Virus record (IMG/VR): IMGVR_UViG_3300020404_000006
Source of the DNA: a virus
Reading direction: 5' to 3' (one strand)
Length of the DNA stretch: 64,000 bases
Part shown: piece after piece, positions 1 to 64,000 of the stretch
Layout of the letters: every line of letters starts with the position of its first letter
Position numbering within the stretch: the first letter of the stretch is position 1
Position numbers and translations under genes: made by a program
The notes under the pieces: model-generated
What the model saw: only the letters and a program-made list of their open reading frames with translations
Database searches by the model: none
What the model was told of the DNA's origin: nothing

Positions 1-50
1 ATATGCAGCTCCACCTTGCAATTCTGCATGTGGTATTAAAGTAATAAAAG

Positions 51-296
51 TCATCTTCGTACAATAAAAACATCATCTTCGCCATCTTCATCTTCATCTC
101 TTTGAGGATTGAAGACTAATAGCTGTTCTCCAGACTGTACATCTTGCATTTCTGGATGTAAGTCGGATCTCTTGGTTTTTGTCGGTTTGTTCATTTCATC
201 AAACGTCGCAGTCATAGTTTTGAACATAAACGCAAATGTCGCCCCAAATAGAGCGACAAAAAAGGTCAAATACAAAAATACCATGAAATCGTTCAT
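51..296 (-). CDS. DUF2973-like small membrane protein
   Basis: N-terminal TM helix then HPE motif and acidic tail, typical of this cyanobacterial/cyanophage family. Confidence 0.55.
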   Translation of the reverse strand: MNDFMVFLYLTFFVALFGATFAFMFKTMTATFDEMNKPTKTKRSDLHPEMQDVQSGEQLLVFNPQRDEDEDGEDDVFIVRR

Positions 297-625
297 CTGT
301 TGAATATCTTTTGGATAGGAACTTGCCTCAATTTATCTATAACGTCAACTTCGACTCTATCTACGATCTTGTCTAATAAATCGATATCAATCTGCATGAA
401 TGGAGGAATGACACCTAGTAAACGAAGTAATCCGTCTACAAATAGAGCAAGAGTGGTAAATCCAAGAATCATAGAGATAACTGTTGCATCTCTATTGTGT
501 TTTGCCATAGATGCCTCATCAATCTTTCTCGCCTCGTCTATAGCGTATTTGATGAGTTCGTCAACTTCTTCTTTTGTGTATGTATCCCTTTTTGGTTTAT
601 ACACGTCGGAAATAGGTAAATCCAT
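293..625 (-). CDS. conserved cyanobacterial-type hypothetical membrane protein
   Basis: HNRxATVISMILGF..LFVDGLLRLLG TM segment; start moved from 739 to ATG 625 because 651-696 is an intergenic repeat. Confidence 0.55.
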   Translation of the reverse strand: MDLPISDVYKPKRDTYTKEEVDELIKYAIDEARKIDEASMAKHNRDATVISMILGFTTLALFVDGLLRLLGVIPPFMQIDIDLLDKIVDRVEVDVIDKLRQVPIQKIFNR

Positions 626-650
626 AAGCTGACCCTGTAGGACAGAAAAA

Positions 651-696
651 TACCCGAATTTTTTTTGCAGCTTTTTAGGTTTTAAAAGCTGATTTT
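651..696. repeat. 46-bp dispersed intergenic repeat, copy 1, with CAGCTTTT/AAAAGCTG inverted repeat
   Basis: 43/46 identical to 4362-4407. Confidence 0.85.
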
Positions 697-704
697 CGTT
701 TTGG

Positions 705-974
705 CTAGTATCGATCTGGAATTTTGTCATAACTTTCACGGTAGTCTAGAGGTTTCGCTTGTCGGATACATCCAACAGCTCTTTCAAAACAAACTGAATT
801 GAATCTGCCATCTACTCCGATCAACTTTATCTTAGTATGTTGAGAACGAATCTCAACTTCTTCTACTAAGTATGTATTTCCTTTGATAAGTTTGAGCTGA
901 GGATCATCGTTGTTCCCCCACCTAACTTGCTCAGGTGTACAACCCAAAAATCTGACTTGATCTCCTATTTTCAT
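705..974 (-). CDS. hypothetical protein (small SH3-like beta fold possible)
   Basis: 89 aa ORF in operon orientation, MKIGDQVRF start. Confidence 0.55.
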   Translation of the reverse strand: MKIGDQVRFLGCTPEQVRWGNNDDPQLKLIKGNTYLVEEVEIRSQHTKIKLIGVDGRFNSVCFERAVGCIRQAKPLDYRESYDKIPDRY

Positions 975-1073
975 AGTCCTCTGTGTGGATCATAATATAA
1001 AAGTGTCCATGCAATGTAAATGGTTGCTAGGACACTAGGAATTAGTACTAAAGGCATTGTAATGCGTAATTGT

Positions 1074-1223
1074 TTAAATTATATCGGGATTTTGCTCCTC
1101 TGTCAAGGGGAATCCCATTGTTTTTATTTCGAGTAACTCTCTAAGGAAGCGAACCTCCTGTTTAAGTTTCTCGTTTTCCTTTTCTAGGAAGTCGCAGTGT
1201 TCTGCGTAGATAATAATGCTCAT
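1074..1223 (-). CDS. small coiled-coil hypothetical (MSIIIYAEHCDFLEKENEKLK..., 49 aa)
   Basis: manual translation, below ORF-track cutoff. Confidence 0.5.
   Translation of the reverse strand: MSIIIYAEHCDFLEKENEKLKQEVRFLRELLEIKTMGFPLTEEQNPDII
1078..1106 (-). promoter_or_regulatory. sigma70 (early) promoter
   Basis: TTGACA-17 nt-TATAAT perfect consensus. Confidence 0.75.
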
Positions 1224-1278
1224 AAATGCGAAGAGACCCCCTTTCGGAGGTCTCAGAGTTTAGTTCATTGGTTTTTAA

Positions 1279-1443
1279 TTACCTTAAGATTTCGGTACAT
1301 ACTTGTCTGCAATAATTGTCCGTACAATCTATCATGCAGTCGAAGTATTCGTCGATTAGATTGTCTTGAGAATATTCAAGCGTCTTTATATCGTCGTGAT
1401 GAATCCATTCTGCCATTTGATTGTGGGACATCCGATTTCGCAT
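1279..1443 (-). CDS. small four-Cys protein (..YFDCMIDCTDNYCRQVCTEIL, 54 aa)
   Basis: manual translation; GAGGAG SD upstream. Confidence 0.6.
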   Translation of the reverse strand: MRNRMSHNQMAEWIHHDDIKTLEYSQDNLIDEYFDCMIDCTDNYCRQVCTEILR

Positions 1444-1721
1444 AAATTTCTTCTCCTCTGAATTGTGGTCTACATAACGAAGTTTAGCATCACTTCATCT
1501 TGTTCGTCCTAATTCTACCATTATTTATATAATGATCCCCGATATTTGTGTTGAACTTCACACACTGTAATGGCGTATTTTTACCCAAGAATTAATACTT
1601 ACGATCATTCATATAAACCATTGTCAGAAAACATGCAGTAATGGCAACAGTTCCTGACAATGCTAATATTGTTGTTTGTACTACGTCCACTAAATTTACT
1701 TAACATAACGTAATATTTATA

Positions 1722-1904
1722 CTACCAATCACCTTCTGAGTTCAAAGAGTCCTGATATTCCATATTGTTTTTACAATAGGCGTGAACATCTATCTCCATT
1801 TTATGATGAGCACGAGTGTGAATTACTTGTATCATTCCCACTGATCCTACAAGACATAGGTTCATAACTGTCAATGGATGACCCAAATACCTCAGATACT
1901 TCAC
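1722..1904 (-). CDS. hypothetical membrane protein
   Basis: 60 aa ORF with one hydrophobic helix. Confidence 0.5.
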   Translation of the reverse strand: MKYLRYLGHPLTVMNLCLVGSVGMIQVIHTRAHHKMEIDVHAYCKNNMEYQDSLNSEGDW

Positions 1905-1910
1905 GGCAAT

Positions 1911-1937
1911 AAAAAACCTCTACAATATGTAGAGGTT
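1911..1937 (-). terminator. intrinsic terminator after DUF4278 gene
   Basis: AACCTCTACA-tat-TGTAGAGGTT followed by T-tract. Confidence 0.8.
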
Positions 1938-1968
1938 AAACGACAAGTATGTATTTGTCAACTGTCCA

Positions 1969-2112
1969 TCAGCTCTTAGATGCGAACTTGCGTTCTACCT
2001 TAATACCACGATACATTAGTTCGTGACGTTGCTTTTGAGCAGCTTCTGCGAGTACCTTTGCGTTGTACTCTGCGGTGTCATACTCGACACCTCTGTATGT
2101 GACCTTAGCCAT
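1969..2112 (-). CDS. DUF4278 family small protein (47 aa)
   Basis: two YRG motifs (YRGVEY, YRGIKV); AGGAGA SD; true start ATG 2112. Confidence 0.85.
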   Translation of the reverse strand: MAKVTYRGVEYDTAEYNAKVLAEAAQKQRHELMYRGIKVERKFASKS

Positions 2113-2151
2113 TTGGTTTCTCCTGTAAGTAATAGGGGTTTGTGAAAACTC

Positions 2152-2333
2152 CGTTCCTTCAGTCGGCATTTGCGTCCCAGCACCCAGGCGTTGCGTCTTG
2201 TATAACAAGAACTAGTTCCGCCTTCTCGTACTCATTCATTGTGTTGTTCTTTACCACCCGATCTGTAAGATCGTATGCTTGGGAACACTCCAGTGAAGTA
2301 TAGAGTAGCAAGAGAGGTATCATGGGATGAACG
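2152..2333 (-). ncRNA. glutamine riboswitch (glnA-type) aptamer 2 with very long P2 loop
   Basis: CGTTCATCCCA ... TGGGACGCAAATGCCGACTGAAGGAACG; P1 CGTTC/GGAACG and P2 TCCCA/TGGGA pair. Confidence 0.75.
2159..2323 (-). CDS. 54-aa peptide encoded inside riboswitch aptamer 2 (MIPLLLLYTSLECSQAY...GCWDANAD)
   Basis: uninterrupted ATG..TGA frame; hydrophobic N-terminus, two Cys. Confidence 0.65.
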   Translation of the reverse strand: MIPLLLLYTSLECSQAYDLTDRVVKNNTMNEYEKAELVLVIQDATPGCWDANAD

Positions 2334-2336
2334 ATC

Positions 2337-2397
2337 CGTTCCGTGTCGGCTTACTTGCGTCCCGCTTGGTCGCCAAAGGCAACTTGGGGGATGAACG
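2337..2397 (-). ncRNA. glutamine riboswitch (glnA-type) aptamer 1
   Basis: CGTTCATCCC-[hairpin loop]-GGGACGCAAGTAAGCCGACACGGAACG; tandem arrangement upstream of DUF4278 is typical. Confidence 0.8.
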
Positions 2398-2407
2398 TGT
2401 GTGTTAA

Positions 2408-2435
2408 TTATAACACATTTCAATTATTTATGCAA
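2408..2435 (-). promoter_or_regulatory. sigma70 promoter for riboswitch/DUF4278 transcript
   Basis: TTGCAT-17 nt-TATAAT, start site just upstream of aptamer 1. Confidence 0.7.
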
Positions 2436-2442
2436 GTTTTTT

Positions 2443-2456
2443 GTATCAATACCTAC
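2443..2456. promoter_or_regulatory. putative NtcA box
   Basis: GTA-TCAATACC-TAC (GTA-N8-TAC), 7 nt upstream of the -35. Confidence 0.45.
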
Positions 2457-2471
2457 CGTAGTGATACAATT

Positions 2472-4007
2472 TTATGAAGATTTAAGATTGTCACCTAGCA
2501 CTAGAGTGTCTAGACCAGTTTCGTAAAATAGTTCCAAGGCATCCCCAAACCTTCCAGCTATGGGTTTACCACCATTATTTAGAGAGGTGTTGAGCAAGAC
2601 AGGTGATCCTGTCAACTTCTCAAACTCCTGTAGTAGACTGTAATAATCTTCCTGAGATTCATTTACTGTGTTGATTCTACATGTTCCATCTGCATGTGTG
2701 ATTGTAGGATACCTGTCTGGTTCTAATACATCAGTCACATATAACATGTATGGACTAGGACCATTCCAATCAAAATTTTCACTCACTTTCTCTTCTAATA
2801 CTGAGGCACCGAATGGTCTGAATGGTTCTCTGTGTTTTACCTTATTATTAATGTAGTCTTTACCATGAGGGTCAAAGGGGTTCATAAGAATACTTCTGTT
2901 ACCCAATGCTCTGGGACCTACCTCACCATGTCCTTGATACCATCCAACAATCTCACCTTTGGCGAGTCTCTCTGCGGTCTCCTTGATAGTTTTAGTGGAA
3001 GGTCTGTCAACAGGAGCCTGATCATCTTGCATGAAGGGGAATCCTTCTACAGGAAGTCTCATCATGTTATGTTCCCTTCTCAGAAACTCAATAGCACCGA
3101 GACTTAGACCCTGATCATATGCGTGTGGAGGTATGACCAGATTAGGTATAGCATCTTTCAATACCTTATTAATAATAGTATTTTGTGCTACACCACCAGA
3201 GTATCCCACTACATCATCTGGTTTGATGAACTCTTGGAAATGTCTGAGATAAATCTGTTCTGTATATTCATGTGCTGTATGAATATAATCCATGATGTAT
3301 TGTTGATCATGAAGATGTTGATCTATTACATCAAAATCCCATAATATTTCCAGATCATCTATACCTAGACTCTTATCACATACGTCTGGATTGTGTTTAC
3401 CAAACGCTTTCAGAGCCATGATCTTCCCTGCCTGATCTAAGTAGTGTCCACCTAATTGTAAGGCAGCACCCATCCTAGTCATAATAAATCCAAGACTGGG
3501 CGAACCCACTTGACTTGGATATATGCCTTCAGTCTTACCATAGTCTATGAGTTTATCATCTCTCCACACACTACGGTACATCCAATCATCACCAAATCCA
3601 TCAAAGACAAAGTGAAGATTAGGTTTGACCTTCATAGGCCAGAAACTTAGTGTATGTGCATAGTGATGATCTATTCTATGAATAGGGCATCTAAATCCCA
3701 AGTCTCTAAAGAAAGGTATTTCTACTACTTCTGATATCTCTTTGGAATTTATGGCAATGGATTGATGTACGACACCCATCCTTTCATATTCGGTTCCAGC
3801 ACAGTCCATGATGATACAGACACCATCAATAAACCAAGGTTGAATATTCCAATCCTCAAGTATTCTTGTCCATTGATATACTCCGTTCTCAAAACCAACA
3901 TGCTTACATTGGTAATCTCTCTCGAAAGATCTGTATCTTACAGTCTCACCATCATAGTATGTTACGTTTGCGTCATGAGCATCTAATCTCAAACCCAATA
4001 ATTTCAT
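2472..4007 (-). CDS. carbamoyltransferase, NodU/CmcH family
   Basis: HDA start, HHYAH, AGKIMAL, GGVAQN, GPRALGNRSIL, FRPF, LLNTSLN motifs. Confidence 0.92.
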   Translation of the reverse strand: MKLLGLRLDAHDANVTYYDGETVRYRSFERDYQCKHVGFENGVYQWTRILEDWNIQPWFIDGVCIIMDCAGTEYERMGVVHQSIAINSKEISEVVEIPFFRDLGFRCPIHRIDHHYAHTLSFWPMKVKPNLHFVFDGFGDDWMYRSVWRDDKLIDYGKTEGIYPSQVGSPSLGFIMTRMGAALQLGGHYLDQAGKIMALKAFGKHNPDVCDKSLGIDDLEILWDFDVIDQHLHDQQYIMDYIHTAHEYTEQIYLRHFQEFIKPDDVVGYSGGVAQNTIINKVLKDAIPNLVIPPHAYDQGLSLGAIEFLRREHNMMRLPVEGFPFMQDDQAPVDRPSTKTIKETAERLAKGEIVGWYQGHGEVGPRALGNRSILMNPFDPHGKDYINNKVKHREPFRPFGASVLEEKVSENFDWNGPSPYMLYVTDVLEPDRYPTITHADGTCRINTVNESQEDYYSLLQEFEKLTGSPVLLNTSLNNGGKPIAGRFGDALELFYETGLDTLVLGDNLKSS

Positions 4008-4336
4008 AATGATCTATCACAAGCCCATCTTCTAACTTCCATTGCATGAAAGTGTTGTCGTAAGTATTCTATTGCTTCTTTTGGTTTATTGTCATCACTA
4101 CAAGTAAAGATGTCACACTTAGCAATATTTTTTTCAGGCCAAGTGTGAATACTCATATGACTCTCTGCAAGAAGAGCGAATCCTGTCACTCCTTGTGGTT
4201 CAAATTTATGTGTATGTACTGTGATTACTTTGCACCCTGCTTTCTCTGATGCCTCTAGTAAACAATCCCTAACATGGGATTCACTATCCAACAGAGTGGG
4301 AGAGCACTCAATTAAATCAAATAATATATGTTTCAT
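4004..4336 (-). CDS. speD: S-adenosylmethionine decarboxylase proenzyme
   Basis: HKFEPQGVTG..LLAESHMSIHTWPE..CDIFTC. Confidence 0.95.
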   Translation of the reverse strand: MKHILFDLIECSPTLLDSESHVRDCLLEASEKAGCKVITVHTHKFEPQGVTGFALLAESHMSIHTWPEKNIAKCDIFTCSDDNKPKEAIEYLRQHFHAMEVRRWACDRSL

Positions 4337-4361
4337 TATGCGACCCTACGGCTCAAAATTT

Positions 4362-4407
4362 TACCCGAATTTTTTTTCCAGCTTTTTGTGTTTTAAAAGC
4401 TGATTTT
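4362..4407. repeat. 46-bp dispersed intergenic repeat, copy 2
   Basis: 43/46 identical to 651-696. Confidence 0.85.
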
Positions 4408-4678
4408 ACATTGGAGGCATCGAAGGATCATCGACAGGCATACCAGAACCAGGCATACCGTATCCGAAATCCATTCCACCACCACTACCCATGCCAGGAG
4501 GCATGCCAGGAGGTCCTTGTTGATCTTGTCCGCCACCAAACTGTCTGTTGACTCCGCCTGGTTGCATCTTCTCGAACCCATGTTCCACCCTATGAGCTTC
4601 AACAATTTCTTTAATTGATGTCAACTCTTTCTGTAGATCCTTTAACTTGTAGAGGATCAGATCAATCTTATCTTCCAT
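4406..4678 (-). CDS. hypothetical protein, coiled-coil plus Gly/Pro/Met-rich tail
   Basis: likely start MEDKIDL at 4678. Confidence 0.55.
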   Translation of the reverse strand: MEDKIDLILYKLKDLQKELTSIKEIVEAHRVEHGFEKMQPGGVNRQFGGGQDQQGPPGMPPGMGSGGGMDFGYGMPGSGMPVDDPSMPPM

Positions 4679-4859
4679 ACTGAGATCTATTCCTAATGAT
4701 GATTTGGTTGTTAGCGTAGTCTGGAATGAAGTCCAGTACATCTTCGTGAGGCCAGTGCATTTCCTCGTACAAAGCATTCAATCTTTCCATGTCTTCCCAA
4801 AGATCATTAATATGTTCTTTCGGAAAAACATTTTCTTCTGGCTCTAAGTTTCCGTGCAT
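4668..4859 (-). CDS. hypothetical protein
   Basis: 63 aa, operon-packed. Confidence 0.6.
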   Translation of the reverse strand: MHGNLEPEENVFPKEHINDLWEDMERLNALYEEMHWPHEDVLDFIPDYANNQIIIRNRSQYGR

Positions 4860-4861
4860 TG

Positions 4862-5077
4862 TTATCTTCCTAAGAAATAGTGATTGATTACTTCAATCTT
4901 CTCATGTGCTTGAGCGACAGCGTTAAGTTCACCATCTATGGCTCCCATGAGGTCTGGATGCTCTCCAATTCCCACAGGTTGATTGAGATAGATCTCAACG
5001 TTCTGCTGATGTTTAGCGATTAATCCTTCATAATAACGGATTTGTGACTTTAGAATGTCATCACGCAAGTTAACCAT
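4862..5077 (-). CDS. conserved T4-like cyanophage hypothetical protein
   Basis: YLNQPVGIGEHPDL motif. Confidence 0.7.
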   Translation of the reverse strand: MVNLRDDILKSQIRYYEGLIAKHQQNVEIYLNQPVGIGEHPDLMGAIDGELNAVAQAHEKIEVINHYFLGR

Positions 5078-5079
5078 AA

Positions 5080-5340
5080 TTAAACCAGTTTGTATTGTTG
5101 TAAGTATTTAACAGTTTCTGCAGCGCCTCCAATGGTGCGGTCATCAACTGAGACTTGAGGGAATGTAGATCCCTCTCCAAACTGAGAGATAAATTCTTTC
5201 TTGTCGAAGTGTTCGTCAAGTTTGTATTCTACAAAGTTTAGTTGTGCTAATTGTAACACGGAAATAACTTTCTCGCAATGACCACAACCTAATTTTGAGT
5301 AAACGGTGAAATTCATTTTGCCTCGTATGTTTGGAACCAC
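5080..5340 (-). CDS. glutaredoxin
   Basis: CGHC active site, TFPQV, IGG motifs. Confidence 0.85.
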   Translation of the reverse strand: MVPNIRGKMNFTVYSKLGCGHCEKVISVLQLAQLNFVEYKLDEHFDKKEFISQFGEGSTFPQVSVDDRTIGGAAETVKYLQQYKLV

Positions 5341-5534
5341 TCTTTGAGTGAAATTTGATAACCAGATTCACGATAAGGAGGTTCCTTGATCCCCTTCATC
5401 TTTTTATAGTCATTGTGCATTGCCATGAGTAACCAACTCTGGCTAAGGGAATGAGGTCCTTCTTCCAAGAGTTCTCTTTGTCTCTTGGACACCACCTTCA
5501 TCCCTAAGTATTCTTTTCTCCAAGATGTATCCAT
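5313..5534 (-). CDS. hypothetical protein
   Basis: 73 aa, TGATG coupling with upstream ORF. Confidence 0.65.
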   Translation of the reverse strand: MDTSWRKEYLGMKVVSKRQRELLEEGPHSLSQSWLLMAMHNDYKKMKGIKEPPYRESGYQISLKEWFQTYEAK

Positions 5535-5695
5535 CAGAGAAGTATCGCTCCAATAATAAATCCTTTAGCGAAAGCAATACATTTGATTTGATAGTCTGTT
5601 AGATTGAATTTCTTTTGAAACTTATCAATCATTTTCTTATCCCATTCTACTGCCTTATCGAAAGCACCTTTTGCTTTATGCTTGAAACAACTCAT
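5534..5695 (-). CDS. small membrane protein (MSCFKHKAKG...GFIIGAILL, 53 aa)
   Basis: manual translation; stop overlaps next start. Confidence 0.6.
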   Translation of the reverse strand: MSCFKHKAKGAFDKAVEWDKKMIDKFQKKFNLTDYQIKCIAFAKGFIIGAILL

Positions 5696-5726
5696 ACGTT
5701 ATGTGAAAAAAACTATTTAGATTATA

Positions 5727-6350
5727 TCACTTCAACTTGAAAGTGTAAATGTGTTTGCCTGGCGTGTTGACATAATGTGCATCTCCTGACTCCAGTGCAT
5801 CTCTAAGTTTCTGTGCAAATGGTTTTAATTTATTCTTATACTTTGTTCTGATTGCCTTATCATGATAAGTTTTATCACCGTACTGTATGAGTCTGCCTGG
5901 CGAAGTTAAACCCTCATATTTGAAATTGGTCGCCTTGTATATGACCCCTCTGTGACCGTGAAATGCGTCTGCATAGGACACGATGACCTTGTGGTCGGTA
6001 TTCTTTTTCAACCACCTCTGAGTCTTTCCTATGAAGTAACTCTCTGTACACTTAGGGGTGGCATCAATGCAACACAGTCTCCTGAGTTCAATGACATCAC
6101 TCTCACTCTCTCCATACTTCCTCCACGCATTTGCCATACCTAGAGGACCATATATCATTGCACCTATCAAGGTAGAGTCACAGTAAAGTCCAAACACATG
6201 AGATATTCTGAGTCCATTGACACTCTTAGAGTAGTGCCATGTCTCTATAAAATCTCTCACACATTGTATGTTAGTTACCTTGACATCAAAATCCGTTACC
6301 CTTTTACCCAAGGGCACTGAATAATCGTCATAGAGAAGTGACTTCAACAT
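5727..6350 (-). CDS. Mom-like GNAT-fold DNA (adenine) modification protein
   Basis: WHYS, ELRRL, ESYFIG, VSYAD..GHRGVIYKATNF motifs of the Mom family. Confidence 0.75.
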   Translation of the reverse strand: MLKSLLYDDYSVPLGKRVTDFDVKVTNIQCVRDFIETWHYSKSVNGLRISHVFGLYCDSTLIGAMIYGPLGMANAWRKYGESESDVIELRRLCCIDATPKCTESYFIGKTQRWLKKNTDHKVIVSYADAFHGHRGVIYKATNFKYEGLTSPGRLIQYGDKTYHDKAIRTKYKNKLKPFAQKLRDALESGDAHYVNTPGKHIYTFKLK

Positions 6351-6356
6351 ACAATA

Positions 6357-6385
6357 ATTATATCAATCAAATGATCTTTTGTCTA
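6357..6385 (-). promoter_or_regulatory. sigma70 promoter of Mom-like gene, probably leaderless
   Basis: TAGACA-17 nt-TATAAT; predicted +1 coincides with ATG at 6350. Confidence 0.55.
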
Positions 6386-6469
6386 TGGGAGAGGAGGGAC
6401 TCGAACCCTCACGACATTGCTGTCAACAGATTTTAAGTCTGGTGTGTCTACCGATTCCACCACACTCCC
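6386..6469 (-). tRNA. tRNA-Leu(UAA)
   Basis: cloverleaf with long variable arm; CT-TAA-AA anticodon loop; GTTCGAG T-loop. Confidence 0.93.
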
Positions 6470-6472
6470 GAA

Positions 6473-6546
<74 letters not shown>

Positions 6547-6621
6547 TGGTAGGACTGTCGGGAATTGAACCCGATTGACTCCGTTATAAGCAGAGCGCAT
6601 TAACCAATATGCGACAGTCCC
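6547..6621 (-). tRNA. tRNA-Ile(UAU), encoded CCA
   Basis: CTCTG-CT-TAT-AA-CGGAG anticodon arm; GTTCAAT T-loop; ends ACCA. Confidence 0.88.
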
Positions 6622-6657
6622 TTGTGCGTCACTCCGTTATTATACCACAGTTGCCAT

Positions 6658-6686
6658 AAAAAAAACCCTCTCAGAGAGAGGGTTTT
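6658..6686 (-). terminator. intrinsic terminator after psbA
   Basis: AAAACCCTCTC/GAGAGGGTTTT stem and long T-tract. Confidence 0.85.
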
Positions 6687-6708
6687 GAAAGATTTAAGAT
6701 TTAGTATC

Positions 6709-7794
6709 TTAACCAATAGAAGGTGCAGTTAAAGCAACTTCACTTGTCTCGGCAGCAGCCAAGTCTAGTGGGAAGTTGTGAGCGTTACGCTCGTGCATTA
6801 CTTCCATACCAAGGTTAGCACGGTTAAGAACATCTGCCCATGTAGGAATCACTTTACCAGAGTTGTCTAGAACAGACTGGTTGAAGTTGAAACCGTTAAG
6901 GTTAAATGCCATTGTGCTGATACCCATTGCGGTAATCCAGATGCAAACAACTGGGAAAGCGGCAAGGAAGAAGTGTAAACTTCTTGAGTTGTTGAACGAA
7001 GCATACTGGAAGATTAATCTACCGAAGTAACCGTGTGCAGCTACGATGTTGTATGTTTCTTCTTCTTGTCCGAACTTGTAACCATAGTTCTGAGACTCTT
7101 GCTCAGTTGTCTCCCTGATCAAAGAAGATGTTACAAGTGAACCGTGCATTGCAGAGAAGAGTGAACCTCCGAATACACCAGCTACTCCAATCATGTGGAA
7201 TGGGTGCATAAGAATGTTGTGCTCTGCCTGGAAAACAAACATGAAGTTGAATGTTCCAGAAATTCCAAGTGGCATACCGTCAGAGAATGAACCTTGACCG
7301 AATGGATACACAAGGAATACTGCCATTGCAGCAGATACAGGTGCGGAATAAGCAACACAGATCCAAGGTCTCATACCTAATCTGTATGATAATTCCCACT
7401 GACGACCACAGTATGCTGTGATGCCGATTAGGAAATGGAATACAACTAACTGATAAGGGCCTCCGTTATAGAGCCACTCGTCTAGTGAAGCTGCTTCCCA
7501 GATTGGGTAGAAGTGTAGTCCGATTGCGTTTGAACTTGGGACAACAGCACCAGAGATGATGTTGTTACCATACATTAAAGAACCAGCAACTGGCTCTCTG
7601 ATTCCGTCGATATCGACAGGAGGTGCAGCGATGAAAGCTACGATGAAACAAGTGGTAGCTGCGAGGAGGCAAGGAATCATTAAGACTCCGAACCAACCGA
7701 CGTAGATACGATTGTTAGTGGATGTAGTCCACTCGCAAAACTCGTCCCATCCAGCTAACAATCCGCCACGTTTGCGTTGTGAAAGAGTTGTCAT
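6709..7794 (-). CDS. psbA: photosystem II D1 protein
   Basis: full-length D1, [14 protein letters not shown]-terminus, no intron. Confidence 0.99.
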
Positions 7795-7823
7795 TGAAAG
7801 AGTGCGATGTTATGTGAGTAAAA

Positions 7824-7867
7824 TAGAGACGTAATTTAACGACCCATAGGTCTCGGTTAGCGGGTCG
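7824..7867 (-). ncRNA. PhotoRC-II RNA motif (psbA 5' UTR pseudoknot)
   Basis: GACCC/GGGTC stem whose loop GAGAC pairs with downstream GTCTC. Confidence 0.7.
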
Positions 7868-7903
7868 AAGGAAGTGTTGAAATCAACACCCCTACATTTA
7901 TAT

Positions 7904-7932
7904 ATGTTAACAGTTATTTACATTCTTGTCAA
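7904..7932 (-). promoter_or_regulatory. sigma70 promoter of psbA with overlapping TAAATA late element and HLR1-like box
   Basis: TTGACA-17 nt-TAACAT; TTAACAGT-N2-TTTACATT on + strand at 7907-7924. Confidence 0.65.
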
Positions 7933-8122
7933 CCGTTTCTTGGACTTCTTCCTTTTCTTTTAATCTTTCCAGAAACTCCTCGTCAGGTGTGAATACTATT
8001 GGTCCTTCTAAAATTCTCTCCTCCAATTCATCAAGCAGTGGATCCTTTTCATTCTGATTCATGGCGTTCTTTGCTAGTTTTCCAAAAATAATTTTCTTCT
8101 GATCCCAGTCCATCCCGATCAT
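7907..8122 (-). CDS. hypothetical acidic protein (start uncertain)
   Basis: ORF track; probably shorter. Confidence 0.45.
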   Translation of the reverse strand: MIGMDWDQKKIIFGKLAKNAMNQNEKDPLLDELEERILEGPIVFTPDEEFLERLKEKEEVQETVDKNVNNC

Positions 8123-8708
8123 GACCGTTCTCTACTTGGTAGTAGACAGTAGACACCTTGAAGTCAGGGTCTGTTGGTTTCTCAGGAGTCAGACTGTTAT
8201 CGTAAATTCTCATCCTATTGTTAGGGTACAAAGCGAACTGTCCGTTGTCAAGCTCTATAAGGTTATGACTTTTATGTTCTGGAGGTTGTTCACTCGTGGA
8301 ATAATCTACTGCGTCTACGTCCTGATGATAGTTGTCAAGAGTACAGATGTATGTTCCTGTTTGGTTGCCGAAATCTCTAGTCATGATCTCGTAGTGCATT
8401 GATCCAATGAACTGTTTCTGTACTGCTACCACACCATAGTCCATACAGTTCCAGAACTGTAAGTTGTGAAGTGTCAGGTCTGGTGTTGGTAACTCTGGTG
8501 ATGATACGAAAGCACTGATAGGTAACTTATCATACATCGCTGCATAGTCTGGCAAATATGTCTCGAAGTAGAAGGCACGGCCTGGAATTGACTTTGCAGA
8601 TACCCAATATCCTTCTACAAATTCTCCGTGTCCACTCTTATGGTCTGTTAAATATTCTTTTCTTACCCACACATGATAGGAGGGTAGATTACAAATTAGT
8701 GCTGGCAT
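8049..8708 (-). CDS. conserved phage hypothetical protein
   Basis: 219 aa, WNC..Y and PNNR motifs. Confidence 0.8.
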   Translation of the reverse strand: MPALICNLPSYHVWVRKEYLTDHKSGHGEFVEGYWVSAKSIPGRAFYFETYLPDYAAMYDKLPISAFVSSPELPTPDLTLHNLQFWNCMDYGVVAVQKQFIGSMHYEIMTRDFGNQTGTYICTLDNYHQDVDAVDYSTSEQPPEHKSHNLIELDNGQFALYPNNRMRIYDNSLTPEKPTDPDFKVSTVYYQVENGHDRDGLGSEENYFWKTSKERHESE

Positions 8709-8896
8709 CTTTCGTACTGTGGTGGTGTGTAGTGATCATTCCAATGGCGAATATTGCCTGCAATGATAAAGCAATTAGTTACTACAAGTTGGACAAAGAT
8801 AAGAGTTCTTATTAAAGCAACCTTGTCGGCCTCTTTATCAGACTTACCAGACTTGTCTCCAAGTGCTTTTGCCCATACTCTCCAGAATTTTTTCAC
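8696..8896 (-). CDS. small membrane protein
   Basis: WAKALGDK..IAGNIRHW. Confidence 0.7.
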   Translation of the reverse strand: MKKFWRVWAKALGDKSGKSDKEADKVALIRTLIFVQLVVTNCFIIAGNIRHWNDHYTPPQYERCQH

Positions 8897-8922
8897 TCAA
8901 TTAATAGTTCTATTATAATAAT

Positions 8923-9279
8923 TTATCCTACTTTCTGCAACCCCTTTAATACGTTTGACTTCACATCTAAGAGTCCTTCCGCACTAAACCAAGGAGCACT
9001 CTCCCAGTCGAAACCTTCTCCAAATGTGTTGTCTGCATTGGCAACATACCAATGGCAAGATGTGTCTGGTAGATCTACTGCACACTCAGACCAGTCATCT
9101 TCCCACTGAGGAACCTGTACCCACAATGTTTCTGCGTGGGCGAGTGCTGGGTATGCTAAAGAAAATGAAATGAAAGATATAAATGCCCAGAAAATTGAAG
9201 GTATATATTTGACACTCATTGGTCTCTTATATACTTCCATAACATCATGGTATGATTGTGGGAACATGTCTGACATCAT
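8923..9279 (-). CDS. conserved cyanophage exported/membrane protein
   Basis: signal-like segment then WVQVPQW..C..C HWYV; start moved to MMSDMF. Confidence 0.6.
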   Translation of the reverse strand: MMSDMFPQSYHDVMEVYKRPMSVKYIPSIFWAFISFISFSLAYPALAHAETLWVQVPQWEDDWSECAVDLPDTSCHWYVANADNTFGEGFDWESAPWFSAEGLLDVKSNVLKGLQKVG

Positions 9280-9389
9280 AATAATCCTAAAGACCCTGCT
9301 GTGATACCTACGAAAACGAAAAAACCAAACTCCATAAGATCTCTGGAGCCTGGTGGGATAGTATTTAATAGTGAGGCGAGGAATATCAT
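9276..9389 (-). CDS. 37-aa membrane peptide (MIFLASLLNTIPPGSRDL...)
   Basis: manual translation; TGA overlaps next start. Confidence 0.5.
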   Translation of the reverse strand: MIFLASLLNTIPPGSRDLMEFGFFVFVGITAGSLGLL

Positions 9390-9470
9390 GCGAATACGAA
9401 TGACATTCCGCCGTTTGCACAAGCTATTACACTTACTAGGAATAGACTTGTTGAGATAAGATGGATCATG

Positions 9471-9674
9471 TTATGCACCTGATGGAACTTGAACTGGGAC
9501 TAACTGTTGGTCTGAAACCCTGACACCTAATCCACCACCGTCATCATCGTCGTCATCATCATTGATGATTCTGAGATATAACTCTAACAATACGAGAACA
9601 GCCATGGGGTAGAACAACCAGACTATTGCTTTCCATACTGGATAAGAGTCGGCAGCAAACTGATATTCATTCAT
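9471..9674 (-). CDS. small TM protein with poly-Asp tract
   Basis: TM helix then DDDDDDDGGG. Confidence 0.65.
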   Translation of the reverse strand: MNEYQFAADSYPVWKAIVWLFYPMAVLVLLELYLRIINDDDDDDDGGGLGVRVSDQQLVPVQVPSGA

Positions 9675-9758
9675 ATATTGTCCCTATGTGTTGGATTGAA
9701 AATTTTTAATATGTTTTTATTTAGTTTTGTAAAGTTCTAGGGGAAAAAAAATTTGACC

Positions 9759-9932
9759 CTAGAACATACCGAAGAACATGTGACCTGTGGTTAAGTCAGA
9801 GATACATGCTGCTAATAGACCAACCATTGCTGCTCTACCATTCCATGTCTCTGCCCAGATTTTCTGGGGTTCTACTCTTGCGTTCTTCTCAAAGAGTTTA
9901 TCCACTGATTTTTGCTTAAGTGTTTTAGTCAT
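9759..9932 (-). CDS. hli: high-light inducible protein
   Basis: AETWNGRAAMVG motif; 57 aa. Confidence 0.92.
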   Translation of the reverse strand: MTKTLKQKSVDKLFEKNARVEPQKIWAETWNGRAAMVGLLAACISDLTTGHMFFGMF

Positions 9933-10045
9933 TAAACAATGCCTGGTATAAGTTGACCTGTGAAGGCATAAACTGTGCAAAGTGTGACGAATCCCATCAT
10001 TGCAGCACGTCCTTGTGCCTTGACGAAAATATCTTTGTTAGACAT
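9932..10045 (-). CDS. hli: high-light inducible protein, degenerate motif
   Basis: KAQGRAAMMGF..TGQLIPGIV; 37 aa. Confidence 0.85.
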   Translation of the reverse strand: MSNKDIFVKAQGRAAMMGFVTLCTVYAFTGQLIPGIV

Positions 10046-10152
10046 TAAAAGATGCCTGGGATGATATTTCCTGTTGTTGCATATGCGCCTACTGCTGCAA
10101 CGAAACCGAGCATAGCTGCCCAACCATTAAATCTTTCTGCTTCTGGAGTCAT
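10045..10152 (-). CDS. hli: high-light inducible protein
   Basis: MTPEAERFNGWAAMLGF..TGNIIPGIF; 35 aa, absent from ORF track. Confidence 0.92.
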   Translation of the reverse strand: MTPEAERFNGWAAMLGFVAAVGAYATTGNIIPGIF

Positions 10153-10182
10153 GATAGTGTACCGTTTGTGTGTTGATTGTGT

Positions 10183-10296
10183 TTAGAAAAAGCCTGGAAT
10201 TATCCAGCCTGTGAATCCGTAATTAACTACGGCTGCGAACAAACCCATCATCGCTAGACGACCGTTGATCTGTTCTGCGTTCTTCCAATAATTCAT
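10183..10296 (-). CDS. hli: high-light inducible protein
   Basis: MNYWKNAEQINGRLAMMG..TGWIIPGFF; 37 aa, absent from ORF track. Confidence 0.92.
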   Translation of the reverse strand: MNYWKNAEQINGRLAMMGLFAAVVNYGFTGWIIPGFF

Positions 10297-10297
10297 T

Positions 10298-10501
10298 TTA
10301 GAATATGCCTGGAATGATTTGACCTGTTGTTGTGTATGCAACAAGTAGTGATACAAAACCTAACATAGCCCAACGACCATTGGTTTTTTCAGCGTTCTTG
10401 CCATACCCTTCATAGGATTCGTCAAGAGTCATACGAGGTTCGATAGAATAGATGTTCTGTCTTCCGCCCGATTCTGTAACTTTACCTTTTGCGATTGTCA
10501 T
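10298..10501 (-). CDS. hli: high-light inducible protein
   Basis: AEKTNGRWAMLGF..TGQIIPGIF. Confidence 0.95.
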   Translation of the reverse strand: MTIAKGKVTESGGRQNIYSIEPRMTLDESYEGYGKNAEKTNGRWAMLGFVSLLVAYTTTGQIIPGIF

Positions 10502-10525
10502 TGAATTATTAAGAAACGTAACATA

Positions 10526-10554
10526 ATTATATATAAAAGATAAAATTTTGTCAA
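10526..10554 (-). promoter_or_regulatory. sigma70 promoter of hli array, flanked by HLR1-like boxes
   Basis: perfect TTGACA-17 nt-TATAAT. Confidence 0.8.
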
Positions 10555-10582
10555 GTTTCTTAACATTAATTATTTCTGTATT

Positions 10583-10747
10583 CTAATATTCGTACTCTTG
10601 TAAGATCTCTAGGGCGCAGTTTAAAGCCTGCTGTGCTGCCCATCTTTCCTTATCATCCCAAGTGGGATACCAATTCTTTGTGTCAATGCCATGTTTGATC
10701 TTTAAGAGTCTAGATTCCATATAGCATTTGGTTAATCTTCCGTTCAT
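10583..10747 (-). CDS. hypothetical protein (MNGRLTKCYM..., 54 aa)
   Basis: manual translation; ATGA overlap. Confidence 0.6.
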   Translation of the reverse strand: MNGRLTKCYMESRLLKIKHGIDTKNWYPTWDDKERWAAQQALNCALEILQEYEY

Positions 10748-11277
10748 GAGGGTCCTCTAGGCGGTTCTGTTAGATATACGTTGCCTGATATAGTAGTTCC
10801 TTCTCCACCACTCGTTACAAAGTGTTCTATCCACGAGGGAAAGATAATGATACTACCAGCAGGAGCATTGGGAATGAAATCCATAGAGATTGCAGTACCA
10901 TACATTGCCCACTGATTCATTATCAGTTTACGAGAAGGATTCATGAAAACAGTTCTGGAATAATCCACAGACTCCACAATAACGAAACTCCATTGAGCTC
11001 CTGAGTGGATGTGTGGATCTTGCCAGTCGTGTTTACCGTATTTGTTACGCCATACCTGTCCAATTACAAAATCATCTGGTATGAACTGTTGTATGCACTC
11101 TGAGATAAGTCCTTTAACATATTCATATGATTCCTCTGTAAAGTTATCATTTCCTAGTGTTGTAGGACAAGCACTGAGGAATGTAGGTTGAAAATTCTCT
11201 GACACCAAGTTTACTTTATCGAGGTCAATTTCCTCAATGAAAAATGGTGCAGCGAATATAGCGTGTGGGTTTCTCAT
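10744..11277 (-). CDS. 2OG-Fe(II) oxygenase (TIGR02466-like)
   Basis: W.N.Y, HxH, IIFPSW.EH.V, ISGN. Confidence 0.8.
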   Translation of the reverse strand: MRNPHAIFAAPFFIEEIDLDKVNLVSENFQPTFLSACPTTLGNDNFTEESYEYVKGLISECIQQFIPDDFVIGQVWRNKYGKHDWQDPHIHSGAQWSFVIVESVDYSRTVFMNPSRKLIMNQWAMYGTAISMDFIPNAPAGSIIIFPSWIEHFVTSGGEGTTISGNVYLTEPPRGPS

Positions 11278-11293
11278 ATAATAATTATAACAG

Positions 11294-11326
11294 AAAAAAG
11301 ACCCACTGCAATCACAGGGGTCTTTT
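11294..11326 (-). terminator. intrinsic terminator
   Basis: AAAAGACCC/GGGTCTTTT stem plus T-tract. Confidence 0.75.
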
Positions 11327-11352
11327 GTTTTTATATACTAACGTATTTGTAC

Positions 11353-11703
11353 TTAGAAAACGTACTTAGCACCGATTTTAGCACCGTATCCGTTGTCTGC
11401 ACCATCAGCAGTTTGGAAGGTGAGTTCGCCGTAACCAACAACAGACTCAGACAAATCAACAGATCCACCTGCCTTTGCAAGGAATTCTGTGTCAGAGTCA
11501 CCACCATCAGGTGAGTTTACAATAGGACCACCTTGGACATACCAGTTAGATCCTTCGTAACCAAGTGCAAACTCGGCTGTAGTTGCAGTGTAGTCTCCAC
11601 CAGTGAATGAAGAATTGGTTTCAACGTTTACATAAGGTCCTGCGAAAGCAGCACCAGCGAAAAGGGGAGCAGCAGCTGCGGCTGCGATTACATTTTTGAA
11701 CAT
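11353..11703 (-). CDS. small outer-membrane beta-barrel (porin-like) protein
   Basis: Sec signal (AAFA), alternating beta strands, C-terminal KYVF. Confidence 0.7.
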   Translation of the reverse strand: MFKNVIAAAAAAPLFAGAAFAGPYVNVETNSSFTGGDYTATTAEFALGYEGSNWYVQGGPIVNSPDGGDSDTEFLAKAGGSVDLSESVVGYGELTFQTADGADNGYGAKIGAKYVF

Positions 11704-11719
11704 TTAATTTCTCTCTAAT

Positions 11720-11888
11720 TTACTTGCTGAGTTTTTTTACCAGCAGATGATAGAAGTCTCGACATGACTTCGTGTTAGGTTTGAATCGAAGATAGACCTA
11801 GCGCGAGTAATTGAGGCATTCGGAATACTTGTTCCTCCACAACACGTCTGTTATGGAATCGTGACACTAGCGGGATCGCTAGTTCCAT
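11720..11888 (-). ncRNA. long structured 5' leader, probable manA RNA motif
   Basis: hairpins CTAGCG/CGCTAG, TAGGT/ACCTA, GAAGTC/GACTTC, TGCTG/CAGCA; AATGCCTCAATTACTCG and GTCGAG cores. Confidence 0.55.
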
Positions 11889-11894
11889 TTATTT

Positions 11895-11923
11895 AGTTTA
11901 ACAAATTTTTTAGGATTTGTCAA
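11895..11923 (-). promoter_or_regulatory. sigma70 promoter with adjacent TAAATA late element
   Basis: TTGACA-17 nt-TAAACT then AAATAAAT. Confidence 0.65.
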
Positions 11924-12729
11924 GCTCCCTGTCCTTTGTTTCTAGGATCACCACCAGCAATCCTACCTAGATAAGGATCAAAGTCGGATAACATATCAAT
12001 AGTGATGTCCCCACCCCTTGTAGTCCAGAGTTCTCTGAGACCATCGTGACTCCCCCTATGGAAGATCTCAATGTGTTCTTCATGGATTGAGGAACCTAGT
12101 TCGATCTTGTATAGGAAGACAGGACAGGCATAAGATGCACCTGAGTTGTAGATCAGGTCATCAGCGACAGGTCTAGGTTTCACGCCATTGTCGAGTTTAT
12201 ATTTCTCTCCTCTGACATGAAGTTTCAATAGTTTCTCAGCATGATGTCTAGTTATGACATAACATGCAGTAGAAAAGTCATTAATAAATCTACGATGAAC
12301 CTGTACATGTAGTTCGCCAGGGCAGATCACTGCAACTTGAACTGTGTCCCAGTCGTATGGCATCCTAGAGATGAATTGTCTCCATGTGAATGTCCAGAAC
12401 TGTGCGATACTAATGTCACAATCATCTTCCATGATGATTGCGTATGGTTCATCAGTCTCCTCAACAAAATGTTTGAGTGCCTTGAGGTGAGAAGTCACAC
12501 AACCAATCTCACCAGGCGTAATACTGTCAGGATACTTACCAACCAAGATCTCACTCAGGTCGTCACCTGTGGAAGGTCTACCATCATATGCAGAGATACG
12601 AGTGTAGTTTTCAATCTCCCATTCTTTGAGTTGTTCTTCCATCCACTTCATCCTCTCTGGTTGTTCATCCAGATTAATGATGTAAAGCGGACCGAATCCT
12701 CTAAGTTTGTATGCAGATTTATTTGACAT
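11920..12729 (-). CDS. glycosyltransferase family 25
   Basis: INL..R, GEIGC..SH, IMEDD motifs. Confidence 0.85.
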   Translation of the reverse strand: MSNKSAYKLRGFGPLYIINLDEQPERMKWMEEQLKEWEIENYTRISAYDGRPSTGDDLSEILVGKYPDSITPGEIGCVTSHLKALKHFVEETDEPYAIIMEDDCDISIAQFWTFTWRQFISRMPYDWDTVQVAVICPGELHVQVHRRFINDFSTACYVITRHHAEKLLKLHVRGEKYKLDNGVKPRPVADDLIYNSGASYACPVFLYKIELGSSIHEEHIEIFHRGSHDGLRELWTTRGGDITIDMLSDFDPYLGRIAGGDPRNKGQGA

Positions 12730-13225
12730 CGAAAAAGAATGTTTGTGTGAGTCTACTTGTTTCTAGCGTGTTGCCAAAACCAGGCAGAATACTTCTATGA
12801 TACAACACTTTGCCACGATACGCAACCAGTCTATTGTAAATATTTCCTACACCGATATTCATATCAGTGTCGGGCGACTCATAGATACCAGTTCCAGAAT
12901 CAAGAATAGGATCGGGAGTCAGATATAATACTGCTGCCCACTCTCCTTGATTTTCTCCCTGACTATCAACATGAACCCAAGTTTCTGTTCCTTCTTGGCA
13001 TGATTGAAAACAAAAAGTGTCCTGTGTCCAATCCCATACAATCTCTCCTCCGAGAGCAGTCTTTAGTTTAGTCTCTACTTCTTTTTGTAGATCCCCACCT
13101 AACCTATGAGACCTTACACCAGGCACAGATTTTTGAATCCTATCAAAATCTAAGGATAAGGCATGAAACCTTATCCTGTCTGGGTCATCTAAAAAATTAT
13201 CTATTACAATTAAATTACGATCCAT
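12719..13225 (-). CDS. 2OG-Fe(II) oxygenase-like (DUF6445-like)
   Basis: VIDNF, HVD, LYLTP..GT, YNRL..H..RLTQ.FF. Confidence 0.7.
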   Translation of the reverse strand: MDRNLIVIDNFLDDPDRIRFHALSLDFDRIQKSVPGVRSHRLGGDLQKEVETKLKTALGGEIVWDWTQDTFCFQSCQEGTETWVHVDSQGENQGEWAAVLYLTPDPILDSGTGIYESPDTDMNIGVGNIYNRLVAYRGKVLYHRSILPGFGNTLETSRLTQTFFFDVK

Positions 13226-14067
13226 CCGTCACAATATAAGTCCTTAAGATTTTTGTCTTTATAATCTGGACCGAACCATTGTTTAGGTGCTACGACTTTT
13301 CCTCTACCATTTTGTAACCATGCACCCCACCATGATAGGGATGAGTTAGCAATGATTGCACCAGAACATAAACTCATGATGCAGAGATCAACGAATGGTT
13401 CATAAGATCCATCGGGATATTTGTCTGTTGGTTCTGATACAAGGAATCTATCATCAGCAAAGAACTCCTGTTCGTTTACCCACTCAGGAGAGTCTGAACA
13501 AACTACTATGGGTTGATCCTCTGGAAACTCCTTGAGTGCCTTCTCATAGTATTCTACAGGTTGTGGTGGATGTTGACCAGAACATTCGGTGTAAGACCAT
13601 TTAAACCCTCTGGCATCTACTAGATTAGGATCTCCTCTCCTTACATGTAAGAACAATGGAACCTGATCTAATGAATCTACCATTTCCTTACAAGGTCCTA
13701 GAATAGAATCATGGAAAGTAAAATCTCTCCTGATATCTTGTTCTATATTTTTGAAATATTTTTCTGTCTGAAAGAATCCAAATAAACTTACATCATTGGG
13801 GCACATTCTATGGAGTTCTTCATCAAACTCAAAATGTTTTTCGATTACTACAGGAGCGTGACCTCTATCAAGAACTGCAAGATTACTTCTTCCTACACTC
13901 TCTAATGTAAAGGCTCTGTGTAAACTATAATTATCTACTCTCTTAGATTCAAAAGGTGGAATACCAAATTCATATCCACGCATAGCAGAGATACCCCTAA
14001 CGGCAGCATACTGAAACATTTGATTACCTAGTCTGCCTAGGTTACCCATTTGATTAAAGGCTAGCAT
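13210..14067 (-). CDS. GT11 alpha-1,2-fucosyltransferase-like
   Basis: GRLGNQMFQYA, GFFQTEKYF, HVRRGD, IIANSSLSWWGAWL. Confidence 0.9.
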   Translation of the reverse strand: MLAFNQMGNLGRLGNQMFQYAAVRGISAMRGYEFGIPPFESKRVDNYSLHRAFTLESVGRSNLAVLDRGHAPVVIEKHFEFDEELHRMCPNDVSLFGFFQTEKYFKNIEQDIRRDFTFHDSILGPCKEMVDSLDQVPLFLHVRRGDPNLVDARGFKWSYTECSGQHPPQPVEYYEKALKEFPEDQPIVVCSDSPEWVNEQEFFADDRFLVSEPTDKYPDGSYEPFVDLCIMSLCSGAIIANSSLSWWGAWLQNGRGKVVAPKQWFGPDYKDKNLKDLYCDGWIVI

Positions 14068-14890
14068 TTAGTTCGTTCCCCCTGCGTTTGATGTAGTCTA
14101 ACTTTGCATAGTATTGTGTCAAAGACTCTTTATCTTGAGTCCTAATCCAGTTCCACAATCTATCGTTATCTTGAAACTTAGGATTGTGATAATGTGAATT
14201 GAATGTTCTGCCATGTTCAAAGTGATAGATGTCATCAATGACTCTGCCAACTTTAAATCCAAAACAATTTAGTCGGTAATAAAACTCACAATCTTCTGCT
14301 CCCCATGATATGAATTCTTCATTCCATAGTCCAGCAGATACTTCTGCGGTTTTGGTTATCATTTGACCCCATCCAATAGATGATGGAATCCTAACTTTGT
14401 GATCCTTGAGAACTTCAAAGTCAGCATCGTTACCATCATGTGATGATAAAAACTTATCCAATAGTTGATCGGAGTAAGTTACTGCCCACTGGTAGATACC
14501 ACATCCAAAAGGATAGACAGCATCGGATCCTTCCTGTGTGATGGCACGGTGAGCAAGTTGATGTGAGTTCTTTAGGACAACAACATCCACATCATGATTG
14601 TATAGAATAGGAGTATCAGCGGCAACGCATAGGTCATTTAGTATTCTTGTTTTATGAAAAAACTTCTCTGAACTTTGTTCAAAGATATGTTTCAGTTGTG
14701 AAGTATCTCCCACATAACTTTTGATGCGAGGCAAAGCACTCTCACTGAAGTGTGATTGCGTGTCTACTTCTTTTACAATAACTTTTGCTTCGGGAAAGCA
14801 TTTCATTATGTAAGTAATGGAGGTGATTACATTTCGTAGTCTGTCCTCCGTCTCTATCCTACATGGCAGTAGGTAGGTTATATCTTTCAT
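14054..14890 (-). CDS. GT-A fold glycosyltransferase (GT7/GT2 C-terminal type)
   Basis: DRLRN, HDVD (DxD), WGAED, HFEH. Confidence 0.8.
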   Translation of the reverse strand: MKDITYLLPCRIETEDRLRNVITSITYIMKCFPEAKVIVKEVDTQSHFSESALPRIKSYVGDTSQLKHIFEQSSEKFFHKTRILNDLCVAADTPILYNHDVDVVVLKNSHQLAHRAITQEGSDAVYPFGCGIYQWAVTYSDQLLDKFLSSHDGNDADFEVLKDHKVRIPSSIGWGQMITKTAEVSAGLWNEEFISWGAEDCEFYYRLNCFGFKVGRVIDDIYHFEHGRTFNSHYHNPKFQDNDRLWNWIRTQDKESLTQYYAKLDYIKRRGNELNASL

Positions 14891-15817
14891 TTATTCAGGC
14901 TCAATGTAAGAGGGATCATTGTGTAATTTAATCCAACGTGGGGGAATCAAATCGCTCATGTCATACATGTCATACTTAATTCCAAACCAAGGATCAGGAG
15001 CAACAACTTGCCAGTGTCTTTGGATAGAGTTTTTACCCATCTTATCTCCACCTTTCTGCAACCATGCACCCCACCATGATAGAGATGAGTTGGCGATAAT
15101 ACCACCACCGCATAGTGTCATAAGACAGAGATCAATATAAGGAACAGATGCACCATCTCCAAACTCCTCATAAGAGGCATCAGAGAATAGGAATCTATCT
15201 CCCTGTAACCAATCCTGTTTCTTACACCAATCAATAGTGTCAGAAACTACAATAACATTTTTATCTTCTGGAAACTTTGATAGTGCCTCAATATAATATT
15301 CTTTCTTACAAATAGGATGATACTCTTGCACCATCTGATAAGACCATTTCTCTCCTCTTCTGCCTGTCACATTAGGATTACCTCTGCGAACATGTAGGAA
15401 GATATTATTATCTTGTCCACCGTTCTCTTCAATAAACTCTGTACAGGGTTCTAGATATTCTTTCTTAAATGTAAAGTCATGTCTAATATCAGCAGAGATA
15501 CTTTCAAAGTATAATTCTGTTTGAAAATTACCAGAGAAATTAGTATCGTCTTCAGCCCAATCCCATATCTCTTTATTGAACTTCATGTCTCTATAGACTT
15601 TCTGTTTATGGAAGAATGGTTCTCCCTGATTTTGTGGGAGGCAACCATACAATTCAAACGCATCGAACAAACCATAGTTGTCAAGTCTATCTGCATCAGG
15701 GCCTGGGATGACCCAATCATATTCTTTATGTGCAGCAAGTCCTCTTACAAAAGCATACTGGAACATTTGATTTCCTAGTCTACCTTCGTTTCCTAATCCT
15801 TGAAATGAAATTGCCAT
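14891..15817 (-). CDS. GT11 alpha-1,2-fucosyltransferase-like
   Basis: GRLGNQMFQYA, HVRRG, IANSSLSWWGAWL. Confidence 0.9.
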   Translation of the reverse strand: MAISFQGLGNEGRLGNQMFQYAFVRGLAAHKEYDWVIPGPDADRLDNYGLFDAFELYGCLPQNQGEPFFHKQKVYRDMKFNKEIWDWAEDDTNFSGNFQTELYFESISADIRHDFTFKKEYLEPCTEFIEENGGQDNNIFLHVRRGNPNVTGRRGEKWSYQMVQEYHPICKKEYYIEALSKFPEDKNVIVVSDTIDWCKKQDWLQGDRFLFSDASYEEFGDGASVPYIDLCLMTLCGGGIIANSSLSWWGAWLQKGGDKMGKNSIQRHWQVVAPDPWFGIKYDMYDMSDLIPPRWIKLHNDPSYIEPE

Positions 15818-16677
15818 TATTTACTCCAATAGTGTGTCTGCCAACGGGCAGGAACCATCATACTTGTATCCAAGTGTGACATGGAAGAACCATACCACTT
15901 CTCTGGGTCGGGGGCGATGACTTTACCCCTATCTCCTTGCAACCATGCACCCCACCAACTGAATGAACTGTTGGCGATGATGGCACCAGAACAAAGACTC
16001 ATCAAACATAGATCAACCTGAGGCAGAAGAGTGTTCTGCATCTGGCCTGTGCCATCGATAGTTTGATATTCATATCTCTCAGGATTATCATTAAAGATAA
16101 ACCTATCGTTGTCAAAGAATGATTGATTCTTACACCAATCTAAATCATCTGTGAATACAAAACATGGAGTATCAGGACTCCAAAATTCTAGCGCAGTTTT
16201 AAAAAATGTAAGCGGGAGGATGGGGTGGAATTCCTCTCTTCCAATATTATCGGACTGACGAATGTGCAGAAAAATAGGAGGGCTATCCAAAGACCTGATG
16301 TAATCAGTACAAGGTTCGAGAACATCTTTTTTAAATGTGAAGTCTTCACGGATCTGATCTGCAATGTGTACAAAGTAATCTTCTGTTTGTAGATAGGCAT
16401 CTATGTTGACACCATCTGTACAGTAAAATAAACTCTCATCAAAAGCATGTGTAGATTCTTTGACTGTCATGCCATCATTGAACCCAAGATTCTCAGGTTG
16501 TACATGCTTCATTTCAAATGTATCAAACAATCCATAATTATCTTTATGGTTACAATCAGGTGGCGGAATCATCCACTGATACTGATTGTAATTTGCGATT
16601 CCTCTGAGTGAGGCATACTGAAACATTTGGTTTCCAAGTCTACCATTACTACCGAGGCGATTATAACTAATCGTCAA
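15817..16677 (-). CDS. GT11 alpha-1,2-fucosyltransferase-like
   Basis: GRLGNQMFQYA, HIRQSD, IANSSFSWWGAWL. Confidence 0.88.
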   Translation of the reverse strand: MTISYNRLGSNGRLGNQMFQYASLRGIANYNQYQWMIPPPDCNHKDNYGLFDTFEMKHVQPENLGFNDGMTVKESTHAFDESLFYCTDGVNIDAYLQTEDYFVHIADQIREDFTFKKDVLEPCTDYIRSLDSPPIFLHIRQSDNIGREEFHPILPLTFFKTALEFWSPDTPCFVFTDDLDWCKNQSFFDNDRFIFNDNPERYEYQTIDGTGQMQNTLLPQVDLCLMSLCSGAIIANSSFSWWGAWLQGDRGKVIAPDPEKWYGSSMSHLDTSMMVPARWQTHYWSK

Positions 16678-17825
16678 AGGTCAATCCTCCATGTCTTCTC
16701 ATGTATTTCATTATGGTTCTTGACAAAGATAATATTATCTCCATAATCTTCTTCGAGTTCTTCGCCATACTCATCTACGACATCATCAATCTCTTGCACA
16801 TATACTGTGTGACCATCCTTCAATAGATCTTCTACGAGTCTAAGTCGTGGACTTTCAACTACCAGATCACATCCTACCTTGTAACCAATACTATCAATGA
16901 AAAAAGCAAGACCTTCTGTATTGCACTCTACACAGTAGTTCTTAATGAACTCTGCATGTGCTTCATTAAAATCATCAGTCACTTGAGGAAGACTATACTT
17001 AAGACCAACCTTATCAGCATAGTATCCTAAAGCACGGTTGTCACGGGGCAAGCAAGGACCTCCGAAACCCAAACCATAGTTCAAATATTTAGACCCAATT
17101 CTGCTGTCCGCTCCAATGGATGACAGGATCTTTTCAATCTCCTTACCACACCCAGAGTTGTATAGAATCTGACCCATCATGTTAGCATAACTGATCTTGT
17201 ATGTAAGGAAACAGTTGATACCAATCTTAGTGATCTCTGCAGCAGTATTAGACATGGGATAGAAGTTTACCTCTCTCTCCATGAATGAAAGATAGATTGA
17301 TTTGATAAGTTCAAATCCTTCCTCATCATTGCCACCACACAGAATCATATCTGCATTTTTCATGTCTCTGATGATTGTTCCTTGTGCAACAAACTCAGGA
17401 CTATAGAATACACTTATACCTCTTCCTTCTAATTTCTTATCTACCCTATCTACAAAGCCTGGATTGGTTGTGCATCCGACAATAAATTTCTTTCCTTCCA
17501 AGTTGGGAGACCTGAGAAGATCACACACAACATCATCAACTAAACTACAATCATAACTGCCATCATCTAGAGAGGGAGTAGGAACAAAAGTAAAGATAAC
17601 GTCAGAGGATTTAATAACATCTTGATTGTTGGTACTCGCTCTTAGTTTCTTAGATCGAAGCAAAAGATCTTCTACTTCTGGTTCGTTACTATAAAGTTCT
17701 TTAGCATTAAGTTTACTGACATAACTTTGTTGTATGTCAGAAACGAATACATCATGACCAGCGGACTCAGCAAGAAGGGCAAAGCAAATGCCAAGTCTCC
17801 CTGCACCGATAACACCGATTTTCAT
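16674..17825 (-). CDS. ugd: UDP-glucose/GDP-mannose dehydrogenase family
   Basis: GAGRLG, VPTP, SPEF, KI..N, GFGGPCLPRD. Confidence 0.88.
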   Translation of the reverse strand: MKIGVIGAGRLGICFALLAESAGHDVFVSDIQQSYVSKLNAKELYSNEPEVEDLLLRSKKLRASTNNQDVIKSSDVIFTFVPTPSLDDGSYDCSLVDDVVCDLLRSPNLEGKKFIVGCTTNPGFVDRVDKKLEGRGISVFYSPEFVAQGTIIRDMKNADMILCGGNDEEGFELIKSIYLSFMEREVNFYPMSNTAAEITKIGINCFLTYKISYANMMGQILYNSGCGKEIEKILSSIGADSRIGSKYLNYGLGFGGPCLPRDNRALGYYADKVGLKYSLPQVTDDFNEAHAEFIKNYCVECNTEGLAFFIDSIGYKVGCDLVVESPRLRLVEDLLKDGHTVYVQEIDDVVDEYGEELEEDYGDNIIFVKNHNEIHEKTWRIDL

Positions 17826-17832
17826 TTTGAAA

Positions 17833-18594
17833 TTAAACCTCTAATTTATACGTTGGGATAGGATCCATTTTGTGTTTGTTTTGTGCATTAAATTTGTTCA
17901 AGATCTCTAAGGCAGGACCTGCACCAGTTTCCATTGCCTCTTCTAGTTGTTCGTATGAAGCGCCAATCTGGTCTTCATCGTTTCTACCATCCTCCCACAG
18001 TCCATCTGTAGGAGTTGCATTGATGATCTCAGGGATCACTCCGAGTTCTCTTCCGAGTCGTCTGACTTCGGACTTGTAAAGGTCCGCAATCGGAGCAATG
18101 TCAACCCCACCATCACCATACTTAGTATAAAAACCGACTCCATAATCTTCTACCTTGTTACCTGTACCTACTACGATACCTCCTACATTTGCAGCGACAT
18201 GATATAGTGTCACCATGCGGAGGCGTGATTTTGTATTGGCTTTCGCCAATGGATTTCCAGTATACTCCATACCAAACTCATTTGTCAAATCCGACATTAA
18301 CTTGGCGTAACTTTCGGAAAGATCTGCCTTGAGATGTTTTACATTGGTATAGTTTTTTGCCAACCAAAACATGTGTGCATCAGAGAGTGTCTCCTGATCT
18401 TTCTTTTGATTCAGTGGCATACCAATAACGAAAGTTGGTAATCCTGTTCTTGCAGCAAGGGTAGAAGCAACGGCAGAATCAATTCCACCAGAAACTCCTA
18501 CCACAAAACTGGTCACATGATTATCATGTGCATACTTACACAACCACCCAACCATATCAATAGTCAGTGTTTTGTAATCTTCAATTCGATTCAT
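17833..18594 (-). CDS. nadE: NH3-dependent NAD+ synthetase
   Basis: GVSGGIDSAV, N.KSRLRM, GTGN..E, FYTKYGDG, PT.GLW. Confidence 0.93.
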   Translation of the reverse strand: MNRIEDYKTLTIDMVGWLCKYAHDNHVTSFVVGVSGGIDSAVASTLAARTGLPTFVIGMPLNQKKDQETLSDAHMFWLAKNYTNVKHLKADLSESYAKLMSDLTNEFGMEYTGNPLAKANTKSRLRMVTLYHVAANVGGIVVGTGNKVEDYGVGFYTKYGDGGVDIAPIADLYKSEVRRLGRELGVIPEIINATPTDGLWEDGRNDEDQIGASYEQLEEAMETGAGPALEILNKFNAQNKHKMDPIPTYKLEV

Positions 18595-19403
18595 TTTCTA
18601 GTTGCTAGAATGACAGTGTTTTCATAATCACGACCTGTATCAAAGGTGTAATCTTTTTTGATCTTCTCAATGAAATCATTATAATAGAATTCATTAAAGT
18701 TGACAAGGTTGTATATCATATAAACATATTTTGAATTCGTGATAATCTTATCGTAATATGCCATCTGTGTAGGCAGATCACATTCAGATAGAGCATAGTT
18801 ACTAATGAAAAGATCTACATCTTTGATCTCTTCGTACTCTGTACACGGAATACATGTTACCTTATCTTTTAGATCTTCAAACTGATCTAGATATTTTCTT
18901 TGCAAGGCAGATACCTCTGGTAAATCAATGAGAATGTATTGATCAAACTCACACACTTTACTCAAGACTCTACAGAGTCCACCATATCCACCACCTACTT
19001 CTACAATCTTACTAACAGGAGCACCATCAAGTAAGAATCCACACTCAAAAGTATTCTTCATATACCTGAGAGTTGTAGGAGATATCGTACCTGTCATGCC
19101 TGGGTAAGGATACAATTCTGGATTACCAATCTTGTCATTCTCTTTAAATGCTTCGATGTTATCCCATACAGCATCCTCATTCATATCCTTACAGATGTTT
19201 AGGTATGCTTGTCCTTGATCCTTAAGTACATGTTCTAGGATAGTCTTGTACTTTGGATTAGATTTAAAGTTTGCAAAGGCATCATCAGATGCAACTGCTT
19301 CTTTACATGCTTCAAGATACTCTACGGCAATCTGATCTTCTGCTTGCCATCCACTACGGTCATCTGTGACAGTAGTTGCAGATACGTCAATAATTTCACT
19401 CAT
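18591..19403 (-). CDS. putative sugar O-methyltransferase
   Basis: EVGGGYGG SAM motif, IDLP, SNYALSE. Confidence 0.75.
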   Translation of the reverse strand: MSEIIDVSATTVTDDRSGWQAEDQIAVEYLEACKEAVASDDAFANFKSNPKYKTILEHVLKDQGQAYLNICKDMNEDAVWDNIEAFKENDKIGNPELYPYPGMTGTISPTTLRYMKNTFECGFLLDGAPVSKIVEVGGGYGGLCRVLSKVCEFDQYILIDLPEVSALQRKYLDQFEDLKDKVTCIPCTEYEEIKDVDLFISNYALSECDLPTQMAYYDKIITNSKYVYMIYNLVNFNEFYYNDFIEKIKKDYTFDTGRDYENTVILATRK

Positions 19404-20377
19404 GATACTCTAGGTTTTTGATGTCTAAGTGGGTCGATTTGTGCAAAATAATTTCCATACATGTAATCCTCTGCGACTCTCATGCACTGAGCAATCTCAA
19501 AGTTTTCTTGTATTACATCTTTCTTGGATTCATAATACTCTGGTGTGAGTTTATCCCAAGGAATATTATCCCAAGGTTTTTTCTCATCTAGGAAAATGAT
19601 ACCTTCTGGATTGAAGTATTGTGCCACTCCAGCAGTACCATAATACACTGGAATAGTTCCACACGCAAAACAATCTGTCAACTTCTCAGTAAAGTAAGTT
19701 GGATAGTTTGCGTTCTCTACTGCAAAGGAGAACATATAATCTCTCAATGCTCTTGACTTTTCTTTTAGTGGTAACTCTTGAGGTAATCCCCAACCAAATA
19801 AATCATCGCCACCTTGTTTTTTATAGTATGATTCTACGACTTTGAGGCGACGTTGATGTCCCACTGTATACCCTTTGTTAGATGCGACCATTGAGACGAG
19901 TTTTGATTTGCGATAGACTGCCCTATCCATGACCCAAGGAGCAGCGTTAGATAAACAATAGAGAAATTTACCATCAGGGCCAGCCTCAGTTGTGAGTCTC
20001 TGATCACAAGTAAAGATACCATCAACACGACTAGCAACAAAATCATAATTCTCCTCTATAAATCTATACTGATCTGGGATAATCTCCCTAGACTCTAACA
20101 ACCAAATAAATTTTGGTTTGTCGCTATCGTCCTCCAAGACTTTTAGTGCCTCTCCATTTACATAGAGATTCACAAGTCCAGTACCATTACGAATCCATCT
20201 AGTATAGACCGACCTATTGTTTGCCGAAGTAGATGGTTCTAATGAATCATTACAATAAAGATTGATAGGAAATTTTGACTCAGGTCCTAGAACAGGAAAG
20301 TCAATTCCTGTAGGACTCTTCTTCGCCTTTTCAACTGCCTCTCTTAGTGCTGCCGCTTCGGCATCATACTTATTCAT
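19400..20377 (-). CDS. GT10-like fucosyltransferase
   Basis: YMFSFAVEN...YFTEKL.D.F..GTIPVYYG. Confidence 0.8.
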   Translation of the reverse strand: MNKYDAEAAALREAVEKAKKSPTGIDFPVLGPESKFPINLYCNDSLEPSTSANNRSVYTRWIRNGTGLVNLYVNGEALKVLEDDSDKPKFIWLLESREIIPDQYRFIEENYDFVASRVDGIFTCDQRLTTEAGPDGKFLYCLSNAAPWVMDRAVYRKSKLVSMVASNKGYTVGHQRRLKVVESYYKKQGGDDLFGWGLPQELPLKEKSRALRDYMFSFAVENANYPTYFTEKLTDCFACGTIPVYYGTAGVAQYFNPEGIIFLDEKKPWDNIPWDKLTPEYYESKKDVIQENFEIAQCMRVAEDYMYGNYFAQIDPLRHQKPRVS

Positions 20378-21254
20378 AATCCTTTTTCATCTCCTCAAAT
20401 ACTTTTTTCAAACCTTCTGGGACAGATGTTTTTGGTTTCCAAAACTTCTGGATGAATGGGTCGGGGACGTTCCTAGCATCCTTCTGCACTTCGTCCTTCG
20501 ACTGTGCTGGAGTAATCGTGATCTCCTTGCCAATACCCGAAAATAATGACTTAATTTCAGACGCAATCTCCAACACAGTTGTATAAACACCAGTAGTAAT
20601 ATGAAGTTCATCGTCAGAATGGAGATCATGGTATGTCTCCATAACAGTCTCCAGCGCCTCACAACAGTCTTCCGCATAAAGAAATTCCCTCGCTTCGGTT
20701 CCGTCTGTCATCATATCTATATCACCAGACTCAAACCCTTTACGGATGAAATCTGTAATGACATGTGCCTTGTCCATGTCTTTCTCAATACCATATACAT
20801 TCCAGAACTTGACGATCAATCCACCAAGAGACTTGGTATAAAGTTCGCCAACTCTTTTCAATACACCATAGGGAGAGTAAGACATATTACTCATCTGTGA
20901 TGATGCAAATACAAATGGTTTATTGTGTTTCTCAAGTAGACCAAAGGCATTTGCCATCAATCTTGTATTGTTATCGATGAACTGAAAAGTATGTTGATAC
21001 TTTTTAAGATAGTGTGATCCTCCCACATCAAAGGCAAGGAAGTACACAAAATCTGCCATATAAATTTTGGCTTCAAGTTCACCATTAGGAATGACTGTCA
21101 TGTCCTGTTCACTACCATTAGTGATATCAAACTCAAGGACTTCATTCCCCATACGATTAAGGTAGTCAGTCAGATATGCTCCAACTTGACCACCAGATCC
21201 TAGCACCAATATCTTACGAGCCCTTTGCTCGTAATACATGTCTTCATAATCCAT
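20370..21254 (-). CDS. NAD-dependent nucleotide-sugar epimerase/dehydratase (SDR)
   Basis: GSGGQVG, ASS, YGVLK (YxxxK), NVYG; start uncertain. Confidence 0.85.
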   Translation of the reverse strand: MDYEDMYYEQRARKILVLGSGGQVGAYLTDYLNRMGNEVLEFDITNGSEQDMTVIPNGELEAKIYMADFVYFLAFDVGGSHYLKKYQHTFQFIDNNTRLMANAFGLLEKHNKPFVFASSQMSNMSYSPYGVLKRVGELYTKSLGGLIVKFWNVYGIEKDMDKAHVITDFIRKGFESGDIDMMTDGTEAREFLYAEDCCEALETVMETYHDLHSDDELHITTGVYTTVLEIASEIKSLFSGIGKEITITPAQSKDEVQKDARNVPDPFIQKFWKPKTSVPEGLKKVFEEMKKDYE

Positions 21255-21274
21255 TTTTGTAATAACAACCTCCA

Positions 21275-21862
21275 TCAAAGCCAAGCAACGGAATGTTTCT
21301 CATCAAAATTGACAAGACCTGTACCACTCATGTGTCCAATCTCAGTGACATTAATTTTAGGGAATGTGATTCTGTTCCAGAAGTCTTCGATCTCAGGCCA
21401 CTGAGGACCGATATCATCGAGAAGAACAATACCAGACCATCCTTTCTCTTCTAGGTATTCAAACATCTCTTCCTCTGCCGTTCCATCATGAGGGTCAACG
21501 TCAATCATTATAATAGAAACGTGATCCCAATTCAAGTCATCAGTTCTAAAGTCTTGAACCTTAAACTCAACATTATCTTTTTTGATTCCTTCGGATGCAC
21601 CCTGCTCAACTAAGTCATAACTAATAACTTTATTCTTATCATTGTAAGATAGTGCAAGGGCAGAACCTCCTGTCCTTGTACCAACATCTAAGATGATAGA
21701 ATCATTGAACTGTGTAGATAACCAAGAATACAATCGGTATTCACTCTGACCAGCAGTGAGCCAATCATTTGGGTTGAGTGATTGTTCTGCAAGATGCGAA
21801 ACATCTAGAGAACGGATTGCATCCTTATCAAGTTTGATATTCTTCTTAGTTACTTTTCGCAT
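21275..21862 (-). CDS. class I SAM-dependent methyltransferase
   Basis: DVGTRTGGS, IDVDPH, LLDD. Confidence 0.75.
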   Translation of the reverse strand: MRKVTKKNIKLDKDAIRSLDVSHLAEQSLNPNDWLTAGQSEYRLYSWLSTQFNDSIILDVGTRTGGSALALSYNDKNKVISYDLVEQGASEGIKKDNVEFKVQDFRTDDLNWDHVSIIMIDVDPHDGTAEEEMFEYLEEKGWSGIVLLDDIGPQWPEIEDFWNRITFPKINVTEIGHMSGTGLVNFDEKHSVAWL

Positions 21863-22901
21863 GTTCTAGTTCCTTTGATGTAATTTCAACTACGCCATGT
21901 TGACGAGATTTAATTTGTTCAGTGATCCAAGCATAAGTCTTGGAGATACCTTCTTCAAGAGTCTGTGAATAATCCCATCCAAGTTTCTCACGAATAAGAT
22001 CGTTGTTTGAATTACGTCCACGGACACCCAAAGGTGCATCAAGTTTGTGTGCCTTTCTAACAACCTTACCTGATACCTTAGCAGCAGTTTCTACCAACTG
22101 ATTGATAGTAACCATTTCTTCAGAACCAATGTTGACAGGTCCTTCAAAATCAGAATCAATCAACCTACGAGTTGCTTCAATGCACTCATCAATGTATAGG
22201 AATGATCTGGTTTGTAAACCGTCTCCCCATACCTCAATAGTTCCTCCTGTGTCTGGTAAAGATGCGACCTTTCTACAGATTGCTGCAGGGGCTTTTTCTT
22301 TTCCGCCATCCCAAGTCCCTTCAGGACCAAAAATGTTATGATAGCGAGCCACAGAAACGTCAAGGTTGTAGTTGCGAGCATAGGCAAAATACAATCTCTC
22401 CGAAAAGAGTTTTTCCCATCCATACTCTGAGTCTGGATTGGCTGGGTAGGCAGAGTTCTCACGGCAATCAGGATTGTCTGGATCTAATTGATTATGTTCT
22501 GGGTACATACAAGCAGAACTAGAATAGAAGATCTTAGTTTTGTTTGTACCAAGTAATCTATTAAGTTGAACTTGTTCGTTCAGAACATTCAAATTAATAG
22601 TTGCTGAGTTGTGCATGATGTCAGCAGAGTGTTCATCTGTAAAGATGTATCCAGCACCACCCATGTCGGCAGCGAACTGGTAGATCTCATCAAAAGAATC
22701 TCCATTTACATCTAAGACTTGTGCTACAAGTCCTACTTCTCTAAGATCACCTTGAACAAAATCATCGGCAGCACTCATAGAGAAATCGGGGTACTTAATA
22801 TCAACGCCACGAACCCAATACCCTTCTGATCGTAGTCGTTTTACCATGTGACTTCCAATGAAGCCGCCTGCACCCAATACTAGTGCTGTCTTCTTATCCA
22901 T
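21846..22901 (-). CDS. GDP-mannose 3,5-epimerase
   Basis: GAGGFIGSH, AADMGGAG, SSSACMYP, DSEYGWEK, KAPAA.CRK, GVRGRNS signatures of GME. Confidence 0.85.
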   Translation of the reverse strand: MDKKTALVLGAGGFIGSHMVKRLRSEGYWVRGVDIKYPDFSMSAADDFVQGDLREVGLVAQVLDVNGDSFDEIYQFAADMGGAGYIFTDEHSADIMHNSATINLNVLNEQVQLNRLLGTNKTKIFYSSSACMYPEHNQLDPDNPDCRENSAYPANPDSEYGWEKLFSERLYFAYARNYNLDVSVARYHNIFGPEGTWDGGKEKAPAAICRKVASLPDTGGTIEVWGDGLQTRSFLYIDECIEATRRLIDSDFEGPVNIGSEEMVTINQLVETAAKVSGKVVRKAHKLDAPLGVRGRNSNNDLIREKLGWDYSQTLEEGISKTYAWITEQIKSRQHGVVEITSKELEHAKSN

Positions 22902-22936
22902 ACAAGTTTGAAATAAACTTCATCTTATTTATTGTA

Positions 22937-23680
22937 TCAGACTTCAGCGGTTTGTGCAATAATGTTTACAGTTGGAAACCAACCGAGTTCCATCATAGGT
23001 TCTACATTTGCACATAACTCGTCAGGTTCGTTGGGAGTTTCCTCCTTGATAGGAAGATGACTCATACCTAAAGACTCAGCAAGATCCAATACAGATGTCA
23101 TCTGTCCTGTTCCGATATCAATAGTTCCTGTGTATGTACTGGTAATCAAGTAATGGATTGCTCTCACAACATCCAATACATGAATCCAATCTCTCTTATG
23201 TCTTGTCAAATATTTTGCAGTTCTTTGTTTCAACATTTCATATAACATATCATCTCTACTTCCTTCTTCTGCCCACACATTAAAAAATCTCATGCCCACA
23301 CTGTTAGGTGGTGCCATGAGTTCATTTGCTTTCTTTGTGATAGCATAAGGATTCTGCCACCACTCGTGTGCTCCAGCAGAACTTGCATACAATAACCTAA
23401 CGTTATTCTCTCTACAATAATCAAAGATAGGTTTAGACTTCTCTACATTATTATTCCAGAACTTATGTGGATTATCCACACTATCTCTCAGTGCAGCGTA
23501 GGCTGCAAGATGTATAATACAATCCCAATGTTCTGCGAACATACCAGAAGGACCTACAAAGTCTCCAATGTCATCTGGTCTGTCTAATCCTTGAACACCG
23601 TATCCAAAAACTTCTCTTAGAGAAGAGAACAGTTCCTTGCCAATAAAACCTTTGTGGCCAGTTATTAAAATTCTAGTCAT
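22937..23680 (-). CDS. NAD-dependent epimerase/dehydratase (SDR)
   Basis: TGHKGFIG, HLAA, YAITK, RFFNV. Confidence 0.85.
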   Translation of the reverse strand: MTRILITGHKGFIGKELFSSLREVFGYGVQGLDRPDDIGDFVGPSGMFAEHWDCIIHLAAYAALRDSVDNPHKFWNNNVEKSKPIFDYCRENNVRLLYASSAGAHEWWQNPYAITKKANELMAPPNSVGMRFFNVWAEEGSRDDMLYEMLKQRTAKYLTRHKRDWIHVLDVVRAIHYLITSTYTGTIDIGTGQMTSVLDLAESLGMSHLPIKEETPNEPDELCANVEPMMELGWFPTVNIIAQTAEV

Positions 23681-23886
23681 TTTCTTTTCTTCCTGTGGCG
23701 TGCAATCCAATTCCTTGCTGTGTCATCATTAAGAGCTGTGTGTAGGATCTCTCCTTCATATACTATCACTCTTTTGGATTTACCGCATGGTACAGCAGCG
23801 TATCCATCTTTAGTAAAGAAACCCATCTTAGTATCCTTATAATAATTATAAGTTGATCTGAGTTCCTTCTCTTCTGGAGTCATCAT
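23677..23886 (-). CDS. hypothetical protein
   Basis: 69 aa, operon-packed. Confidence 0.6.
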   Translation of the reverse strand: MMTPEEKELRSTYNYYKDTKMGFFTKDGYAAVPCGKSKRVIVYEGEILHTALNDDTARNWIARHRKKRK

Positions 23887-24533
23887 GTTTTAACTTCAAA
23901 TGTGAGATGATTATTACAATCCCCAAAGAACTTGCCGTCTAGATTGTAATTGAATGAGATACTATATCTTTCCTCATTAGAAAATGAAGGAGTCACATAG
24001 TGATCTAGGTGTGCAGGGAAAAGAAATAGACCACACTCTTCTGGTTCAAATTTTTTCTCAAAACTATTGAGATCATCATAGCCAGTCACGGATGGTTCCC
24101 AATGACTAGTGATCCAAGTAGATTGTTTGGTTGTAAAAACAATGTCGCCACTGTTCTCAGGAACCTGTAGATAAAACACTCCAGCAAACTGAGTATTGTT
24201 GTGACGATGTTCTGCAATATAATTTCCCTTCGTTTGTAGGTTACCCCAAGAATTGATTCTTTTCAACCCATGTTTTTTCAAATCAAGTTGTAGGGACTTA
24301 GCGAACTTATAAACTTCATTCTCAATACTATTTTCTAACAACCTCAACTCTGGACTTGACAATAAATCCGCTTGCAATTTTGTTGTCTCTCCGTTAGGTC
24401 TGTTGACTATATCCGTATCTGGTGCCCATTCACATGTCTTTAAAAAATCTAACATGTGTTTCAATTCAGATGGTCTGAAGTCTAAGACATTTTGATAAAC
24501 TGGTGTTGGAAATAGAATATGAATATGAGACAT
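23883..24533 (-). CDS. 2OG-Fe(II) oxygenase (TIGR02466-like)
   Basis: LFPTP, SWGN, HxH, GVFY, LFPAHLDH.V, R.SISFN. Confidence 0.85.
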   Translation of the reverse strand: MSHIHILFPTPVYQNVLDFRPSELKHMLDFLKTCEWAPDTDIVNRPNGETTKLQADLLSSPELRLLENSIENEVYKFAKSLQLDLKKHGLKRINSWGNLQTKGNYIAEHRHNNTQFAGVFYLQVPENSGDIVFTTKQSTWITSHWEPSVTGYDDLNSFEKKFEPEECGLFLFPAHLDHYVTPSFSNEERYSISFNYNLDGKFFGDCNNHLTFEVKT

Positions 24534-25150
24534 CAGTTTGCGTTTAAACTTTCATTGTATTGGTTATCAAGAATCCCTGCTGTGTTTACTTGTTGCAGTC
24601 CAATGTTTCCTTGCCACCAACCAGTAGCAATATACTTATCACTCATAGGAGGATTGCCTCTATGTAAATGAGTATATCCACCAGGCCAAATAAGAATAGT
24701 TCCTTTCTTTGGTTTTACTTTTCTCTTTTGATATAAAAATTCTGTCTCTCCACCCTCTTCTACATCATTCAAATATACCATCCATGCCATAGTTCTATTA
24801 CCTAGATTCCAATTCACATTTTCTGCATGGAACAAATGATATCCGTTAGTGGGTTCTGTCTTTTGAAGTAGACACAGAGAACTTACATAACTGAAATTGC
24901 CTAGGTAGGTATATTCATTGATGTAATGAAATAAACAATTAGTAACATACTTCATCAACTGGGAACACTCACTAGGAGAAAATCCATCCAGACATATTTG
25001 TTTATCTTTTACATGACTAAAATTTCTTTTAAAATCTGTAAACTCTGCCTTGTCCATGTAGTCTACAAGGAAGTCACAGAAGCGTGGGTCTACTGCGTTC
25101 TCAAATATTCCAATAAAGTCATGGAATTCATATTTAATTTCGGTGTCCAT
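24533..25150 (-). CDS. 2OG-Fe(II) oxygenase (prolyl hydroxylase-like)
   Basis: FHAE, YLNDV..GGET.F, P..GTILIWP...H.HRG, KY..TGW. Confidence 0.88.
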   Translation of the reverse strand: MDTEIKYEFHDFIGIFENAVDPRFCDFLVDYMDKAEFTDFKRNFSHVKDKQICLDGFSPSECSQLMKYVTNCLFHYINEYTYLGNFSYVSSLCLLQKTEPTNGYHLFHAENVNWNLGNRTMAWMVYLNDVEEGGETEFLYQKRKVKPKKGTILIWPGGYTHLHRGNPPMSDKYIATGWWQGNIGLQQVNTAGILDNQYNESLNAN

Positions 25151-25154
25151 TATG

Positions 25155-25397
25155 TTACCAAAGATTTAGTGGGCAATGTGCTGCACTAAATTTGACCTTA
25201 TTTACTAAAAAACAACCACACTCTTTACACAAGTGTCGGTCTGGATCAAATCGATTACAGTCTCTACATATATCTATTCGTGCTTTTTTGACCTCATCAG
25301 GAACAAGCAAGGTTCCGTCAAAGACGAAACCTTTAACAATATCATAGGCGGTCTTTGATAAGTTAGCCGCCTTCTCTGGTAGAGAAGGATCAGTCAT
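25155..25397 (-). CDS. small Cys-rich protein (DUF6171-like)
   Basis: CRDC, CKECGC, CP..W. Confidence 0.65.
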   Translation of the reverse strand: MTDPSLPEKAANLSKTAYDIVKGFVFDGTLLVPDEVKKARIDICRDCNRFDPDRHLCKECGCFLVNKVKFSAAHCPLNLW

Positions 25398-25620
25398 CCT
25401 TGATATAACATGGAACCCCAGCTGGGTCTAACCACTTTGTATATTCAAAGTCATCAATGGCAAGTTTGAACTGCATGTAATTATCACATAGATACATGTC
25501 TTTGTATCTACCTGAGAACTGATTGTACTTTTGAATACGGTAATCGGGATTACCATTATCCAAGAGTTCTTCCATTTGAACGTACCTATATGGTTCGTTG
25601 TGGCATACTACATCAATCAT
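25390..25620 (-). CDS. hypothetical protein
   Basis: 76 aa, operon-packed. Confidence 0.65.
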   Translation of the reverse strand: MIDVVCHNEPYRYVQMEELLDNGNPDYRIQKYNQFSGRYKDMYLCDNYMQFKLAIDDFEYTKWLDPAGVPCYIKDD

Positions 25621-25832
25621 TTAGAAACTCCTAGATCTTCCGCAATCAGACTCATTAGCAATGAATACTCCTGTTCTGGATCCTCATCGCTGAACTCATA
25701 ACCTTCTCCCTTATAGTACCTCAAAACTTTTTTGTAAATCTTTGGATACTTGAAGTCGAGTGCAAACTCTTGGTCTACTGCTCCCTCCAAAGCATCAAGA
25801 TTTTTCTTGAACTTAGAAATGAAAGTGGACAT
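25617..25832 (-). CDS. hypothetical protein
   Basis: 71 aa. Confidence 0.65.
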   Translation of the reverse strand: MSTFISKFKKNLDALEGAVDQEFALDFKYPKIYKKVLRYYKGEGYEFSDEDPEQEYSLLMSLIAEDLGVSK

Positions 25833-25880
25833 TTTCCGATTGTGTTTACGTTACTATTGTAGTCCTGTATTTAGTTTTTG

Positions 25881-26081
25881 TCAAGCACCGTCATCATGAT
25901 TCCACATGTGCTCTATATCCTGAGCCTGTCCAGAATCAATAAGTGGTTTTAGAATATCATTATGAGGAACAAGTGCTACCTGTCCATCAGGAGTATCTAT
26001 TAAAAAGGTCTCTCCAGCTGACGCTCGATCGACCAATTCTTCAAAGTTTTCTTCAAGATATTCAAGAGAAATTACTTGCAT
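25881..26081 (-). CDS. Phd/YefM antitoxin-like protein
   Basis: beta-alpha-alpha-beta-beta pattern ..ENFEELVDRA..GETFLI..G.VALVP. Confidence 0.55.
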   Translation of the reverse strand: MQVISLEYLEENFEELVDRASAGETFLIDTPDGQVALVPHNDILKPLIDSGQAQDIEHMWNHDDGA

Positions 26082-26722
26082 TACATTTGCGGTTGTTTAG
26101 GTAAATGTTCAAATGATCCTGGCATGTGTGCGCTGTCTTTAGCCGTTGCTGCGTTTACCTCGTTAATATGATCAATCTGATCTCTGTTCTTTAAGAACTC
26201 TAACATCTGACTTGCATGTGTGAGTTCAAATGGATCATTAGGTAAGTTGTCTCTACTTCCAACACCATCTGGTGTCTCTTCCTCAAGGTAAACCATCTGA
26301 ATATTATTTTCAATTAGCATAACCCAACGCCATGCTCTCATTCCCATACCTTTATTGTACATCTTGACGGAACATTGAGTTGCAGCCATTCCACCTTGCT
26401 TTGCAAGTCTTAGAACGTATGCTCCATTTCCATCTGGAAGATACTTAAGTTTTTTGATCTTCATGTCTTTAAACCACTTGTCCATCACAAATGAATCGTT
26501 CATAGAAACGACATAGATCTCATCAACAATAGTTTCTTTGATGAAGCTGTCATAGAGTTTCTCATACTCCTTGACCATCTCTGTACATGGAGGTGTGAAA
26601 GCACCGCACACAGAGACAAGAAGAACATCTTTACCCTCGAACAATGAGTGTACTGATTTCTTCACTAATTTTTTTGATTTGTTATTCCAAAAGAACAACT
26701 CTGCATCAGGCAATAAATTCAT
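26081..26722 (-). CDS. peroxiredoxin, Prx5/redoxin type
   Basis: GAFTPPC, SMND.FVM..W, LPDGNG. Confidence 0.85.
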   Translation of the reverse strand: MNLLPDAELFFWNNKSKKLVKKSVHSLFEGKDVLLVSVCGAFTPPCTEMVKEYEKLYDSFIKETIVDEIYVVSMNDSFVMDKWFKDMKIKKLKYLPDGNGAYVLRLAKQGGMAATQCSVKMYNKGMGMRAWRWVMLIENNIQMVYLEEETPDGVGSRDNLPNDPFELTHASQMLEFLKNRDQIDHINEVNAATAKDSAHMPGSFEHLPKQPQM

Positions 26723-26758
26723 TTTTCTAATTTACTTTCATGTATAGTATGTATAAGG

Positions 26759-26971
26759 TTACTCGGAGAGTTCTCTGAGTGCCTCAAGTTTAATAAATTG
26801 TTCGTTGAGATTATAGTGTAACTTATAATTTACAGTTGTCAAGTAAAACCCAACAATTTCTGATCCGTCACAACTGTATCCATAGCCCGTAAGTTTTTCA
26901 TTTACGCCATCAATTTTCAATGACTTACCTTTTTCAAGGTAGCTATGGTACTTCTCGTCTAGACTGATCAT
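26759..26971 (-). CDS. hypothetical protein
   Basis: 70 aa. Confidence 0.6.
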   Translation of the reverse strand: MISLDEKYHSYLEKGKSLKIDGVNEKLTGYGYSCDGSEIVGFYLTTVNYKLHYNLNEQFIKLEALRELSE

Positions 26972-27216
26972 CGTTCCTCGTAGATTAATTTTTTAACGCC
27001 TCTTCTTCGGCGTTCCTCTTGGTATTTTAGATCATCAAATGTCAGAATACCATCATATTTAATAGTTTTGTCATATTCTGTAAGGATTACCTGATTAAGA
27101 TCGATAGCCCCAACAGTCTCATCAACAACCATCATTTGATTTTCACATCTACAGACTTGAACTTTAGTCGTTGCTCGCAACTCTGTATTACATAGTTTAC
27201 ATCTCGCTTTCAACAT
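26968..27216 (-). CDS. Zn-ribbon-like hypothetical protein
   Basis: CKLC..CRC.N. Confidence 0.6.
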   Translation of the reverse strand: MLKARCKLCNTELRATTKVQVCRCENQMMVVDETVGAIDLNQVILTEYDKTIKYDGILTFDDLKYQEERRRRGVKKLIYEER

Positions 27217-27631
27217 TGTCTTCTACCTTCAAAACTAACTCAAACTCTTTTAATATATCAGCTTCTGGATCTTGATCTCTAATGTTACAGTATTCCAACC
27301 ACCTAAGAGCAGTCTTCTCTGGATCTTTCAATCCCTTTCCACATAAAATAGTATAAGGTCGATCCTCTAAACTGTTAAATTTTGCTACCAAGTATTCTGA
27401 ATAATTTCCAATCAAGTAACAGAGTTCATCTCTGTCAACATCAACTTTGTACATCTGAAATTCATTACCATAAACAGAGTGAAACAACCCTGCCTTCACC
27501 TCATCTTCTGGTCTTCCATAAGAATACAACATACCAGCTACTCTCATGCAATGTGATAAGAGATCGCCTTCCAAATGAGGTATGTGATCTACCCCAAGTT
27601 TGACCATGTAGTTTATATATTCATCCATCAT
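27197..27631 (-). CDS. DUF6817/HD-like domain protein
   Basis: PH..DLLSH....AGLFHSVYG.E. Confidence 0.65.
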   Translation of the reverse strand: MMDEYINYMVKLGVDHIPHLEGDLLSHCMRVAGMLYSYGRPEDEVKAGLFHSVYGNEFQMYKVDVDRDELCYLIGNYSEYLVAKFNSLEDRPYTILCGKGLKDPEKTALRWLEYCNIRDQDPEADILKEFELVLKVEDNVESEM

Positions 27632-28209
27632 CCTGACATATTAATAGTTAATGACAATCTAGGTTCTGGGTTGGCTATGACAGAGTGCATAGTTCCCTCT
27701 GGTATGATAAGAACACCTGATGGATCTGCTTCTTTAGTCTGTCCATTGATACTCCATGTGCAAGTGCCATAGATTGGTTTTACTATGACATGGTAGTCAT
27801 GATTGTGTGGATCAAAACTTGCTCTATTGAAAACAGTTCCAGCACTCAAGTACATATTAGCATTAGTTTCTGATCCCTTGTATTCAAATAATTTTTGATC
27901 AAGAGATCTAAGATCTGATGTCAGATCCATGACGTTACTTAAGAGACTAGTGAACCCCAGATCAAATAACCTCTTCCATTTATCATAGATTATGTAACCT
28001 CTAGAATCAAAGAATCCATTAGATTTTTTCTGGCACTGATTGATGACCTCAAGAGATGGTTCTGGCCATCTATATTTTATTTGAAGCAGATCAAGAATAC
28101 CTTCTTCATCTAAATTTATTTCATGTGATTGTATAATATCTGCCGCCTCTTGAAGATACGGCATAGGATCGGGAACAGGTGGTCTCTGCCACTGTTGATA
28201 ACTATTCAA
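27628..28209 (-). CDS. JmjC/cupin-like oxygenase
   Basis: N.YLS, PHNHDYHV, IIPEGTMH.V, SLT. Confidence 0.7.
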   Translation of the reverse strand: MNSYQQWQRPPVPDPMPYLQEAADIIQSHEINLDEEGILDLLQIKYRWPEPSLEVINQCQKKSNGFFDSRGYIIYDKWKRLFDLGFTSLLSNVMDLTSDLRSLDQKLFEYKGSETNANMYLSAGTVFNRASFDPHNHDYHVIVKPIYGTCTWSINGQTKEADPSGVLIIPEGTMHSVIANPEPRLSLTINMSG

Positions 28210-28369
28210 TATCCTCTCTCCATTCTTCGTAGAAAGCTACCGCTTCCTCATAGGCACCTTGATCGTACAGGTCATGAATCCTGTCGATGATATAATCTTG
28301 TGTAAGTTTCTCCTCTTCATAATCTTGAGTGAATTGGAAGAGATCGGATTGAAATGAGGGGTCAAGCAT
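28202..28369 (-). CDS. small acidic hypothetical protein (55 aa)
   Basis: manual translation MLDPSFQSD... Confidence 0.5.
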   Translation of the reverse strand: MLDPSFQSDLFQFTQDYEEEKLTQDYIIDRIHDLYDQGAYEEAVAFYEEWREDIE

Positions 28370-28799
28370 CGAAATAGTCCTTTCGGTAGTAACGTCCTAG
28401 AACATTAGAATTATAGTAGGCAGGCTCTCCATTGTCAAGAGCCTCAGTCAACACGTTATTTAGAAAGAGTTGTCTGGTCTCCTCATAATTTGTTCTTCCG
28501 AGGGTTCTATGAAGGGATATGATCTCTCTTGAAAAATTTGTCTTTCCATATTCGGATACGTCGGCTTTGAGCTCGGGGGATGATCCATAATATTTCTTCC
28601 AGTCTGACTCAGAGGTAACTCGTCTCTTACCTCCCTTAGGCTTTCGTTTCTGTACGAAATATTTTCTACCGATGTACTTCTTGCCTGTTGTCTTATTAGT
28701 AATGAGGTAGACGTAACCGAAGAAATCGCCAATGTCGTCAGAAGTAAAAGGTTTACCCTCATATAGCCAGGGGTTTTCGTAAACTCCTCCTTCAACCAT
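28362..28799 (-). CDS. GIY-YIG nuclease (short, free-standing)
   Basis: GYVYLITN....KYIG, YYGSS, E..NYEE, YYN. Confidence 0.8.
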   Translation of the reverse strand: MVEGGVYENPWLYEGKPFTSDDIGDFFGYVYLITNKTTGKKYIGRKYFVQKRKPKGGKRRVTSESDWKKYYGSSPELKADVSEYGKTNFSREIISLHRTLGRTNYEETRQLFLNNVLTEALDNGEPAYYNSNVLGRYYRKDYFDA

Positions 28800-28934
28800 T
28801 TCATCATTTTCATATCTTCACACTATGTATATGAGGTCTCTGATCCTGTTGTACCCACCAGTGCATCGAGCAAACATACAACGTTTGGAATAACACTAGG
28901 GATAATATAATTACTACGTTCGACCATTGAATTG

Positions 28935-29627
28935 TCATTTGAGTTTGCTCCATGTATCTTCCCAACCTTTCACTTCAATAACCTGACCCAATCTATTTCC
29001 AATGATCTTATCTGCCAGTGGTCTATCATTACCGTGTTCATCCATTCTATCACCAAAGAATGCTACATCACCATCCATGAAGTCTCTAACAATTTGACTC
29101 TTATCACTTCCCTTACTTGAAATATCCACACCTGTTTGTCCACCAACAAAAGCATAGAGTTCTGGGAACTGTTTGTTAAATCTATTTGCTATCTCTACTC
29201 TTTCTTTCTTTATATCATCCCAATCACAATACACCTGTCTCTCTACCAGAGTCGCACCTCTACCTACGATACTAAAATTGACACATCCAGGCCTCTCCTC
29301 AATGTGTGTTCCAGTTCTTACTGGAAATGTACTATTGTGTAGTTCCTCTGTGAGAAACTCTCTTGCTTCTTCGGGAAGTTCCCACGGATTTGTATATACT
29401 CTAATATCACCTTCGTACACATCATTGCCAGCACAATTATACACCCTCTTACAATTACAGTAGAGAAGGTGCGTAATTTGTTCTATAGTTTTCTCTCTAT
29501 TACTTCCTGTGACGAGATATACTTCGTTCGCTAGAACAAAACTATTGAAGAATATCAGAAAATCAGGATCAATTTTTTGTCGGCTGGGAGTAAGAGTCCC
29601 ATCGACATCAAAAATGTATTTTGTCAC
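28935..29627 (-). CDS. phosphomannomutase, HAD family (eukaryote PMM-type)
   Basis: FDVDGTLTPSRQ, VTGS, R....NFSIVGR, GG...DI....DK, FFGD. Confidence 0.8.
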   Translation of the reverse strand: MTKYIFDVDGTLTPSRQKIDPDFLIFFNSFVLANEVYLVTGSNREKTIEQITHLLYCNCKRVYNCAGNDVYEGDIRVYTNPWELPEEAREFLTEELHNSTFPVRTGTHIEERPGCVNFSIVGRGATLVERQVYCDWDDIKKERVEIANRFNKQFPELYAFVGGQTGVDISSKGSDKSQIVRDFMDGDVAFFGDRMDEHGNDRPLADKIIGNRLGQVIEVKGWEDTWSKLK

Positions 29628-29675
29628 GAATTACAAAAGGTTACATACACTAGTATAACCTATTTCCTCAGTTTG

Positions 29676-32600
29676 TCAAGCATCTCCTCCGTTGGATCCA
29701 CCATTGCCACCATGAGACCCGCCATTGCCATTACCATTACCATTACCGCCATTGCTACCATTACCGTTCTTTCCTTTAGTTTCTTCTGATTCGTTTTCTG
29801 GTTTTAACATTCCACCATATCCTACACGATATCCTTTAGGAATGGGACGACATTTCTTCATATCATTACAATAGTATTCACCTTCACCACACTTTTTCTT
29901 TCCCTCACTGATGCCTGCTTTCCTTAATCTACTTGCCTGACTAGAGTGCATCTTTACTGCAGCATCTAATTCTTTGGCAATCTTTTTAACACCTTTAGGA
30001 ACTTCTTTTGTTTCAATTACAGGAGTATACTCATCCTTTAAATGATCTGGAATGATGTCAGACACATATCTTTGATGCTCTTTTCTCTGTAAGAGTCTCC
30101 TCCCTCTAGCACCAGCATCCATAGCTTTCATAGGCTGTTTCAATACTGCCTTTTTTCTTTTGACTGCCGCCACCATACCACCAAGTTTCTCAGAAATCAA
30201 CTCACCTGTCTCTGGTTCGTAACCACAGTTCCATGCTCTGAGAGACTTATTGATTCTAGAATCAGGATCTCTTGCAGTCTTAGCTGAGGTAAGTTTCTTT
30301 TTCATACCTTTCATTCTTGCACAGAATGATGCTCTTCTCTTGTTACCTTTCTTTTTACTAGGTGCTTTTAGATCTGAGCCTGGGTTCTCACGTTCGTAAG
30401 ACTTACGACCCTTCTCATTCAAACCACCTGACGAGTTCTTACCAGCCTTTCTTGTCCATGCTGCAGCCTCTGTCATAGAAGTATCAGGAGTGTAGTCTGC
30501 TGCAAGATTTCTATAGTCTGGTTCACCCTTCTTTACTGTTCCCTTTTTCTTTGCCATGTTGGCAGGGTCTTTTGGTTCTTCTTTTGGTTTGCTCCTTGTA
30601 GGATCAATAGAACCCTCAGTAAATTTTACAGGACTTGAGACAGTTCCCTTTCCATCAACGTATCTTGTGACTCTAGGGTTCTTTTCATCATCATTTCTAA
30701 AATCCTTATGTGTCTTCTTCCATTTTTTCCTTGACATCTCAACAGTTTCTTTCAACTTTTTCTTTCTAGACACCATCATATCTTGCAATCTATTTTTCTT
30801 AGAGATTGCAATAGCAGCCTGTTGTGCTGGATTTTTTGCCTCATCCATCGTATTCTTTCTCACATACTCTTTTCCACCAGCCCCTATGTCAGTAACCTTG
30901 ACTCCAATTTTTTTATCAGGATTCAGTTTCACCTTGACTACAGGTTTTTTTGCCTCACCCATCATTTTAGGACCGCCTGCTTTCTTCTCTGCAACTTTCT
31001 TCTCATTAGAATTCTCATTGCCTATGGCAAGATTCCTCATCTTCTGTTTCTTCTGTGCATCCTTATGCTTCTTAGGATCAATCTCAAAGCTATCGTTAAT
31101 CTGAGTAGTAGGATTTAGATTTTCTTTCTTCGCTTTATCTTGTCTCCTCTTCTTTTCTTTCTGTATTCTCTTCAACATAAACTTATTAGATGGCATACTC
31201 TGATCCATCTTACTAAACTTATCGTGAAGTCTATCTAAGTTGATGTCAGTCTGTCTGTGCATCTTAGCATCTTCTAAGATAGCAGCGAATTGTTCTTTTG
31301 TGAGTTTGCCAGTTTTCACGATCTTGTTACCTACAGGATACTTAAGGTCTTTTTTCTTTTCTGGATAATATTTATCAGTAAACCTAGATCTGTTACCAGA
31401 TTCTACTTGTTTCTTTGCAGTTTTCTTTTCCACTCTGATCTTAGCAGCGTCTTTGTAAGACATATCAGGATGGTCTTCGTGTTTGTCAGGATGATTAGGA
31501 TGATCCTTAGATACCTTCTCTTCGTTCACCTTTTTCTTTTTATCCGTACTAACATATGTAGGTTTTGCAGCACCTGACTTTGATTGTTGGCCTGGATCTG
31601 CTGCCTTCTTTCTTCTTGCCGCAGACTTTCTTTCTGCCTTGGTCATACTCGCACGTTTAGATGATGACACACACTTGGGAGTACCCTCGCCTGGTTCGTC
31701 ACTAGCACAGGTTCCACCTGTAACTACGTTGACCCAACCACCTTTACCATCTTTTGATTTAGATTTACCAAACCAATCACGGAGGCCTTCTTCTGTGGTT
31801 AGTGTTCTAGATCTTTTTGGGAGGGAAGATTTAATATTTTTACCAGCACCCTTTATAGGTTTAGTGACTGTCCCTAGTGCCTTGTCCACAGTTCTTCCAA
31901 CCATTCTACCTTTTAGTCCAGCGAGTTCGCCACCAGCGATTGATCCTAAAACTCCTCCAGCTAATCCCCCTGCAGCAGTGCCTGCGAGAGGCACTGCACT
32001 ACCAGCAGCTCCCATGGCAGCAGCACCACCTATACCACCAGCTATACTTCCAGCAGTACCAGCCACGGCACCACCAATCTTTTCAAATGTTCCTTTTTTA
32101 CCTTCATCTACTTTTTCTTGTTCTTTTTTTGATTTTAAATTTGATTTTAAAATTGCTGCTCCAAGTTCAACTATTGGATCCTTCTTCTTTTGATATCTTT
32201 TATCTAATTCATCAATATTTGGACCTCTTCTGTTAGGCATCACACCTAAATTCTCCTTTACTGGTGTCTTAGGAATCATGACAGGTTCAAACATCTTCTT
32301 CTTAGCCCAATCATCTGGAATCATGAGATGTTTTGCTTTAAATTGCATGTGCAAGAGAGTGGTATCGATGCCATTTCGTGAAGCAATTCTCTTCATCAGG
32401 TCATCAACTTCACCGTAGGATGGATAGTCTAATTTTACTAGACCATCTTCCAATTCTTTAACAGCGACTGACTCATTCATCTTTTTCTGTTGGGATTTTT
32501 TCTTGAGGAGGGTTTCTAAAGTGTTTGGGTCTTTAGGATCCTGTAGATCTTTGTATCTAGCAAAGAGACTCTTATCTTTTTTCTCTCCCTTGTACCCTTC

Positions 32601-32789
32601 AGGAAGAGATTTTTTCTTTTCAGGTAATCCTTTGTGTTTAGTAGATGCAAATTTCTTTACATCTCCTTTCTTCATGCTGGTAGCAGCTCTTTGAACCTCA
32701 GGCGACGTTTTCCCTGTCGGGAGAGTGCCTTTTTGATACGCTCTAACAATTCCAAAGAACCTTTGTTGCTTTTTCGAGACTGATGGCAT
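29676..32789 (-). CDS. giant Lys-rich modular protein, putative internal head polyprotein
   Basis: 1037 aa; discrete modules separated by [LIVMF]xE; glycine zipper; C-terminal GN repeat. Confidence 0.6.
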   Translation of the reverse strand: MPSVSKKQQRFFGIVRAYQKGTLPTGKTSPEVQRAATSMKKGDVKKFASTKHKGLPEKKKSLPEGYKGEKKDKSLFARYKDLQDPKDPNTLETLLKKKSQQKKMNESVAVKELEDGLVKLDYPSYGEVDDLMKRIASRNGIDTTLLHMQFKAKHLMIPDDWAKKKMFEPVMIPKTPVKENLGVMPNRRGPNIDELDKRYQKKKDPIVELGAAILKSNLKSKKEQEKVDEGKKGTFEKIGGAVAGTAGSIAGGIGGAAAMGAAGSAVPLAGTAAGGLAGGVLGSIAGGELAGLKGRMVGRTVDKALGTVTKPIKGAGKNIKSSLPKRSRTLTTEEGLRDWFGKSKSKDGKGGWVNVVTGGTCASDEPGEGTPKCVSSSKRASMTKAERKSAARRKKAADPGQQSKSGAAKPTYVSTDKKKKVNEEKVSKDHPNHPDKHEDHPDMSYKDAAKIRVEKKTAKKQVESGNRSRFTDKYYPEKKKDLKYPVGNKIVKTGKLTKEQFAAILEDAKMHRQTDINLDRLHDKFSKMDQSMPSNKFMLKRIQKEKKRRQDKAKKENLNPTTQINDSFEIDPKKHKDAQKKQKMRNLAIGNENSNEKKVAEKKAGGPKMMGEAKKPVVKVKLNPDKKIGVKVTDIGAGGKEYVRKNTMDEAKNPAQQAAIAISKKNRLQDMMVSRKKKLKETVEMSRKKWKKTHKDFRNDDEKNPRVTRYVDGKGTVSSPVKFTEGSIDPTRSKPKEEPKDPANMAKKKGTVKKGEPDYRNLAADYTPDTSMTEAAAWTRKAGKNSSGGLNEKGRKSYERENPGSDLKAPSKKKGNKRRASFCARMKGMKKKLTSAKTARDPDSRINKSLRAWNCGYEPETGELISEKLGGMVAAVKRKKAVLKQPMKAMDAGARGRRLLQRKEHQRYVSDIIPDHLKDEYTPVIETKEVPKGVKKIAKELDAAVKMHSSQASRLRKAGISEGKKKCGEGEYYCNDMKKCRPIPKGYRVGYGGMLKPENESEETKGKNGNGSNGGNGNGNGNGGSHGGNGGSNGGDA

Positions 32790-32790
32790 G

Positions 32791-33156
32791 TCATGTACCT
32801 AATCCTTTTCCTGATTTCATGTTTTCTTTACTACCGTATCTAGCTCTTGTTTCTACATACCCTTTTGTATCATCACCGTAACCCATCTCTTTGGCATCTT
32901 TCTTAAGTTGTTGGTTTGCCTTATGTTGTTTGAGATACTTACCTTCACCATCAGTCTTCTGACCTTTGACTTTCTTCTGTTGATTACTACCACTTCTCAT
33001 GATAGCACCCTTACCATACTGTGCTGTAATGGATTTCTTTACTGCATCTAGTACAGAGTCCTTAGATTTAGATGATGGTTTCTTAGTTCCACCTTTATCA
33101 TATCCCATCTCTTTTTTGAGACGAGTGGCCTCTTGGAAGTCTTGAAAATTCTTCAT
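32791..33156 (-). CDS. putative internal head protein
   Basis: N-terminus MKNFQDFQEA resembles T4 capsid-targeting sequence MKTYQEFIAE; very basic. Confidence 0.6.
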   Translation of the reverse strand: MKNFQDFQEATRLKKEMGYDKGGTKKPSSKSKDSVLDAVKKSITAQYGKGAIMRSGSNQQKKVKGQKTDGEGKYLKQHKANQQLKKDAKEMGYGDDTKGYVETRARYGSKENMKSGKGLGT

Positions 33157-34844
33157 TTCTTTTTACCCAAGTCTTTGATAGATCCTTTGCCTTGTACTAT
33201 TTTAGATTGATACCTACCCATCTCTGGATCTTCATAACCTTTACGATAGTTTTGAGGTGTACCTCTACCAGTTTTGTTTCTGTTTGGTTTGTCACTAGGA
33301 ATAGACTTTCTTATCATCTTTTCGTAGGATCTGTTTGTCTTTCCTCCTGTCTTTCTCATCTTAAACATTGATTCATCATTACTTCTACCCAACTTATCTG
33401 CAACTTTCTTACTTATACCTCTGTCTTCATTACCTTCACCAGCACCAGCATTGTAAGCAGTCATTCTATTCTCATCGAGTGAGGATAGTTCATCTCTCCA
33501 ATTAGAGAAACTACTCATTTGAATTTGTGCTACCTTTTGTTGTAACTTTGTATCTTGTTTGTTGTCTTTTTTGATTAACTTGTTAACCAATGCTCTTTTT
33601 GCGAGTTGTGTTTGTTTCGCTTTTTGTAGTGCCTGTCTTTGATTTGATTGACTGATTGGGTTAGCCATAGCCATTTCATTGACATTGGTATCATCCTGTG
33701 GTATCTTTTTTCTTACCTTCTCACCACCTTTTCTTACAGCAGCGGCAGCAGCTTCTCCAGCAGCATTTATTGCTTGGTTCTTCAGTTCCTGCCCACCGTG
33801 TTTGATAGCGCCTTGGACTATCTTACCACCTGTCTTTCCACCTACCTTGATCCCTGTTCTTACAGCAGCTTTACCTAGTCCTGATACTACTGCACCAAGG
33901 CCTTCATCAACAAACTCTTCATTTTTCATTGATTCTTTCTTCTCTGCTTCTTTCTTCTTCAGTGCTACCTTACGGAATGTTAGATCAGTGCGACTGCCGC
34001 TGTCCATTCTACCCTGTGCTTCTGGTTTCTTAGAACCACCAGCAGGTTGAGGACCAGCACCACCATCACTCACTCTTCTACCATGAGTGTACTTAGCACC
34101 ACTCATCTTAGAATCACCAGAGATCATCTTACCAGCATTAGATCTGCTGTCCTGATACTGCTTCTCAGTCTGTCCGTGCTTTCCTTGATAGATTTCATCA
34201 ATACTATAATCAACTTCTTCTTTCTTAGAACTGTTACCCCAGTTCTTTGCACCCTTCTTTCTGCACTTGGATAATGCTCCAGACGCATATGCACTTGGCC
34301 ATACATCATAACGTGCTTTTACCTTATGATAACAGGCATCCTTTGTACCACTACCCTTACCTTTCTTATCTTTAACTTCGTTTAATTCTTCTGACTCTTC
34401 TTCTAGAAGAGCCTCCATAACCATATCACTAGCACCCCAAAGATCATTCTCATTGATAAATGCTTCTACTAATTCTTCATCAGTCCATCTGTCTATATCA
34501 TATCCTTCTTCTGCAAGACCTGTTAACCAAGTATCGAATGTCTCTCTGTAATCTTCTTTCTCTAGAAGTTTAAGTGTCTCCCACTCGGCTCTATACTTAC
34601 CTTCCTTCTTCAATTTCTTTTGTTGCCAAGAGTCTAAAGCGTCAACAGGACGACCTCCTTTTGACATCACATCTTTTTTATGTGCTTGAAACTCAGCAGC
34701 TGACTTTGCTCTGTCTGCATCTCTTTGTTTGTTCTTAGCAGCCAGTGCCTCGTTCTTTTTCTTTATATTATCCTCATTCTTTTGTAGATTAGGATGTAAA
34801 GGCGCTTCATAAATTGCAGAATAGGCTTCAGAAAGTTTGTCCAT
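33153..34844 (-). CDS. modular putative internal head polyprotein
   Basis: KDACYHKVKARYDVWPSAYASGAL..CRK module; many xxE junctions; start MDKLSEAY. Confidence 0.6.
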   Translation of the reverse strand: MDKLSEAYSAIYEAPLHPNLQKNEDNIKKKNEALAAKNKQRDADRAKSAAEFQAHKKDVMSKGGRPVDALDSWQQKKLKKEGKYRAEWETLKLLEKEDYRETFDTWLTGLAEEGYDIDRWTDEELVEAFINENDLWGASDMVMEALLEEESEELNEVKDKKGKGSGTKDACYHKVKARYDVWPSAYASGALSKCRKKGAKNWGNSSKKEEVDYSIDEIYQGKHGQTEKQYQDSRSNAGKMISGDSKMSGAKYTHGRRVSDGGAGPQPAGGSKKPEAQGRMDSGSRTDLTFRKVALKKKEAEKKESMKNEEFVDEGLGAVVSGLGKAAVRTGIKVGGKTGGKIVQGAIKHGGQELKNQAINAAGEAAAAAVRKGGEKVRKKIPQDDTNVNEMAMANPISQSNQRQALQKAKQTQLAKRALVNKLIKKDNKQDTKLQQKVAQIQMSSFSNWRDELSSLDENRMTAYNAGAGEGNEDRGISKKVADKLGRSNDESMFKMRKTGGKTNRSYEKMIRKSIPSDKPNRNKTGRGTPQNYRKGYEDPEMGRYQSKIVQGKGSIKDLGKKK

Positions 34845-34875
34845 TTTGAAAGGATACAGTATAGCTATCATAACG

Positions 34876-34896
34876 TATTTATTATATCAATAAATA
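34876..34896. promoter_or_regulatory. back-to-back T4-type late promoters
   Basis: TAAATA on minus (34876-34881) and plus (34891-34896) at the strand switch. Confidence 0.65.
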
Positions 34897-34925
34897 GAAG
34901 ACAGGGACTCTATAATTTTAGCTAA

Positions 34926-37607
34926 ATGGCTCGTCAGGGAATATTTACTGGATTCACACCGAATGATGGTCTGGGAGATTCCCTTGCCTTGGGTGCAACC
35001 AAAGTAAATCAAAACTTTACAGAGATTTATACCACGTTTGGTGACGGTAACAACCTTAGTGTCAACGCAGGCAGTGCTGGTACTTGGACGAAGGCAGGGA
35101 ACTCTGGAATATACACAAGTAAGAACGTAGGTATCGGCACAACCGATCCTAGTGCTGCTTTGTTTGTATCAGGTAACGTTCAATTAACAGGTATTACAAC
35201 TGGAACATTCGTTGGAGATGGTTCTGGTCTTACAGGTGTGACTGCAACAGGTTCTGGTGTTGTCATTAAAGATAGTGGTGTTCTAGTTGGTGTTGCACAG
35301 AGTCTTAACTTCGATAGAAACTTAGATATTACACAAGTATTTGGTGGTAATGTCACAGTTTCTGCTGCTGACACAGTAGGATTTGCATTTACTTCTGGAT
35401 TCTCTACCACATCTGGTTACTCAAACGTTGCTGGAGTATCTACTACATCAGGAACTGCTGGGTTTGCTGACACGGCAACACTGGCACTGACTGCAAACTT
35501 CGCCTCAGTCGCTGGTATCGTAACATACGCATCTGCATCTGGAGTTTCAACTAACTCAGGAGTAGCCGAGTATGCAAAGGTGGCTGGTGTTGCAACATAC
35601 ACTGGTAACACAGGGTTTGCAACCATGGCAGGGTATGCACACACAGCTGGTATCGCCTCAGTCGCACAGAATTTAACAGGAACTCCATCAATAGTTGTTG
35701 ATAATGTCAATGGTCTTGGAATTGTAACCTTCCCAGGCCAAGGTAGTAAGATGCGTTTCGACTTTGACGCAACAGGTGATCTACCTCAAGCAACCTCTTG
35801 GAGAGGTATGTTTGCATGGGCAAATAATACTAAGACTGCATACGTTTCCAGTGGAACCACAATGGGTGGTTACAATGGTTGGAGACAGATACTTCACGGT
35901 GATCATCTAGGTAACTACTTCACTGTGGGTGTTGTAACTGCATCTAAGTTTGCTGGTGATGGATCTGAACTTACAAACTTACCATCAACAGATAGTATTT
36001 GGAGATCAAACTCCACTGGTATTCACACTCTCAGTAACGTTGGTCTTGGAACTACTAATACAGAGTCATATAAACTGAAGGTTGTAGGCAATCTTAAACT
36101 TTCTGGTCGTTTAGATGGTACTGCCACAGATAACTTACTACCATTCTTATGGTCAACCTACGCATCTCTACCATCATCATCCACATATCATGGTCAGTTT
36201 GCTCACGTTCACGAAACAGGTAAGGCATACTATGCACACGCTGGTTGGAATGAACTAGTCAACAAGAATCAAGATCAATCAGTTGGAACTGGAACTGAAA
36301 ACTATAGAGTTGGTGTTGTAACTGGAATATCATTTACAGGTGATGGTTCTGGTTTAAGTAATATTTCTGTTGCATACGCAGCATCTGCTGGTATCGCCTC
36401 TCTTTCACAAGGACTAGAGGGTAAACCAGACATCTTAGTTGCTAACATCAACTGTACTGGTATTGTTACTGGTGCAGTATTCGTTGGAGATGGTTCTGGT
36501 CTTACAGGTATTACTGCATCTGGTAGTGGTATCATCATTAGAGAAGGTGGCACACTCGTAGGAACTATTGGAACTGTAAACTTCGGAACTGGTTTCAGTG
36601 TTTCCCCAGCATCTGCTGGTGTTGTAACAGTCACCACATCAGGTGGTGGCGGTGGTGGATCTGTCTTTACTACCAGAATCGTTGGTATTCAAACAGATAA
36701 CGTAATACCATTCTACTACGACAATTACAGTGACTTCCCATCATCATCTACCTATCATGGTGCAGTTGCTCACTCCCATGACACTGGTAGATTATATTTT
36801 GCACACGCTGGATGGAAAGAATTAGTCAACAGAGAGGCAGATGGCACAGTAGGAACTGGAACTGACAACTACAGAGTTGGAGTTGTTACAGGTACATCTT
36901 TCGCTGCCTCATCATTCATTTCTGTTGGTGGAAATCAAATAACTCAACTGGATATCACACAGTATGAGACTGCATACTCATGGGGCAACCATGCACTTGC
37001 TGGATATCTAACAGGTCTAGGTGGACAAAACTTAGGTAACTTATCTAATGTTTCCAGTGCATCTCCAAATAGTAGTGATGTATTGACATGGAGTGGATCA
37101 GAGTGGGCACCAGCCGCACCTACAGGTGGAACTGGTTCTGGAATCATAATCAAAGAAGAGGGAACTCAAGTTGCATCAGGGATTACTTCGATTGACTTCG
37201 TTGGATCTACCGTAAGTGCAACTGCAACTGGTTCAAACGCAACTATCACAGTCACTGCTGGTACTGGTGGAGGTGGTTCTATTTCCACAACTGGTGTAGG
37301 AACATACACTGCATCTGCTGGTGTGGAACAACAGATAGATTCATTCTCTAAACTCAGTTACTCTGGTGCAGAGTACACATTGATGATCGGTCTAGGAACA
37401 TTCAGACAATCACAAAAACTTCTCGTGATGCACGATGGAACCACAGCATTCTCACAAGAGTATGCTATTATGTTCTCCCCAGAACAACAGGTATCAGTTG
37501 CTTCAACAGTAAGTGGCAACAACGTTTTAGTTAAAGTCACTCCAGAGGCAGGGATATCTGGATTATCTACATACAGATTTGTCAAGACTTACATTGAGAA
37601 CTTATGA
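34926..37607 (+). CDS. tail fibre protein with gp9/gp10-like N-terminus and repeated His-rich modules
   Basis: NDGLGDSL..GATKVN.NFTEIY N-terminus; Gly/Thr/Ser-rich; GDGSGLTG repeats. Confidence 0.8.
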   Translation: MARQGIFTGFTPNDGLGDSLALGATKVNQNFTEIYTTFGDGNNLSVNAGSAGTWTKAGNSGIYTSKNVGIGTTDPSAALFVSGNVQLTGITTGTFVGDGSGLTGVTATGSGVVIKDSGVLVGVAQSLNFDRNLDITQVFGGNVTVSAADTVGFAFTSGFSTTSGYSNVAGVSTTSGTAGFADTATLALTANFASVAGIVTYASASGVSTNSGVAEYAKVAGVATYTGNTGFATMAGYAHTAGIASVAQNLTGTPSIVVDNVNGLGIVTFPGQGSKMRFDFDATGDLPQATSWRGMFAWANNTKTAYVSSGTTMGGYNGWRQILHGDHLGNYFTVGVVTASKFAGDGSELTNLPSTDSIWRSNSTGIHTLSNVGLGTTNTESYKLKVVGNLKLSGRLDGTATDNLLPFLWSTYASLPSSSTYHGQFAHVHETGKAYYAHAGWNELVNKNQDQSVGTGTENYRVGVVTGISFTGDGSGLSNISVAYAASAGIASLSQGLEGKPDILVANINCTGIVTGAVFVGDGSGLTGITASGSGIIIREGGTLVGTIGTVNFGTGFSVSPASAGVVTVTTSGGGGGGSVFTTRIVGIQTDNVIPFYYDNYSDFPSSSTYHGAVAHSHDTGRLYFAHAGWKELVNREADGTVGTGTDNYRVGVVTGTSFAASSFISVGGNQITQLDITQYETAYSWGNHALAGYLTGLGGQNLGNLSNVSSASPNSSDVLTWSGSEWAPAAPTGGTGSGIIIKEEGTQVASGITSIDFVGSTVSATATGSNATITVTAGTGGGGSISTTGVGTYTASAGVEQQIDSFSKLSYSGAEYTLMIGLGTFRQSQKLLVMHDGTTAFSQEYAIMFSPEQQVSVASTVSGNNVLVKVTPEAGISGLSTYRFVKTYIENL

Positions 37608-39820
37608 TTCACACTAGTACGAACACTCTTGATAGGACAGGGTTAGCTGTCAAACCAACTGGAGCTAACGACAAGAAGGCATACTCTATCAAATGTTATA
37701 CCAAAGATGACTGGGTATTCATTCATGAAGAACTAGAAAAAGATGGTTCACTGGAAGATAATATTCCAGATCCATCAATAGTGTGTCCCGATAAAAAGGA
37801 ACATAGTGATACCAGAGCAACCTACATGTTGACTGATGCGGAAGCAGAAGACCTAAGAAAACATGAGAGGGTAGAGTTTGTCTGTATTGATTATGACGCT
37901 TACCCAGGCAACTACGCTCCCGATCCAAAAGATATTGTTGCTAGTATACAAAAGTTTGGTAGAGGAACAGGGTCGGTATCCAACTACAGAGCATGGAATA
38001 CTTCACCGACAGGCACTAGACCACCTACATCTCAGGCTGGTATAGGTGCATCAGATAAGAACAGAACTGGATATCAGATACTAAGACACACACAGAAAGA
38101 GAATCCTTGGGATGCAACATCCACTGGACTAACTCAATCTGATCATATTATTATAGAGACAGAGACAAAACAATTAGGCGATGGCACTGGTGTAGATGCA
38201 ATCGTGTCTGATGATGGTTTCTGGATTGCACACCCAGAATTTGTAACAACTGATGATGATCCTGTAGGATACTCAACAGGAAACGCATTGACATGGAGTG
38301 GTATATCTACAACACCAGGCACATGTGGTGTCCTAGATGTACTTCTTGATGGTCCATATTATATTGACCCAGACTGGTTCAATGCAGATCCAGGCAATAG
38401 ATTGACTCAACGTTGGGATGGTACAACAGTCCCAGTAGAGTCTGTAGCAAGAGCATGGTGGTCTGATTCAAGTCAGAGATCAGTAGGATTCTCTACCATT
38501 GGTACTACTAGTGGTTTCAGTGCTTTCTACAGTAGACAAAGTTGCAATGGAAGTAATACACAGAAACCAACCAACGGATCTGACCACGGAACTCAATGTG
38601 CTGGTCAAGTATTTGGTAAAAATTATGGATCTGCATACAACTGTAACAAGTGGGTGTTAAATGGTATTGGTGGTTCCAATGCTGGAATCAATGGTAGTCA
38701 ATTTGATATACAAAAACTCTTCCACTTATATAAACCAAACTATGATAGACATTCTGCTGTTACTGGCAAACAAAATGATACTAAAAACCCAACACTGTCA
38801 AGTAATAGTTGGGGATATAGGGACGATGCCATTCATGATGGTGGATTCTACTGGTATAGACCATCATCTATAGATGGATTAGTGCCTGGCACATCATATA
38901 CAAGTGGTAGTGAACCAGAATTCATTGATTTACTAGGTGCATATGGTGATGGTAGTAGAATGAAAGGAGAGATGGTAGATAGTTCTGTAACCGCATCTGG
39001 TAAAGAACTGTCTGACGCTGGAGTGATCTTCGTCTGTGCTGCTGGTAATAGTAATCAAACTCAGGTAAGGCCTGGCGATCTTGATTTTGACAACTATTGG
39101 GCTACAGCTGCTCAAGGAAATGATTCTCCTCTATCAGCGAGCACTCATTTTGAATTTGGTTTACAATGTTATAACACTATCAATAGAAGAGGGTGGCCAC
39201 AGTCATTAGGTAAAACTACATCTGGTTTATCTACTGCTGGAACTGAGTATGCTGCTATCAATATTGGTGCGTTAGATGATCAAATTGTAAGTGGTGGACT
39301 GGGTGGTAACACCACAGACTATAAAGAAAAGAAAGTTTCCTATAGTGACATGGGAACAGGTATTGATTGTTATGGTGCTGCTGATGACACAATGACAGCA
39401 GATGGTAGAGCGTCATCTCTTACATATCCACACCCAGAAACATATAGTGGGTTGACTTTAACTCCGTATGATATTGATTTTGGTGGCACTAGTTCTGGAT
39501 GTCCTACATGTGCTGGATGGATCACTACCAAACTACAATATAATAGAGATTGGACTTACACTGATGTAAGAAACTGGTTAAATAACAGTTGTGGTGCTCA
39601 ATCTCCTGACAGATTTTACTATGGTGATAACATAACAGGATTCACATCGACAACAGCTGCATGGGAGGATATGTATTCCGTCCAGATGTATGGTCAAGGA
39701 CCTGTTGTAATATGGGATGCTCCTACTGGTTCACCTACTGAACCAAAGAAACCTGAGATTAGAATCACAAACTCACCAAACTTAAAGTTTAGTGGTGGAG
39801 TTGAGATAAAATTCTCCTAA
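37604..39820 (+). CDS. subtilisin-like S8 serine peptidase, probably virion-associated
   Basis: catalytic DDG, HGTQCAG, AAGN, GGTSSGCP. Confidence 0.85.
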   Translation: MIHTSTNTLDRTGLAVKPTGANDKKAYSIKCYTKDDWVFIHEELEKDGSLEDNIPDPSIVCPDKKEHSDTRATYMLTDAEAEDLRKHERVEFVCIDYDAYPGNYAPDPKDIVASIQKFGRGTGSVSNYRAWNTSPTGTRPPTSQAGIGASDKNRTGYQILRHTQKENPWDATSTGLTQSDHIIIETETKQLGDGTGVDAIVSDDGFWIAHPEFVTTDDDPVGYSTGNALTWSGISTTPGTCGVLDVLLDGPYYIDPDWFNADPGNRLTQRWDGTTVPVESVARAWWSDSSQRSVGFSTIGTTSGFSAFYSRQSCNGSNTQKPTNGSDHGTQCAGQVFGKNYGSAYNCNKWVLNGIGGSNAGINGSQFDIQKLFHLYKPNYDRHSAVTGKQNDTKNPTLSSNSWGYRDDAIHDGGFYWYRPSSIDGLVPGTSYTSGSEPEFIDLLGAYGDGSRMKGEMVDSSVTASGKELSDAGVIFVCAAGNSNQTQVRPGDLDFDNYWATAAQGNDSPLSASTHFEFGLQCYNTINRRGWPQSLGKTTSGLSTAGTEYAAINIGALDDQIVSGGLGGNTTDYKEKKVSYSDMGTGIDCYGAADDTMTADGRASSLTYPHPETYSGLTLTPYDIDFGGTSSGCPTCAGWITTKLQYNRDWTYTDVRNWLNNSCGAQSPDRFYYGDNITGFTSTTAAWEDMYSVQMYGQGPVVIWDAPTGSPTEPKKPEIRITNSPNLKFSGGVEIKFS

Positions 39821-39844
39821 TAAATACTACAAAAGACTAGCGAA

Positions 39845-40708
39845 ATGGCAGACAAATCATTTGGTGTAAAGGACCTGAATATAGTTGGAGCGAGTGGTGA
39901 TCCAACTATAGAAAGTAATGGTGACCTAAATTTAAAAGCTGGTCAAGTTGCTATCCAGACTAACACCACAGTCACAGGAGTTGTTACTGCATCTTCATTT
40001 GTTGGTGATGGATCAGGACTCACAGGAGTTACTGGTACTGGTTCTGGTATTGTAATTAAGGACACCAACTCTCTTATTGGAACTGCTGGAACAATTAACT
40101 TTGGCGATGCCTTATCTGTTTCTCCAGCATCAGCTGGTGTGGTCACAGTCACCGCTGCAAACACACAACTTTCCACTGAGGAAGTTCAAGACATCGTAGG
40201 TGGTATGGTTGATGGTGGAACTGAAACCAACATCACAGTAACTTATAATGACACTTCTGGTAAACTTAATTTTGAAGCTTCTGGAGGATCTGTCCCTGCA
40301 AACCTTACTGCAACTACTCTAGATGTATCTGGTATCTGTACTGCTGGTAGTTTTGTCACCGATCTTACCACTGGTAATGGAACTGATAGATCATTTGCAA
40401 TAAGATATACTGTGGGATCAAACGGTGCTTCTTCATACTGGTTTGCAGGTCCTGGCATCCTTAATAACATGTCAAATCCTACTCTATATCTACAGAGAGG
40501 AATGACCTATATCTTCAACAACACCACTGGGTCTTCACACCCATTCCGTATTCAATTCCAAGGCACATCAACAGGTGTAGGAACATATGTTAGTGGATCT
40601 CAGAATGGAGAACAAGTATTCATCATACCGCACACTGCGCCTGGAGCATATGAATATCAATGCACCATTCATGGTGGTATGAAAGGCACATTTATTATCC
40701 CTAGTTAA
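39845..40708 (+). CDS. fibre-like structural protein with C-terminal cupredoxin-like domain
   Basis: MADKSFGVK start; GDGSGLTG repeat; SHPF...YQCTIHGGM. Confidence 0.7.
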   Translation: MADKSFGVKDLNIVGASGDPTIESNGDLNLKAGQVAIQTNTTVTGVVTASSFVGDGSGLTGVTGTGSGIVIKDTNSLIGTAGTINFGDALSVSPASAGVVTVTAANTQLSTEEVQDIVGGMVDGGTETNITVTYNDTSGKLNFEASGGSVPANLTATTLDVSGICTAGSFVTDLTTGNGTDRSFAIRYTVGSNGASSYWFAGPGILNNMSNPTLYLQRGMTYIFNNTTGSSHPFRIQFQGTSTGVGTYVSGSQNGEQVFIIPHTAPGAYEYQCTIHGGMKGTFIIPS

Positions 40709-40712
40709 GATT

Positions 40713-41312
40713 ATGCCATTAGCATTTGGAATTGGAAAGTCAAGGGGAGCTCAGTTTGATCCTCCAGTATTTTACTCAAATTTATTACAGTTCTACTGGC
40801 ACTGGACTGATGGTAAGGACTTTGACCTCAGATGTGAGTTCATTCGCCCTACTCAATTAGCTGGTCAAATAGTAGGAACTGATAAACTACCTCAGATTGT
40901 AGATGGTGGTGGTTCAGTTACATATATGAAATGGGGTGGAGACAATACCCAAGACACAGAGGGGTATGAAGGCATATACATTGACATAGATGCAATCAAA
41001 ACCGTGCCAGGCGGAGTTGCAAACAATGTAATAGAATTAGATTTCAGAGGTATGTGGTATGCAGAAGTTGGCACAAACCCAGTAGTAGTAAGAGCTTCTT
41101 CATATCAAGGTGGAAGCATGTCATTAGAAAGAGACACACCTAACGTGCCTGGATTCGGATTTATTAATGTAGGATACGCTCAATCCTTTACAAATTACAA
41201 AGAAAGTATACCCAAAGTTGTTACAAGTGTTGACCGAGAAGGCACTGGTCAACGATTAGCTCGTGCCATCATTGACTTAAACACATATCAGATAACTTTT
41301 GAAGATTATTAG
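40713..41312 (+). CDS. hypothetical structural protein
   Basis: 199 aa in late plus-strand block. Confidence 0.6.
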   Translation: MPLAFGIGKSRGAQFDPPVFYSNLLQFYWHWTDGKDFDLRCEFIRPTQLAGQIVGTDKLPQIVDGGGSVTYMKWGGDNTQDTEGYEGIYIDIDAIKTVPGGVANNVIELDFRGMWYAEVGTNPVVVRASSYQGGSMSLERDTPNVPGFGFINVGYAQSFTNYKESIPKVVTSVDREGTGQRLARAIIDLNTYQITFEDY

Positions 41313-41337
41313 TAACAAATTATATAATTTTTTTCCG

Positions 41338-41345
41338 TATAAATA
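41338..41345 (+). promoter_or_regulatory. T4 late promoter
   Basis: exact TATAAATA. Confidence 0.75.
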
Positions 41346-41373
41346 CAGGCAGACTAAGTAGTGGGAAATCAAC

Positions 41374-41886
41374 ATGAAAAGATTTTTACCTATAATTATG
41401 CTTTTGATGGCGGCTCCCATGGCAGCGAGGGCCGATTTGATTCACAGATTGACTACGAGTACCCAACTCAGTGTTGACGGCGCAGCGACTCAGGCTACAA
41501 GAATTGGCTCAACTTATAGCGTAAGCGGTAACAATATCACCGCTGGTACTATGGGTGGACTCACCAAGTCAGCTGGAGATACAATTACAACTGCGGCGGC
41601 TAGTCAGACTCAAGGTTCTTACTCAGTTACTACTGCTGGCAGTGCCTTCAGCCTAACAGAATCATTTATTCTAGGCGATGCAGTAAATCCAATAGGAACT
41701 GGTGTTGACGTATCTGCTGGTATTGTTGCTGACATGCCTGCATATGGTAGTGTAGTAACACAAAGTGGCGGCGTGGCAGGCAGTCTTGCTGGCACGATTA
41801 CCTCAGCGGGCGTTATGACGCTAACAGCTGGAGGCGCAGGCACTAGTGCTACTGGCCAATTCGTTTCAGAAATTTCGATAGATTGA
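41374..41886 (+). CDS. secreted beta-rich protein
   Basis: Sec signal (AARA-D), Gly/Ser/Thr/Ala-rich. Confidence 0.75.
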   Translation: MKRFLPIIMLLMAAPMAARADLIHRLTTSTQLSVDGAATQATRIGSTYSVSGNNITAGTMGGLTKSAGDTITTAAASQTQGSYSVTTAGSAFSLTESFILGDAVNPIGTGVDVSAGIVADMPAYGSVVTQSGGVAGSLAGTITSAGVMTLTAGGAGTSATGQFVSEISID

Positions 41887-41895
41887 ACATGACTA

Positions 41896-42381
41896 ATGAA
41901 GAAACTTCTTGCGACATTTGTGGTTGCACTTGCCCTTGCGAATGTGAGGACTGCGAAGGCTGTGCCTGTGGTCCCTAATTTCCAACAGGGCAGCATGACA
42001 TCTCGGACCGAAACGACTTCGACAGTGACCGAGACCATAAATTCAATCGATATGAGGACAGGATGGGAGTACAGCGTGACGGGCACAGGGGTCTCCAACA
42101 ATGGAGAAGCCCTCAACCCACCAGTGAATACATCAACGGTGAATGTGACACCGAGCAGTTCAGCGGGTGCAACAGGAGGAGCAGTGGTGACAGGAACAGT
42201 AACAAGTTCCTTCGACTCCTTAGACTTCTCCAACCCAAGCAGCTTTACAATAACAAATCCAGGCGGAGCTTTCCAATTTACACAGAGCTACCAAGGGCCT
42301 GGCATGACCAATCAGACAATAATACAGAGAGTCACCACCATAGAAAGCGTGACCGACACAACTTCAACGTTTACGCAATAA
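41896..42381 (+). CDS. secreted beta-rich protein
   Basis: Sec signal (AKA-V), VPVVPNF, GGAFQFTQSYQGPG. Confidence 0.75.
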   Translation: MKKLLATFVVALALANVRTAKAVPVVPNFQQGSMTSRTETTSTVTETINSIDMRTGWEYSVTGTGVSNNGEALNPPVNTSTVNVTPSSSAGATGGAVVTGTVTSSFDSLDFSNPSSFTITNPGGAFQFTQSYQGPGMTNQTIIQRVTTIESVTDTTSTFTQ

Positions 42382-43229
42382 GTACATTAGTACTATCAAT
42401 TATCTCTCCGACGGCGGCATTAGCAGAGAATGTTGGAGGGGTATCAGCTACAGCAAATCCAATCGCGAACAGCTCGGGCAGTGTCACAAATCAAGCTATA
42501 CAGGTGCTACAGGGACCGTATATAACTAATACTTACGGTGGTGGCGTGCAATGTCAAGGTGCTACTGTTAACTTCACACCCTACTTACAATTTGCGGACA
42601 GTAGAAAAGATCCGTGGAGAGATGTAGTAATGGAACCTCAGTATAATACTACTGACTTCACTGGTCGTACCACACAACAAACTGTTACTGTAAAGAACTA
42701 TCCTTGGGAGTCATGGTATGACACAAGGACTAAAGCAGATGGAACTAGATGGTTCCCTGATGGGGAAGACATGGAGATAACAGTAGACGTAGATGGTCCA
42801 GACGGCATACCAGACAATCCTGGCCAAGTGGTCTGGGAGAAACCTGTTCGTACTGACATGACAGCAAACCAGTCATTGAATCTTGGTTTGTCTGCCACCC
42901 TATCCATACCATTGAATAGAAAACTACAAAAGCAATGTATGGAGGCAGCACAACTACAAAACAATATGCAGACTCAACTGATTGCTAACAAGAGATTAGA
43001 TTTTGAACTAGCGAGACTGAAGAATTGTGGCGAATTGAAAAAGAGTGGCATATTTTTCCACCCCAAATCACCCTACTATTCAGTATGTGCTGATGTAGTA
43101 GTTACAAATCCTGGCGGTCAATTACTTCCTCACACACATGATATGCCTGCACCAAATTGGAAAGAAGAAAAGACAAGTAATGACGCAAATGTTCTAGGAA
43201 CATTCTCTATCGGAGACACTAAAGATTAA
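42063..43229 (+). CDS. secreted/structural protein, start unresolved (long overlap with upstream gene)
   Basis: conserved-looking VGGVSATANPIANSSGSVTNQAIQVLQG core; no nearby canonical start. Confidence 0.7.
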   Translation: MGVQRDGHRGLQQWRSPQPTSEYINGECDTEQFSGCNRRSSGDRNSNKFLRLLRLLQPKQLYNNKSRRSFPIYTELPRAWHDQSDNNTESHHHRKRDRHNFNVYAISTLVLSIISPTAALAENVGGVSATANPIANSSGSVTNQAIQVLQGPYITNTYGGGVQCQGATVNFTPYLQFADSRKDPWRDVVMEPQYNTTDFTGRTTQQTVTVKNYPWESWYDTRTKADGTRWFPDGEDMEITVDVDGPDGIPDNPGQVVWEKPVRTDMTANQSLNLGLSATLSIPLNRKLQKQCMEAAQLQNNMQTQLIANKRLDFELARLKNCGELKKSGIFFHPKSPYYSVCADVVVTNPGGQLLPHTHDMPAPNWKEEKTSNDANVLGTFSIGDTKD

Positions 43230-43726
43230 TGTTTAGACCGCCATACTGGTCTCATGATAATGTTCAACTCTCTGATAGTATAATAAACAAATTAAAATCC
43301 CGACTGTCAGAGATAGAATTGATTGACAATCATAAAAGTTCTTACTGGATCAATCAAGAGTATGAAGATCAGGCACCAGATAGATTTTTAAATGAAAGAT
43401 ACGATATTATTGTAGAAGATATCGTGAAGAGTGTAGGTGCTTTCAACAAAATGGCATACACATATACATTCTGGTCACAACTATATGATCAGGGTAATAA
43501 TATAGGGGAACATAATCACATTCCCTCAGATATATCTTGGGTTCACTTCGTAGATGTGCCAGATCAAAAGTGCTTTCGTTTTACTGACACCAAAGGGAAC
43601 ACATTAGTTCCTGATGGTCAGAGTAGTGGTGATATAATTTGTTTCCCTTCATGGTTATGGCATGAAACCATACCAACTGATGAACAAAGGTTGATTGTCT
43701 CTGGTAATATAACTTTTACTTACTAG
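43229..43726 (+). CDS. 2OG-Fe(II) oxygenase-like
   Basis: WSQ.Y, HNH, SWVHF, FPSWLWHE, RLIVSGN. Confidence 0.75.
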   Translation: MFRPPYWSHDNVQLSDSIINKLKSRLSEIELIDNHKSSYWINQEYEDQAPDRFLNERYDIIVEDIVKSVGAFNKMAYTYTFWSQLYDQGNNIGEHNHIPSDISWVHFVDVPDQKCFRFTDTKGNTLVPDGQSSGDIICFPSWLWHETIPTDEQRLIVSGNITFTY

Positions 43727-44594
43727 ACTTCTTTAAGTCCTTTATCATATTCTTTCGATCACCAAACCTTAGTTCTGGTAATCCTTTTTGTTTTCTATAC
43801 TTATTAGTTCTTATCTCGGCTGCAGAGAGTTTATTCTCTTTCTTACCTAATGCTTTCTGAACTCTCTTGATAACCTGTTTGACTAAGGGTTTGACAACTC
43901 TCAGTAGTAGAGGTGTTGCAGCTGCCGCTGCAGTAGCCACTATTGCGATTGATGCTGTTGTACTTACCTGATTTGTACTTGGCAAAAATTTCTCAAGAGT
44001 TGTAGTAGGTTCATACAACGTCTCACATATTTTCTGTTTAGGATTATTTGGATCAGTTATCAACTGATGTCCAGTCACCCTCTCGTCTCCTGACGAAGTT
44101 ACATCACCCACTCTAAGTTGATTAGGACCAGGGCACTCAGGATCTTTATAATCTTCTGGAGTATTTGGTCTACTAGTATTGGACTCTGGTGGTGGAGGTG
44201 GATCACCTGTATCGACACCACCTGTAACTTCCTCTGGTTCGCCGTATACTGTAGTCCATGTTAGTTCATTTGCCTGATAGTCAGGTGGTTCATAGTATGG
44301 CATACCACCATCACATAATACTACATTACCTTTAGGGTCATCATTGACCAAATTTTTATTTCTGGATGGATCTCTCTTAGCGTTTTCTTTATTTACCTTG
44401 ACACATCCTGGCATATCTACGACAGGCACTCCTATATTGACAGTTACAGGTGGAGTGTAAGGAACTGCCTGTGGAGGGGTCGCCATCCAAGGTCTAGGAA
44501 TATTTGCAATAGTAAGTGTGCCTGTGTCTATGGGTTGGATAAATCTCAATCCACTCCCATTAATAAAGATCTGTGGGATCTGATTATTTGGCAT
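43716..44594 (-). CDS. Pro-rich membrane-anchored hypothetical protein
   Basis: IGVPVVDMPGCV, C.GP, TM helix, basic C-terminus. Confidence 0.65.
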   Translation of the reverse strand: MPNNQIPQIFINGSGLRFIQPIDTGTLTIANIPRPWMATPPQAVPYTPPVTVNIGVPVVDMPGCVKVNKENAKRDPSRNKNLVNDDPKGNVVLCDGGMPYYEPPDYQANELTWTTVYGEPEEVTGGVDTGDPPPPPESNTSRPNTPEDYKDPECPGPNQLRVGDVTSSGDERVTGHQLITDPNNPKQKICETLYEPTTTLEKFLPSTNQVSTTASIAIVATAAAAATPLLLRVVKPLVKQVIKRVQKALGKKENKLSAAEIRTNKYRKQKGLPELRFGDRKNMIKDLKKSSK

Positions 44595-44826
44595 TAGGAA
44601 TCACCAATTTCAATCCCTTAACTTGTCCAGATTGAGTAGGCCATGCTTCAATCAAAGCAGAACGAACTTCTTCTCTAACCACTTCTCTAATTTGTTGCAG
44701 TTGTACTTCCTGTCTCTTTGCAGGACCACCCATCTGTTGATCAATAAGTTGACCTCCACCTACCACTGCACCAGTTCCTACAACTGCTGCTGCGGTTCCA
44801 TAGGTAGCCATTTTTTGTAAGTCCAT
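44584..44826 (-). CDS. hypothetical membrane protein
   Basis: 80 aa. Confidence 0.6.
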   Translation of the reverse strand: MDLQKMATYGTAAAVVGTGAVVGGGQLIDQQMGGPAKRQEVQLQQIREVVREEVRSALIEAWPTQSGQVKGLKLVIPNAK

Positions 44827-45071
44827 TAGTGGTATGGGGTATCATCATCTTTAGGTAAACCGAAGTCACCTAATGTATCTAGGAAAGCTCTACGTTGTGC
44901 CCATGTTTGTCCACTAGTAGAACCTTTACATGGGTTAATACACTCCTCAAAGTCTTGCGTGTTACAAACTAACCCTGCAAGATCATGAGGACATCCCTGT
45001 TTACCAGTTGACCAATATAATTGTTCATCTATCCATTTAGCTTCGCACCGTGGGCATGTTCTGATGTTCAT
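44826..45071 (-). CDS. Cys-rich hypothetical protein
   Basis: CPRC, DLAGLVCN, CINP. Confidence 0.65.
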   Translation of the reverse strand: MNIRTCPRCEAKWIDEQLYWSTGKQGCPHDLAGLVCNTQDFEECINPCKGSTSGQTWAQRRAFLDTLGDFGLPKDDDTPYH

Positions 45072-45073
45072 AA

Positions 45074-45280
45074 TTACTCACTATCACAATAAATGTACTG
45101 CTTTTCAAGCATTAGTTTATAGAAATTACTTTTTAAATCTCTTAAACGTTCTTGTTCATATGGATCAGCATTGTTTCCAGGCCATTTTTCTAAATGGAAA
45201 CACAATGATTGGTAGATTTGCTTTACAGACCTATATTCTAGGTCAAAAGCAAACCAAAGTTCTTGTTCTTGGTCCATCAA
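45074..45280 (-). CDS. hypothetical protein
   Basis: 68 aa. Confidence 0.6.
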   Translation of the reverse strand: MMDQEQELWFAFDLEYRSVKQIYQSLCFHLEKWPGNNADPYEQERLRDLKSNFYKLMLEKQYIYCDSE

Positions 45281-45329
45281 GGTTACTCCCCTTGCGTGAC
45301 TATAAACAACTATTTAGTCTCAGTTGAGA

Positions 45330-45608
45330 CTAAAATGGATTGATAGGCATATCTGGTCTTAATGAAGGTAATGGAGTAGAGTCACCACCTTTGTCTGGTG
45401 CATCTGCTGACATTCCGCCAAGAGCACCTCCGATTCCCCCTAATGCTCCACCACCAAGTCCAGCAGGGAGAACAGATTCCATTACTTTGCCTTTAACATC
45501 TTCGATGATTGCATCCTTATTAACATATAGATACCCAGCAGTACCCACGACGGCGATAGATACAACACCACTAGCAATAGCGATTCCATTTACGATTTTT
45601 TGAAACAT
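45330..45608 (-). CDS. hypothetical membrane protein
   Basis: TM helix, Gly/Pro tail. Confidence 0.65.
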   Translation of the reverse strand: MFQKIVNGIAIASGVVSIAVVGTAGYLYVNKDAIIEDVKGKVMESVLPAGLGGGALGGIGGALGGMSADAPDKGGDSTPLPSLRPDMPINPF

Positions 45609-45610
45609 AA

Positions 45611-46075
45611 TTACATCTCATACTTTTTAGGATCAGTTTCGGTAGTTATTTTTAAAGGTGCTTGTTCGACACGGATGACTTGTGCTGGTGCAGTTTGTGA
45701 TGCCGCAGCAATAAGTTTTTCCATATCTGCCTTAGTTACTCCACTGCCACCACCATTAGCAGTACCGTTACCATTCATCTTCATAGTACCGTCACCTTTC
45801 TTAGATGCGGTCTGGATGCCAAAGCTCGCTAGCACGCCTGTAAAAACTGATGCTATAAATGTCGGATCAATTTTCTGTTGAGGAACGCCTGGAATGGCCA
45901 CATAATTTAAAGTCAAAATTCCGCCGCTCCAAACCAACACGCCAAGACGAACAAATGTACTAATGATAGCAGCCTGCTCATCTTCATCGGGTAAGATTTT
46001 GTCTTTTATTTTTTCGAGAACGCCTTTCGGTTTCTCTTCTTCTTTCTTAGGGGAAGTTTTAACAGATTCTGGCAT
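45611..46075 (-). CDS. two-TM membrane protein (holin-like topology possible)
   Basis: two hydrophobic helices with charged termini. Confidence 0.6.
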   Translation of the reverse strand: MPESVKTSPKKEEEKPKGVLEKIKDKILPDEDEQAAIISTFVRLGVLVWSGGILTLNYVAIPGVPQQKIDPTFIASVFTGVLASFGIQTASKKGDGTMKMNGNGTANGGGSGVTKADMEKLIAAASQTAPAQVIRVEQAPLKITTETDPKKYEM

Positions 46076-46095
46076 GGTAAAATATTATAACCTTA

Positions 46096-46407
46096 TTATA
46101 TATAAGGATACTTTGTCCTGATCTCTTCGACTTTCGCATCGTAGTCTGCCTGTGTTATCTCGCCTCTTTGCACTTTGAAATACATTGGGTCTGTGACCTC
46201 ACGGAACTCTTGTTCACGCATAAATTTATGGTAAGCATTCTGTTTTTCTTTATCTGTTGTGACTGCAGCTGCATCTACTAACGCTTGATCTATTTCAAAC
46301 GGTGTAGTGTCACTAATATCCCTATCAAATATACCAATATCATCTTGAATTAATAAATTTTTGTCTGGATATGCTGCACGAATAGCTTCGTGATTGTAAG
46401 TTGCCAT
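46096..46407 (-). CDS. tail fibre assembly chaperone-like protein
   Basis: directly downstream of fibre gene; R..E....TDP..FK..RGE....W/Y......I...YP pattern. Confidence 0.55.
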   Translation of the reverse strand: MATYNHEAIRAAYPDKNLLIQDDIGIFDRDISDTTPFEIDQALVDAAAVTTDKEKQNAYHKFMREQEFREVTDPMYFKVQRGEITQADYDAKVEEIRTKYPYI

Positions 46408-48563
46408 TAAGATTTTACCTCCGTTACGGTGATACGACTCCAAGTTCTTCTACTAGTTGAGTTATCCCCATCAAAGCTATCTCTATTGATATAGTAATCA
46501 TAAGATGATGTAGTTTGGTTTCTAATAATGAACGTGTATGTAACTGTAGAAGTAGTATTTGGTGAATCTAGATATGGGGAGTAAGTAACTTGATCGATTC
46601 TATAGTTAAGGTTACTATACGGTGCAACAGCTGCCATTGATCCTTGTCTATAATTACCATTGTTTGCTGGAACAATATTAGTTGTACCACCACCAGATAT
46701 CGCTCTTCTAATACCATATAAGAAAGCATAATCATATTGGTAAGCGTCTGCAAACATAGCACCTTCAATTAGAATCTTACTACTTGCTTGAGTGGGAGTA
46801 ATACTAACAGAAAATGGAGCTGCTGTCCAACCACTTTGCCAACCAATCACACTAAAACTTGTGGCCGTGCTATATATTGTCTGTTTGCAGAGTGGTCTAG
46901 CATCAACATTAAGACCAGTAATAGCAGCTGCTGGTACATTAGAAAGACCAGCTCCAGATCCATTGAACTGGGTGGCGTATAACTGACCTGTATTGGAATT
47001 GAATGTAAGATTACTTCCAGTATGAGGTGTAACATCACCAGTTGCTGCTTGAGCAAACAAGAGATTACATGAAGTGTCACCAGATTGATCCGTTACGGTA
47101 ACTTTTGTTGCAACATCAGCAGTAGATGCAGTGGTGGCACTCGTTGCATTACCACTGAATGATGATGCCGTGATAATACCAGTTGCATTTATATTTGTGG
47201 GTTGTAAAGTTCCCTGTACTGCATCAAATAGTAAGTTAGTTCCTGTTTTTGCAGCAACATATCCTGATGATTCCCCAGCGAACAATACACTACATGTTGT
47301 ATCTGTAGATTCATCAACAACTGCAATGTTATTTGACCGTGAGGCAGTGGTTGCAGTGCCAGCAGAAGTAGCAGTGTCTGCATTTCCAGCTAAAGGACCA
47401 CTAAATGTTGTTGCAGTTACAACACCAGTAGCGACCATACCAGATCTTGCGGTGATAAGACCGACAGAATCAATATTAGTTACGTCTTCGTATGTTAATG
47501 TTCCACCAATACTTACGTCACCACTGACATTCAATGAAGTTAGAGTGCCTAGTGATGTGATATTTGGTTGTGCTGCGGTGATTACATTTCCAATCAATCC
47601 ACCATGAACATCAGTGATATAAGCAGATGCTACACCAGTTATGACTGTGTTACCATCACCTGTAATATTTCCATTTGGTTTGATGTCCCCAGTAAAGGTT
47701 GAGACACCAGAAACTTCTAATTGATCGTATTGGTTAACAGCGGTTACTGTGACAATACCAGCAGATAGGGGTGATACTGTAGAACCATATCCAAAATTAA
47801 CACTAGCAGCAATACCAATAGGAGTACCGTTATCCCTAATAAGGATACCAGAAGATGCAGCAACAACTCCAGTCAGTTGAGATCCATCACCCTTGAACGT
47901 TCCACTAGCAAGACCAACAACAATATCAGGTGATCCAGTCAGGCCTTGAGAGTTGACTGCAAGAGTGGCGATACCAGCGGTGGTTGCATACCCAGCTACA
48001 GTAGATACACCAGCGAGTTGAGAATAGACTGATCTCTGAGAGTCCGTAGAAAGACCCGCTACGAAAGCATAGTTCCCAAGTCCAGCAGTCTGAGCATACG
48101 CTGCAGCCCCAGTAAGATCACCTATAACGTTGGTGCAAGCAATACTGACTGCAACTATATCCTTGGCTAAGATATCTGGTTGTCCAGATATACCATATGC
48201 AAAAGAAGCATTGACAGATGTGGATGCAGTACCAGTGAGATCACCTGTAACATTACCAGTTACACTTCCTATCAACCCACCACTAAAAGCAGTTGCTACA
48301 ACAACCTCTGGTAAACGATCAGGTGAAAGTAAACCAGAGGTTAAGTTAGTTGCATTTTGATAGTAAGAAGGTAACTGACCACCAAACTTATTAGAGTCAC
48401 TAGAGATACCAGAAGTCTTGGCGAAGCTTACCAAATTAGTCGCATCACCAAATATCGAGTATATCTCGCTAAAGTTTGCGTTTACCTTTACTGCTCCTTG
48501 TCGCAGGGTGTCTCCTGTTCCGTCATTACTGGCAGAACCTACACCAATTTGTTGCTTAGCCAT
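46407..48563 (-). CDS. tail fibre protein
   Basis: NDGTGDTLR.GA.KVNANF.EIY N-terminus; fibre repeats; beta C-terminal tip. Confidence 0.8.
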   Translation of the reverse strand: MAKQQIGVGSASNDGTGDTLRQGAVKVNANFSEIYSIFGDATNLVSFAKTSGISSDSNKFGGQLPSYYQNATNLTSGLLSPDRLPEVVVATAFSGGLIGSVTGNVTGDLTGTASTSVNASFAYGISGQPDILAKDIVAVSIACTNVIGDLTGAAAYAQTAGLGNYAFVAGLSTDSQRSVYSQLAGVSTVAGYATTAGIATLAVNSQGLTGSPDIVVGLASGTFKGDGSQLTGVVAASSGILIRDNGTPIGIAASVNFGYGSTVSPLSAGIVTVTAVNQYDQLEVSGVSTFTGDIKPNGNITGDGNTVITGVASAYITDVHGGLIGNVITAAQPNITSLGTLTSLNVSGDVSIGGTLTYEDVTNIDSVGLITARSGMVATGVVTATTFSGPLAGNADTATSAGTATTASRSNNIAVVDESTDTTCSVLFAGESSGYVAAKTGTNLLFDAVQGTLQPTNINATGIITASSFSGNATSATTASTADVATKVTVTDQSGDTSCNLLFAQAATGDVTPHTGSNLTFNSNTGQLYATQFNGSGAGLSNVPAAAITGLNVDARPLCKQTIYSTATSFSVIGWQSGWTAAPFSVSITPTQASSKILIEGAMFADAYQYDYAFLYGIRRAISGGGTTNIVPANNGNYRQGSMAAVAPYSNLNYRIDQVTYSPYLDSPNTTSTVTYTFIIRNQTTSSYDYYINRDSFDGDNSTSRRTWSRITVTEVKS

Positions 48564-48594
48564 TCTTTACAGGACTACTTTTATATTATTTAGT

Positions 48595-49758
48595 CTACAG
48601 TTTGAATCCGCTGAACTGATTCTTCTTGATATCTTGTTTGATACCACCAACAACGTAGGATTCAACCTCTGTTTCCTGTGGTGCAACTTGTAATCCCTTA
48701 GATGAGATCCAGTGTTGTGTCCAAGGCAATGGATTGTTCTTTAATGGTTGATCATAGATTGGATCTAGACCAAGAGCTTTCATTCTCTTGTTAGCAATCC
48801 ACTCAACATATTGATTGAGTAGTTTGTCATTCAAACCTATCATAGAACCACCACTGAACAGATACTCTGCCCATTCCTTCTCTTCTTCAACGGCATTTTT
48901 GAACATGCCTATTACATTACTTCTCTCTTCCTTTGCGATCTGTTGCATTTCTGGATCGTCTCCATCTGCCCACTTCTTAAGAATCTGTTGAGTGAGAACT
49001 AGATGTTGGTTTTCATCCCTACTGATAAGGCTGATGATCTTTGCCGATCCTTCCATAAGCTTAAGTTCTCCAAAAGCAAACGAGCACGCGAAGGAGACAT
49101 AGAACCTAATTCCTTCCAAGATATTGACATTTGCGATTGCTCGATAGAGTTTCCTTTTGAGTTCATGAATTGTCCATTGTGATGAAGGTGAATCCTTCCA
49201 ATCTTTTTCCCACATACGTCCCTGATCCCATTCGTGGGCATCATTTATAAAGTCGTCGTAGGCTGCTGTTACAGAGTTTGCTCTCTTTAAAATCTTTTCA
49301 TCATCTAGAATCGTGTCAAAGACTTCTGATGGATTCGGATACACGTTCTTGATAATATATGTATAGGATCTAGAATGTATCATCTCCATAAATTGCCACA
49401 CATTCATAGCACCTTCCAGTTCAGGCAAGGCACAATATGGTGCAAAAGCCATGCCAGGACCACGACCTTGTACAGAATCTAAAAGAATTTGGTATTTTAG
49501 ATTGGATGTAAAGATGTGTTTCTGTTCTGGTCTTAGTGATTGATAGTCAGCTCGGTCTTTTTGTAGAGACACCTCCTCTGGTCTCCAGAAATATCCTAGC
49601 ATTTGAGTTGTTAGTTTATCAAACACTGGATACTTATACTCATCATATCTTTGAACTCCAAGTGGAGCACCAAAGAACATTGGTTGAGTCTTAGTGTCTA
49701 CATGCTGTTTGTTAAAAACAGTCATTCTTTCTACTTTTTTAGATGGTGCAACTGTCAC
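48595..49758 (-). CDS. nrdB: ribonucleotide reductase class Ia beta subunit
   Basis: FWRPEE, DSVQG, E.IHSRSY, LEGIRF, RDENQH, APQETE. Confidence 0.97.
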   Translation of the reverse strand: MTVAPSKKVERMTVFNKQHVDTKTQPMFFGAPLGVQRYDEYKYPVFDKLTTQMLGYFWRPEEVSLQKDRADYQSLRPEQKHIFTSNLKYQILLDSVQGRGPGMAFAPYCALPELEGAMNVWQFMEMIHSRSYTYIIKNVYPNPSEVFDTILDDEKILKRANSVTAAYDDFINDAHEWDQGRMWEKDWKDSPSSQWTIHELKRKLYRAIANVNILEGIRFYVSFACSFAFGELKLMEGSAKIISLISRDENQHLVLTQQILKKWADGDDPEMQQIAKEERSNVIGMFKNAVEEEKEWAEYLFSGGSMIGLNDKLLNQYVEWIANKRMKALGLDPIYDQPLKNNPLPWTQHWISSKGLQVAPQETEVESYVVGGIKQDIKKNQFSGFKL

Positions 49759-52036
49759 ACTCTTGCTCCTCTGATAGTTCGGTGAATAGTTTTTCTAATT
49801 GTGGTTTCGCTTCTTCAACATCTACATCATCACTCTTCATGTCATAAGTATTCTGATAGTATGAGGTCTTCCAACCATACTTATATGTGGCGAGAAAGTC
49901 CTGTGCCATAACAGAAATAGGCACTTCATTATCTGGATAGTGAGTTGGATTGTAACTCCAGTTCCCACTGATGGCCTGATCAAAGAACTTCTGCATTACT
50001 GCAACTACTTTGATGTATCCATCATTACCTTCCATATCCCATAGTAGGGTATAGTTATTTTTCAAAGATCCAAAAGACGGAACAACTTGCTTAAGAGGTC
50101 CTTTCTTTGATTTTTTAATGGACAGGTAATCTCTAGGTGGTTCGATTCCATTTGTGGCATTTGACACAACGGAACTGCTCTCCGAAGGCATTTGTGCGGA
50201 CAGAGTGCTGTGCCTGAGTCCGAACTCAAGAATAGATCCCCTAAGAGTTTCCCAATCATGTTTCAGTTCTACCTTTGTAATCTCATCTACATCTCTTTTG
50301 TATGTATCAATCGGTAGGATTCCATCAGAGTATTTTGTAGATGAAAAATCAGCACAAGGACCTTTCTCTTTAGCAATATCATTTGATGCTTTCAGTAGAT
50401 AATACTGGAATGACTCAGTAAGTTTATGTACTGCGTCCCAGGCCTCCTGTGAGTCGTATTTCCATCCATTCTTAGCAAGATAATGAGCAAGACCAATATA
50501 ACCCACTCCAAGGGATCTACGACCCAATGTGGCAATCTCTGCTGCTCTTACTGGATAATCTTGATAGTCAATCAACTCCTCTAGAGACCTCACAGAAAGG
50601 TCACAGAGGTCTTCCAACTCCTCCAACTTAGTCAACTTACCTACATTGATTGCAGACAAGATACAGAGGGCAATCTCGCCATCTATAGAGTCAATATGTT
50701 GGAGAGGTTCTGTGGGTAGAGTGATCTCTTGACAGAGATTACTCATACTTACCTTGTCCTTGAAGGAAGAGTGTTCATTACAGTGATCAATATTCATGAT
50801 ATAGATACGACCTGTCTCTGCTCTCTCCTTAAGGAGATTCATAATCAGTTCTTGAGCTCCGATTGTTCGCTTGGGGATTGATTCATCCAGTTCGTAACGG
50901 CAATATAACTCATCAAAGTCAGGGGTCCCAAAACTCTCAAACAAGTCAGGACAACTATGGGGAGAAAAAAGCGTGATTTCCTTATCTTCGATAAACCTTT
51001 CATAGAAGAGTTTTGAGATTTGGATTGAGTAGTCGAGTTTTCTGACACGATTGTCTTCGGTTCCTTTGTTGTTCTTGAGAACTAAAATGTCCTCTATTTC
51101 TTGGTGCCAGATGGGGAAGTGGACAGTCGCTGATCCACCTCTAATGCCATTTTGAGTGCAACATCTGACAGTTGCTTCAAACTTTTTGAGGAACGGTACA
51201 ACACCTGTGTGTTGAACTTCTCCGCCTCTGATTTTACTGTTGATCCCACGGATGCGGCCTGCGTTGATACCAATCCCAGCCCTCTGAGCAACATAACGAC
51301 CGATGGCCATATCAGAACTAAAAATACTATCCAAGGTGTCGTCAACATCAACCAGAACGCAAGACGCAAACTGCCGAATAGGTGTTCGGACACCACCCAT
51401 GATTGGGGTTGGTATGTTGATTTTGTGTCGGGAAATGGCATTGTAGTAGCGTGTAACGTAATCTATTCTGTTTTGAGCGGGGTACTCCGCAAAGATAGTC
51501 ATTGCAATAAGCAAGTACATGAACTGTGGGGTCTCATAAACCTGTCCAGTGCTTCTGTCCTGTACCAAATACTTATCAACGACCTGTCTTAGACCAGCAT
51601 AAGTGAAAAGATAATCACGATCATGGTCAATAAGTTTGTCTAATCCTTCAATCTCCTGTAAGGAATACTTCTTAAGGATATCAGAATCATAGATTCCTTT
51701 TTCTACACCTCTATTGATCTGATCAATAAGTGTAGGAACCTCATGGATTCTACCATATAGATTCTTTCTAAGACCAAAGAGAAGAAGTCTAGCAGCGACA
51801 TACTGATAGTTTGGAGCATCCAAATCAATCAGATCACTTGCTGACTTGACGAGGATGCCTTGGATTTCGGAGGTAGTAATTCCATCATAGAATTGGATTC
51901 CAGATTGAATTTCAACTTGACTTGCAGATACACCTGCAAGACCGTCACAAGCTAGTTCAACCATCTTGTGCATCTTTTCCAAGTCAAGAGGCTCAATATG
52001 TCCCGCTCTCTTGACTACTTTAATACCATTGCTCAT
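49739..52036 (-). CDS. nrdA: ribonucleotide reductase class Ia alpha subunit
   Basis: ATP cone, PTP, SCVL, SNLCQEI, AQMPSE, KTSYY. Confidence 0.97.
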   Translation of the reverse strand: MSNGIKVVKRAGHIEPLDLEKMHKMVELACDGLAGVSASQVEIQSGIQFYDGITTSEIQGILVKSASDLIDLDAPNYQYVAARLLLFGLRKNLYGRIHEVPTLIDQINRGVEKGIYDSDILKKYSLQEIEGLDKLIDHDRDYLFTYAGLRQVVDKYLVQDRSTGQVYETPQFMYLLIAMTIFAEYPAQNRIDYVTRYYNAISRHKINIPTPIMGGVRTPIRQFASCVLVDVDDTLDSIFSSDMAIGRYVAQRAGIGINAGRIRGINSKIRGGEVQHTGVVPFLKKFEATVRCCTQNGIRGGSATVHFPIWHQEIEDILVLKNNKGTEDNRVRKLDYSIQISKLFYERFIEDKEITLFSPHSCPDLFESFGTPDFDELYCRYELDESIPKRTIGAQELIMNLLKERAETGRIYIMNIDHCNEHSSFKDKVSMSNLCQEITLPTEPLQHIDSIDGEIALCILSAINVGKLTKLEELEDLCDLSVRSLEELIDYQDYPVRAAEIATLGRRSLGVGYIGLAHYLAKNGWKYDSQEAWDAVHKLTESFQYYLLKASNDIAKEKGPCADFSSTKYSDGILPIDTYKRDVDEITKVELKHDWETLRGSILEFGLRHSTLSAQMPSESSSVVSNATNGIEPPRDYLSIKKSKKGPLKQVVPSFGSLKNNYTLLWDMEGNDGYIKVVAVMQKFFDQAISGNWSYNPTHYPDNEVPISVMAQDFLATYKYGWKTSYYQNTYDMKSDDVDVEEAKPQLEKLFTELSEEQECDSCTI

Positions 52037-53034
52037 ACTCGTTTCCAGGCTTGTAATTTTAATTTGGCTTCTAAACCTTGGTAGATATTCGAGTCTACCA
52101 CTCTTTGCACACTTTGTCCACTAAGATACATGTCATTTATGTCCTTTTCAAGAATATTCTTAGGGAAGATTACGACTCTATCACCTCTATCGATAGTGGT
52201 GGCAAGTCTTTCAACTATTTGTCTGTTCCTTGGTTCATTGTCATATATCCATACAGGGTTAGTGATTCCCCACTTGGAGACATCACCATCCGCTCCACAC
52301 ATTGCGATTGAATTAGGGATGAATGTGGAGTCAAATGGTCCTTCCGTGACGTAAACAGTTTTTCCAGTATTGATATCATCGAGACCATAAATCTTCGGAG
52401 CATCGTCCTCCAACATGATCGTAATATATTTGATCTTGGATCTAGGGAGCAAAGATCTCCCTTGGTATCCTACAAGTGTACCTTTGTACCTAAGCGGAAT
52501 GATGATTCTCGGTTCATCATTTTTGACATCATCAAACGTGTGCTTTTGTGCATTAGTCCACTCTTTGAAATTATTGCAGTAGTACAAATTTTCTAGTGTT
52601 TTACTAGAAATCTTCCTACTTTCTTCTAGGTATATTCGAGCGGGGTGTGATTTATTTAGACTAACGATATTTTCTAGATCGATACGAAATTTGTCTTTAA
52701 TAAATACTGGTTTTGGTAGGTCAAATTTAGGTACAGGAGTGTTAGATCCCAGTCCCACAGTACCTTTTTTATACCTCTCCATAATATACTGCTTGTGCAA
52801 AACAGTATCCTGATCCCGAAGAAAATTAGTAAGTGTCTTAGAAACGCCACAGTTATGACACTTAAAATTATAATCATTTTTTATAGGATATAAGAATCCC
52901 CTCGCTTTATTCTTATACTTACTAGAATCCCCACAATAAGGGCATCTAAAATTATATAATCCTCTACTCTTCTTAGTAAACTTTTGGAGTCTAGACGATA
53001 CCAGACTTATGTATTTGCTGTCTACTAGGTTCAA
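52033..53034 (-). CDS. gp61: DNA primase, T4 gp61-like
   Basis: CPYCGDS..CHNC Zn finger, YQGR, EGPFDS, DNEPRN, KDINDM. Confidence 0.95.
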   Translation of the reverse strand: MNLVDSKYISLVSSRLQKFTKKSRGLYNFRCPYCGDSSKYKNKARGFLYPIKNDYNFKCHNCGVSKTLTNFLRDQDTVLHKQYIMERYKKGTVGLGSNTPVPKFDLPKPVFIKDKFRIDLENIVSLNKSHPARIYLEESRKISSKTLENLYYCNNFKEWTNAQKHTFDDVKNDEPRIIIPLRYKGTLVGYQGRSLLPRSKIKYITIMLEDDAPKIYGLDDINTGKTVYVTEGPFDSTFIPNSIAMCGADGDVSKWGITNPVWIYDNEPRNRQIVERLATTIDRGDRVVIFPKNILEKDINDMYLSGQSVQRVVDSNIYQGLEAKLKLQAWKRV

Positions 53035-53428
53035 TGCTGACTACTCGTTCGACTCCTAGTATAACAGATGATTGATTATTCTGCAACCCTTGTATAACTT
53101 TCTGACCCATAGGACTGACGAGAACTGATATGACACCGATACCACCAGCGATTGTCCACATCTTCTTCTCCATCATCCTCAGACGTTCTTCTACCTTCAT
53201 TATATCTCTCTCACATCCTGTCTTAATCTCTTTAGTCGAACGGTTAAGTTCCCTATGAAGAGATTCCACCTTCTCGAATAGTACGGCATCTATCCTATCT
53301 TGCTTGTCCAGCTTTTCATTATGAACCGCAAGCAGTTGTCCCATCTTTACGGAGTTATCCTGTAAAGAATCTACTACTTTTTCTAATCTTTCTAATATAG
53401 CTGTGTTGATACTGGCGTTTTCGCTCAT
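52991..53428 (-). CDS. coiled-coil protein with C-terminal TM
   Basis: heptad-rich, LAVH motif, terminal hydrophobic helix. Confidence 0.6.
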   Translation of the reverse strand: MSENASINTAILERLEKVVDSLQDNSVKMGQLLAVHNEKLDKQDRIDAVLFEKVESLHRELNRSTKEIKTGCERDIMKVEERLRMMEKKMWTIAGGIGVISVLVSPMGQKVIQGLQNNQSSVILGVERVVSIEPSRQQIHKSGIV

Positions 53429-53592
53429 TTCTTTTTACGTTTTGAGGTTGCTTTTGCAGCGTTGTACCATCTTCTAATCATTCCACCAAAAGGTAAATCA
53501 TATCCAGCAACAGGACCTTTGGAATCTGCAGCAGAAGTAAAACCACCTGTACCAGCGGTCATCATCTCATTAAATTCCTTAAAAGTCTTCAT
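53425..53592 (-). CDS. 55-aa putative internal head peptide
   Basis: manual translation MKTFKEFNEMMTAGTGG...KRKKK; first 7 aa identical to T4 IPI N-terminus as I recall it. Confidence 0.6.
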   Translation of the reverse strand: MKTFKEFNEMMTAGTGGFTSAADSKGPVAGYDLPFGGMIRRWYNAAKATSKRKKK

Positions 53593-53963
53593 AGTTCTTT
53601 AAGACACTGTAAACATGTATCATCCATAGGTACATCATGTAGTGCCGATTTGGGAAACTCAGGGAATCTTCCTAAGTATACCACAAACGTTTTAACAACA
53701 GGCCATAAGTCCTTATCTATCTTGAAAAATAGAAGAGGTGTGGCGGCCTCACCAAAAACATTATAAAGGATTATGAAGTGGTTAATAAGTAAATGAGCTT
53801 TCAAAACGCCAGTAGTTTTATAACGTTTCAAAAGCCTTTTTACCCATTTGAATCTTTTCAGATCCTCTTCAAAATCTTCCTTAGTGACTGCGTGAGGGTT
53901 TTCGTAATTCTTAATTGCAAAAATTACATAGTTATTTTCATTCAGTTCAGAAAACTTCATCAA
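53589..53963 (-). CDS. conserved T4-like hypothetical protein
   Basis: Y.NP...EDF.EDLKRFK...RL...HLLINH.I.LYNVF. Confidence 0.75.
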   Translation of the reverse strand: MMKFSELNENNYVIFAIKNYENPHAVTKEDFEEDLKRFKWVKRLLKRYKTTGVLKAHLLINHFIILYNVFGEAATPLLFFKIDKDLWPVVKTFVVYLGRFPEFPKSALHDVPMDDTCLQCLKEL

Positions 53964-53991
53964 TCATTTTATTCTGTATTATCTAGGTCGG

Positions 53992-54555
53992 TTATGCGAC
54001 AACAGTAATTGTACCAGCAGCAGTTCCGATAGAAGCAACATTAGTAATTGTGGAGTTGGTAGATGTACCAGCATCCTTAATTGTTCCACCGTTAAGTGCA
54101 ACTGCGTTTGCTCCTATTGATAGTTCGTCATCAGCAGAAGTCGCTGCGTTACCAGCGGCGATTGTGAGTGAGAACACCAATTCATTACTGCCTGTACCTG
54201 AGGCATATGACAGTGTATGGTTTGCTCGTTGGTCATTGACCACTGTAAGTTGTGGTGTGCCTGTGACATCAACTGCTTCGTTGAATCTTACTCTTACCTG
54301 TAAAGTTCCACCATCTGACTTGTCAAATGATGTTGTGATGAACTCAATTTCGGTAATGTCTGCAGCACCGATACTTGTAGCGAGTTCTCCGATTGCGACC
54401 AGAATCTCTGGGTCTGCATTAGGATTATCGTTACCAGTTAATGCACCATTTTCCAACACCCAACCAGACTTTGTAGCAAAACATTGCTTCTTCTGTTCGT
54501 CGGTCAGAAACTTAGGCTTTGACTCGTCTGAGTCGGTTGCTCCCCAAAGAGGCAT
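53992..54555 (-). CDS. virion structural protein with Ig-like domain
   Basis: MPLWG start, V.FNE.V.VTG.P, Y.SG.GSN.L.F. Confidence 0.65.
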   Translation of the reverse strand: MPLWGATDSDESKPKFLTDEQKKQCFATKSGWVLENGALTGNDNPNADPEILVAIGELATSIGAADITEIEFITTSFDKSDGGTLQVRVRFNEAVDVTGTPQLTVVNDQRANHTLSYASGTGSNELVFSLTIAAGNAATSADDELSIGANAVALNGGTIKDAGTSTNSTITNVASIGTAAGTITVVA

Positions 54556-54589
54556 GGGCTTTTCTCCAATTTAAGACTACTTTCTAGAT

Positions 54590-54778
54590 TTATTTATCCA
54601 ATAAGGCTTTTTCCAAAGCATCTACTAACTGGTCATCTACTTTGTTGCCTGACTTGGCAGCCGCTTTCTTGAGTAATCCAATCAAAAATACCTTTAGTTT
54701 TTCTTCTAGGTCTTCTGGGATCTTGTCTACCGCTTTGTTGATAACGTTGATAGCGATAGGCAGTAAAAATTTAGTCAT
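54590..54778 (-). CDS. hypothetical protein
   Basis: helical, N.VDD.LV..L motif. Confidence 0.65.
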   Translation of the reverse strand: MTKFLLPIAINVINKAVDKIPEDLEEKLKVFLIGLLKKAAAKSGNKVDDQLVDALEKALLDK

Positions 54779-54814
54779 AATCTTATAGCAAGTTACACTA
54801 TATATAAGACCAGT

Positions 54815-55915
54815 TTAGAGAAAATGATCAAACATCTTCTGTGTAAACTGTGGATTCCAATCAAGAACAAACTGCCAAGGATAGTCACGAGGATCTGTAT
54901 CACCAAATAGTTTCTTTGATCCTTCCGAGGCAGTATTCCAGAAAGGAGAATCAAAATCAGAACCCTTGTAGTAATGCAAATTGATAAATCTGATAACCTC
55001 TTCCATGATACAGGTATATTGATCGGGTTCTTTGTTGTCCAATATAAAATCTACAATCATCTCATTGATAAGACCGTAACATCCCAATGATGTGGCCTGT
55101 ATTGGTTCTAAGAACAAGGCTCTATTGCCATTGACAAATATATTACCATCTTCATTGACTATACTCTTAGCATAGTAGTTCTTAAAGGAGAACTCTCTGC
55201 AATCTCTACTATGGAACTCAATCTGATACTCATTTAGTATCCTTGATACATCATCCTGAGCTTCTAACTGAGATGTTATTTTAGAATTGTATAAGTATCC
55301 CCAACCAGTTCTATTTTGTAGTGGTAAACCAAACATCCACCCATGTTTATGGGCAATATGATAGGTATATTCCCAGTCGCCTGGTGTGTATGACCTCACC
55401 GCAATCGCTGAGTCTAAGTAAACGTTATCACTAATAATATAATCAGAATAATCCTCTGGATATCCTCTACAATCCACTACAAAGTCATATTCTTCGCCAT
55501 CCAAAGATACCTTTCTACCCAAAGACTTCATTTCTTTTATAGTTCTGACCTTCTCAGAGAAGTTTGGATACATTTTACTGAGTCTGGGTAATACAAACTC
55601 AGGAAACTTAGTAGTATCGAACTGAATACCATACTCTCCAGAAACAAATGGCAAGAACTTATTACCATTCCAATTCTTAAACTGAATACCATACTTAGTA
55701 GTAGAATCCAGTTCTTGAGAATCAAGATGATGTACATAATCAACACCAACCCCCAAGGAACGAGGAAAGATTGGTAAAGTAGATTCACCAATGTCAATAG
55801 GACTTATAACATTGCTGTATATTAAATCCACCTTAGCAAACTTGGGTAGTGATTTTAAAAGAGATACTGCACAATATAGTCCCGCTGTGCCAGCACCGAC
55901 TATGGCTACTTTCAT
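54815..55915 (-). CDS. flavin-dependent (tryptophan) halogenase-like protein
   Basis: IVGAGTAG, IGEST, FVVDCRG, GWMFGLPL..RTG.GYLY, FLEPIQATS. Confidence 0.8.
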   Translation of the reverse strand: MKVAIVGAGTAGLYCAVSLLKSLPKFAKVDLIYSNVISPIDIGESTLPIFPRSLGVGVDYVHHLDSQELDSTTKYGIQFKNWNGNKFLPFVSGEYGIQFDTTKFPEFVLPRLSKMYPNFSEKVRTIKEMKSLGRKVSLDGEEYDFVVDCRGYPEDYSDYIISDNVYLDSAIAVRSYTPGDWEYTYHIAHKHGWMFGLPLQNRTGWGYLYNSKITSQLEAQDDVSRILNEYQIEFHSRDCREFSFKNYYAKSIVNEDGNIFVNGNRALFLEPIQATSLGCYGLINEMIVDFILDNKEPDQYTCIMEEVIRFINLHYYKGSDFDSPFWNTASEGSKKLFGDTDPRDYPWQFVLDWNPQFTQKMFDHFL

Positions 55916-56103
55916 TTAGTTTCTTCTATTGCCTCTTTGATAATTCTCTTTAATTGTTTTGATTGCTTCTTATTAATAGATCCAAGTGAGGTATCTATCT
56001 TTACCTTTACCCAGTAAAGACCTATAAGAACAAGTGTAAAAGGAATTGCATCTGCCCAAGAGATTTCATTCCATGCTTCTACTACATTCAATACTGCAAA
56101 CAT
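55912..56103 (-). CDS. small membrane protein
   Basis: 63 aa, one TM. Confidence 0.6.
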   Translation of the reverse strand: MFAVLNVVEAWNEISWADAIPFTLVLIGLYWVKVKIDTSLGSINKKQSKQLKRIIKEAIEETK

Positions 56104-56106
56104 AAT

Positions 56107-56568
56107 TTACTCCGATAATGTTCCACGAGATCTACGAAGAACTCTTAGTTCCTCAAAATCTTTTTGTTTTTTGCCGCCATCATATGGCCAGGCGTACCCT
56201 TCACCGATCATTTCTTCATTGATTGAGACACGTTCGTCCCCAATGTATAACCAGCCAAGAAGACGGCCGTACTTGCCAACGCCACCGACAAGTTCAGTAC
56301 GGATAATGAGATCATCATCACCAGCCACAGCCGTCTGGAGTTTCTCTTTGAGCCAATTCGTCGCATCAATTCCAAGAGCTTTCTCCTCTTTGTCTCTAGT
56401 TCTTTTCTCAGGTGTGTCAACACCAGCGACCCTAACTCTTTCTTTCTTTGTCAGATCAAATCCAAGGTCAATAGTAACGTCAATAGTATCTCCATCAACT
56501 ACTCTATTAATTTTCGTCACTCGGAAGTTGTAACAACTCTTCCGTGACGGTGGGGTCATTGCTCCCAT
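56107..56568 (-). CDS. thermonuclease (SNase-like) family nuclease
   Basis: VVDGDT, RVR.AGVDTPE, KYGR.LG. Confidence 0.85.
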   Translation of the reverse strand: MGAMTPPSRKSCYNFRVTKINRVVDGDTIDVTIDLGFDLTKKERVRVAGVDTPEKRTRDKEEKALGIDATNWLKEKLQTAVAGDDDLIIRTELVGGVGKYGRLLGWLYIGDERVSINEEMIGEGYAWPYDGGKKQKDFEELRVLRRSRGTLSE

Positions 56569-56758
56569 AGTAAAACTCCATCAGTGCTTTATTTATGGAG
56601 TCTTCTGGGGAAGTTCTCCATCGTTTCCGCCTTTCATTTCTTGCGTCTTCAAACGCTTCATAAAGTTGATCGTATAGATCATTCTCCACTATCGGACCCG
56701 CCATGACTGGCATGGCTGTCATGAGAGTGAGCAAAATCATTCGGAACAAAATGGTCAT
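56507..56758 (-). CDS. hypothetical protein
   Basis: 83 aa, start uncertain. Confidence 0.5.
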   Translation of the reverse strand: MTILFRMILLTLMTAMPVMAGPIVENDLYDQLYEAFEDARNERRKRWRTSPEDSINKALMEFYYGSNDPTVTEELLQLPSDEN

Positions 56759-56837
56759 ATCTTATAATATAGTAGATTAAAATAGAAACTGCAACCAGCA
56801 GTATAACAATCATCCATATAATACTCCAGACTATCAT
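56679..56837 (-). CDS. small single-TM protein (MIVWSIIWM..., 52 aa)
   Basis: manual translation; ATGA overlap with upstream stop. Confidence 0.45.
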   Translation of the reverse strand: MIVWSIIWMIVILLVAVSILIYYIIRYDHFVPNDFAHSHDSHASHGGSDSGE

Positions 56838-57112
56838 AGTATTGATCTCAATATGAACTCTTTAGTTAGTATAGGATGACCAAATAGATCTAACTGTAAT
56901 CCATCTACATCCTCTTTTTTAATACCTTCGTTCTTTCTCGCATGTTCCCAGTAATATGTGCCATCTTCTCTGCAATATAACCAGCTAGTGTCGTGTGAAC
57001 TGGGTGTGAAGACTGCAATAACTCTTGGGTATCTTGGTTCTGGATTTCTTTCATAAACAACCCCTTGAGGGGAACGATAAAACTTAGGATCAATCTCTTT
57101 GTCGCCAGTCAT
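56834..57112 (-). CDS. hypothetical protein
   Basis: 92 aa. Confidence 0.55.
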   Translation of the reverse strand: MTGDKEIDPKFYRSPQGVVYERNPEPRYPRVIAVFTPSSHDTSWLYCREDGTYYWEHARKNEGIKKEDVDGLQLDLFGHPILTKEFILRSIL

Positions 57113-57389
57113 CTGATCTCTCTTGATGGAACCAGTCTACGATCTCGTCTGGTGAACCGAAACCCCTACGGTGGTTACTTGAATCGGGGTCTCCTATATT
57201 CAAGTTATTCAGAAAAGAATCATTTGGATTCTGTGTCATTCTTCTAGCCTGTTGTAACATCCCTCTTGCTGAGGTGTTTGCTTTTGCTAATTTCTGAGCC
57301 CATATCATATCATCTATGCTGACTTCTGTTCCTGATGCAATGTCTTTGCATATTGCTTCCAAACGGAGACGATATTGAGTTGATAACAT
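57090..57389 (-). CDS. conserved cyanophage hypothetical protein
   Basis: MLSTQYRLRLE.IC..I..WA.KLAKAN. Confidence 0.75.
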   Translation of the reverse strand: MLSTQYRLRLEAICKDIASGTEVSIDDMIWAQKLAKANTSARGMLQQARRMTQNPNDSFLNNLNIGDPDSSNHRRGFGSPDEIVDWFHQERSDDWRQRD

Positions 57390-57442
57390 TTACTAATAAT
57401 AATGATAATTATATACTATCTATCAACTTTATATTTCTTTTA

Positions 57443-57946
57443 TTATCCTATTAGATTCATTGCCTCCTTTAATTCTCTTGCATGTTCCAATTCATCTTGT
57501 GCGATCTCTTGTATCTTTTTATCTTCTGGGTGTACACTTAAGTATTTTGTGTAAGTTTCAAATGCGTGCTTCTCAATCTTCATGTTGATGTCGTAAGCGT
57601 CCACAGGATCAATGAGATAATACCCAACCATGATCCAATAATAAACCAAAACAAGATGCTTGGCAAAGAAACGGTCGATCCAATGTTTATTTCCCTCCCT
57701 ACGTTCCATCTCTTCCAAATGCTCTGTTTCATTGAGTGCCTGATAGAAGTGTTCTTTCATCAAGTATATATGATCATCACCCCTGAGTCCAAGGGATTCA
57801 CGAAAATGTAACACACTGATAAATGCAAAATAGGGTGCTCTTGCTATGACTTCCAACACCCAGAATCTTTGAAAAGGTCTGTTGCGGTAAAGGAAGTCAA
57901 GGATTGATATGGTTACACTTAATACGATTGTATTAAATTGTTTCAT
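57443..57946 (-). CDS. ptoX: plastoquinol terminal oxidase (AOX family)
   Basis: RFWVLEVIARAPYF, NETEHL, E.HA..TY, DE.EH di-iron ligands. Confidence 0.93.
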   Translation of the reverse strand: MKQFNTIVLSVTISILDFLYRNRPFQRFWVLEVIARAPYFAFISVLHFRESLGLRGDDHIYLMKEHFYQALNETEHLEEMERREGNKHWIDRFFAKHLVLVYYWIMVGYYLIDPVDAYDINMKIEKHAFETYTKYLSVHPEDKKIQEIAQDELEHARELKEAMNLIG

Positions 57947-58031
57947 AATGCGTAGGCAATTTGTGGTAAGTAAATAATAGCTACTGTAATTGTTCCTAAT
58001 ATGATTATAGTGGATGCTATCGGTAAACTTT

Positions 58032-58217
58032 TCATTTTACCTCCTTAATAAAATCCAAAGAAAAAGGATGTTCCTGTAGATAGGGAACATCCTCTCTTGC
58101 GTTTCTTGCTGCTTCAAATGCGTCTGAAGCATATTCACCAATTTCATGGTGTTCGTTCTTTTGGTCGTGCCAACCTAGTGTGTAATGGGACATGATAGTT
58201 TCAACTCCATTCATCAC
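58032..58217 (-). CDS. small cyanobacterial-type hypothetical protein
   Basis: HEIGEYA.DAFEA...ARED.P. Confidence 0.6.
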   Translation of the reverse strand: MMNGVETIMSHYTLGWHDQKNEHHEIGEYASDAFEAARNAREDVPYLQEHPFSLDFIKEVK

Positions 58218-58275
58218 TATTTATTATACCACACTAAGTATAAACCACTAGTTATGTGTGGACTCACTGACTATA

Positions 58276-58536
58276 TCAGGATACGTTGAAAGCGATCTTT
58301 GTTACCTTTACATCACCACCATTTGCGGATGCACTAAGTTTATCTGTACCATCTTTATCTACCTGTGCAGACTGATTAGAAGGCAAAGTGAAACTACCAA
58401 TACCAACGTCATTGGCATCAGATCTTATGATTACAACTGCAGCACCATTAGTGTTCACAATGTGAACCGCCTTTGCTAAACTCACATTAGTTGCAGACGC
58501 TAAGGTGGTCTGTGGTGCCATTGGTTTAATTAACAT
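58276..58536 (-). CDS. hypothetical beta-rich structural protein
   Basis: 86 aa. Confidence 0.6.
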   Translation of the reverse strand: MLIKPMAPQTTLASATNVSLAKAVHIVNTNGAAVVIIRSDANDVGIGSFTLPSNQSAQVDKDGTDKLSASANGGDVKVTKIAFNVS

Positions 58537-58542
58537 GGTTCT

Positions 58543-60291
58543 TTAGTAACCTCTCTTATATTTAGCGGATTCATCTTCTGGGTTGATGATGATTGTATTT
58601 TTACCACTCATAGGTTTGATTTCTTTTACCTTATCTGGATACTTCTTATCTATCTCCCATAGAAATTCTTCACGCCAATCAGAGTATGACTCATTCTTTT
58701 GCTTAAGTTTGTTGATTGCTCTTTCTCTCGCTTCATCCTCCTTCATCTGTTTATAGGTTCTCATTTTTCTCCTACCCATTCTCTTTGCTTCCTGTTCTGC
58801 TTTGATGAAGTTAGTTGCCTCCTTGACTTCTGTTTTTTTAGGTCTTCCTTGTGTGGTTTTCTTAGTTTTGTTCTCAGGTTTTTGGGCATTATATGCAGCT
58901 TGTGCTTTCCTATATCCCGCTTCATCACCTTTGTAACTTCTTACGTTAGGTCTCTTAAGTTTCTGTTCTTTTGGTTTCTCTTCTTTTTTCTTGGGTACTG
59001 TTGTGGCCTTGACAGTGATTGCCTTACTTTGTGGAGTCGCATCATCTTTCTTTCCTTGTTTCCTCATTGCAGCCATCAATCTATCTGCGCCTGCATCAGC
59101 CTTCTTCCTTCTCTTACTTTCTTTTTCGGCCGCTGAGATAGCTCCCTTCACTATAGGAGAATCGGTCTCTCCACCTTTCTTATCAGTGGATGTAAGTTTA
59201 GGTTGATCGGGTTTAGAACCAGTAAGTTTTTTATTCTTCTTTGGAAATAGTTTATCGAAGTTTTTCTTCGCTTCATCCGATGCTGATCCTGTTGTTGCTA
59301 CTTTTCCGCCTGGAGATCTTACAATACTACCACCCTTAATAGATTCTCCAGAGTCTTTCTCTACCTGTTTCCTAGCAGCATCGTCTTTTGATGCTACCTT
59401 CTCTTGTTTCTTGACTATTTTATTATCAGGCGATGTATTGAACTTCTTCAGCGCCGTAGAGTCTATACTCTGTTGTGGTGACTTGGATGTTACATTACTG
59501 GTTTGTTTCCTTGGTTTTTCTTTATACTGTCTATACTTATCCTCTGCCGTCTTTCTTGCATCTTGTCTCCTTTTCTGACCTTCTCTATATCTTTTTTCTT
59601 GCTTAACCTCAGGCTTAACAGCATCACCTGTGATAGTCCTACCGCCTGTAGTTTTTACTGTTTTATCCTTAACTCCAAGTGCTTTCTTTCCTATTGATTT
59701 GACAGCTTTACCTAGTAAACTACTTACTCCAGTTGAACCAGTTTTACCAGTTTGTTGTCCTGATCCTGTAACTTTACTTCTCTTTGGTAAATCTTGTTGT
59801 TCTTGTTCTTTCTTTTTCCTTTTGTAAGCATCAATACCACCAGCCACGGTAGCTCTACCTCTACGAGCAAGAGCTCTCATGTTAGTTCCAAGTCCAGTTC
59901 CAGTGGTTGCATCCTCTGTATCTGGTCTGAATTTTGCAAATCCTGCTACAGTTCCGCCTGCTGCGGAAAGTTTTCTTTGTCCTGACTTAGATCCTGCAGC
60001 GGCAGCGGCTTTTGCCTTATTCCTATCCAAAGTTGCCTGTATTCCAGGCTTCTTTGATCCATCAGATCTTCTATATCCAGGCCTCTGAGGCCTCTGAGGA
60101 ATACTAGGAGCCTTCGATGGGGTGGCACCACCCTCCATGTTCCTTGGAGGTACAGGAGATCTAGCTCCTTGAGTGGTGGAATTAGTAGTAACTTGAGTTT
60201 TATTCTTTTGGGCAAAACGTTTTGAGACATCCACCCCAACAATCTCAGTTATTGGAGACTGTTCATATTCAAATTGTTCAAAGCTTTTCAT
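58543..60291 (-). CDS. very basic putative internal head protein
   Basis: N-terminus MKSFEQF; low complexity Lys/Gly/Thr; C-terminal W.EIDKK...KPMSGKNTIIINP module. Confidence 0.6.
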   Translation of the reverse strand: MKSFEQFEYEQSPITEIVGVDVSKRFAQKNKTQVTTNSTTQGARSPVPPRNMEGGATPSKAPSIPQRPQRPGYRRSDGSKKPGIQATLDRNKAKAAAAAGSKSGQRKLSAAGGTVAGFAKFRPDTEDATTGTGLGTNMRALARRGRATVAGGIDAYKRKKKEQEQQDLPKRSKVTGSGQQTGKTGSTGVSSLLGKAVKSIGKKALGVKDKTVKTTGGRTITGDAVKPEVKQEKRYREGQKRRQDARKTAEDKYRQYKEKPRKQTSNVTSKSPQQSIDSTALKKFNTSPDNKIVKKQEKVASKDDAARKQVEKDSGESIKGGSIVRSPGGKVATTGSASDEAKKNFDKLFPKKNKKLTGSKPDQPKLTSTDKKGGETDSPIVKGAISAAEKESKRRKKADAGADRLMAAMRKQGKKDDATPQSKAITVKATTVPKKKEEKPKEQKLKRPNVRSYKGDEAGYRKAQAAYNAQKPENKTKKTTQGRPKKTEVKEATNFIKAEQEAKRMGRRKMRTYKQMKEDEARERAINKLKQKNESYSDWREEFLWEIDKKYPDKVKEIKPMSGKNTIIINPEDESAKYKRGY

Positions 60292-60298
60292 GTGTATC

Positions 60299-61135
60299 CT
60301 ACTTTTGGATGGATTTGTGTGCCTTAAAAATGGAACTTGCGTGTTTTTCGATTACCTCTTCTGAGATAGTTTCTTCTACTTCTTCCTCTGGTTTTGAGAA
60401 TACAACTGGACTCTTGACATTGAAACTCTCGTTCTTGGGACGGCAATCATTTACCAGTTTACCACCTTTCATTTTCATACCCACCTTCTTATGGGTGTCC
60501 CAACAATCCTTTGCTTTACCCTCTTCAATCTCAACTTCTACCTCTTCTTTCTTCATCGCCTTTCCGATTGCCTTACGACGATTCTTAAGGTATGAATCAG
60601 AATCATCTACATCACCATCATTATCGACATCATCATCTTCTTTTCCGACTGGATCTAATTTCTTTTTCTTTTTCTTTCCTTCCTCTAAAGGAGATACTTT
60701 ATACCTAGTACCAGACATCTCTCCAAGAGTAGTAAGGTTTGCTGCAACCTGATCCCAGAGTCTATCTACCAGTTTCTCATCTGGATTACCTAGTGGTTCT
60801 GGAGTAACAACATCAGTAATCTCATGAGTTAAATTACCATCTGCATCATGCAATTCAACAGATTCAGCGTTGTTTAATTGACCTTTCCCTCTGATCTTAT
60901 CAGCGACATTACCGACTGTACTAGCAACATTAGCAACCTTCCCTACAGTACTGGCAACCTTTCCTACCTTACTAGCAACAGCCATTCCCTTAGCGAGCAA
61001 GGGGGCAACAGCTAGAGGTGCGAGCTCATCTATTTGTTCTTTATCATCATGCTCGATGACTTTACCATCAGCATCTTTTTGATGATGTTCATACATTGAC
61101 TTATAAGCGTCAACCAGTTTTGAGTCGTCAGTCAT
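60299..61135 (-). CDS. modular putative internal head protein
   Basis: LVDAY..MYE N-terminus, LDPVGKEDDDVDNDGD EF-hand-like acidic repeat, KDCW..KKVG module. Confidence 0.6.
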   Translation of the reverse strand: MTDDSKLVDAYKSMYEHHQKDADGKVIEHDDKEQIDELAPLAVAPLLAKGMAVASKVGKVASTVGKVANVASTVGNVADKIRGKGQLNNAESVELHDADGNLTHEITDVVTPEPLGNPDEKLVDRLWDQVAANLTTLGEMSGTRYKVSPLEEGKKKKKKLDPVGKEDDDVDNDGDVDDSDSYLKNRRKAIGKAMKKEEVEVEIEEGKAKDCWDTHKKVGMKMKGGKLVNDCRPKNESFNVKSPVVFSKPEEEVEETISEEVIEKHASSIFKAHKSIQK

Positions 61136-61173
61136 GGTGGTAAATTAATTAGATAGTCCTTGTCTATCCTTAT

Positions 61174-62541
61174 TTATCCCTTTCCAACCTTATAAGGTAT
61201 AGATGTATCATTATACTTTGTGCCAGGTCCACTAGCAGGGTCATTAGGATTCTTAACCTTCTTACCATCATAGTAAGACCCAGTGGTGATTGGTTTTATA
61301 ATTGGATCATCATTCCACTTTTTATCACCTTGGCCTGGTGTCATTCTCTGCATGTATTGTCTATACTCATCCGTGCCTACATCATATGCCTCTGTCAAAT
61401 CTTTCAACCATGCTTTGTACATAGTAGACTCTGGAGTTTGTACGATAACATGATTCGCACCTCTCCTAGTAATTCTACCCCTGACTCCAGTGTTTACATT
61501 CTCTACTAATGATCCTACTTTGAAACATTGTTCTTTTAGATATGCAACTCTTAGTCCAAAAGGATCTAGTTTAGGTGCATACTGCCATGTCTCAGAGGAT
61601 AATGATCCTCTAAGTTGATCATCAGTGGCTCCCATAGATTTTTGGATAAGGTTGAAGAGATTCTTCTTCTCCATATTACCTAAGTTAGGGATACCCTTTG
61701 CAAACCCTTTGAAGTCATCCTTTGCTACTGCATCTCTCATCTTAGATGCAGACATACCCTCAATACCTTCGGAGTCTGGGTCTCTTGCACCAGCAGATAT
61801 GACTTGAAGATCCTCAAATTCGTACAAATCACCATTATATTTTTGTGCAAGACTCTGGAATTCAGATAGTCTATCCTGTCCTACAACTATTGTTATTGCT
61901 TTGTATCCTAGATTGAAGGCACCTGTAAGAACATCAAATATAGTTCTTGCATTAGGATCATCTTTGATATCCTCTTCATAATCTGGGAACATCTTCCTCA
62001 TATATTCTATCTTCGCACCAGGCTGTAGAGGATTCTTCTTAGAATCTACACTACGACTTGGATATACCTTCAAGTCATATCCCAATCTACCAGCTTCTGC
62101 AGCTGCTTTGTCTAATAATTTTTGATGACCTACGGTTGGTGGGTTGAATCTACCAAATACAACTACTGCACCTTCACTAGTAGGTGCTCCCATTACCTCT
62201 GCTGTCTGTTGATCAGATTCACCAGGCTCAGGTGATTTAGTTGCGGTAGCAGAAGGATCCTCCTTTGGTTTTGGTTTTGGAGCGGGTGCAACTGCAGCAG
62301 GTGCTTTCTTCTGAGCAGTGGGTTTTTCTGGTGTGGCCACCTTAGTAGATTTTGGATCCTCGGTATCGGCCGCACCTCCTCCTCCTGTGTATTTAAGTTT
62401 ACCGTTTACTGTCTTTGCTACAAAATTTCCTTTGGCATCATACCATCCTCCATGACCGTCGCCCTTTAATCCCTTGAGTTTAGCCTCAGTGGATGCAGCA
62501 GTCTTTACAGCTTCTGTTAAAAATTGACCGAAGGATTTCAC
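61174..62541 (-). CDS. cytidylyltransferase/NadD-like nucleotidyltransferase with capsid-targeting-like N-terminus
   Basis: FGRFNPPTVGH, KKNPL, VVGQDR, SASKMR; GTG start at 62541 gives MKSFGQFLTEA. Confidence 0.8.
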   Translation of the reverse strand: MKSFGQFLTEAVKTAASTEAKLKGLKGDGHGGWYDAKGNFVAKTVNGKLKYTGGGGAADTEDPKSTKVATPEKPTAQKKAPAAVAPAPKPKPKEDPSATATKSPEPGESDQQTAEVMGAPTSEGAVVVFGRFNPPTVGHQKLLDKAAAEAGRLGYDLKVYPSRSVDSKKNPLQPGAKIEYMRKMFPDYEEDIKDDPNARTIFDVLTGAFNLGYKAITIVVGQDRLSEFQSLAQKYNGDLYEFEDLQVISAGARDPDSEGIEGMSASKMRDAVAKDDFKGFAKGIPNLGNMEKKNLFNLIQKSMGATDDQLRGSLSSETWQYAPKLDPFGLRVAYLKEQCFKVGSLVENVNTGVRGRITRRGANHVIVQTPESTMYKAWLKDLTEAYDVGTDEYRQYMQRMTPGQGDKKWNDDPIIKPITTGSYYDGKKVKNPNDPASGPGTKYNDTSIPYKVGKG

Positions 62542-62577
62542 AAAATTCAATAGACGAGTACAGTTTTATTTATTCCA

Positions 62578-63837
62578 TTAAGAAATTTTGTTAAATTTGA
62601 CAGCAAGGTTCTGGAATTGTCCCATCTTGTGCATTGCACCTACCTTGTTAGTCCTAGTGGTGAAAGCCATTGACATGACTGAACCATCACTCAATACAAT
62701 ATTGAAATCTTGTTTACCACTACCCGCTTGTGCCCTTACACTTGTCACCGCAGATAAGGCAGCAGATAATTTTTCATTAGTATTATCTAAACTCGCATCA
62801 GTTTCTGTAGCCTTTACTGTTATTGCTGGAGTTTTAAACCCTGAGTATGCAATCTTTTGAGTAATATATTTTTTTGCCATAGTAAAATTACTATTGAAAA
62901 GATTGATTATCTCTTGTCGTACAATACTTAAATTAGAATCATATAGTCTATTATACTCAGCCTCATTCTCCTGTTCAAATTGAAAAGTCTTTAGTGCCAA
63001 TTTTGATGTTCCCCAGAAAGCATAGTCAGACTTATCAATACCCTCTATAGATTCATAGTTTGGCCATAGTTTATCTTTGATTGCATTGTAAGCAGTCTGT
63101 TCACCAAAGAAATCAAATATTGGTTTTACATATGTGTTCAACTTAGGTTCGGCAGATTTTGCGGTTCCAGCCTTCAAACTGATACCTAACATACCACCAT
63201 TTCTATACTGAACAAAAATATCGCCTGGATGACTTCCCTCTACACCACTTGGTTTTGCTCTGTATCCCCAGTAACATTGTGCAATAGGATGTTTTGCACT
63301 ATGAGATCTCAACCATTTTGTTATATTCTTTGCGTTTGTTACTTTTGTTTGAAATGATCCGTTCTCTGCCTGATCTATAAACTTCTTTCCAGCAGCTGCG
63401 TCCTGTGATGTCAGGTAGTATGCAGCACTAGGATTGTTTGCTTTTCTAATTGCTTGATAAAAATCCTTTACTGATAGATTGGGACTGATATTATTCATGA
63501 AAGCAATACATGGAAACAGTTCCGTCATGGAAGAGTTCAACGTTGTCATTGACATACCACCCTTTCTGGGCTTGTATATAAACGTCAAAATAGTTCCGTC
63601 ACTCATCCTTACACAGGATACAGGAACGGAACTAATAGATTTCTGTTCGTTATAAACTCTGCCTAGTCTTGATAGAAGTCCTTCTACATCTGATTTAGTT
63701 CTATCTCTGTCATCAGATTTCACAACATAAGTGACTTGTTTAGAAGTTGCACCTTTTACTTCAACATCCCTATCAGGAATATTAATCTCTTGTAAGATCT
63801 GATTTAGTTGTAATACTTCTTCAGCAGTTCTAGCCAT
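62578..63837 (-). CDS. hypothetical protein, possible PD-(D/E)XK nuclease fold
   Basis: PGDIF...GISLK motif; TAAATA late promoter at 63851-63856. Confidence 0.5.
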   Translation of the reverse strand: MARTAEEVLQLNQILQEINIPDRDVEVKGATSKQVTYVVKSDDRDRTKSDVEGLLSRLGRVYNEQKSISSVPVSCVRMSDGTILTFIYKPRKGGMSMTTLNSSMTELFPCIAFMNNISPNLSVKDFYQAIRKANNPSAAYYLTSQDAAAGKKFIDQAENGSFQTKVTNAKNITKWLRSHSAKHPIAQCYWGYRAKPSGVEGSHPGDIFVQYRNGGMLGISLKAGTAKSAEPKLNTYVKPIFDFFGEQTAYNAIKDKLWPNYESIEGIDKSDYAFWGTSKLALKTFQFEQENEAEYNRLYDSNLSIVRQEIINLFNSNFTMAKKYITQKIAYSGFKTPAITVKATETDASLDNTNEKLSAALSAVTSVRAQAGSGKQDFNIVLSDGSVMSMAFTTRTNKVGAMHKMGQFQNLAVKFNKIS

Positions 63838-63853
63838 GAGTTTTTGATACTAT

Positions 63854-64000
63854 TTAGAGGTCTCCCTCCTGTCTATTCTCAGAATAGAATACATCAAAAC
63901 TACCGCCTGGGTATCTCTTTTCCAGTTTCTTAACATTGGTTGCAATTACATCATCAAATGAAATGTCCAAAGCCATACAAGCGTTTGCAACATACCACAT
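63854..64000 (-). CDS. mazG: MazG pyrophosphohydrolase, 3' part (runs off window)
   Basis: MWYVANACMALDISFDDVIATNVKKLEKRYPGGSFDVFYSENRQEGDL. Confidence 0.85.
   Translation of the reverse strand: MWYVANACMALDISFDDVIATNVKKLEKRYPGGSFDVFYSENRQEGDL

What the first reader, a model, noticed from the sequence alone, without database searches (positions are those of the whole stretch)
2152..2397. Protein-coding ORF nested inside the P2 loop of a tandem glutamine riboswitch
Seen: two glnA-type aptamers 3 nt apart. Aptamer 1 has a 24-nt P2 loop. Aptamer 2 opens CGTTCATCCC-ATG, and its P2 loop is a complete 54-codon ORF. The last codons (TGG GAC GCA AAT GCC GAC TGA = WDANAD stop) are the conserved 3' core of the aptamer, and the ATG sits in the 5' strand of P2. 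Established: glnA/Downstream-peptide riboswitches bind glutamine, occur in tandem and precede DUF4278 genes. Inference: ribosomes translating the nested peptide must melt aptamer 2, and aptamer 1 overlaps its initiation region. That would couple glutamine sensing, uORF translation and DUF4278 expression, i.e. a riboswitch that encodes its own peptide. I am not aware of this being described, but could not search.
Basis: partly seen in the sequence, partly recalled or inferred. Interest (0 to 1): 0.9.

Follow-up and report, generated by a model that had tools for sequence, protein, structure and literature searches.

The report
Gene nested inside a glutamine riboswitch
In this cyanophage, and in hundreds of related ones, a small protein gene sits in a hairpin loop of a glutamine-sensing RNA switch, so the same letters build both the sensor and the ends of the gene, an arrangement I could not find described in the papers I could search.

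Summary
On the minus strand, a compact glutamine aptamer (2397..2337) is followed 3 nt later by a second aptamer (2333..2152). Its 4-nt P2 loop is replaced by 145 nt, and the insert is filled by a 54-codon ORF (2323..2159). Outside the loop, this aptamer is letter-identical to compact phage aptamers that score 32.2 bits on Rfam Glutamine (RF01739, cut-off 35).

The ORF is a real gene (phrog_504):
- It is open in 119/119 viral contigs.
- It has two invariant Cys.
- It shows coding-type substitution, with dN/dS about 0.3 in close pairs.
- AlphaFold2 predicts a confident helical hairpin.
- Free-standing homologs exist that lack both the aptamer halves and the WDANAD-type tail.

The split aptamer is also under selection:
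- P2 pairs 3-5 across the ORF are canonical in 240/246 cells, with 15 helix variants.
- The last codons show no synonymous variation.

A homologous ORF family (phrog_6471) sits in the aptamer-1 loop in other phages. I found none in the cyanobacterial genomes searched.

The most likely mechanism is inferred, not shown: aptamer folding and ORF translation exclude each other, giving a glutamine-dependent toggle between the nested protein and the downstream DUF4278 protein. I found no description in the literature I could search. Two first-stage notes of this scan cover the same stretch.

The parts
2425..2432 (-). T4-type late-promoter-like element (CATAAATA). A weak sigma-70-like TTGCAT/TATAAT pair overlaps the region.
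   Evidence: Read from sequence. The same TA(A/T)ATA element, often preceded by TTGAC, lies at the same distance in related loci. The consensus promoter scan found no sigma-70 site. Function is inferred.
2400..2417 (-). 7-bp hairpin (UGUGUUA-UAAU-UAACACA) immediately 5' of aptamer 1
   Evidence: a hairpin of at least 5 bp lies in the 28 nt upstream of aptamer 1 (0-5 nt away in most loci shown) in 99 of 107 related loci, with 60 distinct arm pairs. The arms change but stay complementary.
2337..2397 (-). Glutamine aptamer 1, compact, with a long P2 hairpin
   Evidence: cmscan gives Glutamine-II 22.3 bits (E 0.003) and Glutamine 20.8 bits, both below gathering score, with all core positions aligned. 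The P2 hairpin appears in the MFE fold.
2334..2336 (-). 3-nt spacer (GAU) between the aptamers. Together with the flanking P1 strands it can form a GAACG-GAU-CGUUC hairpin.
   Evidence: Sequence. That hairpin appears in the MFE fold. The spacer is 2-4 nt in the related loci shown (the search pattern allowed 1-6 nt).
2324..2333 (-). Aptamer 2, 5' half: P1 5' strand CGUUC (2333-2329), then A, then P2 5' strand UCCC (2327-2324). This stretch is also the translation-initiation region of the nested ORF.
   Evidence: Identical to the first 10 nt of the compact aptamers in L016, L067 and L117. Present in 11/11 loci ascertained by protein search.
2159..2323 (-). Nested gene of 54 codons plus UGA, encoding a small acidic 2-Cys helical-hairpin protein (phrog_504; 'T4-like GC 430' in GenBank records)
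   Evidence: Supported: the frame is open in 119/119 contigs, Cys13 and Cys48 are invariant, dN/dS is 0.28-0.39 for close pairs, AF2 mean pLDDT is 81.7, and there are 382 clusters at 50% identity.
2152..2179 (-). Aptamer 2, 3' half: P2 3' strand UGGGA (2179-2175), conserved core, and P1 3' strand GAACG (2156-2152). It overlaps the last six codons and the stop (UGA 2161-2159) of the nested gene.
   Evidence: Its last 27 nt (2178..2152) are identical to the last 27 nt of the compact aptamers. P2 covaries across the insert. Terminal codons are GAC in 78/81 and GCA in 78/81, with no synonymous change.
2113..2151 (-). Leader of the DUF4278 gene, with Shine-Dalgarno AGGAG at 2124-2120. This is the presumed expression platform of aptamer 2.
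   Evidence: Sequence. The spacing to the downstream start is similar in compact and nested forms (29-66 nt).
1969..2112 (-). DUF4278 (IF17-like) gene of 47 codons, the regulated output
   Evidence: PF14105 26.9 bits (cut-off 25.3) and phrog_5049 E 1.8e-24. The gene called downstream of the aptamers carries the YRG motif in every example printed.
1915..1937 (-). Intrinsic-terminator-like hairpin with a U-tract that closes the unit
   Evidence: 10-bp stem, 3-nt loop, T-run.

Best explanation
This is a functional tandem glutamine riboswitch of a T4-like cyanophage in which the second aptamer is split by a translated gene.

Shown:
- The P2 hairpin loop of aptamer 2 holds a real gene for a roughly 54-aa, two-cysteine helical-hairpin protein.
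- The gene's initiation region is the 5' half of the aptamer (P1 and P2 5' strands).
- Its last six codons and stop codon are the 3' half (P2 3' strand, ligand-binding core, and the nucleotides next to the P1 3' strand).
- Both the protein and the long-range aptamer helix are under purifying selection.

Inferred: because of this overlap, the folded aptamer and a translating ribosome cannot coexist on one RNA. The AUG is transcribed about 170 nt before its pairing partner, so ribosomes can load first. When glutamine is low, the aptamer stays open, the nested protein is made, and passing ribosomes keep the aptamer unfolded. When glutamine is high, the ligand locks P1 and P2, buries the AUG region and shuts the nested gene. 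As in the characterised cyanobacterial glutamine riboswitches, which are ON switches, high glutamine would also open translation of the downstream DUF4278 (glutamine-synthetase-inactivating-factor-like) gene.

The unit would therefore be a two-output toggle. Aptamer 1, whose P1 3' strand supplies the only purine-rich, Shine-Dalgarno-like stretch upstream of the nested AUG, adds a second glutamine input.
For: The architecture is real.
- Sequence. Aptamer 1 match.
- Aptamer 2 equals the compact aptamers outside the loop, and those compact aptamers sit at or near the Rfam Glutamine gathering score (32.2-41 bits).

The gene is real.
- 297 phage records carry annotated homologs.
- The frame is open in 119/119 contigs, all ending 7 nt before the end of the aptamer.
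- Two Cys are invariant, and the interior shows a codon-position entropy pattern typical of coding sequence.
- dN/dS is 0.28-0.39 where dS < 0.6.
- It matches phrog_504 at E 7e-15.
- AF2 predicts a helical hairpin at pLDDT 81.7 with a low-confidence tail.
- There are 382 clusters at 50% identity.
- Four free-standing homologs lie in ordinary gene arrays, without aptamer halves and without the tail.

The split aptamer is under selection.
- P2 pairs 3-5 are canonical in 240/246 cells with 15 different helices. 0/5000 partner shuffles and none of 6 register shifts reach this.
- The terminal Asp and Ala codons are GAC in 78/81 and GCA in 78/81. At the interior Asp-majority columns 26 and 28, GAT dominates (33 GAT against 5 GAC at column 26; 26 GAT at column 28), and the interior Ala column 27 uses all four Ala codons.

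The theme recurs.
- A homologous family (hhalign 93.9%, E 1.6e-7) fills the P2 loop of aptamer 1 in 24 loci. There the AUG, and in many loci also the stop codon, lies inside P2.

Direction of the known switch: glutamine binding turns on translation of DUF4278 genes in Synechocystis and Prochlorococcus constructs (Klahn et al. 2018, PMC6212724).
Against: - No experiment here shows glutamine binding by a 182-nt split aptamer, translation of the ORF, or any coupling.
- The RNA between the halves is not unusually structured (fold z-score -1.18), so closure relies on P1 and P2 alone.
- The U and G of the AUG are paired in only about half of the homologs.
- The MFE fold offers a degenerate alternative pairing: aptamer-1 5' strand with aptamer-2 3' strand.
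- Both pattern scans required exact P1 and part of the core, so conservation of those letters in that sample is by construction. Only the 11 protein-ascertained loci are unbiased for the 5' half.
- The direction of regulation of the nested gene is a guess.
Confidence: 0.55

Rival explanations
1. Passenger gene in a permissive loop. The P2 loop tolerates any insertion. A small gene lodged there and is expressed, and the aptamer still works between rounds of translation, but there is no selected regulatory coupling between the two.
For: P2 loops of these aptamers vary freely in length, from 4 to 24 nt and more. The protein family also exists free-standing. The nested cassette diverges far more than its flanks: about 82% DNA identity over the whole region between the window and S-SSM7, but only about 45% protein identity for the ORF. 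That suggests cassette exchange rather than co-adaptation.
Against: In all of about 200 nested cases seen, the AUG lies 9-11 nt (once 16 nt) after the start of P1. There is no room for an independent ribosome-binding site in the loop, and the frame always ends in or at the P2 3' strand or core. This holds for three divergent ORF types and both aptamers. A mere passenger would be expected to carry its own leader and trailer.
Confidence: 0.25
2. Aptamer 1 alone is the working sensor for the nested gene. On this reading the CGUUCAUCC stretch is its expression platform (an anti-P1 strand forming the GAACG-NNN-CGUUC hairpin), and long-range closure of aptamer 2 is secondary.
For: The inter-aptamer hairpin is predicted in the MFE fold. 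The spacer is consistently 2-4 nt. The only SD-like purines upstream of the AUG belong to aptamer 1's P1 3' strand.
Against: P2 covariation across the ORF shows that the two halves of aptamer 2 pair. The same nesting occurs in aptamer 1 at the 5' end of the transcript, where no upstream aptamer exists. Two nested loci lack an upstream aptamer altogether (L178, L205).
Confidence: 0.13
3. Relic. A gene insertion broke aptamer 2, and the flanking halves are decaying remnants without function.
For: Rfam finds no hit for aptamer 2 in the window.
Against: Across at least 11 genera and more than 100 divergent contigs the halves are intact. P2 shows compensatory changes, and synonymous sites in the overlapping codons are frozen. 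The missing Rfam hit is explained by the 145-nt insert.
Confidence: 0.04
4. The insert is a non-coding structured RNA domain, and the open frame is incidental.
For: None beyond its position inside an RNA element.
Against: The frame is open in 119/119 contigs, where about 9% would be expected for 50 random codons (my arithmetic). All length changes keep the frame open. Cys codons are invariant but show TGT/TGC variation. Hydrophobic columns are fixed at codon position 2 only. dN/dS is below 1, the family has an HMM, and AF2 predicts a fold. The fold energy is not unusual.
Confidence: 0.03

Closest known systems
Glutamine riboswitch, glnA RNA motif (Rfam RF01739), and its relative Glutamine-II / Downstream-peptide (RF01704)
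   Same: It has the same P1 (CGUUC/GAACG), the same P2 hairpin position and the same conserved core. It occurs in tandem, and it sits upstream of a DUF4278 (IF17-like) gene, as described by Weinberg 2010 (PMC2864571) and Klahn 2018 (PMC6212724).
   Different: The P2 loop is 145 nt, not a few nt, and it is a translated gene. The aptamer core is read as the C-terminal residues and stop codon of that gene. The element is in phages, where McCown 2017 (PMC5473149) reported only two glutamine aptamers. Covariance-model searches miss the split aptamer entirely.
Leader-peptide ORFs inside riboswitch leaders, such as mgtL in the Salmonella mgtA Mg2+ leader (recalled from memory, not checked here), and translated uORFs in the M. 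tuberculosis B12 'RpfB switch' (bioRxiv 10.1101/2024.07.19.603033, abstract only)
   Same: A short ORF lies within a ligand-sensing leader, so ribosome movement and RNA folding can influence each other.
   Different: Those ORFs are short regulatory peptides in the expression platform. Here the ORF is a conserved, foldable protein with free-standing homologs. It lies inside the aptamer itself, between its two halves, and shares letters with the ligand-binding core.
ORFs in peripheral loops of group I and group II introns (homing endonucleases, maturases; general knowledge)
   Same: A protein gene is housed in a terminal loop of a conserved RNA fold whose distant halves must still pair.
   Different: The host RNA is a metabolite-sensing aptamer of about 40 nt, not a ribozyme. 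Nothing suggests the protein mobilises or matures the RNA. The coding sequence overlaps conserved core nucleotides.
Dual-function RNAs such as SgrS/SgrT and RNAIII/hld (general knowledge)
   Same: One RNA has both a structured regulatory role and a coding role.
   Different: Those are trans-acting sRNAs with separate coding and base-pairing segments. Here a cis-acting aptamer and the gene are physically interleaved.

Membership tests
Glutamine riboswitch (glnA RNA, RF01739) | P1 helix formed by CGUUC and GAACG | tested here: met
   Both strands are present for both aptamers: 2397-2393 with 2341-2337, and 2333-2329 with 2156-2152. They are invariant in relatives, though partly by search design.
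Glutamine riboswitch (glnA RNA, RF01739) | P2 hairpin helix directly 3' of P1, supported by covariation | tested here: met
   In the window it is UCCCA/UGGGA. Across 82 nested homologs, pairs 3-5 are canonical in 240/246 cells with 15 helix variants. 0/5000 shuffles reach this. The loop is 145 nt instead of 4-24.
Glutamine riboswitch (glnA RNA, RF01739) | Conserved core nucleotides between P2 and the P1 3' strand | tested here: met
   The 27 nt 3' of the loop are identical to compact aptamers from L016, L067 and L117. L016 scores 32.2 bits, and sister aptamers score 35.3-41 bits against a gathering score of 35.
Glutamine riboswitch (glnA RNA, RF01739) | Score at or above Rfam's gathering threshold | tested here: not met
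   Aptamer 1 scores 20.8 bits (RF01739) and 22.3 bits (RF01704), against cut-offs of 35 and 33. Aptamer 2 gives no hit at all. The long loops explain the shortfall, so membership rests on the feature-by-feature comparison.
Glutamine riboswitch (glnA RNA, RF01739) | Selective binding of L-glutamine | not testable with these tools
   This needs in-line probing or ITC on the 61-nt and 182-nt RNAs.
Glutamine riboswitch (glnA RNA, RF01739) | Location in the 5' leader of a DUF4278 / nitrogen-metabolism gene | tested here: met
   The downstream gene matches PF14105 above its cut-off. All downstream proteins printed for related loci carry the YRG motif; the script classed 60 of 112 as DUF4278-like, 39 as MNTL-type and 9 as other.
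DUF4278 (PF14105) | Pfam gathering score | tested here: met
   26.9 bits against 25.3, E 6.3e-6.
phrog_504 (nested protein) | Profile match over the full length | tested here: met
   E 7.3e-15, covering residues 5-53 of 54. The family function is unknown.
Regulatory leader peptide / uORF | A short peptide whose sequence matters only through ribosome behaviour, with no independent protein family | tested here: not met
   The product belongs to a family of 382 clusters, is predicted to fold, and has free-standing homologs.

The most novel reading that the evidence does not exclude
Cyanophage glutamine aptamers would be a natural 'gene-in-aptamer' device. The aptamer halves would act at once as ligand sensor, as ribosome-binding region and as C-terminal coding sequence plus stop codon. 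The result would be a reciprocal, glutamine-set switch between an acidic two-Cys protein and a basic IF17-like protein, which might even be partners. The invariant halves would also serve as homology arms that let the nested cassette be swapped between phages and between the two aptamers.
Probability: 0.3. Interest if true: 0.9.

Novelty: new variant of a known kind. Interest (0 to 1): 0.8.

Why it matters
- Riboswitch aptamers are thought of as compact non-coding domains, and searches are built on that assumption. Here an aptamer is conserved although a translated gene separates its halves by 145-190 nt, and the ligand-binding core doubles as coding sequence.
- This explains why covariance-model surveys reported almost no riboswitches in phages (McCown 2017). 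The family occurs in 297 phage records in the searched collection.
- It offers a compact natural system for studying competition between ribosomes and ligand-dependent RNA folding.
- It points to an uncharacterised small-protein family tied to glutamine status during cyanophage infection, and so to marine nitrogen and carbon cycling.
- Split aptamers with large loop inserts may be worth searching for in other riboswitch classes.

Tried and rejected
- The Rfam gathering-threshold scan of the whole window found nothing at the site. Only the permissive scan found aptamer 1. No tool lets me delete the insert and rescan, so I used identity to compact aptamers instead.
- The window's own assembly is not held.
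- The search for related loci with the protein alignment failed because no stretch is conserved enough. The large samples are therefore pattern-ascertained. I used the 11 tblastn-ascertained loci and the HMM hits as less biased controls.
- A column-based covariation count on the MAFFT alignment A2 was abandoned, because P2 5' strands of different length fall in different columns. I counted pairs from the base of the helix instead.
- Foldseek against the PDB gave no significant match for the helical hairpin. Pfam gave none either.
- The sigma-70 reading of the promoter (TTGCAT/TATAAT) was dropped. The TATAAT is only the loop and arm of a covarying hairpin in relatives, and the consensus scan found no site.
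- The pattern scan of 185,579 prokaryote genomes gave 20 hits. Sixteen are chance matches, and 4 are true hits on short contigs of non-cyanobacterial MAGs, probably mis-binned phage.
- The profile search of 401 cyanobacterial genomes gave only one spurious hit.
- Ames & Breaker 2011 could not be read, so I cannot exclude that large P2 insertions are mentioned there.

Full report
**What is in the window.** The feature lies on the minus strand.

- A T4-type late-promoter-like CATAAATA (2432..2425) and a 7-bp hairpin (2417..2400) come first.
- Aptamer 1 follows at 2397..2337. It aligns over its full length to Rfam Glutamine-II (22.3 bits, E 0.003) and Glutamine (20.8 bits). Both scores are below gathering, because its P2 hairpin carries a 24-nt insertion.
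- Three nucleotides later (GAU, 2336..2334), the letters CGUUCAUCCC (2333..2324) are followed directly by AUG.
- A 54-codon frame runs from there to UGA (2323..2159).
- The last 27 nt before and including GGAACG (2178..2152) are the 3' part of a glnA-type aptamer. The frame reads them as W-D-A-N-A-D-stop.
- A 47-codon DUF4278 gene follows at 2112..1969 (PF14105 26.9 bits, cut-off 25.3), with an AGGAG Shine-Dalgarno sequence.
- A terminator-like hairpin closes the unit at 1937..1915.

**Aptamer 2 is a real aptamer with an insert.** Rfam gives no hit for it, as expected with a 145-nt loop. However, its first 10 and last 27 nt are letter-for-letter those of three 41-nt compact aptamers in other viral contigs (L016, L067, L117), which differ from the window only in a 4-nt loop. 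L016 scores 32.2 bits on RF01739. The equivalent compact second aptamers of P-TIM68, L053 and L025 score 35.4, 35.3 and 41 bits against a gathering score of 35. P-TIM68 shows the same locus without any ORF: two compact aptamers and then DUF4278.

**The architecture is widespread.**

- tblastn with the 54-aa product finds 297 phage records, all cyanomyoviruses, where it is annotated as a hypothetical protein ('T4-like GC 430').
- In all 11 loci fetched from different genera, the ORF is preceded by CGUUCAUC(C/U)(C/U) and ends in the aptamer core plus GGAACGG.
- A scan for the split aptamer itself returned 119 hits. Of these, 117 have aptamer 1 directly upstream, and 119/119 have an open frame from an AUG 9-11 nt into the aptamer to a stop 7 nt before its end. 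My arithmetic for fifty random codons staying open gives about 9%.

**The ORF is a protein gene.** The 82 distinct sequences align as one family.

- Two Cys are invariant, and the Cys codons still vary between TGT and TGC.
- Hydrophobic columns are fixed at codon position 2 while positions 1 and 3 vary.
- All length changes keep the frame open.
- Nei-Gojobori dN/dS over the interior is 0.28-0.39 for pairs with dS below 0.6. More distant pairs are saturated.
- The product matches phrog_504 (E 7e-15) and no Pfam family.
- A profile search of 1.84 billion representatives finds 382 clusters.
- AlphaFold2 with the family alignment gives a two-helix hairpin (helices 13-25 and 31-44, mean pLDDT 81.7). 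The last residues have low confidence, which fits a tail dictated by RNA rather than by the fold. Foldseek finds nothing significant.
- Among the 149 short representatives retrieved, 107 carry the core-encoded tail, 4 (by the script's pattern) read the core in another frame, and 38 have other tails.
- Four representatives with other tails were traced to contigs. They lie in ordinary overlapping gene arrays, with no CGUUCA, GGAACG or core motif at the gene; the only CGUUCA and core-like matches in those loci lie about 800 and 1,100 nt upstream in one of them.

So the protein can stand alone, and the tail goes with the nest.

**The split aptamer is under selection as RNA.** I counted pairs from the base of P2.

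- Pairs 3, 4 and 5 across the ORF are canonical in 82/82, 82/82 and 76/82 sequences, with three to four pair types each.
- Fifteen different 5-bp helices occur, for example UCCCA/UGGGA, UCUAU/AUAGA and UCCUC/GAGGA.
- No partner shuffle out of 5000, and none of six register shifts, reaches the observed 240/246 paired cells. Relatedness inflates such tests, but several independent double changes are evident.
- The 3' strand change also changes the peptide (Trp-Asp to Ile-Asp), so the protein tail follows the RNA.
- The overlapping codons show frozen synonymous sites: Asp is GAC in 78/81 and Ala is GCA in 78/81. At the interior Asp-majority columns 26 and 28, GAT is the commonest codon (33 GAT against 5 GAC at column 26), and the interior Ala column 27 uses all four Ala codons.
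- Caveat: both pattern scans demanded exact P1 and part of the core, so invariance of those letters in that sample is by design.

**A second nest.** In 24 of the loci, the first aptamer, not the second, has a 190-230-nt P2 loop filled by a 61-69-codon ORF (phrog_6471, 'GC 936' in Syn19).

- Here P2 often reads UCUUAUG/CAUAAGA, so the start codon sits in one strand of the helix and the stop codon in the other.
- In a sub-group the frame runs on to G-R-K-stop in the aptamer-1 core, which is a different frame from that used in aptamer 2.
- This family is homologous to the window's family over the Cys-to-Cys region (hhalign 93.9%, E 1.6e-7).
- Some phages have both aptamers filled, some one, some none.
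- Because this ORF begins a few nucleotides after the presumed 5' end of the RNA, nothing upstream can regulate it. The aptamer it sits in is the only candidate regulator.

**Host range of the feature.** The split-aptamer pattern scanned over one genome for each of 185,579 prokaryote species gave 20 hits. Sixteen are chance matches. The other 4 are true hits on short contigs of non-cyanobacterial MAGs, probably phage DNA binned by mistake. A profile search of 401 cyanobacterial genomes drawn across the phylum found no credible homolog. The feature was not found in the cells searched.

**How it probably works.**

- Established: glutamine binding to both riboswitch types switches on translation of DUF4278 genes in reporter assays, and IF17 inhibits glutamine synthetase (Klahn 2018).
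- Shown here: the ten nucleotides before the nested AUG are the P1 and P2 5' strands. The A of the AUG is in P2 in 76/82 sequences, and the U and G in about half. The last six codons and the stop are the P2 3' strand and core. The P1 3' strand begins 2 nt after the stop.
- Inferred: a folded aptamer occludes initiation, and an elongating or terminating ribosome prevents folding. The AUG emerges about 170 nt before its partner strand, so translation can start first. Glutamine-stabilised closure would then shut the nested gene and open DUF4278.
- Aptamer 1 supplies the only purine-rich stretch upstream of the AUG. It can also pair with the aptamer-2 5' strand (GAACG-GAU-CGUUC, seen in the MFE fold), which gives a route for cooperation between the two sensors.
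- I give the toggle model about 0.55, a passive passenger gene about 0.25, and the other readings the rest.
- The region between the halves is not unusually structured (z = -1.18), and nothing here measures binding or translation.

**Novelty.**

- Searches of 8.4 million full texts for glutamine riboswitch with cyanophage, small ORF, leader peptide or embedded ORF found no description of a gene inside the aptamer.
- Weinberg 2010 notes tandem glnA RNAs and short downstream ORFs.
- McCown 2017 reports only two glutamine aptamers in cyanophages and concludes that phages rarely use riboswitches.
- The S-CREM1 paper lists glnA hits from Rfam.
- Ames & Breaker 2011 could not be read.
- The closest precedents are leader ORFs in riboswitch leaders and ORFs in group I/II intron loops. 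Neither has a conserved protein gene interleaved with a ligand-binding aptamer core.

I rate it a new variant of a known kind, with high interest. Two first-stage notes of this scan describe the same stretch. Their follow-up was withheld, so this report is independent.

Noticed in passing
L005:253-453 (Syn19), L008:264-464, and 22 further IMG/VR loci (e.g. L013, L016, L026): A second, homologous small 2-Cys ORF family (phrog_6471, 61-69 aa) fills the P2 loop of aptamer 1. Its start codon, and often its stop codon, lies inside the P2 helix. A third type with a signal-peptide-like N-terminus (L068, L090, L093, L122) does the same.
   Followed up: yes
window 2400-2417 (-), and in the 28 nt upstream of aptamer 1 in related loci: A hairpin of at least 5 bp (mostly 6-8 bp) with covarying arms (60 distinct arm pairs, 99 of 107 loci) directly precedes aptamer 1. 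In the window its loop and arm mimic a TATAAT box. It may be a 5'-terminal RNA hairpin of a late transcript.
   Followed up: partly
window 2425-2432 (-), and related loci about 25-30 nt upstream of aptamer 1: A conserved TA(A/T)ATA element, in several phages an exact T4 late-promoter TATAAATA and in others TTGAC-TAAATA. This suggests the riboswitch unit is transcribed from a late-type promoter.
   Followed up: partly
window 2159-2323 (-) versus L001 (S-SSM7): The flanks (aptamers, DUF4278) look nearly identical by eye between the window and S-SSM7 (81.9% over the whole 459-nt match), but the nested ORF is only about 45% identical in protein. The cassette looks exchanged by recombination between the invariant aptamer halves.
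   Followed up: partly
L133 (Lake Mendota MAG contig), L137, L141, L152: Contigs binned into Acetobacteraceae, Verrucomicrobiales, an unclassified 'uncultured bacterium' and Euryarchaeota MAGs carry the cyanophage split aptamer with its ORF. They are probably mis-binned phage DNA. One is from fresh water.
   Followed up: partly
P0107, P0122, P0103, P0109: Some family members read through the aptamer core in another frame (tails ending ..TEGTG) instead of stopping at the UGA/UAA. They may be real variants or frameshift or assembly errors.
   Followed up: no
window 6386-6621 (-) and 7802-7879 (-): Three tRNA genes in a row, and a PhotoRC-II RNA (42.5 bits, above gathering). These are typical cyanomyovirus features.
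   Followed up: no
window 2472-4007 (-): A 511-aa ORF lies immediately upstream of the riboswitch unit. S-SSM7 annotates a hypothetical protein (SSSM7_288) of the same length (1,536 nt including the stop) at this position. I did not characterise it.
   Followed up: no

What the first reader, a model, noticed from the sequence alone, without database searches (positions are those of the whole stretch)
29676..34844. Giant injected-cargo polyproteins: modules separated by prohead-protease-type sites
Seen: the 1037-aa and ~560-aa proteins are strings of unrelated basic modules, most starting right after [LIVMF]-x-E: KMNE, PVKE, KVDE, LTTEE, KVNEE, AILE, MMGE, TMDE, KFTE, SMTE, LISE, GISE; and AIYE, ELNE, SIDE, FVDE, NVNE, SLDE. 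The 121-aa gene between them starts MKNFQDFQEA. Established: T4 internal proteins carry a ~10-aa capsid-targeting sequence (MKTYQEFIAE), are cut after xxE by gp21, and are ejected into the host. Inference: these are cassettes of many small peptides released in the prohead and injected, a possible modular anti-defence or host-takeover delivery system with exchangeable modules.
Basis: partly seen in the sequence, partly recalled or inferred. Interest (0 to 1): 0.82.

Follow-up and report, generated by a model that had tools for sequence, protein, structure and literature searches.

The report
Cyanophage head-cargo polyproteins with protease-site junctions
Three linked late genes of a T4-like ocean cyanophage encode chains of small, mostly basic mini-proteins, each preceded by the short hydrophobic-x-Glu signal that the T4-type head protease cuts, so they are probably loaded into the capsid and chopped into about 20 peptides, although no cut has yet been measured.

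Summary
The window is a T4-like cyanomyovirus, nearest isolate S-SSM7. It carries three translationally coupled genes of 572, 121 and 1037 aa, and all the listed motifs are present.

Within a single sequence the [LIVMF]-x-E excess is modest. The comparative evidence is strong:
- In more than 500 homologues the same mini-modules occur in many orders and in different ORFs.
- On 115 non-redundant upstream contexts, the residue just before a module is Glu in 89% (background 7%). The residue two before it is L/I/V/M/F in 71% (background 17%).
- Inside modules the motif is nearly absent.
- The capsid protein's maturation site (LTE|A) aligns exactly with T4's.
- The 121-aa protein and three other genes in the window start with T4-type capsid-targeting leaders.
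- DUF6321 lacks the Glu prefix where it is a stand-alone gene, in phages where no T4-type protease was found.
- Homologues were found by mass spectrometry in purified virions of S-SM1 and S-SCSM1.

Packaging and cutting by the prohead protease is therefore well supported but inferred. Ejection into the host and an anti-defence role remain untested. Module functions stay unknown: only DUF3008 and DUF6321 matched, and no fold matched. This scan has already reported the same system in other cyanophage genomes. The papers I searched do not describe it.

The parts
33153..34871 (-). 572-aa precursor (S-SSM7 gp114 / T4-GC1371 orthologue). The alternative start is Met10 at 34844.
   Evidence: ORF. 2748 homologues. 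Synteny with SSSM7_234.
34876..34883 (-). AATAAATA box, one mismatch from the T4 late-promoter consensus TATAAATA, 4 nt before ATG-34871. If it is used, translation would start at Met10.
   Evidence: Sequence read. Its role as a promoter is inference only.
34806..34871 (-). Conserved N-terminal leader of the 572-aa protein, ending ...LSEAYSAIYE|A. The 278-aa protein at 60299-61135 has the same type (..LVDAYKSMYE|H).
   Evidence: Conserved in all homologues read; homology to many of them ends exactly at residue 22.
34377..34805 (-). Acidic, conserved, probably helical domain (aa 23-165, net -12) holding 8 interior hydrophobic-x-Glu motifs. It may be a scaffold-like or targeting pro-region that is degraded.
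   Evidence: Charge. Conservation. Motif positions. The role is inferred.
34194..34376 (-). Module 'M3' (KDKKGKGSGTKDACYHKVK..WPSAYASGAL.KCRK), preceded by ELNE|.
   Evidence: 101 unique copies. 50 foreign upstream contexts, 31 with Glu exactly at that offset, the rest shifted by one because of an indel.
33903..34193 (-). Module 'IYQGKHGQTEKQYQD...', preceded by SIDE|. Homology with S-SSM7 gp114 stops exactly here.
   Evidence: The same module follows hydrophobic-x-Glu in many IMG/VR polyproteins of up to 834 aa.
33675..33902 (-). Gly-rich amphipathic module (GLGAVVSGLGKAAVRTGIKVGGKTGG...), preceded by FVDE|.
   Evidence: The motif is conserved in close homologues only.
33471..33674 (-). Gln/Lys-rich helical module, preceded by NVNE| and ending in the recurrent linker FSNWRDELSSLDE|.
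33156..33470 (-). C-terminal module of the 572-aa family (NRMTAYNAG...GSIKDLGKKK), always preceded by L/I-x-E.
   Evidence: 59 unique copies; the motif is present in 100% at the border column. Among cultured phages it is found only in S-SSM7 and S-SSM6a.
33130..33156 (-). T4-type capsid-targeting leader MKNFQDFQE| of the 121-aa protein.
   Evidence: Conserved as MKNFQxFQE| in stand-alone homologues. Replaced by ..VIE|, VVE|, VDE|, FSE|, IDE|, FGE| when the module is fused behind others. T4 leaders MKTFKEF.. and MKTYQEFIAE| were read from the T4 record.
32794..33129 (-). Predicted mature 112-aa basic protein (net +16, ATRLKKEMGYDKGG...GKGLGT).
   Evidence: The AlphaFold model shows helices joined by disordered Gly/Lys loops, pLDDT 74.6, with no fold match.
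29676..32789 (-). 1037-aa precursor (T4-GC119 'structural protein' family; SSSM7_236 orthologue).
   Evidence: GC119 was detected in S-SM1 virions with 13 peptides. The S-SCSM1 homologue is annotated as a virion protein.
32619..32789 (-). DUF3008-like module at the N-terminus (no leader), ending ...KGLPE|.
   Evidence: Pfam E 8.5e-5, 23.1 bits against a cut-off of 24. In one homologue the module is internal, after ..IRNE|.
32286..32471 (-). Module B (SVAVKELEDGLVKLDYPSYGEVDDLMKRIA...DDWAKKKMFE|), preceded by KMNE|.
   Evidence: It occurs at the N-terminus of other family members. Homology ends at residue 168.
31788..32102 (-). Uncharged Gly/Ala-rich 'glycine-zipper-like' module, preceded by KVDE|. 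Absent from the S-SSM7 orthologue.
   Evidence: A membrane-active role is inference only.
31521..31787 (-). Module C (EGLRDWFGKSKSKDGKGGWVNVVTGGTCASD...), preceded by TLTTE| with the hydrophobic residue at P4.
   Evidence: 67 unique copies. Border motif present in 76%; Glu at the fixed offset in 32 of 33 non-redundant contexts.
30225..30467 (-). DUF6321 module, preceded by SMTE|. Usually the C-terminal module of the family; internal here.
   Evidence: Pfam E 5e-24. 2571 clusters at 50% identity. 87 foreign upstream contexts, 72 with Glu. Model pLDDT 80, no fold match.
29904..30011 (-). Module G (TKEVPKGVKKIAKELDAAVKMH...RLRKAGISE|), preceded by PVIE|.
   Evidence: three of four foreign contexts keep Glu and the hydrophobic residue.
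29679..29903 (-). Cys-rich module H (KKKCGEGEYYCNDMKKCRPIPKGY...) with an Asn/Gly tail, preceded by GISE|. In most relatives it is the N-terminal module and starts directly at Met.
   Evidence: N-terminal copies lack the Glu, so the Glu belongs to the junction and not to the module.
58543..62541 (-). Second cargo cluster, outside the finding. It holds a 582-aa Lys-rich protein (MKSFEQFEYE..), a 278-aa protein that shares modules and the leader type with the first cluster, and a cytidylyltransferase/NMNAT-like enzyme (T4-GC190) probably starting at GTG 62541 as MKSFGQFLTE|A.
   Evidence: The enzyme family was detected in virions of three cyanophages.
53425..53592 (-). 55-aa ORF with the leader MKTFKEFNE|, followed by a copy of the N-terminal arm of mature gp23.
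   Evidence: E 4e-9 against S-SSM7 gp23 residues 53-92.

Best explanation
The three genes encode precursors of internal head proteins.

1. They are made late and enter the assembling prohead core. Entry would use T4-type N-terminal leaders (the 121-aa protein), a second leader type (the 572-aa protein), or some still unknown contact (the 1037-aa protein).
2. When the gp21-type prohead protease (Peptidase_S77) is activated, it cuts after Glu in hydrophobic-x-Glu at every module junction. This releases about 20 small, mostly basic peptides. The acidic leaders, linkers and the acidic pro-domain are trimmed or lost.
3. The basic pieces stay with the packed DNA in the mature head. By analogy with T4 internal proteins they leave with the DNA at infection.

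Shown here: gene structure, module shuffling, the junction motif, leader similarity to T4, the conserved gp23 site, and published virion presence of homologues.

Inferred: packaging route, cleavage, ejection.

Unknown: what each module does. Candidates are charge neutralisation or condensation of DNA, protection of incoming DNA, and membrane insertion by the Gly-rich modules.
For: Module shuffling:
- 45 module orders occur among 120 family representatives, and modules move between the three ORFs.
- Between this phage and S-SSM7, homology breaks exactly at SIDE|.

Junction motif:
- At a fixed offset, P1 is Glu in 89% and P3 is LIVMF in 71% of 115 non-redundant contexts. An independent set of 89 contexts repeated this.
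- The motif is almost absent inside modules.
- Junction Glu codons are GAA 11 and GAG 10 with no shared DNA word, so selection acts on the protein.

Match to the protease:
- S-SSM7 encodes gp21 (Peptidase_S77, E 1e-37).
- Its gp23 site ..SLTE|ASP aligns with T4 ..FLTE|AEI.

Leaders:
- Four genes in the window start with MK[NST]F..F...E; five shuffles gave none.
- T4 IPI, IPII and IPIII leaders were read.
- The aromatic residues at positions 4 and 7 that T4 needs for targeting (PMC9026906) are kept.

Natural experiment on DUF6321:
- It is bare (MAKTP-AWQRK..) in 10 contigs where no S77 was found. Five of these are 86-98% complete genomes of 54-103 kb.
- It is also bare in the T7-like P-SCSP1u, next to the capsid gene.
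- It carries a leader or a hydrophobic-x-Glu prefix in contigs of large genomes. Seven of those 15 fragments, and the only complete genome, encode S77.

Virion presence:
- GC119 gave 13 peptides in S-SM1 virions (PMC3037559 Table S8).
- S-SCSM1 gp029 is annotated as a virion protein.
- The leader-bearing enzyme GC190 was found in three virion proteomes.
Against: - No cleavage product, neo-N-terminus or band size has been measured for any family member.
- The window's own genome is not held, so gp21 and gp23 were read from the nearest isolate (86% nucleotide identity over 45% of the locus).
- The 1037-aa protein has no targeting leader.
- Single-sequence enrichment is only z 2.3-2.7.
- About 10-30% of junctions have the hydrophobic residue at P4 or lack it, and a few have Gln or Lys at P1.
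- Several junctions of the 1037-aa protein have no independent support, because no foreign context was found for them.
- The protease co-occurrence test rests on small numbers and on fragmentary contigs.
- In S-SSM7 and here, the locus lies among tail-fibre genes, not head genes.
Confidence: 0.72

Rival explanations
1. The precursors are packaged and cut as above, but the pieces work only inside the capsid, as scaffold-core filler, DNA counter-ions or pressure modulators. They are not effectors in the host, so the 'injected anti-defence cassette' reading would be wrong.
For: - The pieces are Lys-rich with pI around 10 and have no enzyme domain.
- The models are helices with disordered loops and no fold match.
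- In T4, lysines of internal proteins contact DNA phosphates (PMC3012670).
- Bare DUF6321 genes lie directly after capsid genes in small phages.
Against: - Rapid module turnover (45 orders in 120 representatives) looks more like an arms race than bulk counter-ions.
- Some modules are very strongly conserved in sequence: DUF6321 has 35 invariant columns out of 81, which argues for a specific partner.
- A packaged enzyme with the same leader (GC190) points to action in the host.
Confidence: 0.3
2. The proteins are not cut. The hydrophobic-x-Glu elements with their acidic linkers are docking or spacer elements of long, beads-on-a-string virion proteins.
For: - No cleavage data exist.
- Trypsin-based virion proteomics cannot tell whole chains from cut chains.
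- Some junctions deviate from the motif.
Against: - The motif equals the protease's site in gp23 of the same lineage.
- It disappears when modules stand alone in phages where no S77 was found.
- N-terminal copies of modules H and DUF3008 lack it.
- Stand-alone copies of the 121-aa module replace the linker with a T4-type cleavable leader.
Confidence: 0.12
3. Cutting is done by another protease, for example the subtilisin-like protease encoded 2.7 kb away (37604-39820) or a host enzyme, and the proteins belong to the tail-fibre or baseplate module where the genes lie.
For: - The locus is flanked by fibre genes and a PF00082 protease in both this phage and S-SSM7.
- There is a weak PHROG 'tail associated lysin' hit, E 6.5e-4.
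Against: - In most cyanomyoviruses the GC119 gene lies next to the terminase and head genes, with no subtilase nearby.
- Cutting after Glu with a hydrophobic P3 is the T4 gp21 rule, whereas subtilisins as a class prefer hydrophobic P1 (general knowledge).
- T4-type head-targeting leaders are on sister proteins.
Confidence: 0.05

Closest known systems
Phage T4 internal proteins IPI, IPII, IPIII (and Alt) with the capsid-targeting sequence, processed by the gp21 prohead protease
   Same: - An N-terminal leader of about 10 aa with aromatic residues at positions 4 and 7: MKNFQDFQE| and MKSFGQFLTE| here, against MKTFKEF.. and MKTYQEFIAE| in T4.
- A cut after hydrophobic-x-Glu.
- Basic cargo.
- A hypervariable gene set.
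- A non-structural enzyme carried in the same way (Alt in T4, the GC190 enzyme here).
   Different: - Here many cargo units are strung in one polypeptide and separated by internal cut sites, whereas in T4 each internal protein is a separate gene.
- P3 is broader (V, M, F as well as L and I).
- There is no sequence homology to the T4 cargo.
- The largest precursor has no N-terminal leader.
- Cleavage and ejection are not shown.
Processed head, inner-body and ejection proteins of giant phages phiKZ, 201phi2-1 and SPN3US
   Same: Many packaged proteins are cut after Glu by a gp21-related protease, with multiple sites per precursor. The cargo is ejected into the host (PMC9026906, PMC5694885).
   Different: - According to the cited review those cuts follow Glu with few other determinants. 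From my own knowledge, P3 there is small (Ser/Ala/Gly).
- There, propeptides are removed from large folded proteins. Here a chain of mini-modules would be separated.
Polyvalent proteins of phages and conjugative elements (Iyer et al. 2017, PMC5512222)
   Same: Multi-domain, mosaic proteins that are delivered with the DNA and thought to be processed into separate units.
   Different: Those proteins carry 2-15 mostly enzymatic domains and usually their own zincin-like peptidase. Here the modules are 35-110 aa with no enzyme signature, no peptidase domain was detected by Pfam, and cutting would be done in trans by the head protease. Cyanophages are not mentioned in that paper.
Tandem small basic genes beside the capsid gene in small marine phages (IMG/VR contigs; P-SCSP1u PSCSP1u_00016; pelagiphages)
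   Same: The same DUF6321 module (about 70-80% identical) occurs in the head-gene region.
   Different: It is encoded as a separate ~84-aa gene starting MAKTP, with no Glu prefix, in genomes where no Peptidase_S77 was found.

Membership tests
T4-type capsid-targeted internal proteins (CTS + gp21 processing) | N-terminal leader of about 10 aa, M-K-x-aromatic-x-x-F/hydrophobic, ending in hydrophobic-x-Glu | tested here: met
   Met for the 121-aa protein (MKNFQDFQE|A) and for three other genes of the window, compared with T4 leaders read. Not met for the 1037-aa protein, which starts directly with DUF3008. The 572-aa protein has a different conserved leader.
T4-type capsid-targeted internal proteins (CTS + gp21 processing) | A gp21-type prohead protease (Peptidase_S77) encoded by the same phage | tested here: inconclusive
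   The window's genome is not held. The nearest isolate S-SSM7 has it (E 1e-37). Seven of 15 related large contigs have it.
T4-type capsid-targeted internal proteins (CTS + gp21 processing) | Cleavage after Glu of hydrophobic-x-Glu in the prohead | not testable with these tools
   Only the conserved motif at junctions and the aligned gp23 site are available. No proteomic termini are available.
T4-type capsid-targeted internal proteins (CTS + gp21 processing) | Presence in mature virions | tested here: met
   Shown by published mass spectrometry for homologues, not for this phage: GC119 in S-SM1 (13 peptides) and S-SCSM1 gp029. There are no data for the 572-aa and 121-aa families.
T4-type capsid-targeted internal proteins (CTS + gp21 processing) | Ejection into the host with the DNA | not testable with these tools
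   Inference from T4 only (PMC3012670).
T4-type capsid-targeted internal proteins (CTS + gp21 processing) | Sequence homology of the mature part to IPI, IPII, IPIII or Alt | tested here: not met
   No Pfam or PHROG hit to internal-protein families. The resemblance is in the system, not in the cargo.
Pfam DUF6321 (PF19846) | Score above the gathering threshold over the full model | tested here: met
   85.1 bits against a cut-off of 28.5, model positions 1-72 of 72.
Pfam DUF3008 (PF11450) | Score above the gathering threshold | tested here: inconclusive
   23.1 bits against a cut-off of 24, model positions 3-55 of 57.
Polyvalent proteins (Iyer et al. 2017) | Several effector or enzyme domains, usually with an own zincin-like (MPTase) peptidase domain | tested here: not met
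   No peptidase or enzyme domain in any module at E up to 1, apart from one sub-threshold Tox-REase-3 hit (17.6 bits against a cut-off of 25).
phiKZ-type processed head proteins | Cleavage motif with a small residue (S/A/G) at P3 before Glu | tested here: not met
   P3 is V/I/L/M/F in 71% of junctions. The phiKZ motif itself is quoted from general knowledge and from PMC9026906.

The most novel reading that the evidence does not exclude
T4-like ocean cyanophages carry a combinatorial delivery system. Dozens of interchangeable mini-proteins are strung into polyproteins, loaded into the head through T4-type leaders and leader-like linkers, and separated by the head protease. They are then injected with the DNA as a first-minute toolkit, for example for DNA protection, membrane passage, and NAD-related counter-defence through the co-packaged nucleotidyltransferase. 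The same mini-proteins are exchanged with unrelated podoviruses and pelagiphages, which encode them as single genes beside the capsid gene.
Probability: 0.3. Interest if true: 0.85.

Novelty: new variant of a known kind. Interest (0 to 1): 0.72.

Why it matters
T4-like cyanophages are among the most abundant viruses in the sea. The DUF6321 module alone falls into 2571 protein clusters at 50% identity and occurs in 520 cultured phage records, yet every protein is annotated 'hypothetical'.

If the model holds, it would:
- explain a large, fast-evolving part of cyanophage genomes as packaged cargo;
- extend the T4 targeting-and-processing rule to a polyprotein format not described for tailed phages in the papers searched;
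- give exact, testable cut sites;
- offer a natural leader and linker set for loading foreign proteins into cyanophage heads;
- give direct access to what a cyanophage brings into the cell before any gene is expressed.

Tried and rejected
Searches that gave no function:
- Pfam and PHROGs on whole proteins and on 18 single modules gave only DUF6321, borderline DUF3008 and unnamed PHROGs.
- The sub-threshold Tox-REase-3, DivIC and other hits were dismissed.
- ESM Atlas returned only unnamed viral clusters.
- AlphaFold models of the 121-aa protein (pLDDT 74.6) and of DUF6321 (pLDDT 80.1) had no Foldseek match at E up to 0.001. The best VIA-align Z was 4.4, a generic helical hairpin.

Methods that were too coarse or unavailable:
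- BLAST HSP ends as module borders were too fuzzy in Lys-rich sequence. I replaced them with anchored fixed-offset counts.
- The window's own genome is not held, and the nearest held record is a 13-kb fragment without the protease.

Literature:
- Searches for DUF6321, DUF3008, cyanophage with capsid targeting sequence, polyprotein, and semi-tryptic virion data found no description of this system.
- The P-SCSP1u cryo-EM paper does not mention its DUF6321 gene.

Ideas considered and rejected:
- A DNA-level recombination signal at junctions. There is no shared codons or DNA word.
- The Glu as part of each module's fold. It is absent from N-terminal and stand-alone copies.
- The neighbouring subtilisin as the processing enzyme.

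Full report
**What the window is.** The 64-kb window is from a T4-like cyanomyovirus (Kyanoviridae). The nearest isolates are Synechococcus phages S-SSM7 and S-SSM6a, at 86-87% nucleotide identity over 45% of the locus. Gene order matches S-SSM7 182-201 kb. The exact 572-aa protein occurs on 16 public contigs, the longest 190 kb. The window's own assembly is not held.

**The observation.**
- Three same-strand ORFs are present: 33153-34871 (572 aa), 32791-33156 (121 aa) and 29676-32789 (1037 aa).
- They are translationally coupled. The first stop overlaps the second start (ATGA), and one base lies before the third start.
- An AATAAATA box, one mismatch from the T4 late consensus, lies 4 nt before ATG-34871. 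The upstream nine residues are conserved in homologues, so I leave this open.
- All listed motifs are there.
- The predicted pieces are basic, pI 8.8-10.6. The exceptions are the short leaders, a near-neutral module B, and an acidic domain at aa 23-165 of the 572-aa protein (net -12).

**Chance within one sequence.**
- Residue shuffles give 21 observed against 12.3 expected [LIVMF]-x-E in the 1037-aa protein. For the 572-aa protein the figures are 14 against 8.4.
- Thirty-nine ordinary ORFs of the window also run slightly high, with a ratio of 1.18 and a maximum z of 2.55. The two proteins reach z 2.7 and 2.3.
- Alone this would not carry the claim.

**Comparative evidence.** Three searches returned 6738, 2748 and 188 homologues.
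- *Shuffling.* Local alignment shows the same short modules in different orders and in different ORFs. There are 45 module orders among 120 representatives of the T4-GC119 family. The 121-aa module appears fused behind DUF6321 or behind other modules in other phages. Between this phage and S-SSM7, homology of the 572-aa protein stops exactly at SIDE|/NIDE| and resumes at the C-terminal module.
- *The junction.* Reading the sequences with the motif marked, nearly every conserved module is directly preceded by hydrophobic-x-Glu, whatever lies upstream.
- *Unbiased count.* I counted at a fixed offset from an anchor inside six module types, using only upstream contexts that differ at more than 3 of 9 positions. 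This gave P1 = Glu in 102 of 115 and P3 = L/I/V/M/F in 71%. Neighbouring positions showed 8-32% hydrophobic residues and the background was 16.6%. P1' is mostly G, A, E, K or S.
- *Independent sample.* A set drawn from different 50%-identity clusters (89 contexts before DUF6321) gave 80% and 69%. Most exceptions were shifted by one residue.
- *Interior versus border.* In alignments of the six modules, the motif reaches 25% frequency only in the column before the module (47-100%). The single interior exception is GGLNE in DUF6321.
- *Protein level, not DNA.* Junction Glu codons are GAA 11 and GAG 10 with no shared nucleotide word, so the constraint is on the protein and not on a DNA recombination signal.

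**Link to the head protease.**
- S-SSM7 encodes gp21 (Peptidase_S77, E 1e-37) between the portal and scaffold genes.
- Its gp23 N-terminus ..AFQSLTE|ASPTN aligns residue for residue with T4 ..AFGSFLTE|AEIGG. That the T4 cut falls after this Glu (Glu65/Ala66) is from my own knowledge. The T4 record only says gp23 is cleaved by gp21.

**Leaders.**
- The T4 leaders, read from the T4 record, are MKTFKEF...ITE| (IPI) and MKTYQEFIAE| (IPII, IPIII).
- The review PMC9026906 states that positions 4 and 7 carry targeting and positions 8 and 10 carry processing.
- The 121-aa protein starts MKNFQDFQE|A. In stand-alone homologues this leader is conserved (MKNFQxFQE|; also MKTFNDFLTE|). Where the module is fused behind others, the leader is replaced by linkers ending VIE|, VVE|, VDE|, FSE|, IDE| or FGE|.
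- Four genes in the window start with this leader type, and five shuffled windows gave none. They are the 121-aa protein, a 582-aa Lys-rich protein (60291), a 55-aa ORF (53592, MKTFKEFNE|), and the cytidylyltransferase/NMNAT-like enzyme T4-GC190.
- Read from the GTG used in S-SSM7, the enzyme starts MKSFGQFLTE|A.
- That enzyme family has been found in purified virions of S-SM1, S-SCSM1 and S-CBWM1, and the authors could not explain why (PMC9602691, PMC3037559). A targeting leader explains it.

**A natural experiment.** DUF6321 occurs in three states:
- as a bare ~84-aa gene starting MAK[TS]P-AW[QT]RKEGK;
- with a T4-type leader (MKTYKEFLE|.., MKTFSEYLNE|DWQKK.., MKNFAQYIEE|DWQKK..);
- inside 460-960-aa polyproteins after hydrophobic-x-Glu.

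Peptidase_S77 was found in 0 of 10 contigs with the bare form. Five of these are 86-98% complete genomes of 54-103 kb. It was found in 7 of 15 contigs with the prefixed forms. All 15 are pieces of large genomes, and the only complete one (186 kb) has it. The bare gene lies just downstream of the major capsid gene in these small phages (phrog_371, E 1e-22). The same holds in the T7-like Prochlorococcus phage P-SCSP1u. So the Glu prefix is a property of the junction in phages with the T4-type protease, and the module itself is tied to head genes across phage families. The numbers are small and the contigs incomplete, so I treat this as support and not proof.

**Virion presence.** T4-GC119, the family of the 1037-aa protein, is listed as a structural protein with 13 peptides in S-SM1 virions. 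Its gene length varies from 276 to 2985 nt among 16 cyanophages. The S-SCSM1 homologue gp029 is annotated as a virion protein from mass spectrometry. There are no such data for the 572-aa and 121-aa families. Among cultured phages, the C-terminal module of the 572-aa protein occurs only in S-SSM7 and S-SSM6a.

**What remains unknown.**
- No module has a known function.
- The two models have no structural relatives.
- The 1037-aa protein has no N-terminal leader, so its route into the head is open. Some relatives carry leader-like linkers inside the chain (..LSFQQFME|K....QKTFDQFVSE|S..).
- Uncharged Gly-rich stretches in both large proteins could insert into membranes, but that is conjecture.
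- Nothing here tests ejection or anti-defence activity.

**Comparison with known systems.**
- The mechanism is that of T4 internal proteins and Alt: a leader, gp21 and Glu cuts. However, many units are strung in one precursor and the cargo is unrelated.
- Giant-phage head proteins are also cut after Glu, but by removal of propeptides from large proteins.
- Polyvalent proteins are mosaics of enzyme domains, usually with their own peptidase.

I file this as a new variant of a known kind. Notes from this scan report the same system in several other cyanophage genomes. They are not independent evidence, and none includes measured cleavage. The searched literature does not describe the system.

Noticed in passing
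window 53425-53592 (-): A 55-aa ORF starting MKTFKEFNE|, whose first seven residues are identical to the T4 IPI leader. The rest is 43% identical to the N-terminal arm of mature gp23 (S-SSM7 residues 53-92, E 4e-9) and ends in a Lys-rich tail. It may be a head-targeted mimic of the capsid protein's N-arm.
   Followed up: partly
window 61174-62550 (-): The cytidylyltransferase/NMNAT-like enzyme (T4-GC190) most likely starts at GTG 62541. That gives a 10-aa T4-type leader, MKSFGQFLTE|A, whose FLTE|A equals the T4 gp23 cut site. This would explain published detection of the enzyme in virions. A packaged NAD-pathway enzyme could matter for NAD-depleting host defences.
   Followed up: partly
window 58543-61135 (-): A second cargo cluster. 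The 582-aa very basic protein has a T4-type leader and a C-terminal ..SDWREEFLWE| junction, but is not enriched in the motif. The 278-aa protein shares the ..AY..MYE| leader, an HH.KD..GKVIEHD element and a CWDTH module with the first cluster. S-SSM7 annotates the 582-aa gene as two ORFs.
   Followed up: partly
loci L118, L141, L154, L122 (IMG/VR) and L156 (P-SCSP1u 11536-11790): In small phages where no Peptidase_S77 was found, DUF6321 is a separate ~84-aa gene just after the major capsid gene. In L118 it sits in a row of six small 'MAKK...' basic genes, a gene-by-gene counterpart of the polyprotein. In most of these bare copies the interior GGLNE becomes GGLNA, Q, K or R. This hints that the interior Glu of the cyanomyovirus copies may itself be a cut site.
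   Followed up: partly
proteins P0408, P0436, P0453: A subgroup has ..SIIQ|LAAWT, with Gln instead of Glu before DUF6321, and repeated ..ELNTI(L/Q).. elements. This may be a lineage with a different junction rule. I could not read its protease or capsid site.
   Followed up: no
window 31900-32090 (-), 33790-33902 (-), 60890-61020 (-): Uncharged Gly/Ala/Ser-rich 'glycine-zipper-like' stretches occur in the 1037-aa (aa ~236-300), 572-aa (aa 324-360) and 278-aa proteins. They are candidates for membrane insertion during DNA entry. The S-SSM7 orthologue of the 1037-aa protein lacks this module, but its gp114 carries one.
   Followed up: no
window 34844-34883 (-): The start of the 572-aa gene is ambiguous. 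A late-promoter-like AATAAATA lies 4 nt before ATG-34871, which favours Met10 at 34844. However, the nine residues before Met10 (MIAILYPFK) are conserved in homologues.
   Followed up: partly
window 30640-30800 (-): Residues 662-717 of the 1037-aa protein give a sub-threshold Pfam hit to Tox-REase-3 (E 0.005, 17.6 bits against a cut-off of 25). It is probably noise in Lys-rich sequence.
   Followed up: no

Follow-up and report, generated by a model that had tools for sequence, protein, structure and literature searches.

An internal ATG within a conserved out-of-frame overlap is the probable start of an exported-protein gene in T4-like cyanophages

Introduction

Where does translation of a gene begin when its frame offers no start codon near the mature protein and runs open far into the gene before it? 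This question is raised by three consecutive genes in the window, the 64,000-nucleotide stretch of viral DNA analysed here (IMG/VR record IMGVR_UViG_3300020404_000006). The original prediction, made from this sequence, proposed three answers for the third gene: a programmed −1 frameshift that would let it share the signal peptide of the second gene, overlapping translation from an ATG at 42063, or an AUA start at the ATAA that overlaps the stop codon of the second gene. Among these options, overlapping translation from the ATG at 42063 is the one that the comparative sequence data support.

Results

The three-gene locus

The region matches T4-like cyanomyoviruses (Kyanoviridae), with S-SSM7 and S-SSM6a as the closest relatives at 86% nucleotide identity. 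DNA-level matches to the region were obtained in 382 phage records, and the trio was found in 419 of the phage records searched. All features described here lie on the plus strand. The sequence TATAAATA, which is the T4-type late promoter consensus, was read at positions 41338–41345, 29 nt 5′ of gene 1, where it probably serves as the promoter driving a late transcript of all three genes.

Gene 1 (41374–41886) encodes a predicted exported protein of 170 residues belonging to phrog_564 (E = 2e-56). Gene 2 (41896–42381), which sets the reference frame for the overlap, encodes a predicted exported protein of 161 residues with matches to Pfam DUF6322 (E = 1e-34) and phrog_650. Gene 1 is a weak paralog of gene 2, its own DUF6322 match (E = 0.049) falling below the Pfam cut-off. 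Both N-termini read as clear signal peptides: gene 1 starts with a signal-peptide-like segment ending in ARA↓D, and gene 2 has its own ATG and a predicted cleavable signal of the AxA type. The mature domain of gene 3 and its stop codon occupy 42426–43229, as supported by invariant alignment columns and an AlphaFold2 model. It matches phrog_848, which we take to be the same family as T4-GC 235 and Syn9 gp165.

The −1 frame in the window

Gene 3 lies in the −1 frame relative to gene 2. The coordinates first proposed hold, in that this frame is stop-free from 41979 to 43229 and overlaps gene 2 by 403 nt. The reported lack of a nearby start was likewise confirmed, since the ATG at 42063–42065 is the sole ATG, GTG or TTG in the −1 frame before the mature region. 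This codon is composed of the last base of a Gly codon (GGA) and the TG of the only Trp codon of gene 2. Near-cognate codons in the same frame are ATC at 42000, ATC at 42132, ATT at 42276, ATA at 42378, ATT at 42399, and ATC at 42402. From the ATG to the gene-2 stop (42063–42381), 319 nt or about 105 codons have two readings, with frame 0 specifying the C-terminal two thirds of gene 2 and frame −1 an N-terminal extension of gene 3. For gene 3, a Sec-type signal peptide core is predicted at 42333–42425, with cleavage expected between 42425 and 42426 (ALA↓ENV).

Codons ending in T are scarce in the 403-nt overlap, as first noted from a count of about 18: we counted 19 among the 134 gene-2 codons, in comparison with 67 of 170 in gene 1 and 86 of 267 in mature gene 3. 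The claim that the frame opens at 41979 is correct for the window. It does not extend to the family, because the 84-nt stretch 5′ of the ATG (41979–42062) is lineage-specific, being open in the window, S-SSM7, S-SSM6a, and one further locus (L005), and most orthologs have a −1 stop before the ATG. This stretch is therefore probably non-coding in the −1 frame, and a slip site at 41979 cannot be general.

Conservation of the start site in type A loci

Loci that share the start position of the window were designated type A. The sample comprised 80 IMG/VR loci with the gene-3 domain together with S-SSM7, S-SSM6a, and P-SSM2; both genes were present in 79 loci, 75 were uncut at their ends, and 69 distinct gene-2 sequences were used for the statistics. 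S-RIM12, S-SM2, and Bellamy are also members and, like P-RSM6, have the type A site, the overlap being 97 codons long.

All 79 loci holding both genes have gene 3 in the −1 frame, and in all 75 uncut loci this frame is open for 313–403 nt before the gene-2 stop. Every type A locus has an invariant R-M-G/A at the same alignment column, in which the Met lies 96–107 codons before the gene-2 stop, and most have a TAG or TGA only 2–5 codons 5′ of the internal ATG. The original prediction had called for an ortholog alignment of the −1 frame, and this alignment shows it open from the ATG in 69 of 69 type A sequences and in 76 of 76 loci of a second type, described below. No other conserved ATG, GTG, or TTG was found in the −1 frame of the 69 aligned type A sequences.

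The nucleotides around the ATG are nearly fixed. Its context, Thr-Gly-Trp in gene 2, is written ACA GGA TGG: all 69 type A sequences have both GGA and TGG, and 68 of them have ACA, whereas three or four codons are in use at other invariant Gly and Thr positions of the gene-2 alignment. GGA makes up 21–30% of the Gly codons in the neighbouring genes.

The open frame in the overlap is not explained by chance. In simulations that fixed the amino acids of gene 2 and chose synonymous codons at the frequencies observed in genes 1 and 3, the probability of an open frame from the ATG was at most 0.05% (5e-4) per sequence across the 69 type A orthologs. When the own synonymous codons of each region were permuted instead, the −1 frame was open in about 3% of cases on average. 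The codon choice responsible is apparent in stop-prone contexts, namely codons followed by one starting with AA, AG, or GA, where a final T would create a −1 stop: none of 1467 codons in such contexts ends in T in the type A overlap, in comparison with 156 of 497 in gene 2 5′ of the ATG, 765 of 1702 in gene 1, and 1957 of 4654 in gene 3 (a control share of 31–45%).

A displaced start site in type B loci

The second group, type B, shares the −1 arrangement but has a shorter overlap and a different ATG, again of the form xxA-TGG, located 55–57 codons before the gene-2 stop. We analysed 76 distinct loci, consisting of 70 of 80 further IMG/VR loci and six isolates (Syn9, P-RSM4, S-CAM1, ACG-2014d, S-RIM8, and S-RIM2); S-CAM4 and S-B05 are additional type B isolates, and one locus (L137) was left out because its gene-2 match lies far from gene 3. 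The type B ATG falls at a different Trp, within an SSWTG motif, and Tyr occupies the position of the type A Trp.

The ATG is present in 76/76 type B loci, with A always preceding TGG. The residue encoded before the Trp is variable (Ser in 44 loci, Thr in 18, Lys in 9, Arg in 4, and Gln in 1), yet its codon always ends in A, which indicates that selection acts here on the ATG itself and not on the gene-2 protein. On its 5′ side, the −1 frame contains 1–8 stops within 50 codons of the ATG. Within the type B overlap, T-ending codons in stop-prone contexts again number zero (0/787), and the simulated probability of an open frame averages 0.028. The patterns in types A and B show that the open frame tracks the ATG in both, and that the frame and its start codon are maintained by selection.

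The N-terminal extension and predicted signal peptide

The residues encoded by the overlap in the −1 frame form an extension of 55–105 amino acids with a net charge of +7 to +20 in type A and +3 to +12 in type B. Among the 69 type A orthologs, residue identity of the extension is 0.40–0.46, compared with 0.43–0.47 for the +1 control frame, and third-position entropies in the same test for purifying selection differ only slightly (1.36 versus 1.51 bits). Thus, we detected no purifying selection on the extension residues beyond the absence of stops and the basic character. Because the identity does not exceed the control, selection appears to act on openness, on the start codon, and probably on charge, and not on the residue sequence.

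The 3′ end of the overlap reads as the beginning of a signal peptide. In the window, a basic n-region (HHHRKRDRH) still lies within gene 2 and is followed by VYA and a hydrophobic stretch; the h-region spans the gene-2 stop, and the c-region is AALA. In the 131 loci scored, a hydrophobic window of about 12 residues (mean Kyte-Doolittle about 2.0) directly follows the basic cluster, and [A/V/S/L]-x-A stands directly before [E/Q]-x-VGG, the start of the invariant VGGVSATA. A charged n-region, an h-region of about 10–15 residues, and small residues at −3 and −1 are therefore all present, and the cleavage site was placed by the −3/−1 rule. The distance from the ATG to this site, about 121 residues in the window and about 65–75 in type B, falls outside the typical total of about 18–35 residues. 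These features suggest a Sec signal peptide whose n-region is extraordinarily long and which signal peptidase I would remove. In the AlphaFold2 model, residues 1–112 have pLDDT values below 50, with just a short helix at the h-region.

The mature gene 3 protein

Mature gene 3 contains an invariant segment (VGGVSATA...NQAIQVLQGPY) and four invariant Cys residues. Its AlphaFold2 model comprises six long β strands and a 42-residue helix, with pLDDT values of 67–92 over the β and helical parts. Neither Pfam nor a PDB sequence profile gave a match to gene 3, and Foldseek searches of the PDB with two models returned nothing at E ≤ 0.001; TolC (2vdd_A) appeared at rank 43 with E = 2. VIA-align wide, also run with two models, covered only the single long helix (best Z 5.0), and the matches in the ESM Atlas were limited to unnamed viral clusters at TM ≤ 0.44.

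Genes 2 and 3 were also considered as a spanin pair. This assignment was not supported, as no locus has a Cys at the cleavage site, the signal of gene 2 is of the cleavable AxA type, and the modelled gene 3 has, besides its long helix, a large β domain.

Initiation at the internal ATG

These observations make it likely that gene 3 is a true same-strand overlapping gene with independent initiation at the internal ATG. Ribosomes would start at ATG 42063 inside gene 2, in the −1 frame, and read about 105 gene-2 codons out of frame before entering the conserved exported domain. In relatives with the Trp elsewhere, gene 3 would start at that Trp, 55–57 codons before the stop. Signal peptidase I would then probably remove the whole N-terminus, leaving a periplasmic or envelope protein that begins with E-N-V-G-G.

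The position of such a start is probably attributable to codon geometry. An NTG start in the −1 frame is possible only where gene 2 has a TGN codon, and gene 2 of the window contains a single Trp and lacks Cys. The start would thus be tied to the Trp, which would place it far upstream and explain why it has moved with the Trp between the two types.

The ATG at 42063 is predicted to lie in the least structured part of gene 2 (40-nt windows with a mean of −2.4 kcal/mol, versus −6 to −13 upstream), which fits initiation that is poor in Shine-Dalgarno pairing. No conserved Shine-Dalgarno sequence at proper spacing was found in the 69 type A sequences: AGGA directly adjoins the ATG, and only 31 of the sequences have an AGG upstream. 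Genes 1 and 2 are likewise without clear Shine-Dalgarno sequences.

A separate late promoter inside gene 2 was considered and discarded for both types. In type A, TATAAATA with at most one mismatch occurs about 30 nt 5′ of the ATG in only 9 of 69 sequences. The type B matches are scattered from −130 to −80, mirror conserved Ile-Asn-Ser codons, and are not convincing.

Alternative explanations of the open frame

A programmed −1 frameshift within the overlap would produce a fusion of the gene-2 signal peptide and N-terminal part with gene 3, and would fit both the −1 relation seen in every locus and the selection on an open −1 frame. At the slip site originally proposed, AATTTCC at 41979, this reading breaks down, because −1 stops follow between the site and the ATG in most orthologs. 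No conserved substitute emerged from the alignment: an X XXY YYZ heptamer is present at any one column in at most 5 of 69 type A sequences, and RNAalifold predicted zero consensus pairs between −30 and +90 relative to the ATG and in two GC-rich, locally stable stretches (−105 and +40). Frameshifting also leaves unexplained why the open frame ends just 5′ of an invariant ATG at two positions in two clades, and why A invariably precedes TGG despite the amino acid changes. With the overlap kept open by selection in more than 140 related phages, we regard a programmed frameshift as very unlikely. Only slightly better placed, and still improbable, is non-canonical initiation or termination-reinitiation at the stop/start junction, at the ATA (42378) of ATAA or a nearby ATT or ATC, with the openness upstream being incidental. 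Because gene 2 ends in Gln-stop, ATAA or GTAA is found at this point in all loci; genetic code table 11 admits ATA, ATT, and ATC as rare starts, and the GenBank annotations of P-SSM2, ACG-2014d, Bellamy, and S-B05 put the gene-3 start at or after the junction. The AUA start does not, however, survive as a general mechanism, as the junction codon is ATA in 41 of 69 type A sequences and GTA or GTG in the other 28, and CAA-TGA, which would form an ATG, was not seen among the type A junctions listed. A start at the junction would give more than 140 lineages no reason to keep 55–107 upstream codons free of stops, or to keep the ATG, and it would deprive the signal peptide of its conserved basic n-region, which is encoded by the last ~13 overlapped codons.

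That only the long reading frame is real and gene 2 a spurious call, or that the overlap is a frameshift error of assembly, is scarcely credible. Three GenBank records (S-SSM7, S-SM2, and P-RSM6) do omit gene 2, but the DUF6322 match, ATG, and signal peptide of gene 2 described above speak for a genuine gene, and across the 69 orthologs its frame-0 reading has an identity of 0.73–0.92, versus 0.40–0.46 for the −1 reading. An assembly error is countered by the fact that more than 140 independent contigs and isolate genomes share the arrangement.

Independent initiation at the internal ATG is thus the reading we prefer, and additional roles for the overlap can be imagined within it. We consider it rather doubtful that the extension persists as a polycation, that the placement of the start sets a gene 2 : gene 3 ratio or delay, or that low-level −1 slippage yields a gene 2–gene 3 fusion. 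After cleavage, the extension may remain as a membrane-anchored cytoplasmic polycation with a composition-dependent role, so that one reading frame would supply products to two compartments. Alternatively, a gene-3 start placed under the ribosome traffic of gene 2 may provide a fixed ratio of the two proteins, or a delay, in late envelope assembly.

Annotation of the overlap in public records

T4-like cyanophages are among the most abundant viruses of the ocean, and the public annotation of the trio is inconsistent. GenBank records of Syn9 (gp166/gp165, 166 nt), P-RSM4, S-RIM2, S-RIM8, S-CAM4, and S-RIM12 (292 nt) contain both genes as overlapping. In S-SSM6a, as in the four phages with junction starts named above, gene 3 is annotated from the junction or beyond; the predicted signal peptide is thereby lost in S-SSM6a, ACG-2014d, S-B05, and P-SSM2, and only its last residues are retained in Bellamy. 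Protein families derived from these records differ accordingly in length. The phrog_848 profile spans the type B extension, with residues 1–283 of Syn9 gp165 corresponding to profile positions 1–281, and its positions 6–54 align with residues 57–105 of gene 3 in the window; phrog_1755 is a truncated form of the phrog_848 family.

The supplement of Sullivan et al. 2010 (PMC3037559) gives overlapping coordinates for T4-GC 235/236, on which the article text does not comment. The literature searched contained no paper analysing the gene 2/gene 3 overlap.

Discussion

The overlap appears, on the comparative sequence evidence, to be a well-supported new example of overprinted same-strand genes; it invokes no new mechanism, and its conceptual novelty is modest. 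As a long out-of-frame overlap (166–319 nt) in a large phage genome, it offers a clean and statistically strong natural example, in which frame openness and the start codon alone are selected, without the residue sequence, and in which the start has moved between clades with a single Trp codon. Its practical value lies in annotation: the rule that gene 3 begins at the xxA-TGG of the gene-2 Trp would correct both the records and the protein families derived from them.

Among known systems, one close analogy is offered by the Rz/Rz1 spanin genes of phage lambda and its relatives, which occur in embedded and overlapped architectures. In both cases, two late, envelope-targeted phage proteins seem to be encoded by one strand in two frames; the start of the downstream gene falls within the upstream one, and the downstream gene of the overlapped class also runs beyond the upstream stop. 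The differences are equally clear. Rz1 is a lipoprotein in the +1 frame with a lipobox Cys, whereas gene 3 is in the −1 frame and lacks a Cys at +1 of its predicted site, AALA↓ENV. The upstream partner in Rz/Rz1 has an N-terminal membrane anchor, in place of the cleavable signal peptide predicted for gene 2, and, unlike in Rz/Rz1, the overlap here would encode only a disposable N-terminal extension and not the functional body of the protein.

Gene B within A and gene E within D of phiX174, and the L gene of MS2, are likewise same-strand, out-of-frame overlaps with independent initiation, and their overprinted readings resemble the present one in being compositionally biased, poorly conserved, and probably disordered. 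Those genomes are tiny and under strong size constraint, in contrast to the closest relatives of the window at about 233 kb (S-SSM7), and all that the overlap provides here is a leader, or an extension, for a conserved gene that is otherwise free of overlap.

The gpG/gpGT tail assembly chaperone and dnaX frameshift cassettes share with this locus a downstream −1 frame that has no canonical start near the junction. Unlike them, the trio has no conserved heptamer or stimulatory structure; what is conserved is an in-frame ATG where the open frame begins on its 5′ side. In autotransporters and TPS proteins, the ESPR is likewise an extension of unusual length at the N-terminus, ahead of a standard n/h/c Sec signal peptide. 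The ESPR comprises about 25 residues with a conserved motif, whereas the predicted gene 3 extension comprises 55–105 residues, lacks such a motif, and has its coding sequence within a different gene.

Probable late promoter and possible kinship of genes 1 and 2

A perfect match to the T4-type late promoter consensus, TATAAATA, was located at window positions 41338-41345, 29 nt upstream of gene 1, suggesting that the trio is probably expressed as one late transcript. Genes 1 (41374-41886) and 2 (41896-42381) both encode proteins with a signal peptide and a Ser/Thr/Gly-rich, β-type composition. Together with the weak, sub-threshold DUF6322 match of gene 1 (E = 0.049), these shared features make the two genes look like distant paralogs.

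Small ORF downstream of gene 2

Five type A loci, orthologs in which the proposed gene 3 ATG lies 96-107 codons before the gene 2 stop, carry a 45-60 nt insertion 3' of gene 2. In the gene 2 frame of these loci, an ATG located 3-18 nt beyond the gene 2 stop begins an ORF of 26-38 codons (regions L014:1856-1990, L035:2433-2560, L050:660-780, L061:1881-2000, and L073:2457-2560). The encoded peptide starts with an acidic N-terminal stretch and continues into a hydrophobic helix (e.g., MEEKYQEP...LLSL.VLL.F.L), and the ORF shares its DNA, in a different frame, with the signal-peptide-coding part of gene 3. The ORF could code for a small membrane peptide or extend gene 2 by read-through; alternatively, it could be a side effect of the hydrophobic residues encoded in the other frame.

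Annotation and 3' boundary of gene 3

The annotation of genes 2 and 3 is inconsistent across GenBank and RefSeq (S-SSM7, L001; S-SSM6a, L003; P-SSM2, L002; and orthologous loci L087 and L171-L174). No gene 2 is annotated in the S-SSM7, S-SM2, and P-RSM6 records; in S-SSM7, a 29-aa ORF is called at the gene 2 start in its place. The S-SSM6a record shortens gene 3, with the loss of up to ~83 residues of the conserved domain.

The annotations of many relatives let gene 3 run, at its 3' end, 80-230 nt into the convergent downstream gene T4-GC 234 on the opposite strand, as in Syn9 (L084:2408-2487), P-SSM2 (L002:3273-3487), and S-RIM12 (L175:2222-2451). The window instead has a 2OG-Fe(II) oxygenase gene inserted at this position, and the oxygenase ATG (43229) and the stop codon of gene 3 overlap in TAATG.

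Gene 3 module in T7-like cyanopodoviruses

Short matches to gene 3, with 35-42% identity over ~75 residues, were detected in the T7-like cyanopodoviruses P-SSP7 (AY939843.2, 38957-39163) and NATL1A-7 (NC_016658.1, 30920-31120). These matches cover the helix and Cys region of the mature protein (query residues 150-225), from which we infer that the helix/Cys module occurs in more than one phage family.
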